Assembly: GCA_032718475.1 (NCBI GenBank)
Contig: JAUCBJ010002637.1
Span: 1 to 33,098 of the forward strand
Direction of reading: 5' to 3'
Length of the DNA: 33,098 nucleotides
DNA from: Nemertoderma westbladi
Taxonomy: Eukaryota > Animalia > Xenacoelomorpha
Position numbers and translations under genes: made by a program. The notes below the pieces were generated by a model. The model was not told the DNA's origin and did not search any database. It worked only from the letters and a program-made list of their open reading frames with translations. Of this stretch, positions 1 to 33,098 are shown piece by piece; position 1 is the stretch's first letter, and each line of letters starts with the position of its first letter.

Positions 1-3000
1 GCAGTGAGTAATATAGTAAACCCATCCTAAGGGATGCAGTGATATATATAATAAACCCGCCCTAAGGGATGCAGTGAATAATATAATAAAACCATCCCAA
101 GGGATGCAGTGAGTAATATAATAAAACCATCCCAAGGGATGCAGTGAGTAATATAATAAACCCACCCTAAGGGATGCAGTGAATAATATAATAAACCCGT
201 CCTAAGGGATGCAGTGATTAATATAATAAAACCATCCCAAGGGATGCAGTGAGTAATATAATAAACCCGTCCTAAGGGATCCAGTGATTAATATAATAAA
301 ACCATCCCAAGGGATGCAGTGAGTAATATAATAAAACCATCCTAAGGGATTCAGTGAGTAATATAGTAAACCCGTCCTAAGGGATGCAGTGAGTAATATA
401 ATAAACCCGCCCTAAGGGATGCAGTGAGTAATATAGTAAACCCATCCAAAGGGATGCAGAGATATATATAATAAACCCGCCCTAAGGGATGCAGTGAATA
501 ATATAATAAACCCGTCCTAAGGGATGCAGTGAGTAATATAGTAAACCCGTCCTAAGGGATGCAGTGAGTAATATAGTAAACCCGTCCTAAGGGATGCAGT
601 GAATAATATAATAAACCCTTCCTAAGGGATGCAGTGAGTAATATAATAAAACCATCCCAAGGGATGCAGTGAGTAATATAGTAAACCCAACCTAAGGGAT
701 GCAGTGAGTAATATAGTAAACCCATCCTAAGGGATGCAGTGAGTAATATAGTAAACCCAACCTAAGGGATGCAGTGAGTAATATAGTAAACACACCCTAA
801 GGGATGCAGTGAATAATATAATAAACCCGTCCTAAGGGATGCAGTGAGTAATATAGTAAACCCGTCCTAAGGGATGCAGTTAATAATATAATAAACCCTT
901 CCTAAGGGATGCAGTGAGTAATATAATAAAACCATCCCAAGGGATGCAGTGAGTAATATAATAAACCCACCCTAAGGGATGCAGTGAATAATATAATAAA
1001 CCCGTCCTAAGGGATGCAGTGAGTAATATAATAAAACCATCCCAAGGGATGCAGTGAGTAATATAATAAAGCCGTCCTAAGGGATGCAGTGAGTAATATA
1101 GTAAACCAATCCTAAAGGATGCAGTGAGTAATATAATAAACCCATCCTAAGGGATGCAGTGAGTAATATAGTAAACCAATCCTAAAGGATGCAGTGAGTA
1201 ATATAATAAAACCATCCCAAGGGATGCAGTGAGTATTATAATAAACCCGTCCTAAGGGATGCAGTGAGTAATATAGTAAACCAATCCTAAAGGATGCAGT
1301 GAGTAATATAATAAACCCATCCTAAGGGATGCAGTGAGTAATATAATAAACCCATCCTAAGGGATGCAGTGATATATATAATAAACCCGCCCTAAGGGAT
1401 GCAGTGAATAATATAATAAACCCGTCCTAAGGGATGCAGTGAGTAATATAATAAAACCAGTCCTAAGGGATGCAGTGAATAATATAATAAACCCGTCCTA
1501 AGGGATGCAGTGAGTAATATAATAAAACCAGTCCTAAGGGATGCAGTGAGTAATATAATAAAACCAGTCCTAAGGGATGCAGTGAGTAATATAATAAAAC
1601 CATCCCAAGGGATGCAGTGAGTAATATAATAAACCCATCCTAAGGGATGCAGTGATATATATAATAAACCCGCCCTAAGGGATGCAGTGAATAATATAAT
1701 AAACCCGTCCTAAGGGATGCAGTGAGTAATATAATAAAACCAGTCCTAAGGGATGCAGTGAGTAATATAATAAAACCAGTCCTAAGGGATGCAGTGAGTA
1801 ATATAATAAAACCATCCCAAGGGATGCAGTGAGTAATATAATAAACCCGTCCTAAGGGATGCAGTGAGTAATATAATAAACCCATCCTAAGGGATGCAGT
1901 GATATATATAATAAACCCGCCCTAAGGGATGCAGTGAATAATATAATAAACCCGTCCTAAGGGATGCAGTGAGTAATATAATAAAACCAGTCCTAAGGGA
2001 TGCAGTGAGTAATATAATAAAACCATCCCAAGGGATGCAGTGAGTAATATGATAAACCCATCCTAAGGGATGCAGTGATATATATAATAAACCCGCCCTA
2101 AGGGATGCAGTGAGTAAGATAGTAAACCCGTCCTAAGGGATGCAGTGAATAATATAATAAACCCTTCCTAAGGGATGCAGTGAGTAATATAATAAAACCA
2201 TCCCAAGGGATGCAGTGAGTAATATAATAAACCCACCCTAAGGGATGCAGTGAATAATATAATAAACCCGTCCTAAAGGATGCAGTGAGTAATATAGTAA
2301 ACCCATCCTAAGGGATGCAGTGATATATATAATAAACCCGCCCTAAGGGATGCAGTGAATAATATAATAAAACCATCCCAAGGGATGCAGTGAGTAATAT
2401 AATAAAACCATCCCAAGGGATGCAGTGAGTAATATAATAAACCCACCCTAAGGGATGCAGTGAATAATATAATAAACCCGTCCTAAGGGATGCAGTGATT
2501 AATATAATAAAACCATCCCAAGGGATGCAGTGAGTAATATAATAAACCCGTCCTAAGGGATCCAGTGATTAATATAATAAAACCATCCCAAGGGATGCAG
2601 TGAGTAATATAATAAAACCATCCTAAGGGATTCAGTGAGTAATATAGTAAACCCGTCCTAAGGGATGCAGTGAGTAATATAATAAACCCGCCCTAAGGGA
2701 TGCAGTGAGTAATATAGTAAACCCATCCAAAGGGATGCAGAGATATATATAATAAACCCGCCCTAAGGGATGCAGTGAATAATATAATAAACCCGTCCTA
2801 AGGGATGCAGTGAGTAATATAGTAAACCCGTCCTAAGGGATGCAGTGAGTAATATAGTAAACCCGTCCTAAGGGATGCAGTGAATAATATAATAAACCCT
2901 TCCTAAGGGATGCAGTGAGTAATATAATAAAACCATCCCAAGGGATGCAGTGAGTAATATAGTAAACCCAACCTAAGGGATGCAGTGAGTAATATAGTAA

Positions 3001-6000
3001 ACCCATCCTAAGGGATGCAGTGAGTAATATAGTAAACCCAACCTAAGGGATGCAGTGAGTAATATAGTAAACACACCCTAAGGGATGCAGTGAATAATAT
3101 AATAAACCCGTCCTAAGGGATGCAGTGAGTAATATAGTAAACCCGTCCTAAGGGATGCAGTTAATAATATAATAAACCCTTCCTAAGGGATGCAGTGAGT
3201 AATATAATAAAACCATCCCAAGGGATGCAGTGAGTAATATAATAAACCCACCCTAAGGGATGCAGTGAATAATATAATAAACCCGTCCTAAGGGATGCAG
3301 TGAGTAATATAATAAAACCATCCCAAGGGATGCAGTGAGTAATATAATAAAGCCGTCCTAAGGGATGCAGTGAGTAATATAGTAAACCAATCCTAAAGGA
3401 TGCAGTGAGTAATATAATAAACCCATCCTAAGGGATGCAGTGAGTAATATAGTAAACCAATCCTAAAGGATGCAGTGAGTAATATAATAAAACCATCCCA
3501 AGGGATGCAGTGAGTATTATAATAAACCCGTCCTAAGGGATGCAGTGAGTAATATAGTAAACCAATCCTAAAGGATGCAGTGAGTAATATAATAAACCCA
3601 TCCTAAGGGATGCAGTGAGTAATATAATAAACCCATCCTAAGGGATGCAGTGATATATATAATAAACCCGCCCTAAGGGATGCAGTGAATAATATAATAA
3701 ACCCGTCCTAAGGGATGCAGTGAGTAATATAATAAAACCAGTCCTAAGGGATGCAGTGAATAATATAATAAACCCGTCCTAAGGGATGCAGTGAGTAATA
3801 TAATAAAACCAGTCCTAAGGGATGCAGTGAGTAATATAATAAAACCAGTCCTAAGGGATGCAGTGAGTAATATAATAAAACCATCCCAAGGGATGCAGTG
3901 AGTAATATAATAAACCCATCCTAAGGGATGCAGTGATATATATAATAAACCCGCCCTAAGGGATGCAGTGAATAATATAATAAACCCGTCCTAAGGGATG
4001 CAGTGAGTAATATAATAAAACCAGTCCTAAGGGATGCAGTGAGTAATATAATAAAACCAGTCCTAAGGGATGCAGTGAGTAATATAATAAAACCATCCCA
4101 AGGGATGCAGTGAGTAATATAATAAACCCGTCCTAAGGGATGCAGTGAGTAATATAATAAACCCATCCTAAGGGATGCAGTGATATATATAATAAACCCG
4201 CCCTAAGGGATGCAGTGAATAATATAATAAACCCGTCCTAAGGGATGCAGTGAGTAATATAATAAAACCAGTCCTAAGGGATGCAGTGAGTAATATAATA
4301 AAACCATCCCAAGGGATGCAGTGAGTAATATGATAAACCCATCCTAAGGGATGCAGTGATATATATAATAAACCCGCCCTAAGGGATGCAGTGAGTAAGA
4401 TAGTAAACCCGTCCTAAGGGATGCAGTGAATAATATAATAAACCCTTCCTAAGGGATGCAGTGAGTAATATAATAAAACCATCCCAAGGGATGCAGTGAG
4501 TAATATAATAAACCCACCCTAAGGGATGCAGTGAATAATATAATAAACCCGTCCTAAAGGATGCAGTGAGTAATATAGTAAACCCATCCTAAGGGATGCA
4601 GTGATATATATAATAAACCCGCCCTAAGGGATGCAGTGAATAATATAATAAAACCATCCCAAGGGATGCAGTGAGTAATATAATAAAACCATCCCAAGGG
4701 ATGCAGTGAGTAATATAATAAACCCACCCTAAGGGATGCAGTGAATAATATAATAAACCCGTCCTAAGGGATGCAGTGATTAATATAATAAAACCATCCC
4801 AAGGGATGCAGTGAGTAATATAATAAACCCGTCCTAAGGGATCCAGTGATTAATATAATAAAACCATCCCAAGGGATGCAGTGAGTAATATAATAAAACC
4901 ATCCTAAGGGATTCAGTGAGTAATATAGTAAACCCGTCCTAAGGGATGCAGTGAGTAATATAATAAACCCGCCCTAAGGGATGCAGTGAGTAATATAGTA
5001 AACCCATCCAAAGGGATGCAGAGATATATATAATAAACCCGCCCTAAGGGATGCAGTGAATAATATAATAAACCCGTCCTAAGGGATGCAGTGAGTAATA
5101 TAGTAAACCCGTCCTAAGGGATGCAGTGAGTAATATAGTAAACCCGTCCTAAGGGATGCAGTGAATAATATAATAAACCCTTCCTAAGGGATGCAGTGAG
5201 TAATATAATAAAACCATCCCAAGGGATGCAGTGAGTAATATAGTAAACCCAACCTAAGGGATGCAGTGAGTAATATAGTAAACCCATCCTAAGGGATGCA
5301 GTGAGTAATATAGTAAACCCAACCTAAGGGATGCAGTGAGTAATATAGTAAACACACCCTAAGGGATGCAGTGAATAATATAATAAACCCGTCCTAAGGG
5401 ATGCAGTGAGTAATATAGTAAACCCGTCCTAAGGGATGCAGTTAATAATATAATAAACCCTTCCTAAGGGATGCAGTGAGTAATATAATAAAACCATCCC
5501 AAGGGATGCAGTGAGTAATATAATAAACCCACCCTAAGGGATGCAGTGAATAATATAATAAACCCGTCCTAAGGGATGCAGTGAGTAATATAATAAAACC
5601 ATCCCAAGGGATGCAGTGAGTAATATAATAAAGCCGTCCTAAGGGATGCAGTGAGTAATATAGTAAACCAATCCTAAAGGATGCAGTGAGTAATATAATA
5701 AACCCATCCTAAGGGATGCAGTGAGTAATATAGTAAACCAATCCTAAAGGATGCAGTGAGTAATATAATAAAACCATCCCAAGGGATGCAGTGAGTATTA
5801 TAATAAACCCGTCCTAAGGGATGCAGTGAGTAATATAGTAAACCAATCCTAAAGGATGCAGTGAGTAATATAATAAACCCATCCTAAGGGATGCAGTGAG
5901 TAATATAGTAAACCCGTCCTAAGGGAAGCATGCAGTGAGTAATATAGTAAACCCAACCTAAGGGATGCAGTGAGTAATATAGTAAACCCGTCTTAAGGGA

Positions 6001-6836
6001 AGCATCCAGTGAGTAATATAATAAAACCATCCCAAGGGATGCAGTGAATAATATAATAAACCCGTCCTAAGGGATGCAGTGAGTAATATAGTAAACCCGT
6101 CCTAAGGGATGCAGTGAATAATATAATAAACCCTTCCTAAGGGATGCAGTGAGTAATATAATAAAACCATCCCAAGGGATTCAGTGAGATATATAATAAA
6201 CCCGTCCTAAGGGATTCAGTTAGTAATATAATAAAACCATCCTAAGGGATTCAGTTAGTAATATAATAAAACCATCCTAAGGGATTCAGTGAGTAATATA
6301 GTAAACCCGTCCTAAGGGATGCAGTGAGTAATATAATAAAACCATCCCAAGGGATGCAGTGAGTAATATAATAAACCCGTCCAAAGGGATTCAGTTAGTA
6401 ATATAATAAAACCATCCTAAGGGATTCAGTTAGTAATATAATAAAACCATCCTAAGGGATTCAGTGAGTAATATAGTAAACCCGTCCTAAGGGATGCAGT
6501 GAGTAATATAGTAAACCCGTCCTAAGGGATGCAGTGAGTAATATAGTAAATCCATCCTAAGGGATGCAGTGAGTAATATAATAAAACCATCCTAAGGGAT
6601 TCAGTGAGTAATATAGTAAACCCGTCCTAAGGGATGCAGTGAGTAATATAATAAAACCATCCTAAGGGATTCAGTGAGTAATATAGTAAATCCATCCTAA
6701 GGGATTCAGTGAGTAATATAGTAAATCCGCCCTAAGGGATGCAGTGAATAATATAATAAACCCTTCCTAAGGGATGCAGTGAGTAATATAGTAAACCCAT
6801 CCTAAGGGATGCAGTGAGTAATATAGTAAACCCGTC
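1..6836. repeat. 35-bp tandem satellite (about 195 monomers in window, continues past window start) with a 2281-bp higher-order repeat
   Basis: Consensus GCAGTGAGTAATATAATAAACCCGTCCTAAGGGAT. Rare variants recur at exactly +2281 (e.g. 'aaagccgt', G at 1071/3352/5633; identical ORFs at 1640 and 3921). Confidence 0.98.
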
Positions 6837-9640
6837 GTACCAGCTTGCCCTGTAGATTGCCCCCAACCGAACCCTCTATACATCCAACCTACCAGTTTGC
6901 CCTGTAGATTGCCCCCAACCGAACCCTCTATACATCCAACCTACCAGTTTGCCCTGTAGATTGCGCCCCACGGCACCCTCTCTACCTCTAACCTACCAGT
7001 TTGCCCTGTATATTGCCTTCCACTGAATTCTCTCTACCTCTAACCTACCAGTTTGCCCTGTATATTGCCCTCCACTGAACCATCTCTACCTCTAACCTAC
7101 CAATTTGCCCTGTATATTGCCCTCAACCTCCACTGAACCCTCTCGACCTCTAACCTACCAGTTTACCCCGTATATTGCCATCCACTAAACCCTCTCTACC
7201 TCCAACCTACCAGTTTGCCCTGTATAGTGCCCTCCACTGCACCCTCTCTACCTCTAACCTACCAGTTTGCCCTGTAGATTGCCCCCCACCGAACCCTCTC
7301 TACCTCTAACCTACCAGTTTGCCCTTTATATTGCCCTCCGCTGAACCCTCTCTACCTCTAACCTACCAGTTTGTCCTGTATATTGCCCTCCACTGCACCC
7401 TCTCTACCTCTAACCTACCAGTTTGCCCTGTAGATTGCCCCCCACCGAACCTTCTCTACCTCTAACCTACCAGTTTGCCCTGTAGATTGCCCCCCACCGA
7501 ACCATCTCTACCTCTAACCTACCAGTTTGCCCTGTAGATTGCCCTCCACTGATCCCTATCTACCTCTAACCTACCTGTTTGCCCTGTAGATTGCCCCCCA
7601 CCGAACCTTCTCTACCTCTAACCTACCAGTTTGCCCTGTAGATTGCCCCCCACCGAACCCTCTCTGCCCCTAACCTACCAGTTTGCCCTGTATATTGCCT
7701 TCCGCTGAACCCTCTCTACCTCTAACCTACCAGTTTGTCCTGTATATTGCCCTCCATTGCACCCTCTCTACCTCTAACCTACCAGTTTGCCCTGTAGATT
7801 GCCCCCACCGAACCCTCTCTATCTCTAACCAACCAGTTTGCCCTGTAGATTGCCCCCCACCGAACCATCTCTACCTCTAACCTACCAATTTGCCCTGTAG
7901 ATTGCCCTCCACTGATCCCTCTCTACCTCTAACCTACCTGTTTGCCCTGTAGATTGCCCCCCACCGAACCTTCTCTACCTCTAACCTACCAGTTTGCCCT
8001 GTAGATTGCCCTCCACCGAACCCTCTCTGCCCCTAACCTACCAGTTTGCCCTGTATATTGCCTTCCACTGAACCCTCTCTACCTCTAACCTATCAGTTTG
8101 CTACCTCTAACCTACCAGTTTGTCCTGTATATTGCCTTCCACTGAACCCTCTCTACCTCTAACCTACCAGTTTGCCCTGTAGATTGCCCTCCACTGAACC
8201 CTATCTACCTCTAACCTACCAGTTTGCCCTGTAGATTGCCCTCCAATGAACCCTCTCTACCTCCAACCTACCAGTATGCCCTGTAGATTGCTCCCCACCG
8301 AACCCTCTCTACCTCTAACCTACCAGTTTGCCCTGTAGATTGCCCCCCACCGAACCCTTTCTACCTCTAACCTACCAGTTTGCCCTGTAGATTGCCCCCC
8401 ACCGAACCCTTTCTACCTCTAACCTACCAGTTTGCCCTGTAGATTGCCCCCCACCGAACCATCTCTACCTCTAACCTACCAGTTTGCCCTGTAGATTGCC
8501 CTCCACTGATCCCTCTCTACCTCTAACCTACCTGTTTGCCCTGTAGATTGCCCTCCAATGAACCCTCTCTACCTCCAACCTACCAGTTTGCCCTGTAGAT
8601 TGCCCCCCACCGAACCCTCTCTGCCTCTAACCTACCAGTTTGCCCTGTATATTGCCTTCCACTGAACCCTCTCTACCTCTAACCTATCAGTTTGCAACCT
8701 CTAACCTACCAGTTTGTCCTGTATATTGCCTTCCACTGAACACTCTCTACCTCTAACCTACCAGTTTGCCCTGTAGATTGCCCTCCACTGAACCCTATCT
8801 ACCTCTAACCTACCAGTTTGCCCTGTAGAGTGCCCTCCAATGAACCCTCTCTACCATCAACCTACCAGTTTGCCCTGTAGATTGCCCCCCACCGAACCTT
8901 CTCTACCTCTAACCTACCAGTTTGCCCTGTATATTGCCTTCCACTGAACCCTCTCTACCTCTAACCTATCAGTTTGCTACCTCTAACCTACCAGTTTGTC
9001 CTGTATATTGCCTTCCACTGAACCCTCTCTACCTCTAACCTACCAGTTTGCCCTGTATATTGCCTTCCACTGAACCCTCTCTACTTCTAACCTGCCAGTT
9101 TGCCCTGTATATTGCCCTCCACTGAACCCTCTTTACATTTAACCTACCAGTTTGCCCTGTAGATTGCCCCCCACCGAACCATCTCTGCCTCTAACCTACC
9201 AGTTTGCCCTGTAGATTGCCCTCCACTGAACCCTCTTTACATTTAACCTACCAGTTTTTCCTGTATATTGCCTTCCACTGAACCCTCTCTACTTCTAACC
9301 TGCCAGTTTGCCCTGTATATTGCCCTCCACTGAACCCTCTTTACATTTAACCTACCAGTTTGCCCTGTAGATTGCCCCCCACCGAACCCTCTCTGCCTCT
9401 AACCTACCAGTTTGCCCTCCACTGAACCCTCTTTACATTTAACCTACCAGTTTGCCCTGTAGATTGCCCTCCACAGCACCCTCTCTACCTCTAACCTACC
9501 AGTTTGTCCTGTATATTGCCTTCCACTGAACCCTCTCTACTTCTAACCTGCCAGTTTGCCCTGTATATTGCCCTCCACTGAACCCTCTTTACATTTAACC
9601 TACCAGTTTGCCCTGTAGATTGCCCTCCACAGCACCCTCT
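6837..9640. repeat. 52-bp tandem minisatellite (about 54 copies) containing the exon end and splice donor of exon 9919-9604
   Basis: Unit ~ACCAGTTTGCCCTGTAGATTGCCCCCCACCGAACCCTCTCTACCTCTAACCT; 'accag' at 6839, 6891, 6943 gives period 52. Minus strand reads ...GGGCAATCTACAGGGCAAACTG|GTAGGT. Confidence 0.97.
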
Positions 9641-9919
9641 CCAGCTCTGCAGTATGCCTGGCAACCGATGTGCATAGTTATCCCGGCAAACTCCTCCGGT
9701 ACGCCCCCTCGCGGTTCACAACGGACACCGACAACTGCTTTGTAGCATCGCTTTATCAACTCCTTTATCTCAGTACGGGTGCAACAGCCAATCAATAGCC
9801 GCTCTACCTCAGCTGGGTAGCTATGGTAACCGGCGTATACAGCAAACTCTTCCTCGTCCAATCGAGAAAGAGTTTCCTTGTATAACAACATCCGTTCATC
9901 CGGGTGGATTTGGTCAGAA
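9604..9919 (-). CDS. Internal coding exon (316 nt) of an unidentified multi-exon gene: SDQIHPDERMLLYKETLSRLDEEEF...MHIGCQAYCRAGEGAVEGNLQGKL
   Basis: Acceptor ttttgtttcag|T at 9920/9919, donor CTG|GTAGGT at 9604/9603. Open, protein-like frame. The 1-nt overhang completes the phase-2 end of exon 11919-11720 (AG+T = Ser). Confidence 0.8.
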
Positions 9920-10483
9920 CTGAAACAAAATATGGTATATTTTACTGCGGTCATTGCGGTTACTGCTGTCACGTAGTGAGCATAGTCTGCCTTAATACTT
10001 AGTCTATGGTTTCAGATTTGTCTATTTTTCTTATGTATGTCGATTGTGCTCTATCATATCCCCGTGTACTCGGACTGGAATCCGTTCTCTGTTGGGTAGC
10101 TTCTCTTAATTCGATTTTCGTTAAATCAAACGATTACGATTCGTTGATTCGTAATGCATTGTAAGTCTAATATTCAGATAAATTCATTTTTTGTTAAATA
10201 TATAAACTGGGCCGACCGTCGGACTAAATACAATGTGTCTTTCTACAGTATTCAGAATAAACCGACCTATTAGAGAAATAACAAAAGAAATAAGAATATA
10301 TTTTATCTTTACTACCTTGGTAGATAATGATATTCGAACATTTTTAAACATCCAAGATTTGGATGTGATAGAGATTTGGCAACAAAATGGTTGTAGAAAC
10401 CATTTCGGACCACCACAAGGCGCCTTACAGATTTCAACTTTGCTGACGATATTGGTGTTCTGTCGTAGTCGGTGAGCCAGAAA

Positions 10484-10712
10484 TTTTCTACAAATCTTAC
10501 TTAATGATATTGCATGAAATTTGAAATAGAGATAGTTTCACCTCCCTGCTCCTCCGTGGGTGAGCCAGAATTGTTATTTTTGCTTTCATGCTTTTGCTAC
10601 AAGCGTTTATAAAAGGTGTCTCCGTCGATATTGCACCAGTTACACCGCTTATATTCTTCAATCTCATATAAGTTGTTGATTGTTGATGGAAAAAGCTGGC
10701 CGGCCGCGGCCA
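10484..10712 (+). mobile_element. Fragment of a dispersed repeat, homologous to the left arm of the foldback element at about 12040-12260
   Basis: Shares 'gattgcatgaaatttgaaatagagatagttt...cacctccc...ctcctccgtggg.gagccagaatt...gctacaagcgttt...gtgtctccg.cgatat...aagctggccggcc' with 12040-12260. Confidence 0.8.
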
Positions 10713-10714
10713 TG

Positions 10715-11440
10715 TTCTCTGAATGTCTGTAGGTAGGTCGTCCCAAAGTTTGGTGGCCTCTGGTAGGATATGGAGGACCGGGTGAGATTGGACCGGTATA
10801 ATGGTGGTTGGTAGCTTGGAATGCACTGCTGGCTGTTCGAGTGGGATAAGTATGGATAGATTTGGTGAGTGTGAAGTTGTTGTTTAGTTGGGATGTGAGT
10901 TTTGATAGACCCAGTAACTGTAGTCATTGGAATTTATAGAGTGAGGACAGATTCATGGTCATGAGATTTCAAGAGGATTATTCGGATGATTTTTTCTGTA
11001 ATTATATTAGAGGAAGAAGGCAGACAGTGGTGTGAGAATCGCCGCAGTTCCCCACGCCGTGACTTAAGTGGGAGTCAACCATAGAGAATGATATAAGTTA
11101 ATGCACGGTATGTTTAGTGGCAAGAAGTTCTTAGCTTTGTTTATAATTCCAATATTTTTTGCAATTTTTAGTCGAATATAATCGATGTGTTTGTTCCATT
11201 TTAAATTATCGCTGATAAATATACCAGGAATTTTATATGTTTAACTTGTTCAATGTTGTGTGGACCAATTGAGATTTTCGGTAGTAGGCTTATTCTTAAG
11301 TTGCGATTTTTCTGAAAAATCATAAATTTTTTTGTGCTTTGGTGATGTTTAGGGAAAGTTTATTAGTTTGGAGCCATATTATTAGAATATTTTCAAATTT
11401 CGTGTTTGCTAATGTAATCAGATCGTCTGAATATTTATTG
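10715..11440 (-). mobile_element. Degenerate non-LTR retrotransposon (CR1/L2-like LINE), 3' part of ORF2
   Basis: Frameshifted minus-strand translation gives WLQTNKLSLNITK...IEQVKHIKFL...ISDNLKWNKHIDYIRLKIAKNIGIINKAK...LQKKIIRII...KLWDDLP, typical of the RT thumb/C-terminus of CR1/L2-group elements. Confidence 0.8.
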
Positions 11441-11719
11441 GAAATAAATATTGTAATGAATCGATAGCGAAAAGGAAAAAAAATTTAAATTTGTTGATGA
11501 GGCCGTAATATCATTATCACTGCCATCGCTGTCAGGATCAACCTGTTGACAACCTTCTGCTCTGGAAACCACCATGAAGCAGACATGTTGACCACGCCAA
11601 ACTTGAAAAGTTTGTGGCTGACTGGGTGATTTCATGCGACTTTATTTCTGGGACTGCTGTTCACGGCCTTCTATAATACCATGCCTTGTACTCTACGTAT
11701 GCTACAATCCTACACTAAC

Positions 11720-11919
11720 CTGCTCATTCGAACGTTGCTTAGCAACTGGGTGGCTCCGTGCCAGGAAGCCAGTACCTCCTCTACCGAAACAAATCCAATG
11801 AACCCCTGTCCCGTTGCCATGGTAGAGGCGACCGCATTGAGAGGAGATAGAGACTCTGCTACCGCACTGTGAAACTGAATCTCCAACTCAAGAATCAGAG
11901 ACAAACTCTTTGCGAATAT
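11720..11919 (-). CDS. Internal coding exon (200 nt) of the same unidentified gene: IFAKSLSLILELEIQFHSAVAESLSPL...QLLSNVRMS
   Basis: Acceptor tttctcattag|ATA at 11920/11919 (phase 0, matching the upstream exon). Donor AG|GTTAGT at 11720/11719 (phase 2, matching the downstream exon). Frame is open (ORF 11710..11904). Confidence 0.8.
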
Positions 11920-12039
11920 CTAATGAGAAATCAATAATTTCACTCCAATTTAATTAAATATGATAATATAATAGATATAACCATGTCCTGGAATATAGTG
12001 TAACGGAGAAATGGATCCCACCCCCCCCCCCCCCCCCCC

Positions 12040-12720
12040 ATTTTTTCTACAAATCGTAATGAGATTGCATGAAATTTGAAATAGAGATAGTTTGTCACCT
12101 CCCTCCTCCTCCGTGGGAGAGCCAGAATTTTTAATTTGCTTTCAATCTTTAGCTACAAGCGTTTGAAAAATGTGTCTCCGGCGATATTTCACCAGTTACA
12201 CTCCAGTTATTCTTCAACCTTATAGTGAGTTGTTGCTACTGATGGAAAGCTGGCCGGCCATGTAAGGAATCCAAATATGTAACATAATCTAAATTTCGTT
12301 GAAAACTAGCTGAGATTTGAGCGTCAAAAGTTTCATGGTTTTACATCTGCATGAGGCTATTTTATTCTATTAAATAAAAATACCTTATTCTAGAACATTT
12401 TGTTTATTTATGAATAGCTACGTAATAGTATAATTAAAGAGGCATTGCATTGTTGCCCAGCTACATATGGAATAAACAAAATGTTCTAGAACATTGTGTA
12501 TTTATTAAATAGAATAAATGGCCTGCGGGGGAAGCAAATACATGCAACATTCGAATGCCAATATCTCAGCTATTTACCAACCAAATTCAAATGTTTTTAC
12601 AGATTTGGAATCCTTGCACGGTCAGCTTTCTACTAGTGCCAATAAATCACTATAAGGTTGAAGAATGATTGCACTGTGAGCTGTGGAATATCGCCGGAGA
12701 CACATTTTTCAAACACTTGT
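12040..12720. mobile_element. Long imperfect palindrome (foldback/MITE-like element), right arm cut off by the 60-bp array
   Basis: acaagcgtttgaaaaatgtgtctccggcgatat (from 12155) pairs with atatcgccggagacacatttttcaaacacttgt (to 12720). Inner pair ttctagaacattttgtttatt / aataaacaaaatgttctagaa. Centre about 12437; second partial copy at 10484-10712. Confidence 0.8.
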
Positions 12721-15700
12721 CCACAGGGCACAGACACTAAGTTACGTTATTTACACATTGACTTGACGGCAGAAAGATCCACAGGGCACAGACACTAAGT
12801 TACGTTACTTACACATTGACTTGACGGCAGAAAGATCCACAGGGCACATAGACTAAGTTACGTTACTTACATTGACTTGGAGTACGGCAGAAAGATCCAC
12901 AGGGCACAGACGCTAAGTTACGTTACTTACATTGACTTGGAGTACGGCAGAAAGATCCACAGGGCACAGACACTAAAGTTACGTTACATACATTGACTTG
13001 GAGTACGGCAGAAAGCTCCACAGGGCACAGACACTAAGTTACGTTACTTACATTGACTTGGAGTACGGCAGAAAGATCCACAGGGCACAGACACTAAGTT
13101 ACGTTACTTACATTGACTTGGAGTACGGCAGAAAGATCCGCAGGGCACATAGACTAAGTTACGTTACTTACATTGACTTGGAGTACGGCAGAAAGATCCA
13201 CAGGGCACAGACACTAAGTTATGTTACATACATTGACTTGGAGTAAGGCAGAAAGATCCACAGGGCACAGACACTAAGTTACGTTACTTACATTGACTTG
13301 GAGTACGGCAGAAAGATCCACAGGGCACAGACACTAAGTTACGTTACTTACATTGACTTGGAGTACGGCAGAAAGATCCACAGGGCACAGACACTAAGTT
13401 ACGTTACTTACATTGACTTGGAGTACGGCAGAAAGATCCACAGGGCACAGACACTAAAGTTACGTTACATACATTGACTTGGAGTACGGCAGAAAGATCC
13501 ACAGGGCACAGACACTAAGTTACGTTACTTACATTGACTTGGAGTACGGCAGAAAGATCCACAGGGCACAGACACTAAGTTACGTTACTTACATTGACTT
13601 GGAGTATGGCAGAAAGATCCACAGGGCACAGACACTAAAGTTACGTTACATACATTGACTTGGAGTACGGCAGAAAGATCCACAGGGCACAGACACTAAG
13701 TTACGTTACTTACATTGACTTGGAGTACGGCAGAAAGATCCACAGGGCACAGACACTAAAGTTACGTTACATACATTGACCTGGAGTACGGCAGAAAGAT
13801 CCACAGGGCACAGACACTAAGTTACGTTACTTACATTGACTTGGAGTACGGCAGAAAGATCCACAGGGCACAGACACTAAGTTACGTTACTTACATTGTC
13901 TTGGAGTACGGCAGAAAGATCCACAGGGCACAGACACTAAGTTACGTTACTTACATTGACTTGGAGTACGGCAGAAAGATCCACAGGGCACAGAGACTAA
14001 GTTACGTTACTTACAATGACTTGGGGTACGCCAGAAAGATCCACAGGGCACAGAGACTAAGTTACGTTACTTACATTGACTTGGAGTACGGCAGAAACAT
14101 CCACAGGGCACAGACACTAAAGTTACGTTACATACATTGACTTGGAGTACGGCAGAAAGATCCACAGGGCACAGACACTAAGTTACGTTACTTACATTGT
14201 CTTGGAGTACGGCAGAAAGATCCACAGGGCACAGACACTAAGTTACGTTACTTACAATGACTTGGGGTACGCCAGAAAGATCCACAGGGCACAGAGACTA
14301 AGTTACGTTACTTACATTGACTTGGAGTACGGCAGAAACATCCACAGGGCACAGACACTAAAGTTACGTTACATACATTGACTTGGAGTACGGCAGAAAG
14401 ATCCACAGGGCACAGACACTAAGTTACGTTACTTACATTGTCTTGGAGTACGGCAGAAAGATCCACAGGGCACAGACACTAAGTTACGTTACTTACAATG
14501 ACTTGGGGTACGCCAGAAAGATCCACAGGGCACAGACACTAAAGTTACGTTACATACATTGACTTGACGGCAGAAAGATCCACAAGGCACAGACACTAAG
14601 TTACGTTACTTACATTGACTTGGAGTACGGCAGAAAGATCCACAGGGCACAGACACTAAAGTTACGTTACATACATTGACTTGACGGCAGAAAGATCCAC
14701 AAGGCACAGACACTAAGTTACGTTACTTACATTGACTTGGAGTACGGCAGAAAGATCCACAGGGCACAGAGATTAAGTTACGTTACTTACATTGACTTGG
14801 AGTACGGCAGAAACATCCACAGGGCACAGACACTAAAGTTACGTTACATACATTGACTTGGAGTACGGCAGAAAGATCCACAGGGCACAGACACTAAGTT
14901 ACGTTACTTACACATTGACTTGGAGTACGGCAGAAACATCCACAGGGCACAGACACTAAAGTTACGTTACATACATTGACTTGGAGTACGGCAGAAAGAT
15001 CCACAGGGCACAGACACTAAAGTTACGTTACATACATTGACTTGACGGCAGAAAGATCCACAAGGCACAGACACTAAGTTACGTTACTTACATTGACTTG
15101 GAGTACGGCAGAAAGATACACAGGGCACAGAGATTAAGTTACGTTACTTACATTGACTTGGAGTACGGCAGAAATATCCACAGGGCACAGACACTAAGTT
15201 ACGTTACTTACATTGACTTGGAGTACGGCAGAAAGATCCACAGGGCACAGACACTAAGTTACGTTACTTACATTGACTTGGAGTACGGCAGAAAGATCCA
15301 CAGGGCACAGACACTAAGTTACGTTACTTACATTGACTTGGAGTACGGCAGAAAGATCCACAGGGCACAGACACTAAGTTACGTTACTTACATTGACTTG
15401 GAGTACGGCAGAAAGATACACAGGGCACAGACACTAAGTTACCTTACTTACATTGACTTGGAGTACGGCAGAAAGATCCACAGGGCACAGACACTAAGTT
15501 ACGTTACTTACACATTGACTTGGAGTACGGCAGAAAGATCCACAGGGCACAGACACTAAGTTACGTTACTTACATTGACTTGGAGTACGGCAGAAAGATC
15601 CACAGGGCACAGACACTAAGTTACGTTACTTACACATTGACTTGGAGTACGGCAGAAAGATCCACAGGGCACAGACACTAAGTTACGTTACTTACACATT

Positions 15701-16995
15701 GACTTGGAGTACGGCAGAAAGATCCACAGGGCACAGACACTAAGTTACGTTACTTACATTGACTTGGAGTACGGCAGAAAGATCCACAGGGCACAGACAC
15801 TAAGTTACGTTACTTACATTGACTTGGAGTACGGCAGAAAGATCCACAGGGCACAGACACTAAGTTACGTTACTTACATTGACTTGGAGTACGGCAGAAA
15901 AATCCACAGGGCACATACACTAAGTTACGTTACTTACATTGACTTGGAGTACGGCAGAAAGATCCACAGGGCACAGACACTAAGTTACGTTACTTACATT
16001 GACTTGGAGTACGGCAGAAAGATCCACAGGGCACAGACACTAAGTTACGTTACTTACATTGACTTGGAGTACGGCAGAAAGATCCACAGGGCACAGACAC
16101 TAAGTTACGTTACTTACATTGACTTGGAGTACGGCAGAAAGATCCACAGGGCACAGACACTAAGTTACGTTACTTACATTGACTTGGAGTACGGCAGAAA
16201 GATCCACAGGGCACAGACACTAAGTTACGTTACTTACATTGACTTGGAGTACGGCAGAAAGATCCACAGGGCACAGACACTAAGTTACGTTACTTACATT
16301 GACTTGGAGTACGGCAGAAAGATCCACAGGGCACAGACACTAAGTTACGTTACTTACATTGACTTGGAGTACGGCAGAAAGATCCACAGGGCACAGACAC
16401 TAAGTTACGTTACTTACATTGACTTGGAGTACGGCAGAAAGATCCACAGGGCACAGACACTAAGTTACGTTACTTACATTGACTTGGAGTACGGCAGAAA
16501 GATCCACAGGGCACAGACACTAAGTTACGTTACTTACATTGACTTGGAGTACGGCAGAAAGATCCACAGGGCACAGACACTAAGTTACGTTACTTACATT
16601 GACTTGGAGTACGGCAGAAAGATCCACAGGGCACAGACACTAAGTTACGTTACTTACATTGACTTGGAGTACGGCAGAAAGATCCACAGGGCACAGACAC
16701 TAAGTTACGTTACTTACATTGACTTGGAGTACGGCAGAAAGATCCACAGGGCACAGACACTAAGTTACGTTACTTACATTGACTTGGAGTACGGCAGAAA
16801 GATCCACAGGGCACAGACACTAAGTTACGTTACTTACATTGACTTGGAGTACGCCAGAAAGATCCACAGGGCACAGACACTAAGTTACGTTACTTACATT
16901 GACTTGGAGTACGGCAGAAAGATCCACAGGGCACAGAGACGTTGGTTACGTTGGTTACTTACATTAACTTGGGGTACGCCAGATGGATCCACAGA
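12721..16995. repeat. ~60-bp tandem minisatellite (about 70 copies) containing the exon end and GTAAGT donor of exon 17109-16963
   Basis: Unit GATCCACAGGGCACAGACACTAAGTTACGTTACTTACATTGACTTGGAGTACGGCAGAAA. Minus strand CTGTGGATCTTTCTGCCGTACTCCAAGTCAAT|GTAAGT versus exon CTGTGGATCCATCTGGCGTACCCCAAGTTAAT|GTAAGT. Confidence 0.97.
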
Positions 16996-17109
16996 TGACG
17001 TCATCCGATGAATTTCCTGCTGAATCTGATCGCAAGCTTCTTTTGTAGCTAAATTAATATCCTGAAGGATACACTCTAGTTTCACTGCTATATCCCAACT
17101 ATTAGTATC
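16963..17109 (-). CDS. Internal coding exon (147 nt) of the same unidentified gene: DTNSWDIAVKLECILQDINLATKEACDQIQQEIHRMTSSVDPSGVPQVN
   Basis: Acceptor ttctatgtttccag|GAT at 17110/17109, donor AAT|GTAAGT at 16963/16962. 49 codons, phase 0 at both ends, helical-looking peptide. Confidence 0.8.
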
Positions 17110-17296
17110 CTGGAAACATAGAAACCACAATGATTAAAAACAAATAATGTAGACCCAAATCACCAAGTCCGTGAATGGACACTACTGGTTGGAAGATACA
17201 CCAAAGGTCAGGAGATATACAGTCGTTCAACCAATTACTTATTCTCTAACGTCACTTATACCCCGTGTTAGGGTTGGGTGAGGGTCCTGGTTACAA

Positions 17297-19764
17297 GTTT
17301 ACTGGAGACATCGTACAACAGAACTGTAAGCCACCAGTAAACTGGAGACTTCGTACAACAGAACTGTAAGCCACCAGTAAACTGGGGACTTCGTATAACA
17401 GAACTGTAAGCCACCAGTAAACTGGAGACTTCGTACAACAGAACTGTAAGCCACCAGTAAACTCCGGACTTCGTACAACAGAACTGTAAGCCACCAGTAA
17501 ACTCCGCACTTCGTACAACAGAAGTGTAAGCCACCAGTAAACTGGAGACTTCGTACAACAGAACTGTAACCCACCAGTAAACTTGGGACTTCGTACAACA
17601 TAACTGTAAGCCACCAGTAAACTCCGCACTTCGTACAACAGAACTGTAAGCCACCAGTAAACTGGAGACTTCGTACAACAGAACTGTAAGCCACCAGTAA
17701 ACTGGGGACTTCGTACAACAGAACTGTAAGCCACCAGTAAACTCCGGACTTCGTACAACAGAACTGTAAGCCACCAGTAAACTCCGCACTTCGTACAACA
17801 GAACTGTAAGCCACCAGTAAACTGGAGACTTCGTACAACAGAACTGTAAGCCACCAGTAAACTCCGGACTTCGTACAACAGAACTGTAAGCCACCAGTAA
17901 ACTCCGCACTTCGTAGAACAGAAGTGTAACCCACCAGTAAACTGGGGACTTTGTACAACAGAACTGTAAGCCACCAGTAAACTTGGGACTTCGTACAACA
18001 TAACTGTAAGCCACCAGTAAACTCCGCACTTCGTACAACAGAACTGTAAGCCACCAGTAAACTCCGCACTTCGTACAACAGAACTGTAAGCCACCAGTAA
18101 ACTGGGGACTTTGTACAACAGAACTGTAAGCCACCAGTAAACTTGGGACTTCGTACAACATAACTGTAAGCCACCAATAAACTCCGCACTTCGTACAACA
18201 GAACTGTAAGCCACCAGTAAACTCCGAACTTCGTACAACAGAACTGTAAGCCACCAGTAAACTGGAGACTTCGTACAACAGAACTGTAACCCACCAGTAA
18301 ACTCAGGACTTCGTACAACATAACTGTAAGCCACCAGTAAACTGGGGACTTTGTACAACAGAACTGTAAGCCACCAGTAAACTTGGGACTTCGTACAACA
18401 TAACTGTAAGCCACCAGTAAACTCCGCACTTCGTACAACAGAAGTGTAACCCACCAGTAAACTCTGGACTTCGTACAACAGAACTGTAAGCCACCAGTAA
18501 ACTGGGGACTTTGTACAACAGAACTGTAAGCCACCAGTAAACTTGGGACTTCGTACAACATAACTGTAAGCCACCAGTAAACTCCGCACTTCGTACAACA
18601 GAAGTGTAAGCCACCAGTAAACTGGAGACTTCGTACAACAGAACTGTAACCCACCAGTAAACTCCGGACTTCGTACAACAGAACTGTAAGCCACCAGTAA
18701 ACTGGAGACATCGTACAACAGAACTGCAACCCACCAGTAAACTGGAGACTTCGTACAACATAACTGTAAGCCACCAGTAAACTGGAGACTTCGTACAACA
18801 GAACTGTAACCCACCAGTAAACTCCGGACTTCGTACAACAGAACTGTAAGCCACCAGTAAACTGGAGACTTCGTACAACAGAACTGTAACCCACCAGTAA
18901 ACTTGGGACTTCGTACAACATAACTGTAAGCCACCAGTAAACTCCGAACTTCGTACAACATAACTGTAAGCCACCAGTAAACTGGAGACTTCGTACAACA
19001 TAACTGTAAGCCACCAGTAAACTGGGGACTTTGTACAACAGAACTGAAAGCCACCAGTAAACTGGGGACTTCGTACAACATAACTGTAAGCCACCAGTAA
19101 ACTCCGGACTTCGTACAACAGAACTGTAAGCCACCAGTAAATTCCGAACCTCTTACAACAGAAATGTAAGCCTCCAGTAAACTGGGGACTTCGTACAACA
19201 TAACTGTAAGCCACCTGTAAACTCCAGACTTCGTACAACAGAACTGTAAGCCACCTGTAAACTCCAGACTTCGTACAACATAACTGTAAGCCACCAGTAA
19301 ACTGGGGACTTCGTACAACAGAACTGTAAGCCACCAGTAAACTGGGGACTTTGTACAACAGAACTGTAAGCCACCAGTAAACTGGAGACTTCGTACAACA
19401 GAACTGTAAGCCACCTGTAAACTCCAGACTTCGTACAGCAGAACTGTAAGCCACCAGTAAACTCCGAACTTCGCACAACAGAACTGCAAGCCACCAGTAA
19501 ACTGGGGACTTCGTACAACAGAACTGTGAGCCACCAGTAAACTCCGGACTTCGTACAACATAACTGTAAGCCACCAGTAAACTGGGGACTTCGTACAACA
19601 GAACTGTAAGCCACCAGTAAACTGGGGACTTTGTACAACAGAACTGTAAGCCACCAGTACACGTGGGACCTCGTACAACAGAACTGTAAGCCACCAGTAA
19701 ACTGGAGACTTCGTACAACAGAACTGTAAGCCACCAGTAAACTCCAGACTTCGTACAGCAGAAC
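17297..19764. repeat. 40-bp tandem minisatellite (about 62 copies, no indels)
   Basis: Unit ACT[GGAG/GGGG/CCGG/CCGC/TGGG...]ACTTCGTACAACAGAACTGTAAGCCACCAGTAA; the register is constant along the whole array. Confidence 0.98.
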
Positions 19765-19993
19765 ACGTTATGGCTTCTGACCCACCCAAAACCACACAAC
19801 CCTCGTATAATGAGACGGGTGGGGATGTTCAATTATAAATTTAGGGAAAGGAGCAGGTTACAGGGGTACCATATTCTAACCAAAACAATAAACCGAAGTC
19901 AATAGGACATGGTAGTTTTATTTTTTGGAAGTAACAGCTGTCATTTCGATTTTCCCCTGGTGGTGTGGGATGAATTTTCATTACGCCGAAAGT

Positions 19994-20279
19994 CCCCGCC
20001 GTATCCGAGTAAACCGCACAGTTCTGACTCGCATCCCCGCCGTTTCCGAGTAAACCTCACAGTTCTGACTCGCATCCCCGCCGTATCCGAGTAAACCTCA
20101 CAGTTCTGACTCGCATCCCCGCCGTATCCGAGTAAACCTCACAGTTCTGACTCGCATCCCCGCCGTTTCCGAGTAAACCTCACAGTTCTGACTCGCATCC
20201 CCGCCGTATCCGAGTAAACCTCACAGTTCTGACTCGCATCCCCGCCGTTTCCGAGTAAACCTCACAGTTCTGACTCGCA
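19994..20279. repeat. 41-bp tandem repeat (about 7 copies)
   Basis: Unit CCCCGCCGT(A/T)TCCGAGTAAACCTCACAGTTCTGACTCGCAT. Confidence 0.95.
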
Positions 20280-20620
20280 GTCTCTTGATGATTTCTTTGT
20301 GAGACGAAACTTACAGATTAGCTGAACAATATGATTGCATGCTCAGTATGGGTCACAAGTTGATTTTATATATTTTATATTGTTCGGAACATTTACCCTA
20401 CCGATAAAAATATTTCGTTTTCAATAAAACGTTTTCTTTCTATAAAAATCATATTTTATGAAAACTGAAAGTAAACTAAAATACGAAGACAATTAGCATG
20501 CAGGCCTATGTGATGTGAAAGTATAAAGAATAATTAGGATTTTATAAAACGCGAATTTTATTGTGGTCCTTTCATTATTATTTACATATTTAATTACAGT
20601 ATTTTCATTATATAAAAACC

Positions 20621-20674
20621 AACTACCGTTATATACATAATAATTATAACTACCGTTATATACATAATAATTAC
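20621..20674. repeat. 27-bp direct duplication
   Basis: aactaccgttatatacataataatta(t/c) x2. Confidence 0.85.
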
Positions 20675-21360
20675 AATAATACATTATTAAATTAATGTAT
20701 AAATTAAATGCAACTGCCAAGAATGATCACATATTAAACCGAAGTACTGTAGGTAGGTCCGCAGTAGTCCGGCCTATGTAAGTATATCCAATATAACCAT
20801 TAAAATATCACGGAATTAATTTACGTGCAAAAATAAAAAAGTCCTCTCAATAGAGACGGATGTTCAACGTCAATTTCAAACGAGTTTAAATTGAAGAGAA
20901 TAGATAAAAGTAAATTAAATTGTTAATTCAAACTCAGTAATGTCTTGAATTAATTGTTATGAGTACACAGTAACATATCATAGCAGATATTATGTAATAA
21001 TTAGAGTAATAATTCAGACCAGTAATCATTCACACAAGACCACTCACTACGAATAGACTACCGGTATCCATAAAAAATTTGTCAACTAAAACAAGCAAAA
21101 CAAAGTTGAAGGCATTTTGCACGCGCAGCTCAAACGTACGTATACATTCGTGGCAGTGAGCGAGAATTATAAAAGACAGTTGATTAATTAATAAAAAACG
21201 GAACATGAATTAATCATGTTATTGACTAACAGTTATTAATTAATAATCAGCATCTTCAATGTTACATAATTTGAAAATTACAACCACTTGAAAACACAAC
21301 TTGTATTAACTACATGAATACCAAGTCTACCCAATATTAAGATAAGTACTGCGACCTTCA

Positions 21361-21602
21361 AACCAATCAACGACTCTCAATCAGGGCTGTCCCAACCAAT
21401 CAACGACCCTCAATCAGGGCTGTCCCAACCAATCAACGACCCTCAATCAGGGCTGTCCCAACCAATCAACGATCCTCAATCAGGGCTGTCCGAGTGGCCA
21501 ATCAACGACCCTCAATCAGGGCTGTCCGAGTGGCAAATCAACGACCCTCAATCAGGGCTGTCCCAACCAATCAACGACCCTCAATCAGGGCTGTCCGAGT
21601 GG
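21361..21602. repeat. 33/36-bp tandem repeat (7 copies) spanning the UBXN10 stop codon and 3' UTR start
   Basis: Unit (AA)CCAATCAACGACCCTCAATCAGGGCTGTCC(C/GAGTGG); minus strand GAC AGC CCT GAT TGA is the last four codons plus stop. Confidence 0.93.
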
Positions 21603-23086
21603 CTATGAAGGTAAATCACAGACTTATCTGTGATCCGATAATCGTTCAACGTCTTATTCAAATCTGAAAGAATTCTCGAGGGAATATCTGCGGTCACAAA
21701 ATCGTGATGCTGGAAACGCATATCGGCTGTTTGTTCCGCGAATTCTAGAACGTTTCTAAGCGGGTCGTCGATGTGGAACAATCGTTGACAGCGCTGTCCA
21801 CTTGGCAACCGGATCGCCAACAGGATGTCGGAGACGGATTTGGGTTGCGATACGTCTATCCAGTCGATATCCGGTAAGTCGGAAGAATCCGAGTCCGTCG
21901 GAGTCGGGGCGTTTGGCGAGAGTACCTGGTAGTCACCGTAGTCTGTGATAGCGAAACCTTCTAGGTCCTGTAGGGAGTCCCGTCTGGGTTGCGAGTCTGG
22001 GGAGGGGAGTGGCAGCTCAGTTTGGTACGGTGGGTCAGTCTGGTACGATGGGTCTGGTTGGTACATTGGGTCTCTTTGATACATTTGGTCCGTTTGGTAC
22101 ATTGGATCCGTTTGGTACATTGGGTCTGTTTGGTACATTGGGTCTGTTTGATACATTCGGTCCGTTTGATACACTGGGTCTGTTTGGTACAGGTTTCCAG
22201 TGTGGTGTGGCGCTTCCGGTAGCGACCCAGAACGTCCGCCGATCCCCGGTAACGGCGCGTACCGACCCAACGACGACGAACCCTCCGGACGGAGTTGCGA
22301 AAGGATATCCAGGGTATCGTCGGTGGAGAGACGCCTCCTAGCGGAGGTTAATGGTCGCGGAACCACGCCGCTAGGGGGCGCGTAGGATGTGTCTACACGA
22401 GGTGCCTGCTGCGACATGCAATCCCGGGTGGAGGAACTGGTCGGATTGACGAGACGGGGAGCCTCGAAACGATCGAACCACGGAACCTCGTCGACGACGC
22501 GTTGCGTAGCAACCGTCGGACTTCGGGAAGCCATCTCGCGGTCGTTCTGCGCGAACTCCTCCTGTATCGGGGGTCTAGAACGTCGCCCTCGGGAGGTGCG
22601 AGGCCTTTCGGTTCCCTCGTAAGCGATCACCGTGGGAGCCTCGCTGGCCGACGGATCGGGCTGCTGCGAGTAGAAGATCTCCGCACCCAGGTTGAGATTC
22701 AGTGACTCATCGGTAGGTTTCGTCTCCCTGGGTGACGGTTTAGGCTTCGGTTGTACCTGTTTAGCCTGGATGGAACCGGTGAAGGTCTGTCGATTCGCTT
22801 TGCTCGAAACCACCGCCGTTTGAGGTTTCGCTCTGGGGGACTGGAAGTTTCTCGACGCGCCAGTTTGGTATGTTCTGCTAGTCGAGGAAACCGACGCGTT
22901 GGATAGACCCCGTCTGTACCCGTAGGTCGGGAGGGTCTGCTGGCCGCCTATTGGCCGTTGCTGCGGTGTCCTGGAACTGGGTTGCTGTCCGGCCATCCCA
23001 CCAGGTTTACCATTCGGATTCTCTATTTGTTGGCGTTTCTCGCTTCCTCTACTGGTACGTGGACGATTGTCCATCGTAGTGGCCAT
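21581..23086 (-). CDS. UBXN10: UBX domain-containing protein 10-like (p97/VCP adaptor linked to ciliogenesis), single coding exon, 501 aa
   Basis: C-terminal UBX domain (LLAIRLPSGQRCQRLFHIDDPL...IPSRILSDLNKTLNDYRITDKSVIYL). Motifs RPRTSRGRRSRP and SSSLGRYAPLPGI resemble human UBXN10 RPKSAKGRTRP and SSSLNKYPVLPSI (recalled from memory). Long disordered N-terminus. Confidence 0.85.
   Translation of the reverse strand: MATTMDNRPRTSRGSEKRQQIENPNGKPGGMAGQQPSSRTPQQRPIGGQQTLPTYGYRRGLSNASVSSTSRTYQTGASRNFQSPRAKPQTAVVSSKANRQTFTGSIQAKQVQPKPKPSPRETKPTDESLNLNLGAEIFYSQQPDPSASEAPTVIAYEGTERPRTSRGRRSRPPIQEEFAQNDREMASRSPTVATQRVVDEVPWFDRFEAPRLVNPTSSSTRDCMSQQAPRVDTSYAPPSGVVPRPLTSARRRLSTDDTLDILSQLRPEGSSSLGRYAPLPGIGGRSGSLPEAPHHTGNLYQTDPVYQTDRMYQTDPMYQTDPMYQTDPMYQTDQMYQRDPMYQPDPSYQTDPPYQTELPLPSPDSQPRRDSLQDLEGFAITDYGDYQVLSPNAPTPTDSDSSDLPDIDWIDVSQPKSVSDILLAIRLPSGQRCQRLFHIDDPLRNVLEFAEQTADMRFQHHDFVTADIPSRILSDLNKTLNDYRITDKSVIYLHSHSDSPD
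22010..22189 (-). repeat. Coding 18-bp repeat, 10 x YQTDPM-like hexapeptide
   Basis: YQTDPV YQTDRM YQTDPM x3 YQTDQM YQRDPM YQPDPS YQTDPP YQTELP in the ORF. Confidence 0.95.
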
Positions 23087-23209
23087 AGTCCATCGTCAAT
23101 TAAACGCGCCACAGTGTTTAATATGCCTTCACGTCTGCTATTTCTAATTCAAGTCAAATATCTATTTCAGTTTTGGCAGCTACAAATCTTCCTACTTAAA
23201 AGCGTCTTA

Positions 23210-23240
23210 ATCACCATAGCAACTAGCGGCTGATTGGCAA
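23210..23240 (-). promoter_or_regulatory. Candidate RFX X-box plus CCAAT box upstream of UBXN10
   Basis: Minus strand GTTGCTATGGTGAT (23223-23210) is close to the X-box consensus GTYNCYATRGNAAC. CCAATCAG lies at 23237-23230, about 125-150 nt 5' of the ATG of a cilia-associated gene. Confidence 0.55.
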
Positions 23241-24476
23241 CGTTTACGGCTCATGAATATTGCATATTAATGGCGCTTCGAAGTGGCTGTATAACTTAAT
23301 GACAACAAACACACTGAGGGGGTGGTACTTCTTCCATCATAAATATATTAATCTCGGTTGAATTAATGTGATATGACATGTAATGGGTAACTAGTTTACT
23401 GCGGTTAAATGTTACCTTTTTATACATCAATATTTACTAAAAGACAATAACATGTTTTTAATTTAAACCAAAAATAATTGTGTACATAAATTAATTTGTT
23501 CGACATTTTGTTACGGCGAAAACATACGAATCAATTCAATGCGGAAATACCGTCCCAGACATTACCTTCTCTCAGATTTAGTTATGAATCGTTTGTGGGA
23601 ACAGGTGCAAAATAAATATATATCGATCGATTATTATTCATTGTAATTGAAATTGCTCGGCCGAATTAAACAGACCTGTGTTTGAAAACAATCTTGTGAC
23701 ATCATCATTACAGTATATTACAGAATTAAGACTACGTACCCATGGATAAGAACAAAAGTTACAACCCTTGTAACTTTTGTTACAAGGCTTTATTTAATAA
23801 TACTCAAAAATATGTAAAACGTTGCGTTGCCTTTATACAAACAACGGCTTGATGATGTCTATAATTAAATCACAACAGCTATCTGGTATCTGCTACCTCA
23901 CTAAGTGGGGCCTTCGCGCAGCAGGTAACGTAAATATATGTTAAGGGTTAACTCGAAAGAATTATAAGCAAAATATAAGCATATGGCACCTAATCACTTT
24001 ACCACCTTGATGCAGACTGGGGGTTACTGCAGGCGATATAAAAACCCCACAAAAACTAGAATCTAGTTCTAGAATATATGTGTCACTGCCATGTATCAAT
24101 AAGGAAGAACGTATTAGACACCGGATGTATTTTAACACATATATGAGAAGTTTCAGCTTCAACGGATCATAAACGACGGAATGCGTCAAAGATTTCATTT
24201 TCAGACATTTGTCCCTTTAGCGGCAGACTAGAGAACTGCAGACAGATTACCCTCCTTTGAATGCAACAGTTCATAGTCTAGTACCAATCTACCAAGTTTC
24301 AACCTGAACTGATTAAAAGTAAAGAAATGCGAGGAAATTTTAATGTTTCGATACGTAGCCCTCTAACGGGAGACTGTTGAAATGATCTGTCAACGACGTC
24401 AACAACTATTTGCTATTATTGACCTATGGACCCACCCTTCTAACAGTGTCAGTTCGCAAGGCTCCGCTAACTTCGT

Positions 24477-24664
24477 GGCTCGCCCCACCATAACCCCCCA
24501 CCTCCCCCCCCAAAAAAACCCTATGGTATCATATTTCTAACTTGATGTGATTAAAGGGGCGAGCCTTGCACTCCGCAATGGATTATCAGAAAGGAAGGGC
24601 CGGGGTAGGAAGGGAGGGGGTGGGGGGTGGGGGGGGGGGGGGGGGGGGGGGGGGGGTGGGTTGG
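24477..24664. repeat. C-rich tract, short inverted repeat and long G tract
   Basis: GGCTCGCCCC (24477-24486) / GGGGCGAGCC (24556-24565); C-rich 24483-24511; G runs 24602-24664 including more than 25 consecutive G. Confidence 0.7.
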
Positions 24665-25524
24665 TCTGGATATTAATTTGTGCCTTTAAGTTGACAATAC
24701 ATTGAAATAATTATTGCTAAAAAAAACGTAACCTGTTGAATGTGGTACATAGTACACAAGTAAGTACTAAGGCAAACAATATAATATGTAGACAAAAACA
24801 AAACTGACATTAATGAAAATAATTTATAACTATTTACATACAAATCACAAATCAAAGTACAAATCACTTCTTACAAAAAAATACGTCAAGTAAATACCAT
24901 GGAAGATTACATTGACCTGGTGCACCATGTTATGGTCACCCTTGGGACCAACAGTTAATGTTTTAGCATAAAGGCATTTTTTAACGAATTAGCATTTTTT
25001 TAAATAATACTGTGTGTAGAAAATTGCGGGAAACAGAGTTAATTAAAAATAAATAAGAGTAATCGAACTCTTTATCATAGCAATTGATAAATTGTATTTT
25101 ACTCGTACAAACTATTGCAACTCCTTTTCCACAATATATTATTATCCCTGTATATACCACGGTGTTATAAAGCTCAAACGATGAGGCGCATTGACAAGTT
25201 GTACATGCTTGCTCATGTCAAAATATTGTTGAAACGATAAATAAGAATAACTGAGGAATTAAGTGACAAATCATATTTAACAAAATTCGAAGAATATGTG
25301 ACGAATAATATTGATAGAAATCAAAAACGGTTTCGATATGTCTTCGAGACAAGTTGAGTCACAAAAATTGTCAAAAATTACATCCTTTGCCCCCCCCCCC
25401 CCCATCACTTTTATATAATTATATATTTTTTTATTACTTTTCATTAACTAAGTTTACATAATTTATTGGGATATAGTATCCCTATAGTCTTCCATCCAAA
25501 TGTGACGTACTGTTTATATAATTA

Positions 25525-28500
25525 TTACACAAGTAATTTATGCATATGAATCTCGTTATGGGCAACACTAAATATAATATTTCCGCGAGGTGAAAAAATA
25601 ACTTTACTGAGACTGTCGGAGTGGGTAAGAAAGTCCTGAAACGTTCCTTCCGTGTAGTCCACTAGTTTGATGAGCCATTCTCTGGTCGCTATAGCAATGA
25701 CGTGGCCCTTTGGGGACACGTCGAGCGAAGCAGCCCAATGGTTAATGTCGAGTTTACGAATAGTTTTCCGTTGACTTAAACTATAAAACTGGATACAACA
25801 TTGCAAACCGTAGCCGCTGTACACGATAACATCTGTGTCTGTGGGGCTAAACCGAGCGAGACTAGGCGGGTTACTGGACGGGTCTGTGGAGCCAGACAGG
25901 GCTGGGAAAGTCAACCAATCGATGAGGTCGCACAGATCCCGCGACCAATCGGAGCTCCACACGCTGACCCGCCGGTCCTGCGAGCAGACCAACCACAGAG
26001 AGGGTGGGGCCACCATCGGATCCCTATTGGTCGAGGGTTGGGCGTGTAAGTCGGTAATAGAAGCGCCTTTGTGATCAGATATAATACGCAACGTCATTCC
26101 GGTCGCGGTGTTGTTCACCGCAATCAACCCGTCCGCACCACCGCTTATAAAAACCCGCTCATCGCGACTGTATATAACGTGTTCTACGCTGGAGGAATGC
26201 GGACGCATCTTTAGAGTTACGTCCATTTTAGTCAGATCGAAAAGACGCAAAGTCCCATCGAGGTAGCCGGCTATTACTTTCAGTTTGTTGAGTGGCGTCG
26301 TCTCTGGACTAAAGGCGACGCAGCCACAACTCTGCCCCGCAACCTGGAACTGCATAGATTGCTCCACCGCAGAGCCATCTAGCGTCCACAATCGCACGCT
26401 GCCGTCGGCGCAACTGGTTGCTAGGTAACGCTCGTTGTTAAGGGCGACACCTGTTACTGACAGGGAGTGGCTGCTGACCAGACGAATGGAACTCCTCTCA
26501 TCCCAGTTGATGTACCACAGAGTGGAGGCGTCAGTCCCCACTATACCCATATCAAGAGAGGAGTCGAAGGAGGCACTAATTACTCCTCCGTCCAAGACCA
26601 TCTCGTCTTCCATAACCAACTGCTGCCTCCCTTGTCGCTCCTCCCTAATGCTCCACAGTCGCAACCGACCCGCGCTGCTCCCCATCACCAACCGACGACT
26701 CCTACAGACTAAGACCCCAATCTCTGCCGTGTCCCCCTCCCAGTGCATGTAACACGAGTTGTCCCGGGTGTCCCATGCGCTCAAAGTACCCCGACTGGTC
26801 CCCGCGTACAGCGAGCTGTCGGGGCCGTAACAGACCGACGTCAGTTCCCCGACTACCTCACCAGGGACACACGCACGATGGACCCCCAGACGAACCCCCT
26901 CACCAAGTTCCAACATCCAGAAAGAAATACATCGATCGTAACCAATGGTAACGAACTCGGTAAAGGCCGACGGGTCCCATGAGATCTGTAGAACCGGAGT
27001 CTCCGGGACACAAGCGGTTAGCAGACTCCAGTCCGCGGTAGACCACAGCGCAACGGCAGGGCTGTGGAGGTCCCCCGCTGATATTAAATAAGAGTCGTCC
27101 TTAGAGAACGCCAACGATTGCACACCTGTTTTATAGTAAGTTATAATTTTAATAAGTCTGTTCGGTAAACTCCAGATACAGAGTTGGCAGTTGGAAAGAC
27201 CGTCAGAGGAGGAAGCTGTAGCCAAAAACTGGGAGGCGTTGCTAAGAGACAATGTGTTTATTTCGTGGTCGTGGCCAATCAGATGAGTCTGCTCGTTAGT
27301 GGTGAGATCCTCAACAATAACAATGGCGCCGCTCGTGTATATGACTAAGGATGAGTCAGCGTCTGCGTTCCACGCCAGGTTGGAACGTCCGTTCCCGTTG
27401 TATCCGATTACTGTAGTTAGTTTGAGACCCGACTGGTTAGGTGGAGCCACATACCGGCACTGAGCCACTGGGAAGCACCGCTCCCGACTGAGGAACCGTT
27501 TGTGGACGGCGGCAAATCGCTGCACCGAAGGTTCCGTTAACCCAACGTTTTCTACGTCTCTTTCCGTCTGTCGATCCATTATCAATCCAGTTACCGGTGG
27601 CGGTGTATGAGATTCATTTAAATCGTAGATAGTCGGACTGGTGGAACCGAATGCTAACATTGTGTCGGCGTCACCCATTGGCTCTCCAGACAACTCATCG
27701 GCAACCGACAACTCGGCAGTACTAACGCTCCTCCCACAAGAATTCCTCGCTACTATCGAATATTTACCGGCGTCACTTAAACGGATGTCGGATATAACCA
27801 AACTGAACTTCGCGCCAACAAAGATTTTTTTAATTCTCACAGAGTCATAAATAATCCTCTCATTGTGGAACCACTCCACTTCTGGGTCGGGATCACATTC
27901 TATAATGGCGTCTAAACGAATACCTTCCCCCACCTTGGCCTTCAAACTAACTAACGCATTAACAAAATTAGGAGGCGTAAGCAATCCTGACTGTATAGAA
28001 TGCCCCCCAATGTTACCAACATTAGCAGTTGGAATTACTTTCAGATTCGCATAGGATGTTATTTTCCCTGCGCTATTCTCCGCAATGCAGGTCCAAGTTC
28101 CCGCATCGGGGATACGAATCCTTGAGATATCCAAGGAATGCATCGTACCATCGAAGGATATGACCACCCGACCGTCGTTCTTCACTACCACCCCATCGTG
28201 GAACCACCTCGTACGGAGTGGAGGATGCGACTTGATCCTAACAGAGAATGTAACTCGCCCATCTTCAGGAACTTCCTGATTATGGAGTCTGGAATAGAAC
28301 TTAGGAAGCCTAATGGCTGTCGGGTTATTAATAAATCCATCTCCTTGGTTATCAATGCAGTCTGTCTGTCCATTGGAAACAAAGTCCCAAGGAGGCGATA
28401 TATTATCTCCATTAACGCGGAGCACTTCAGTAAATAGTTTGTTAGGAATCTCTACATTTCCATTACCGGTTCCATTACATTCAATGATGTTTCTAGTTTG

Positions 28501-31497
28501 TTTGGGAACATTCGAATTAACATCCAACGAATCTCCACCATCAAGTACCGCTCTTCCTGAGAACCTCCATACCAGCAGTCCATCTCCCCCCGATATCAGA
28601 TACTTCCCATCAGGACTAAATTCCATGTTCTTTATTTTTCCCGAATGTCCAATAAACTGTTGATGACCACCAGCCTTACTCCAGTAACTATAAAGTTTTA
28701 TCATTTTATTACCACCCAAAGCAATAAATTGTGAGTCTGGAGAAACAGCTATACTGTAGACATGGTCCTCAATTGAAACTACATCTAATATTTCGCCGTT
28801 GTGGTTGTTAATTTTTAGCAGTTTTGATGATGAAGTGATAACAAGTAAATGGCTAGAATAAGTTGGTGGATAAATAAGGTTTACCGCGCGGTCCAAATGC
28901 CGACTTTCACACACGGAAGAAACGTCAACACGTAGGAATTCGTCCAGGGTTTTTCCATTTAGCAACGTAACAATAGAACTGGATGGCCCAATAACTGCTA
29001 ATTGAGTGGAATCACCATTGACAGCTAAACAATTCGAAGCCGTTCTGCAAACCAAACCATCAAGTTTACGTGCGATTATCCAATCGCGGGTCGCCACAAC
29101 ACAAATTGTGGAACATTTTCCTCCAACATAAAGATAATATCCATTGTTAGAAAATGCCAAACCTGTAATTTCAGATTTCGTCGTTTTAAATTTCATAAAT
29201 TGTTTCTGCATCTGCTGAATATAAATGTGAACTACACCAGAACTATCGCCCACAGCTAATGTCCCGTTGGAGGGATGTATGGCAACCTTCTCCGGGAATG
29301 AGTTGGGAAAGTTGGATAATTTAACCTTTGCTATTTGAGTACAATGATCGTCGATCGCACGTAGACGTATTGTTGAGTCAGATGACGCAGTTATTAGCTG
29401 CATATTACTATAATCCAATGAAAAATCGATCAGCTCGTCAACTTGACAATGAATCAATGCTTTATAACTTCTGCTGTCAATATCCAGAACACCTACATCT
29501 CCACCGCGAGTTCCCACAGCAATCTTTAAACCGTCATCACAAACATAAACTGAGTCAAACGGCTCCTCCAAATCAACTTCGAGAAACACCGATGAGAAAT
29601 CCAAAGGCCACACGCGCAAGTATCCATCGGTAGAACAGGTTACGCAGAATGCATCAGTGACACCGACACGTTCCAGCGTAATAGCCCCGGATTGGTTAGT
29701 AGGAACGAGTTTACAGACTTGGTCCACAGCCGGGTGTGGTAAAGTAAGCTTAATGATCAACCCTGATGTAGTGCAGGAAAATAGAAACCCATCATCGCCC
29801 TTTTGGTGTGCAATGTCGGTAAATGTGTGCAGAGAATAATCTAAAAGATCAATAGGACACGATCGCAGTGAATTATTACGCAACTTCCATAACTGAATGT
29901 TACTCTGTCCGCAAGATACTGCGGAAAATCCATCGTTACTTAAAACAATCAGTTTGTTGATATGAACATCAGTGATGGCTCTCGCAAGTACAGTGTGAGA
30001 AGCTTGCGTGATGTCCCAAACAATAACCAGGTATTTATCATGCGTATCTCGACAAACAGCCCATAATGTGCTCTTAGACAACGCGATACAATTCAATCCC
30101 CGAGCATGAGCAGTGAGCACAGAGAGACATGATAGGGATCGCAGACTCCATAGCCGTATCAGAGTCACATCTCCCGCTTGTCCAGAAGCCAAAATATCTC
30201 CTCGGGGATCTAGAGCAAGGGCGGCAATTTTATCAGTATGGCCCATAAGAAACAATTGTTTCCCAGTAGACAATGTGTGAGCGACTACAATAGCATGAGC
30301 AGGATATATGACTAACGCTCCGTCTTTAGTGAATAATATATCCCTGCAATTCGACCCACCATACCCAACGACGTGGAGTAACTTCATTATTGGATCAGGA
30401 AGCAAAGATTGGTCAGTAGACAACTTAGTAACGCGGGTAATTGTGGCCGGATGGGATTCAACTTGATTACGAGTAACACTGGAAGAAGTCTCGGTGTTCG
30501 CATACACGTTAACAGATCGATTATTACCTCGATCTTCCAGCACCTCAGGTAGTTCCATAGTAACTTTCTTACGAATAGTTGACTTGGGTTTAGTTAATCG
30601 GTTAACTAAAGATAAATCCTGGTTTCCACCCTGCCGGGAATCCACTTCAGCCACAACCATTCGCTTGGTATCCACAATTGAACCGCCAATCACAGGTAGT
30701 GGATGTTTGTGTTTCATTAAAGGAGTACATTTTTGGACAGAATCGAAAGGTGGTTGACAAAGAATCTCCTTGCTGGGGAAATTAATAAAGTCGTAAAGGT
30801 CAGCCCATTTGGTGTTGCTAGGTACTGGGAATGTAAGGTCCCTCGGAAGTGGGGTACAGCCAGTGGATAGTAGACCTTTCCTCTTGGCGTCATGGTAACT
30901 AATACCCGGTTCATAGGATATATCAGAAGTGATACAATTCTTCACTAACATGCTCGCACAAAGCTGAATCGCTTTAACATGGCTGAAGACACGGTGCAGG
31001 TAAACATTGAGCAGAAGATGCAAATCTAGACAAAGCACAGTCCATCTGCTACTAATGGGGGCTGGACCTTGATAACCATGCTTCCCCCCTTTAGCTGTTC
31101 GGCTGTCTATACTACCATCCGGATAGGGACATAAGTATGGGAACTGCAACCAAGTTGATGTACTTTTAAATTCTTTATAAAGGTTGCTGATACTCACCCT
31201 CACAATTAAACTATCGTTTGTGGCGACATCTAAATGAATTGCAAAATACTTTGAAGGAGTTGGTTTAAAGAATATATACAAATTTTTTCCTGTTAATCCC
31301 AATGATTGAGTGCTGCATTTTGGCAACTGTATATAGTTAACAGCTGGAACTGAGCCAGATATTTTATAAACAGTACTTTTTAATTCTTTGTCCATAATTG
31401 TTGAGACATCGCCTTCACGACTCACCCGCTTCCAATCACTAATTTCGCAAAATTTAAAGAGATTTAGGTACGGATTCTGCCACAGTTTTAAAGTCAT
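25525..31497 (-). CDS. WDR90: WD repeat-containing protein 90 (POC16; centriole/basal body protein), uninterrupted 1990-aa ORF with two inserted Ig I-set domains
   Basis: N-terminus LWQNPYLNLFK...DWKRVSREGDV...VYKISGSVPAVNYIQLPK.STQSLGLTG...VRVSISNLYKEFKSTSTWLQFP is the WDR90 CFAP20/DUF667-like domain. It is followed by LLPDPIMKL..VVGYGG and LKLTTVIGYNGNGRSNLAW starts of the two WD40 halves. Confidence 0.95.
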   Translation of the reverse strand: MTLKLWQNPYLNLFKFCEISDWKRVSREGDVSTIMDKELKSTVYKISGSVPAVNYIQLPKCSTQSLGLTGKNLYIFFKPTPSKYFAIHLDVATNDSLIVRVSISNLYKEFKSTSTWLQFPYLCPYPDGSIDSRTAKGGKHGYQGPAPISSRWTVLCLDLHLLLNVYLHRVFSHVKAIQLCASMLVKNCITSDISYEPGISYHDAKRKGLLSTGCTPLPRDLTFPVPSNTKWADLYDFINFPSKEILCQPPFDSVQKCTPLMKHKHPLPVIGGSIVDTKRMVVAEVDSRQGGNQDLSLVNRLTKPKSTIRKKVTMELPEVLEDRGNNRSVNVYANTETSSSVTRNQVESHPATITRVTKLSTDQSLLPDPIMKLLHVVGYGGSNCRDILFTKDGALVIYPAHAIVVAHTLSTGKQLFLMGHTDKIAALALDPRGDILASGQAGDVTLIRLWSLRSLSCLSVLTAHARGLNCIALSKSTLWAVCRDTHDKYLVIVWDITQASHTVLARAITDVHINKLIVLSNDGFSAVSCGQSNIQLWKLRNNSLRSCPIDLLDYSLHTFTDIAHQKGDDGFLFSCTTSGLIIKLTLPHPAVDQVCKLVPTNQSGAITLERVGVTDAFCVTCSTDGYLRVWPLDFSSVFLEVDLEEPFDSVYVCDDGLKIAVGTRGGDVGVLDIDSRSYKALIHCQVDELIDFSLDYSNMQLITASSDSTIRLRAIDDHCTQIAKVKLSNFPNSFPEKVAIHPSNGTLAVGDSSGVVHIYIQQMQKQFMKFKTTKSEITGLAFSNNGYYLYVGGKCSTICVVATRDWIIARKLDGLVCRTASNCLAVNGDSTQLAVIGPSSSIVTLLNGKTLDEFLRVDVSSVCESRHLDRAVNLIYPPTYSSHLLVITSSSKLLKINNHNGEILDVVSIEDHVYSIAVSPDSQFIALGGNKMIKLYSYWSKAGGHQQFIGHSGKIKNMEFSPDGKYLISGGDGLLVWRFSGRAVLDGGDSLDVNSNVPKQTRNIIECNGTGNGNVEIPNKLFTEVLRVNGDNISPPWDFVSNGQTDCIDNQGDGFINNPTAIRLPKFYSRLHNQEVPEDGRVTFSVRIKSHPPLRTRWFHDGVVVKNDGRVVISFDGTMHSLDISRIRIPDAGTWTCIAENSAGKITSYANLKVIPTANVGNIGGHSIQSGLLTPPNFVNALVSLKAKVGEGIRLDAIIECDPDPEVEWFHNERIIYDSVRIKKIFVGAKFSLVISDIRLSDAGKYSIVARNSCGRSVSTAELSVADELSGEPMGDADTMLAFGSTSPTIYDLNESHTPPPVTGLIMDRQTERDVENVGLTEPSVQRFAAVHKRFLSRERCFPVAQCRYVAPPNQSGLKLTTVIGYNGNGRSNLAWNADADSSLVIYTSGAIVIVEDLTTNEQTHLIGHDHEINTLSLSNASQFLATASSSDGLSNCQLCIWSLPNRLIKIITYYKTGVQSLAFSKDDSYLISAGDLHSPAVALWSTADWSLLTACVPETPVLQISWDPSAFTEFVTIGYDRCISFWMLELGEGVRLGVHRACVPGEVVGELTSVCYGPDSSLYAGTSRGTLSAWDTRDNSCYMHWEGDTAEIGVLVCRSRRLVMGSSAGRLRLWSIREERQGRQQLVMEDEMVLDGGVISASFDSSLDMGIVGTDASTLWYINWDERSSIRLVSSHSLSVTGVALNNERYLATSCADGSVRLWTLDGSAVEQSMQFQVAGQSCGCVAFSPETTPLNKLKVIAGYLDGTLRLFDLTKMDVTLKMRPHSSSVEHVIYSRDERVFISGGADGLIAVNNTATGMTLRIISDHKGASITDLHAQPSTNRDPMVAPPSLWLVCSQDRRVSVWSSDWSRDLCDLIDWLTFPALSGSTDPSSNPPSLARFSPTDTDVIVYSGYGLQCCIQFYSLSQRKTIRKLDINHWAASLDVSPKGHVIAIATREWLIKLVDYTEGTFQDFLTHSDSLSKVIFSPRGNIIFSVAHNEIHMHKLLV
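27703..28305 (-). other. Two tandem immunoglobulin I-set domains within WDR90 (about aa 1065-1265)
   Basis: PKFYSRLHNQEVPEDGRVTFSVRIKSHPPLRTRWFHDG...HSLDISRIRIPDAGTWTCIAENSAGKITSYANLKV and PPNFVNALVSLKAKVGEGIRLDAIIECDPDPEVEWFHN...FSLVISDIRLSDAGKYSIVARNSCGRSVSTAELSV show the I-set signatures (PxF, PxPxVxW, DxGxYxxxAxNxxG). Confidence 0.93.
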
Positions 31498-31729
31498 CGT
31501 GACATAGAGAATATAATAACCAAAATATCAATCAATGACATTAACAAATAACAAATCAATACGTCAGATGACACACGGTCAGTAGCCTAAATAACTGTGA
31601 AATTAAATTTGTAAATACCAGCAATCTCTTCTATACACCATCTCATAGAAGAGCCTATAATCTCTTAATTCAATGGATGCGCCGGGCCTGGTCCCCATGT
31701 CCCTGCCTAATTTATCTACAAAATGTTAA

Positions 31730-32590
31730 TACTACTACTACTACTACTAGGATCGGCATGTTGCATTGCAGCTGCATTTTTAAGAATGCTATGCCGGCTT
31801 GTCGACAAAATTGCGCCGCCACAACTCCCTATCACCCATGACATTGGCTAGATCATCCACATCTTCAAGGCCAGTGTCCTTTAAGATGCGTCTCAAGAAA
31901 GTCATGGGCTGTCCACCATGCTTATTCACTCCATGAGGCTGCCAAAGATTATGCACTGGCTGGTCCTCACGGCGAAAGCAATGTCCTGCAAAGCGTAGGC
32001 GATTTTGTTCTAGTGTCAAGCTTGGGGGAATCAATGAGCCCGACGTACCATTCTTGTGAATGTGCCATCCAGAGACTTGGCGTCCTCAGCAGTTAGAGCC
32101 CAGCATGGACTCCTATAGAGAAGTGCTGGAACTATTGCTGCTCTAAATAATCGGACCTTAAGTTTCCAATTAATTCTCGGTGACTTCCAAATCCTGGAAA
32201 GCCTATTCAAGCAGTCAATCCATGATTCATGGGATCCATGATCCCAGGTAACAGAAGTCATCCACATGCTCAAGCATACCATCCTTTGAGCTTATGCTCA
32301 TCCTATCAGACTTGCTGACTTTAAAATTTAACTGTCAAAATTGTGGACTTTCTAGAGTTATTAAAAAGACCAACACTAGAAGCAGCATGTTCTAATGAGC
32401 TGAGGAGCCGTTGGCCTCCCTCTAGCTGTCTAGTGATTCTGAGAGTACTCCTAAGTCATCAGCAAAGTCTAGATCAGTTAGGTACTTGGCAGGATTTCCT
32501 CGACTTCTAAGGACATGCATAGAACATAGTCAAACACAATTATGAACAAGAATGGTGCAAGTGTGTCTCCCTGGAGGACGCCCCAACGAT
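31730..32590 (-). mobile_element. 5'-truncated, frameshifted RTE-clade LINE with (TAG)n tail
   Basis: Minus strand: GVLQGDTLAPFLFIIVFDYVL, YLTDLDFADD (RT catalytic motif), LKVRLFRAAIVPALLY...LDGTFTRMVRRA, RLRFAGHCFRR...MGDRELWR. A trinucleotide tail (tac)n on plus lies at 31730-31749. Confidence 0.9.
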
Positions 32591-33098
32591 AATGAGATCA
32601 GATAAAATTTGCAACATAAAGACATATTTTAGTAGTTGTTTCATTGATATTACACGACTCGCACTTTTTCTTCAATTTATCAGTTACCAAGATCTTTGTT
32701 AGAAAATTGCATGAATATAGCTCAGTAGATACCGGTACTTATTTGCTGTGTTATATCGAATTTTCGAAAAGCTACGGTTTAAATGACCTCCAAACCTTTG
32801 CGAAGCCGCAGATGCTAACACATGCAACTTTCGCACTACCGTCAGGGTCAGACCGTGCATATCTCCAAAATTCAGAGCATAGGCCTATCAGCCTATTCAG
32901 ATACTTGCAATCCTTGAAACAGTGAAACGACACCTATCCGTCATTCCGTCAGTAGCCTATCGCACTGGCAGTACCAACTGAACAAATCACTAAAGTTGAG
33001 GAATAACGCAGTGTGCTGGTGTGACTGTGACGCATGACGGTACAATATCAACAGAAATATCTTACTGTCTTATGCAAATGCTTGTAGCTTAAGATTTA

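Follow-up and report, generated by a model that had tools for sequence, protein, structure and literature searches.

Minisatellites that span a 5' splice site and reiterate it down the following intron have been described in human genes, among them F7 IVS7 (37 bp, 5-9 copies), CBS IVS13 (15-20), the interferon-inducible 6-16 (25 pseudo-sites), LMNB2 (100 bp, 10-15), and PDGFA (81 bp, 16-18) (Borensztajn et al., 2006, PMC1557585). Minigenes built on F7 provide an experimental precedent for choice of the first donor, and at CBS and 6-16 the next one or two copies are also used (PMC1557585). In lancelets, repeats termed "mirages" are known from Adh3, the globins BflGb6 and BflGb9, troponin C, and PGBD5 (PMC3087553, PMC3902484), and the origin of mirage-type repeats has been called unclear (PMC3087553). 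Here we compare these systems with a locus of Nemertoderma westbladi contained in a 33,098-nucleotide window (contig JAUCBJ010002637.1), in which six main arrays together occupy 78% of positions 1-21603. A sequence-only reading of this window had taken the arrays for amplified exon-intron boundaries of a single gene and had not recognized the pattern, which the human and lancelet cases show to be already known (PMC1557585, PMC3087553, PMC3902484).

The three unique islands that were proposed to splice in phase on the minus strand do form one open reading frame, with AG and GT ends and 221 stop-free codons (the two alternative frames contain 16 and 11 stops). Exon 1, the first of the three seen (16963..17109, 147 nt, phase 0-0, donor AAT/GTAAGT), is placed, like the predicted junction 16963->11919, by canonical signals and open frame; exon 2 (11720..11919, 200 nt) ends in a donor, CAG/GTTAGT, that is not amplified, and exon 3 (9604..9919, 316 nt) ends in CTG/GTAGGT. 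All three donors lie in the top 0.5% of donor scores, which use approximate donor frequencies. The predicted junction 11720->9919 is matched letter for letter by a transcript-like contig, record 25 of run X4, which contains exon 2 at positions 737-936 with 0 differences and exon 3 at positions 937-1253. This contig leaves the genome at 9603, that is, at the first exon 3 donor, and does not enter the adjoining array; X4 depth is 0 on 9450-9565, inside the array, where there is no X4 contig, and X4 depth per bin is exactly that of the single spliced contig. We take X4 to be RNA from its pattern (exons only, joined), none of the 6 runs being listed as RNA and their kinds being guessed or unknown. 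In the X4 contigs, which come from one run, drop rare isoforms, and make donor choice visible for the exon 3 array only, the most upstream exon 3 donor is thus both the used boundary and the dominant one, as had been anticipated for a proximal donor competing with decoys, and we infer that the proximal donor is used at exon 1 as well. Decoy use at a low level could pass unseen in such contigs.

Residues 6-57 of exon 3 match residues 58-109 of 8BUX weakly (E=4e-4, 23.5 bits), hinting at a resemblance to the Rab35-binding domain of GARRE1/MiniBAR (KIAA0355). A fold search with a single-sequence model of exon 3 (pLDDT 46, too poor to use) gave no fold match, and Pfam searches with the short exons taken singly gave no match either, including to the upstream BAR-like domain (DUF4745); upstream exons were not located, and the coding model, trained on the window, is weak, with scores of -1.8 to 3.6 for the true exons, and was unable to place them. 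Homologue searches retained 0 of 485 candidates for exon 3 and 0 of 75 for exon 2. The sole match among cluster representatives (P0121) was rejected as a repetitive protein with its score spread over four stretches; a metagenome match (L001) covers 36 residues at 44%. The Atlas search yielded no usable match, and Rfam 0 matches. For WDR90, the best matches stand at 55-58% and are spread over several animal phyla.

Two of the three donors are each followed by a minisatellite built from the exon's own end. The 60-bp array (12720..16994, minus strand, ~71 copies) repeats the terminal 32 nt of exon 1 plus ~28 nt of intron starting with GTAAGT, as had been noticed from the sequence; exon and array consensus are identical at 27 of 32 positions, and three of the five differing sites in the alignment are second codon positions, so that the copies drift without protein constraint. 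The array contains an 877-nt perfect run close to the exon and is separated from its acceptor by 800 nt of other DNA. The 52-bp array (6838..9648, minus strand, ~53 copies) likewise repeats the end of exon 3 plus GTAGGT, but the copied exon stretch is ~38-45 nt (41/45 identical) and so exceeds the ~30 nt first proposed, the unit being split ~40+12 nt between exon and intron. Counted in donor register, GT is retained in 68 of 68 60-mer copies and in 48 of 51 52-mer copies and has thus not been selectively lost, which argues that the decoys are tolerated. Each of the 57 GTRAG decoys in the 60-mer leads to a premature stop, and in the 52-mer an in-frame TAA lies two codons behind the true donor. 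The donor context occurs 61 and 52 times for the two amplified donors, once for the third donor, and once for each of the three acceptors; the claim that acceptors are amplified therefore fails for all three supported ones (0/3). Counting against neutrality, the 52-mer donor window ranks 2 of 52 in low variability, a rank that is biased by how the units were cut. In short-read contigs from two DNA samples, the 52- and 60-mer stand at ~2-100x unique depth, and a dispersed element between exons 1 and 2 at >1000x, all as a rough guide. These 52-/60-mer depths differ between runs and are not copy numbers. A unique short-read contig ends at 9601, where the repeat starts. The dispersed element (12057..12720; inverted arms 12155-12256 and 12619-12720) reaches a depth of 1e4-2e5 versus ~21-24 for unique DNA; the end of its right arm coincides with that of the 60-mer array, and a second, partial copy is found at 10502-10668.

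As in the human F7-type cases (PMC1557585), the first unit lies across the end of the exon, further copies of the donor follow one another along the intron, and the most upstream donor is used, whereas the N. westbladi locus has more copies (51-68) and two such arrays in one gene, with the 60-mer array making up 84% of its intron. Lancelet mirages are similar too: they are locus-specific tandem copies of exon-intron boundaries with units of 10-160 bp, normal splicing is kept, edge copies stay outside homogenization, PGBD5 has two arrays in one gene (60 and 108 bp there), and the phenomenon has been suggested to be common in that lineage. The differences are that the lancelet globin and PGBD5 mirages comprise 2-7 copies, that mirages involve both 5' and 3' boundaries, only donors being supported in N. 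westbladi, and that somatic instability has been shown for Adh3 (PMC3087553, PMC3902484). The intron-gain model of Rogers (AG/GT proto-splice sites; via PMC3087553) shares tandem duplication across splice signals; creation of introns by the arrays can be rejected here, the arrays lying inside introns with their own distant acceptors and showing no new intron. The accessible portions of PMC10078293, PMC12783039, and PMC9940879 do not describe the arrangement.

The remaining arrays lack support as boundaries of the spliced gene, the proposal that all arrays derive from it holding for two of six. The 35-bp array (1..6833, ~195 copies) runs off the window, within which it has no exon, and is ambiguous as to strand: on the plus strand it carries a donor-like GCA/GTGAGT (GTGAGT in 133/194 copies), and on the minus strand it is acceptor-like. 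It adjoins the 52-mer array head-on (6833-6838). In the 40-bp array (17301..19764, ~62 copies, strand likewise ambiguous), CT/GTAAG on the plus strand is CTTACAG/ on the minus strand, and in the 41-bp array (19993..20279, 7 copies, strand ambiguous) ACT/GTGAGG on the minus strand has no supported exon. The splice readings originally given to these three units are therefore motifs without a supported exon: what was read as "branch point" and "acceptor" is the reverse complement of donor motifs on the plus strand. The 33/36-bp array (21361..21603, minus strand, 7 copies, no donor motif) does repeat a stop codon, as claimed, but not that of the spliced gene, to which we had to deny it: it copies the last codons and TGA of an upstream, separate, intronless UBX-domain gene (21581..23086, minus strand; PF00789, E=1.1e-8) into the 3' flank. 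The UBX gene also holds an in-frame 18-bp coding repeat (22020-22191), and a 27-mer pair occurs in AT-rich DNA of the window.

The units were said to be unrelated to each other, and this is borne out for 14 of 15 pairs, the 40- versus 41-mer comparison (p=0.04) not being significant after 15 tests. Within the window, no 14-mer is shared between any array and the rest of the sequence, and one dispersed satellite family can on these two grounds be rejected, at window scope.

We consider it reasonably probable that two of the six arrays arose at this locus as minisatellites, with the gene's own exon end and donor copied 50-70x into the next intron, and that they are likely neutral, the first donor being taken. 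On this account, ordinary slippage or unequal repair would first have doubled 52 or 60 bp straddling the donor, and the usual minisatellite turnover would then have enlarged and homogenized the array. Copies wholly within coding DNA would be purged unless in frame, whereas those that follow a donor or stop codon would leave the product unchanged, and in a repeat-prone genome repeats would pile up exactly there. Donor-spanning copies would persist, since the first donor is the one that splicing uses, and a transcript that used a decoy would run into a premature stop and would probably undergo decay. The other repeats of the window also sit at harmless places, namely the in-frame UBX 18-mer, the 33-mer behind the stop, and the 27-mer pair. 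In this reading the 35-, 40-, and 41-mers are locus-born repeats of the same sort, which may or may not lie on donors, perhaps those of an antisense gene.

Purely intronic repeats would be equally harmless, however, so that survival alone does not obviously explain an excess at donors. Such an excess exists locally: two of five arrays lie on supported donors, above random placement (p=0.007 for donors only, 0.027 with acceptors) in a window that was chosen for showing the pattern. One reading is a splice-site-targeted mutational process, in which an activity tied to 5' splice sites (e.g., RNA-DNA hybrids or paused polymerase) seeds the duplications and a putative interleaved plus-strand gene supplies the donors in the 35- and 40-mers. 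Consistent with it, GTRAG is found in three of the four other units (p~0.005). Five of the six units have, on one of their strands, a GT hexamer resembling a donor (p=0.02-0.03), admittedly a loose motif, and the head-on contact of the 35- and 52-mers is what a pair of opposed donor arrays would produce. Positions 17272..17325 of the plus strand form a putative 54-nt exon, in which CTAAC and AG are followed by a frame that is free of stops and looks coding (99th percentile of non-coding DNA) and then by ACT/GTAAGC. Yet this candidate is equally good as minus-strand coding (5.0 versus 4.6, under the weak coding model), full donor scores of the other four units singly do not exceed chance (p=0.19, 0.29, 0.33, and 0.74 for the 35-, 40-, 41-, and 33-mer), the units do not end at a constant distance from the donor (32+28 nt versus ~40+12 nt), and the case comes from a single pre-selected window. 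The earlier suggestion that expansion nucleates at splice junctions retains its local excess over chance, but the data can equally be accounted for, without a new mechanism, if harmless duplications survive, and we regard targeting as unlikely. Its extension to a lineage-wide preferential birth of repeats at 5' splice sites, with introns that are largely amplified donors and with five of the six arrays here being donors of two interleaved antisense genes colliding at 6833-6838, appears distinctly unlikely.

That every array is instead a boundary of the one minus-strand gene, with the 35- and 40-mers as amplified acceptors, is very unlikely. The minus strand of the 35-mer does show a T-rich tract plus CCCTTAG in 154 places, a minus-strand exon of 29 or 21 nt following the final CTTACAG could be spliced in phase to exon 1, and acceptor-side mirages are known in lancelet BflGb6 (PMC3087553). 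The donors available to such an exon are weak, though (GTAAAC, -1.6 bits, a score reached by 22% of background GTs, against the top 0.5% for the three supported donors), the 40-mer tract is G-rich and without a branch motif, none of the supported acceptors is duplicated, and the 33-mer belongs to another gene. Inflation of array lengths by the assembly, above all for the 35-mer, is suggested by an exact 2281-bp higher-order block repeated across 3626 nt with no mismatch, but is highly improbable given the raised depth of the 52- and 60-mers in two samples, the unique contig that stops at 9601, and the diversity of units (35/191 and 39/50 distinct), the read check covering the 52-/60-mers only. 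Least credible, and in our judgment extremely unlikely, is that the decoys are functional as a length-dependent U1 sink or decay route tuning expression: although GT is retained in most copies, every decoy gives a premature stop, and array length reportedly alters expression or splicing at human loci such as CBS and ABCA7, no decoy product occurs in the X4 contigs, recent homogenization alone accounts for the intact donors, donor positions are similar in variability to the remaining positions of the 35-, 40-, and 60-mers, and chance alone would put stops in two thirds of frames.

Under the preferred reading of neutral, locus-born repeats, the 60- and 52-mers are likely a further case of the known donor-spanning minisatellites, unusual mainly in their local density, and exon 3 is an instance in which the first donor wins over ~50 intact copies. 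The arrays also call for caution when genes are predicted and genomes assembled. We found no genome-wide test of donor enrichment for such arrays in the accessible portions of the open literature; a genome in which they are this frequent could separate mutational targeting from survival. If true, a birth of repeats biased toward 5' splice sites would tie the origin of minisatellites to splicing, and the choice of the first donor could be examined in thousands of natural tests.

The spliced minus-strand gene is real. Six main arrays, found with Tandem Repeats Finder, sum to 78% of positions 1-21603, and three unique islands with AG and GT ends (17109-16963, 11919-11720 and 9919-9604, minus strand; exons 1, 2 and 3) join, as the sequence-only reading had claimed, into one minus-strand frame of 221 codons with no stop. 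Contigs from four public sequencing runs (X1-X4) were compared with 9450-12900. Both exons and introns are covered in X1-X3, and in X4, for which the run type is a guess in the run listing and which we read as RNA, depth is 101 on exons 2 and 3 and 0 on the unique intron parts. X4 record 25 (3181 nt) matches 11919-11720 (record positions 737-936) and, directly after it, 9919-9603 (937-1253) with 0 differences; with X4 read as RNA, this exact match confirms the junction 11720->9919, which the sequence-only reading had put forward for a transcript check. Record 25 departs from the genome at 9603, where one G is shared, and contigs of X4 give no depth on 9450-9565, so the assembled transcript uses the first exon 3 donor, bearing in mind that assembled contigs lose rare forms and X4 could miss minor use of decoys (donor copies in the array downstream of the authentic donor). 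Upstream of exon 2 the record extends for 736 nt, of which exon 1 would account for 147; the junction 16963->11919 is predicted from canonical splice signals and the open frame. Exon 3 weakly matches the Rab35-binding domain of GARRE1/MiniBAR (8BUX, E=4e-4), and that architecture (bioRxiv 2023.07.24.550339) would accommodate the length and the helical exons upstream; Pfam, sequence, atlas and fold searches gave nothing further on the protein's identity.

The arrays behind exons 1 and 3 are amplified donors. In the 60-mer (12720-16994), the unit pairs the final 32 nt of exon 1, matching it at 27/32, with ~28 nt of intron; the 68 copies in register all retain GT, 52 of them as GTAAGT. The 52-mer (6838-9648; 51 copies, GT in 48) takes in the final 38-45 nt of exon 3, longer than the ~30 nt originally noticed, and the start of the intron. 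A 24-mer across the donor is present in 61 copies for exon 1 and 52 for exon 3; the corresponding 24-mer at the donor of exon 2, and at every one of the three acceptors, is single-copy. Differences between array copies and exon include second codon positions, a pattern typical of drifting non-coding copies. A premature stop is predicted from 57/57 GTRAG decoys of the 60-mer, and the 52-mer intron has an in-frame TAA after two codons. The first decoy downstream of exon 3 (9547-9552) reads GC, not GT, an altered early copy reminiscent of CBS, in which, according to a title cited in PMC1557585, a substitution in the second repeat blocks alternate splicing.

The units are mutually unrelated and, within the window, each is restricted to its own array, which agrees with the view that they are not one dispersed satellite. 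Read depth at the 52- and 60-mer edges is, roughly, 2-100x unique versus >1000x for a neighbouring dispersed element. This element, MITE-like with nested inverted repeats (10502-10668 and 12057-12720), reaches thousands of times unique depth, its right arm truncated at the end of the 60-mer array. With every array reduced to one unit (4912 nt total), the coincidence of two of five arrays with the three supported donors has p=0.007 (p=0.027 with acceptors counted); because the window was picked for showing the pattern, this measures a local excess rather than a genome-wide rule.

The proposal that all arrays are boundaries of this gene holds for these two and fails for the 33-mer (33/36-bp units, 21361-21603), which copies the last codons and stop of a UBX-domain gene; of the six arrays, three more are candidates. 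Acceptor and branch-point readings of the 35-mer (1-6833) and 40-mer (17301-19764) are doubtful: a donor read in reverse resembles such signals (CT/GTAAG gives CTTACAG, GTGAGTA gives TACTCAC), and the plus strand carries GTAAG in the 40-mer (GTRAG 51 plus versus 1 minus) and GTGAGT in the 35-mer (137 versus 0). Against random DNA of equal length, the full donor score is elevated in the 52-mer (p=0.03) and 60-mer (p=0.01) and unremarkable in the 35-mer (p=0.19), 40-mer (p=0.29), 41-mer (19993-20279; p=0.33) and 33-mer (p=0.74). The 40-mer (plus) and 41-mer (minus) have CAGAACTGT and a GGGGA run in common (p=0.04, uncorrected). The 35- and 52-mer arrays touch at 6833-6838 with no unique DNA in between, the latter ending 3 bases past a donor copy. 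Left of the 40-mer, 54 nt that carry CTAAC and AG on the plus strand and read there as an open, coding-like frame suggest an antisense gene, with coding scores of 5.0 versus 4.6 between strands, minus as good, under a weak model. Possibly 21341-21667 (plus) is a further exon of an antisense gene: none of the three plus frames meets a stop across the 33/36-bp array, and immediately past the array, at 21611, lies a strong plus donor (AAG/GTAAAT, 5.5 bits).

The UBX-domain gene itself (21581-23086, minus) is intronless; its coding sequence contains an 18-bp repeat that stays in frame (22020-22191), and its stop codon is repeated. WDR90 (25525-31497, minus) reads as a single unbroken frame of about 1990 codons, an intronless 6 kb near the gene with multi-kb introns; its best hits, at 55-58% in several animal phyla, place the animal far from all named ones. 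Two immunoglobulin I-set domains lie within the frame; among the matches listed, the Pfam lists shown for the 120 relatives name no Ig family. Broken frames at 31789-32291 and about 10930-11330 resemble retrotransposon reverse-transcriptase ends.

We infer that the donor arrays would have been born by a short duplication spanning the donor, would have grown by minisatellite turnover, and may survive because the first donor wins. Such turnover fits an 877-nt perfect run near exon 1 and an exact 2281-bp (65-unit) higher-order repeat of the 35-mer within 1-5907 (3626 nt, 0 mismatches), the latter either a very recent block duplication or an assembly effect. The window's other repeats also occupy harmless positions: one keeps the frame inside UBX, one follows the UBX stop codon and one lies in AT-rich DNA. 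Exon ends may be better seeds, since units are GC-richer (0.38-0.56) than unique intron DNA (0.29-0.39). The main rival, a mutational process targeting donors, draws mild support from the excess of the bare GTRAG motif in three of the 35-, 40-, 41- and 33-mer units (p about 0.005; looser motif p=0.09-0.12), but the distance from donor to unit end varies among arrays, which counts mildly against it; its broad form, donor-targeted repeat birth genome-wide together with two interleaved genes here, we consider improbable. A regulatory role of the arrays finds no support here.

The pattern, first thought unrecognised, has precedents: minisatellites reiterate a donor in F7, CBS, 6-16, LMNB2 and PDGFA, the most upstream donor being chosen in F7 minigenes (Borensztajn et al. 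2006, PMC1557585), and in lancelet "mirages" both kinds of boundary, 5' and 3', are copied with splicing undisturbed, their origin being stated as unclear (PMC3087553), two such arrays lying within lancelet PGBD5 (PMC3902484). The two donor arrays behave like both, and the 52-mer shares with them a unit spanning exon end and donor, a splice boundary in use and, in the contigs of X4, dominance of the most upstream donor; within the window it is confined to its own array. The two donor arrays genuinely belong to this known class and are a densely packed case of it.

Follow-up and report, generated by a model that had tools for sequence, protein, structure and literature searches.

Tandem copies of exon-intron boundaries were described in amphioxus, where they were termed 'mirages' (PMC3087553; PMC3902484). 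Mirages occur in Adh3, in the globin genes BflGb6 and BflGb9, and in the troponin C and PGBD5 genes (PMC3087553, PMC3902484). The BflGb6 mirage lies on the acceptor side, with 3 and 6 units, the units of the Adh3 mirage span 10–72 bp, and splicing is reportedly left undisturbed (PMC3087553); additional file 4 of that paper is the alignment of the BflGb6 mirage, and may bear on the comparison made here.

In humans, splice-junction minisatellites include the 37-bp VNTR in IVS7 of F7, as well as repeats in CBS (IVS13), LMNB2, and PDGF (PMC1557585). In the F7 repeat, the pseudo-donors can function yet stay silent, the donor chosen being the most upstream one; conversely, the donor minisatellites of CBS and an interferon-induced gene do use pseudo-sites (PMC1557585). 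In human segmental duplications, 27 intron modifications caused by internal tandem repeats at exon-intron boundaries were reported (PMC2812944). Beyond these cases, no further acceptor-side or double-sided junction arrays were found in open-access full text, which covers a part of what is in print.

Here, we analyzed a stretch of 33,098 nucleotides from Nemertoderma westbladi (referred to as the window), in which one intron, as far as it is visible, is composed almost wholly of its 5' and 3' splice junctions, repeated head to tail. The arrays are mirage, or splice-junction, minisatellites, an already described type of repeat, and their scale and the fully double-sided intron go beyond the published cases compared here.

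Results

The host gene and the junction found in run X4

The features of the host gene and its arrays are listed in Table 1. A run search with bases 9604–12000 listed six runs, four of which contain all or part of this stretch. No RNA run was listed as containing it, and the type of X4, given as 'DNA?', is a guess.

Table 1. Host-gene features and associated arrays, by position in the window
Feature	Positions	Strand	Description
35-bp acceptor array	1..6836	-	Unit = 12 nt from the start of the next exon + 23 nt from the end of the intron; ~195 units as assembled
Exact 2,281-bp (65-unit) higher-order repeat	1..5907	.	~2.6 copies; inside the 35-bp array; from lag comparison
4-nt joint GTAC between arrays	6837..6840	-	Start of the final donor copy, which is degenerate
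52-bp donor array	6841..9603	-	Unit = last 46 nt of exon C + 6 nt of donor; GTAGGT at 48 of ~53 donor sites
Exon C	9604..9919	-	Phase 2 to phase 0; the X4 spliced contig uses the first donor, at 9603
Ordinary 1,800-nt GT-AG intron, exons B–C	9920..11719	-	Joint 9919/11720, CT..AC on the plus strand; one X4 contig
Exon B	11720..11919	-	Phase 0 to phase 2; from frame and X4 contig
60-bp array	12720..16994	-	Unit would correspond to the end of predicted exon A with its donor; 52 of the 70 donor-like sites counted read GTAAGT
Exon A (predicted)	16963..17109	-	Phase 0 to phase 0, in frame with exon B; from sequence and frame only

A 3,181-nt contig of X4 carries exon B (record positions 737–936) followed by exon C (937–1253) with no differences. 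Because exactly 1,800 nt with GT-AG ends are skipped, this contig is read as a spliced transcript, although the kind of run is only guessed; less probably, it is a processed DNA copy. Several bins of unique intron sequence lack X4 coverage, and neither X5 nor X6 gave an alignment; these results were not counted as evidence.

The X4 contig exits the window sequence at 9603, after the first donor, and then reads in frame D-G-F-I-R-L-L-V-D-T. It had originally been noted that the upstream exon ends in phase 0, from which the next exon was predicted to start with GAY GGG TTT (D-G-F); exon C does end in phase 0, and the contig continues with D-G-F. An objection to the prediction, that D-G-F was not implied since the exon-like part of the unit comes first at the upstream edge of the array, was overturned by the same contig.

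The first 12 bases after exon C in the contig are identical to the start of 33 of the 195 35-bp units, and 22 more units match over 10 bases. Since an exact 12-base match has a probability of 4^-12 (~6e-8) per site, the agreement is far beyond chance. Past base 12, the best unit matches the contig at 8 of 19 positions, and the 20-mer that follows the 12 bases occurs nowhere in the window. Thus, a transcript-like contig joining exon C to a unit start is present in X4, and the next exon begins with the unit start for 12 bases rather than following an unrelated acceptor. The junction evidence at 9596–9960 is a single contig from a single run, which indicates presence and not exclusivity, as contigs drop rare variants. 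The outermost, first donor is the one used; because the genomic end of the array lies outside the window, it is for the acceptor side that we infer the use of the last copy.

The identity of the host protein as GARRE1/KIAA0355 is putative and not firmly established. Exon C showed a weak match to the GARRE1/KIAA0355 chain 8bux_A (E 4e-4 over 52 aa), exons A and B showed no comparable match, exons A, B, and C had no match in Pfam, and searches of the host-gene protein for homologs and in the ESM Atlas returned none. One representative match, P0001 (E 1.1e-5), was set aside as a homolog, given its weak and probably repeat-inflated alignment and its lack of longer relatives. P0001 is an unnamed ENA protein with four tandem 71-residue units weakly similar to exon C, and is probably a translated satellite.

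The 35-bp acceptor array

TRF placed the array at 1–6833, with a period of 35, 194.7 copies, and 90% matches. Its first unit on the minus strand has its start at 6836; past position 1, the array continues outside the window. The satellite had been proposed to be a reiterated 3' splice site on the gene's strand, and this reading holds, both for the majority unit, which matches the description, and for the next-exon start, which equals the unit start over the 12 bases given above.

The individual units depart from the majority unit in several respects. The ends of 194 units are TAG (154), TGG (35), TTG (4), and TAA (1), so that AG is lost at 40 of 194 unit ends and the ~195 candidate acceptors originally counted are reduced to 154. 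In all of these 154 AG-ending units, seven or more of the 12 bases upstream are pyrimidines, compared with 0 of 228 YAG sites in the adjoining 52-bp array. The 193 complete units comprise 39 variants in mosaic order. The proposed unit start, GA(C/T)GGG, describes the majority unit, but a tally of the unit listing finds it in only 77 of the 193. The 27-nt pattern of the unit gave 0 matches when compared with metagenome contigs.

The heptamer TACTCAC, which had been placed near CCCTTAG, is present in 132 of the 193 complete units, but its spacing from CCCTTAG is 5 nt, not about 12. In 153 of the 154 AG units, the A of a TACTCAC-type heptamer, variant heptamers included, is found 14 nt upstream of the exon start. 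This position is closer to the exon than the usual animal range for a branch point, and the heptamer may be regarded as a candidate branch point only.

Donor-like sites also occur within the array. Seven AG/GT sites, at 5957, 5323, 5253, 3042, 2972, 761, and 691, all read GTTGGG, and there are eight G/GTGGGT sites. These sites weigh against the main reading given below, as they may permit staged splicing or pseudo-exons. Stepwise removal of the intron, in which the donor would first be spliced to one of the inner acceptors that has GT next to it and would then be re-spliced onward (recursive splicing), could draw on the direct succession of AG and GT in seven units and on an intron length of at least 9.6 kb. 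We consider it very improbable: GTTGGG is a poor donor in all seven cases, six of the seven are copies made by a higher-order repeat (two per 2,281 bp), and GTRAG occurs nowhere in the array in the window. A splice into any of the remaining copies would provide no donor for a further step. An AG directly before a strong 5' splice site, the mark of a recursive (ratchet) splice site, was likewise absent from the array.

Higher-order repeat and copy number

Bases 1–3626 are identical to bases 2282–5907, with 0 mismatches at a lag of 2,281 bp (65 units) over 3,626 nt. This repeat may be a very recent duplication or an assembly artefact, either of which could inflate the copy number, and the non-redundant units number about 90 (~91, as 26 + 65). 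Because the array also runs on beyond the window, the assembled count of 195 units may be too low as well, and it is therefore uncertain in both directions.

It is conceivable that the assembly exaggerates a real but far shorter junction repeat and that the bulk of the 195 copies is an artefact. The mismatch-free identity at the 2,281-bp lag, which reaches the window start, is in keeping with this, and in the 52-, 60-, and 40-bp arrays no exact internal repeat is longer than 149, 817, and 128 nt, respectively. On the other hand, exact higher-order repeats can also come from recent unequal crossover, and ~91 non-redundant units with 39 variants make a large array either way. We regard this possibility as unlikely, though to be kept in mind; it would alter the scale, not the identity, of the junction repeat.

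The 52-bp donor array and the intron as a whole

The donor count of the 52-bp array derives from 54 raw matches, one site apparently having been counted twice, which gives about 53. DNA contigs of run X3 also carry the tandem form of this array. The donor array is contiguous with the authentic exon C junction, whereas the end of the 35-bp array lies beyond the window.

The 9,603 bases of the intron inside the window are made up of 2,763 bases of donor array, 4 bases of joint, and 6,836 bases of acceptor array, with no unique intron sequence, and the intron with both arrays is at least 9.6 kb long. The last donor copy and the first acceptor copy are 39 nt apart, and the 35-bp and 52-bp units have TAGG at the splice site in common.

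The assignment to the mirage type rests on three observations. The repeats are head-to-tail minisatellites within an intron, as shown by the X4 spliced contig; the unit combines a splice signal with adjoining sequence of the real exon (the 12-nt match in 33 of 195 units); and a regular mRNA is formed from the authentic sites, for which one X4 contig indicates presence only.

Other arrays and genes in the window

Tandem arrays occupy 17,138 of the 33,098 bases of the window. A 40-bp array at 17301–19764 (61.6 copies) contains long open frames and two splice-like motifs, CTTACAG on the minus strand, resembling an acceptor, and GTAAGC on the plus strand, resembling a donor; a 41-bp array at 19993–20279 (7 copies) has AG/GT. 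Inspection by eye did not place the two arrays, which may be part of the upstream exons of the host gene, on a consistent exon chain. A high-copy interspersed, MITE-like element at ~12000–12720 and 10420–10730, with a summed contig depth of 10^4 to 10^5 and opposite-strand joints, adjoins the end of the 60-bp array. Fragments at ~31790–32600 and 10800–11250 on the minus strand appear, by eye, to be decayed remnants of a non-LTR retrotransposon ORF2.

An intronless UBX-domain gene on the minus strand (21584–23083) contains an in-frame 18-bp repeat, and a 33-bp array (21361–21603) starts at its last codons, so that the stop codon is repeated ~7 times. WDR90 (25528–31497, minus strand) is an uninterrupted, intronless ORF of 1,990 codons, in which TRF found no tandem array. 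In other animals, WDR90 has many introns. Two stretches of I-set immunoglobulin domains lie between the WDR90 propellers, and I-set (PF07679) was not visible among the Pfam matches listed for WDR90 homologs. Over residues 1–400, the best identity among the 120 homologs listed was 49%, that of Branchiostoma was 44%, and no close relative was among them.

Discussion

The arrays resemble the amphioxus mirages in that they are tandem boundary copies, many but not all of which carry AG/GT, and in that a regular mRNA is formed. The 35-bp array is on the acceptor side, as in BflGb6, and its unit length is within the 10–72 bp of Adh3. Compared with the 3–6 units of BflGb6, there are ~195 units as assembled (~90 non-redundant), a comparison of scale that extends to the globins only. 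Unlike in amphioxus, donor and acceptor arrays here fill one intron, 4 nt apart. The host is a long-branch animal that did not group with Branchiostoma in a tree of one gene, WDR90, built from 27 of the 120 listed homologs.

As in F7, the first unit spans the exon boundary, and only the most upstream donor is used, which applies here to the 52-bp array. The human cases differ in being donor-side and, where numbers were given, in having 10–20 units. Scanning from 5' to 3', as shown for F7, accounts for the use of the first donor only; for the last of 154 acceptors to be used, the opposite polarity would have to apply. The repeats in human segmental duplications are alike in that minisatellite expansion, with a mean unit of ~30 bp, lengthens introns from their exon boundaries, and differ in having a mean of 4 copies and 160 bp (PMC2812944), versus 6.8 kb here.

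We favor, with a probability of roughly 0.8, the reading that tandem copies of the 3' junction face matching copies of the 5' junction, that the first donor is joined to a unique next-exon start, as in the X4 contig, and that the extra copies are likely neutral and skipped. Both arrays would have been started and enlarged by slippage or unequal crossover, as in ordinary minisatellites. A duplication spanning the junction would keep the exon-side site intact and push the spare copies into the intron, and because of this it would survive selection, unlike a duplication inside an exon. The unique middle of the intron would have been lost or overrun. The TAGG common to both units could have seeded a deletion that fused the two arrays, which would need one later substitution.

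The choice of the outermost sites could follow from exon definition, if it takes for each exon the site that gives the shortest exon, namely the first donor and the last acceptor. In addition, the use of inner copies would lead to a premature stop and nonsense-mediated decay, so that errors may be hidden rather than absent. In the window, 151 of the 154 inner acceptors lead to a stop, after a median of 34 codons, the other three being too close to the window end, and read-through past the first donor reaches a stop after two codons.

The same observations bear on the possibility that splicing is leaky, many transcripts taking inner acceptors or donors and being degraded, with array length tuning the productive mRNA. 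The 154 intact acceptor copies with a polypyrimidine stretch would provide for this, nearly all of them would yield a premature stop, and the use of pseudo-sites is reported for some human minisatellites (PMC1557585). However, the sole X4 contig on 9596–9960 has the correct junction, which weighs little, as contigs drop rare forms; site choice in F7 was unchanged with repeat numbers from 1 to 12 (PMC1557585); and amphioxus mirages gave regular mRNA (PMC3087553). Leaky splicing therefore appears distinctly unlikely. Equally speculative, and to us slightly harder to credit, is a decoy-site intron (at least 9.6 kb, with ~53 donors and then at least 154 acceptors) that would act as a length-variable rheostat, in which frequent commitment to inner sites is followed by decay and the repeat number sets the dosage.

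Most likely, then, the copies that are skipped reflect ordinary minisatellite growth, which would strike a repeat-prone genome at many places and persist where it is harmless. Arrays located at a stop codon and in frame, together with their absence from the WDR90 ORF, fit a general repeat process filtered by selection. The mosaic order of the 39 unit variants and the loss of AG at 40 of 194 unit ends also speak for this reading. The intron is likely a harmless, though unusually large, example of a known repeat type. Junction arrays of this type mislead gene prediction and break assemblies.

The locus also lends itself, as a clean natural experiment, to the question of how a 3' splice site is chosen, here the last among many near-identical acceptors. 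Under first-come or first-AG rules, the acceptor would be expected within ~3 kb of the donor. Instead, the join in the X4 contig would be to the site next to the exon, beyond a further 6.8 kb or more that contains 154 near-identical acceptors, and it is not between the donor and acceptor that lie closest together, at 39 nt.

Follow-up and report, generated by a model that had tools for sequence, protein, structure and literature searches.

An intronless WDR90/POC16 gene of Nemertoderma westbladi with two predicted titin-family I-set domains between its WD40 halves

Introduction

WDR90/POC16, a structural component of the centriole wall, is deeply conserved and consists of an N-terminal DUF667/CFA20 domain followed by WD40 propellers. 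Portions of PMC7500955 describe binding of the DUF667 domain to microtubules and tubulin and locate WDR90 on the triplet wall of the centriole central core; the binding to microtubules reported there concerns the N-terminal domain alone, and the WD40 part has only a proposed place, in the lumen of the B-tubule. Part of a further study, PMC13406575, describes WDR90 as a scaffold-to-wall anchor. Tandem I-set domains are for their part well described from the titin/connectin family, e.g., in titin Z1Z2 and UNC-89/obscurin, and from zormin/CCDC141-type proteins, which combine them with spectrin repeats. Within this second group, zormin is treated as the CCDC141 orthologue beside titin, at a "connectitin" locus (in part of PMC12198301), a CCDC141 Ig is reported as a titin binder (in part of PMC12657953), and extracts of the literature tie CCDC141/CAMDI to centrosome movement, with no evidence of any bearing on the insert described here.

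Here, we analyze a window, i.e., the whole 33,098-nucleotide stretch of DNA under study, whose WDR90 protein keeps the canonical order of domains but differs from WDR90/POC16 elsewhere in having two I-set domains in the linker between propellers 2 and 3 and no introns. These domains share with titin-family tandems the fold, the lack of a canonical disulfide, and ~30% identity to many pairs; in contrast, they are two only, are separated by 21 aa (the inter-Ig linker of titin Z1Z2 is much shorter), and belong to a centriole rather than a sarcomere protein. With zormin/CCDC141-type proteins they have in common the 21-aa Ig spacing and a second domain closest to Ig4, whereas the spectrin repeats and the inter-Ig motif are absent and the first domain has no preference for Ig3. 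WDR90 and Ig domains are each familiar, as is the process of Ig capture; it is the combination that is unseen in sampled sequences.

Results

The window contains a single WDR90/POC16 reading frame of 1990 codons without internal stops at 25525–31497 on the reverse strand, as are all features of the gene given below. This intronless coding sequence (1990 aa plus stop) shows 33–42% identity over its length to 21 WDR90s, and a candidate polyadenylation hexamer lies 60 nt downstream of the stop codon's first base (25462–25467). In a full-length search that gave 86 matches from 4,267 candidates, the closest relatives were WDR90s: the top 62 matches are full WDR90-type proteins and reach at least 833 bits except for one at 625, while the next match below attains only 154 bits. 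We kept these 62 WDR90s and dropped the 24 non-WDR90 rows. In a tree of 29 of 63 WDR90 rows, the window protein takes a long, unplaced animal branch (1.69 vs. a median of 0.36).

The domain set is complete. The CFA20/DUF667 region, the family's microtubule-binding module (about aa 2–250, 30748–31494; PF05018, E = 1.3e-30), has a median identity of 55% to 25 non-vertebrate orthologues. It is followed by WD40 propellers 1–2 (aa 370–979, 28561–30390; PF23393 at E = 4.9e-76, and PF23409), with median identities of 37% and 31% to orthologues, and by propellers 3–4 (aa 1349–1990, 25528–27453; PF23342 at E = 1.2e-104), with 45–46%. All four propellers are present, with matches to the family-specific 2nd and 4th models (Beta-prop_WDR90_POC16_2nd, PF23393, 256 bits against a cutoff of 60; WDR90_beta-prop_4th, PF23342, 350 bits against a cutoff of 50). 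Since all canonical domains are intact, a centriole role is likely kept, by analogy with the binding known from other species. A hydropathy search of the protein for a membrane segment found none (highest 19-residue value 1.44).

WDR90 motifs are conserved on both sides of the linker that joins propeller 2 (ending at aa 979) to propeller 3 (starting at aa 1349). In between, an N/G/D-rich flank of 85 aa (aa 980–1064, 28306–28560), likely disordered, precedes the insert, and a flank of 83 residues (aa 1266–1348, 27454–27702) follows it; the final ~20 residues of the latter retain the motif that WDR90s have ahead of propeller 3, and profiles of orthologue linkers gave no match to the flanks. The whole linker measures 369 aa, or 168 aa without the insert (flanks summed), compared to a median of 151.5 aa (range 52–308) in the 62 other WDR90s and of 166 aa in the 26 non-vertebrate rows among them. 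The insert accounts for most of the extra length over human WDR90, as proposed earlier: its 201 aa are ~83% of the excess over a human protein of ~1750 aa. In most rows of the full-length search, invertebrate WDR90s are ~1800–1930 aa long. Relative to these, the window protein gains no more than ~100 aa overall, since outside the insert it is 40–120 aa shorter than the 6 orthologues compared.

The insert spans 27703–28305 and corresponds exactly, and in frame, to aa 1065–1265. Pfam detects I-set (PF07679) in two stretches of it (E = 4.4e-38, 129.7 bits, cutoff 23.7), and positions 1–90 of a custom I-set profile are fully covered at aa 1065–1154 and again at aa 1176–1265. By Pfam, profile, and AlphaFold, the first domain occupies 28036–28305, with C1137 in the F strand as its sole Cys; profile and AlphaFold delimit the 21-aa inter-Ig linker (27973–28035), of low confidence in the model, and the second domain (27703–27972), whose canonical B/F positions are not occupied by Cys. 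The only Cys residues of the insert are 1137, 1201, and 1254, so that the canonical B–F disulfide pair is absent from both domains; together with the absence of a membrane segment, this fits the expectation for intracellular domains. An AlphaFold model from a 31-row alignment folds the insert into two complete Ig sandwiches with a mean pLDDT of 93.8, low only in the linker, and its pTM of 0.54 leaves the relative position of the two domains unfixed. Foldseek ranks titin Z1Z2 first among known folds (E = 2e-21, 31% identity), then other titin tandems. A single-sequence model of the 387-aa linker region was uninformative (pLDDT 33.5), and the ESM Atlas offered one Ig-only cluster at 0.79, below the usable range. 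The preliminary description had placed two complete I-set domains, in frame, in the variable WDR90 linker, and coordinates, Pfam, and profile agree with it, as does the AlphaFold model that it suggested. The reading frame is not due to chance: none of 10,000 shufflings of the insert's bases stayed open, and the remaining two frames of the strand hold 13 and 17 stops. Overall, sequence and model support the assignment of both domains to the intracellular titin-family I-set class, and the insert is likely translated and folded.

We next consider the distribution of this architecture. The 62 WDR90s come from a homoscleromorph sponge, cnidarians, spiralians, a priapulid, ambulacrarians, and chordates; human WDR90 is absent from the full-length matches, and none of these is named as flatworm, xenacoelomorph, ctenophore, glass sponge, or arthropod. 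Not one of the 62 carries an Ig (best phmmer E = 0.62), and the I-set profile matches the window protein alone. Six-frame translations of 79 metagenome WDR90 loci were equally free of Ig domains, including all 19 loci, several of them redundant, that span the linker. Neither a search with the linker region (8 matches of 4,023) nor one among shorter proteins (3 matches of 7,993) gave a protein with both WDR90 and Ig parts, and among the best 150 of 6,149 matches from 1.84 billion representatives none aligned to the WD40 or CFA20 parts. Among the papers retrieved on WDR90 with immunoglobulin, centriole, POC16 domains, or orthologue architecture, none indicated such a layout, and PMC5172248 mentions neither immunoglobulin nor I-set. 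The claim that WDR90 normally consists of CFAP20/DUF667 and WD40 parts only agrees with the lack of an Ig in 62 of 62 proteins and 79 of 79 loci (19 of them spanning the linker), and among these the Ig-bearing architecture is not already widespread. Sequence comparison thus supports a layout that is lineage-restricted as far as sampled, with one species known; because sampling is incomplete, the insert may be common to an unsampled clade.

The physical continuity of the insert was evaluated in contigs from DNA runs, of which X1 and X2 represent one sample (possibly the source of the window) and X3 another sample from another study. In all three, independently assembled single contigs bridge both edges of the insert, and the X3 contig matches 25000–28861 with 1 other letter. 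At 85% likeness, each run covers the insert at the depth of one contig, and depth stays flat and single-contig across nearly the whole WDR90 gene. No further copy at ≥85%, be it a recent donor or a parent WDR90, was found among the X1, X2, and X3 contigs, which show presence rather than absence, so that a diverged or filtered second copy could escape. Disablements, neutral evolution, and an intron-bearing parent, which would mark a processed pseudogene, were not seen: the gene has no stop, a pN/pS of 0.35, and no second copy at 85% among contigs.

Across four runs, we counted 28 coding differences (13 synonymous and 15 non-synonymous; no stops and no listed indel or frameshift), part of which may be errors in the window's own assembly. 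These give a whole-gene pN/pS of 0.35 (p = 0.006 against neutrality), and the insert holds one of the 28, the non-synonymous S1142R. The differences are unevenly spread, with 4 in the 3' half (below 28560) vs. 24 in the 5' half, and the break in density, close to a step in GC3, may reflect haplotype structure. In a further run, X5, the insert has no cover, and one contig joins 26689 to 30681; the junction breaks the frame, omits 3,991 nt, shows no splice ends, and has 5 nt of microhomology. We rejected this junction as a splice form, since it is out of frame, lacks splice ends, and would lose much of three propellers; it is likely a library chimera or a deletion. Relative to single-copy depth, X5 also contains ~25-fold less high-copy repeat than X1.

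Both domains score like working Igs: ranked among 3,037 held-out titin-family domains, Ig1 stands at the 68th percentile and Ig2 at the 51st, although this background set was chosen by likeness to the query, which favors its scores. Simulated random decay of 15% lowers the median domain score from 70–76 to 33.5 bits. The best database matches to either Ig reach 35–43% identity (among the best 150 of 6,149). Given these scores and the lack of any copy at ≥85% among the X1, X2, and X3 contigs, the insertion looks old and kept under purifying selection. The preliminary description had proposed a dN/dS test. The whole-gene pN/pS of 0.35 speaks for constraint on the gene, and the sole variant within the insert is non-synonymous, so that selection on the insert itself is addressed only indirectly.

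As for the donor, the named top matches to the Igs are unc-89-like, titin-like, and CCDC141-like proteins. Spectrin-Ig proteins contribute only 155 of the 3,216 domains compared, yet they supply all of the 10 best matches of Ig2, and 6 of the 10 are Ig4; against an Ig4 profile, Ig2 scores above 99.6% of other domains, with identities to Ig4 of up to 43%. The Ig3–Ig4 gap is, as in the insert, 21 aa in 8 of 9 spectrin-Ig rows (two near-duplicate pairs included), a spacing found in 30 of 2,622 other Ig pairs. In contrast, Ig1 shows no preference for Ig3 of this family (36 bits, where the background averages 38), the insert lacks the inter-Ig motif conserved in the family, and in a tree of 93 domains (90 columns) neither Ig finds a place, both falling outside the Ig3/Ig4 clade. 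The proposed search for a donor led part of the way, to a spectrin-Ig Ig4 as the best match of Ig2 by score, with no such grouping from Ig1 or the tree. From these comparisons, the donor was very probably some titin-family gene, and Ig3–Ig4 of a zormin/CCDC141-type spectrin-Ig gene is a tentative candidate at somewhat less than even odds; "zormin-type" is here our reading of the spectrin-plus-Ig layout, and one source names two members of the cluster CCDC141-like. The earlier label "titin/MLCK-type" stands in its first half, by fold and matches. Its second half found no backing among the named matches: one MLCK domain matches at only E = 1e-9 among solved structures, and none of the 20 named top proteins (of the best 150) is MLCK, the named best matches being titin-like, unc-89-like, and spectrin-Ig.

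Other animal WDR90 genes comprise 28–30 exon-like segments (L007, L015), and their linkers span 1.4–4.4 kb of DNA with introns inside, which implies that the window WDR90 lost essentially all of its introns. The preliminary description had concluded from the lack of flanking introns that exon shuffling would need later intron loss or an RNA intermediate. This point is weakened by the intronless state of the whole gene: the absence of introns at its edges is not peculiar to the insert and calls for no mechanism of its own, and exon shuffling of the ordinary kind, ahead of the loss, would be enough. Two routes appear most likely, and both fit data that do not separate them: entry of the exons by shuffling into an intron of the linker, with the gene later replaced from cDNA, or a template switch during reverse-transcription-driven loss of ~30 introns. 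The insert is not bordered by any long direct repeat or target-site duplication, the longest word in common being 8 nt. GC3 steps from ~0.35 to 0.55 with a change point between aa 1057 and 1331, where a step model gains 39 log units vs. 29 for a slope. This step may mark the insertion junction; given a GC3 of 0.60 in the neighboring gene, a regional effect is equally probable. Strong reduction of WDR90 introns has a second lineage in seven rotifer-like loci (L002-L004, L013, L037, L038, L040; best match Adineta, ~57–64%), which are compact, with few short introns, linkers of 454–547 bp, and no Ig.

Discussion

We propose, with a probability of roughly 0.55, that this gene is a WDR90 with an old titin-family Ig capture that has been retained as a spacer or docking module. 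As in other WDR90s, the triplet wall of the centriole would be bound through the CFA20 domain, while each Ig would form a bead without a disulfide, held by tethers of ~60–85 residues. Placed between likely disordered tethers, the Igs would not disturb the propellers; they could set the two propeller pairs up to ~9 nm further apart, extending the reach of the protein and presenting two additional surfaces for binding on the side of the inner scaffold.

The retained-module reading has to be weighed against a tolerated passenger, i.e., an Ig pair that is made as protein yet does nothing by itself, being kept because stops and frameshifts would disable a gene the animal needs and because unfolded domains would do harm. 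Its position where the protein varies most, with linkers of 52–308 aa and little conservation, would suit a passenger, as would the non-synonymous nature of the only variant in the insert and the fact that part of PMC7500955 reports microtubule binding for the N-terminal domain alone. Still, an in-frame deletion would be free of cost, yet both domains are complete and score like working Igs, and no close donor appears among the contigs; we consider a passenger less likely than a retained module. The boldest extension of the retained module, in which an animal lineage rebuilt its centriole/basal-body anchor with a titin-derived extensible load-bearing link or ruler, from the triplet wall to the inner scaffold or contractile filaments, and recruited this muscle-spring domain during reverse-transcription-driven intron loss, strikes us as improbable. 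As to the adaptation suggested earlier, its lineage-specific side agrees with a layout restricted as far as sampled. The link to rootlet or muscle filaments found no support: it is possible, and awkward for a protein of the wall and lumen, fitting poorly with the place of WDR90 at the triplet wall and inner scaffold in portions of PMC7500955.

The remaining alternatives question the gene or the insert itself. A chimeric retrocopy or young pseudogene, i.e., an mRNA-derived WDR90 copy with an Ig piece beside a working WDR90 elsewhere, would account for an intronless gene where relatives have ~30 segments, for the long branch, and for the GC3 step near the insert, but it is very hard to reconcile with 1990 open codons, the pN/pS of 0.35, a CFA20 region at 55% identity, flat single-contig depth across almost the whole gene in X1, X2, and X3, and no trace there of a parent copy at 85%. 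Removal of the insert by splicing, always or in some isoforms, would yield an ordinary WDR90 protein, and GT and AG dinucleotides do occur on both sides; yet the only GTRAG donor of the linker lies inside Ig2, no AG follows an 8-nt pyrimidine tract, the domains are intact, and a non-coding linker stays free of stops in just 0.26% of simulations at 15% divergence with substitutions only (5% for the insert alone), which makes this reading highly improbable. An assembly chimera of WDR90 with a titin-like gene might be suspected in a window rich in tandem repeats. Such an artifact, named at the outset as a possible undoing of the finding, can practically be discounted, as contigs from two samples and two studies span both edges with the frame kept at each.

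The layout of WDR90 is fixed in every other sampled sequence, and a natural two-domain insertion indicates that the linker between propellers 2 and 3 can loop out or stretch. This tolerance constrains the placement of the WD40 halves, which is left open in the relevant part of PMC7500955, and makes the linker a likely safe site for internal tags. The locus would also offer a clean case of capture of a muscle-type domain into a ciliary gene, along with the loss of all introns. Should sister species share the insert under selection, it would become a clade marker and point to a candidate for unusual basal-body architecture.

The surroundings of the gene contain several further features. An intronless UBX-domain gene of ~500 aa lies at 21581–23086 on the reverse strand (PF00789, E = 1e-8); its nearest Atlas clusters are UBXN10 (0.88–0.89), of 236–294 aa, and it holds a coding tandem repeat (18 nt × 9.6 copies), with its final codons lying within a 33-bp tandem array. 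UBXN10 is a ciliary p97 adaptor, and on this footing two cilium-related genes would adjoin in the window. Pfam gave nothing convincing for five other ORFs of the window, and an Rfam scan of 9600–33098 returned no matches. The region 31740–32000, 240 bp upstream of the WDR90 start, is a very high-copy interspersed repeat with a summed contig depth of ~2 million vs. 38 for single-copy DNA in X1, SINE- or MITE-like by its abundance and without an Rfam match. Dispersed repeat copies are found at ~10490–10710, 12050–12260, and 12530–12720, the third apparently inverted by eye. Five unrelated satellite arrays (1–6833, 6838–9648, 12720–16994, 17301–19764, and 19993–20279, with units of 35, 52, 60, 40, and 41 bp) lie close together and yield long spurious ORFs, a cluster that is possibly a subtelomeric region or the edge of heterochromatin.
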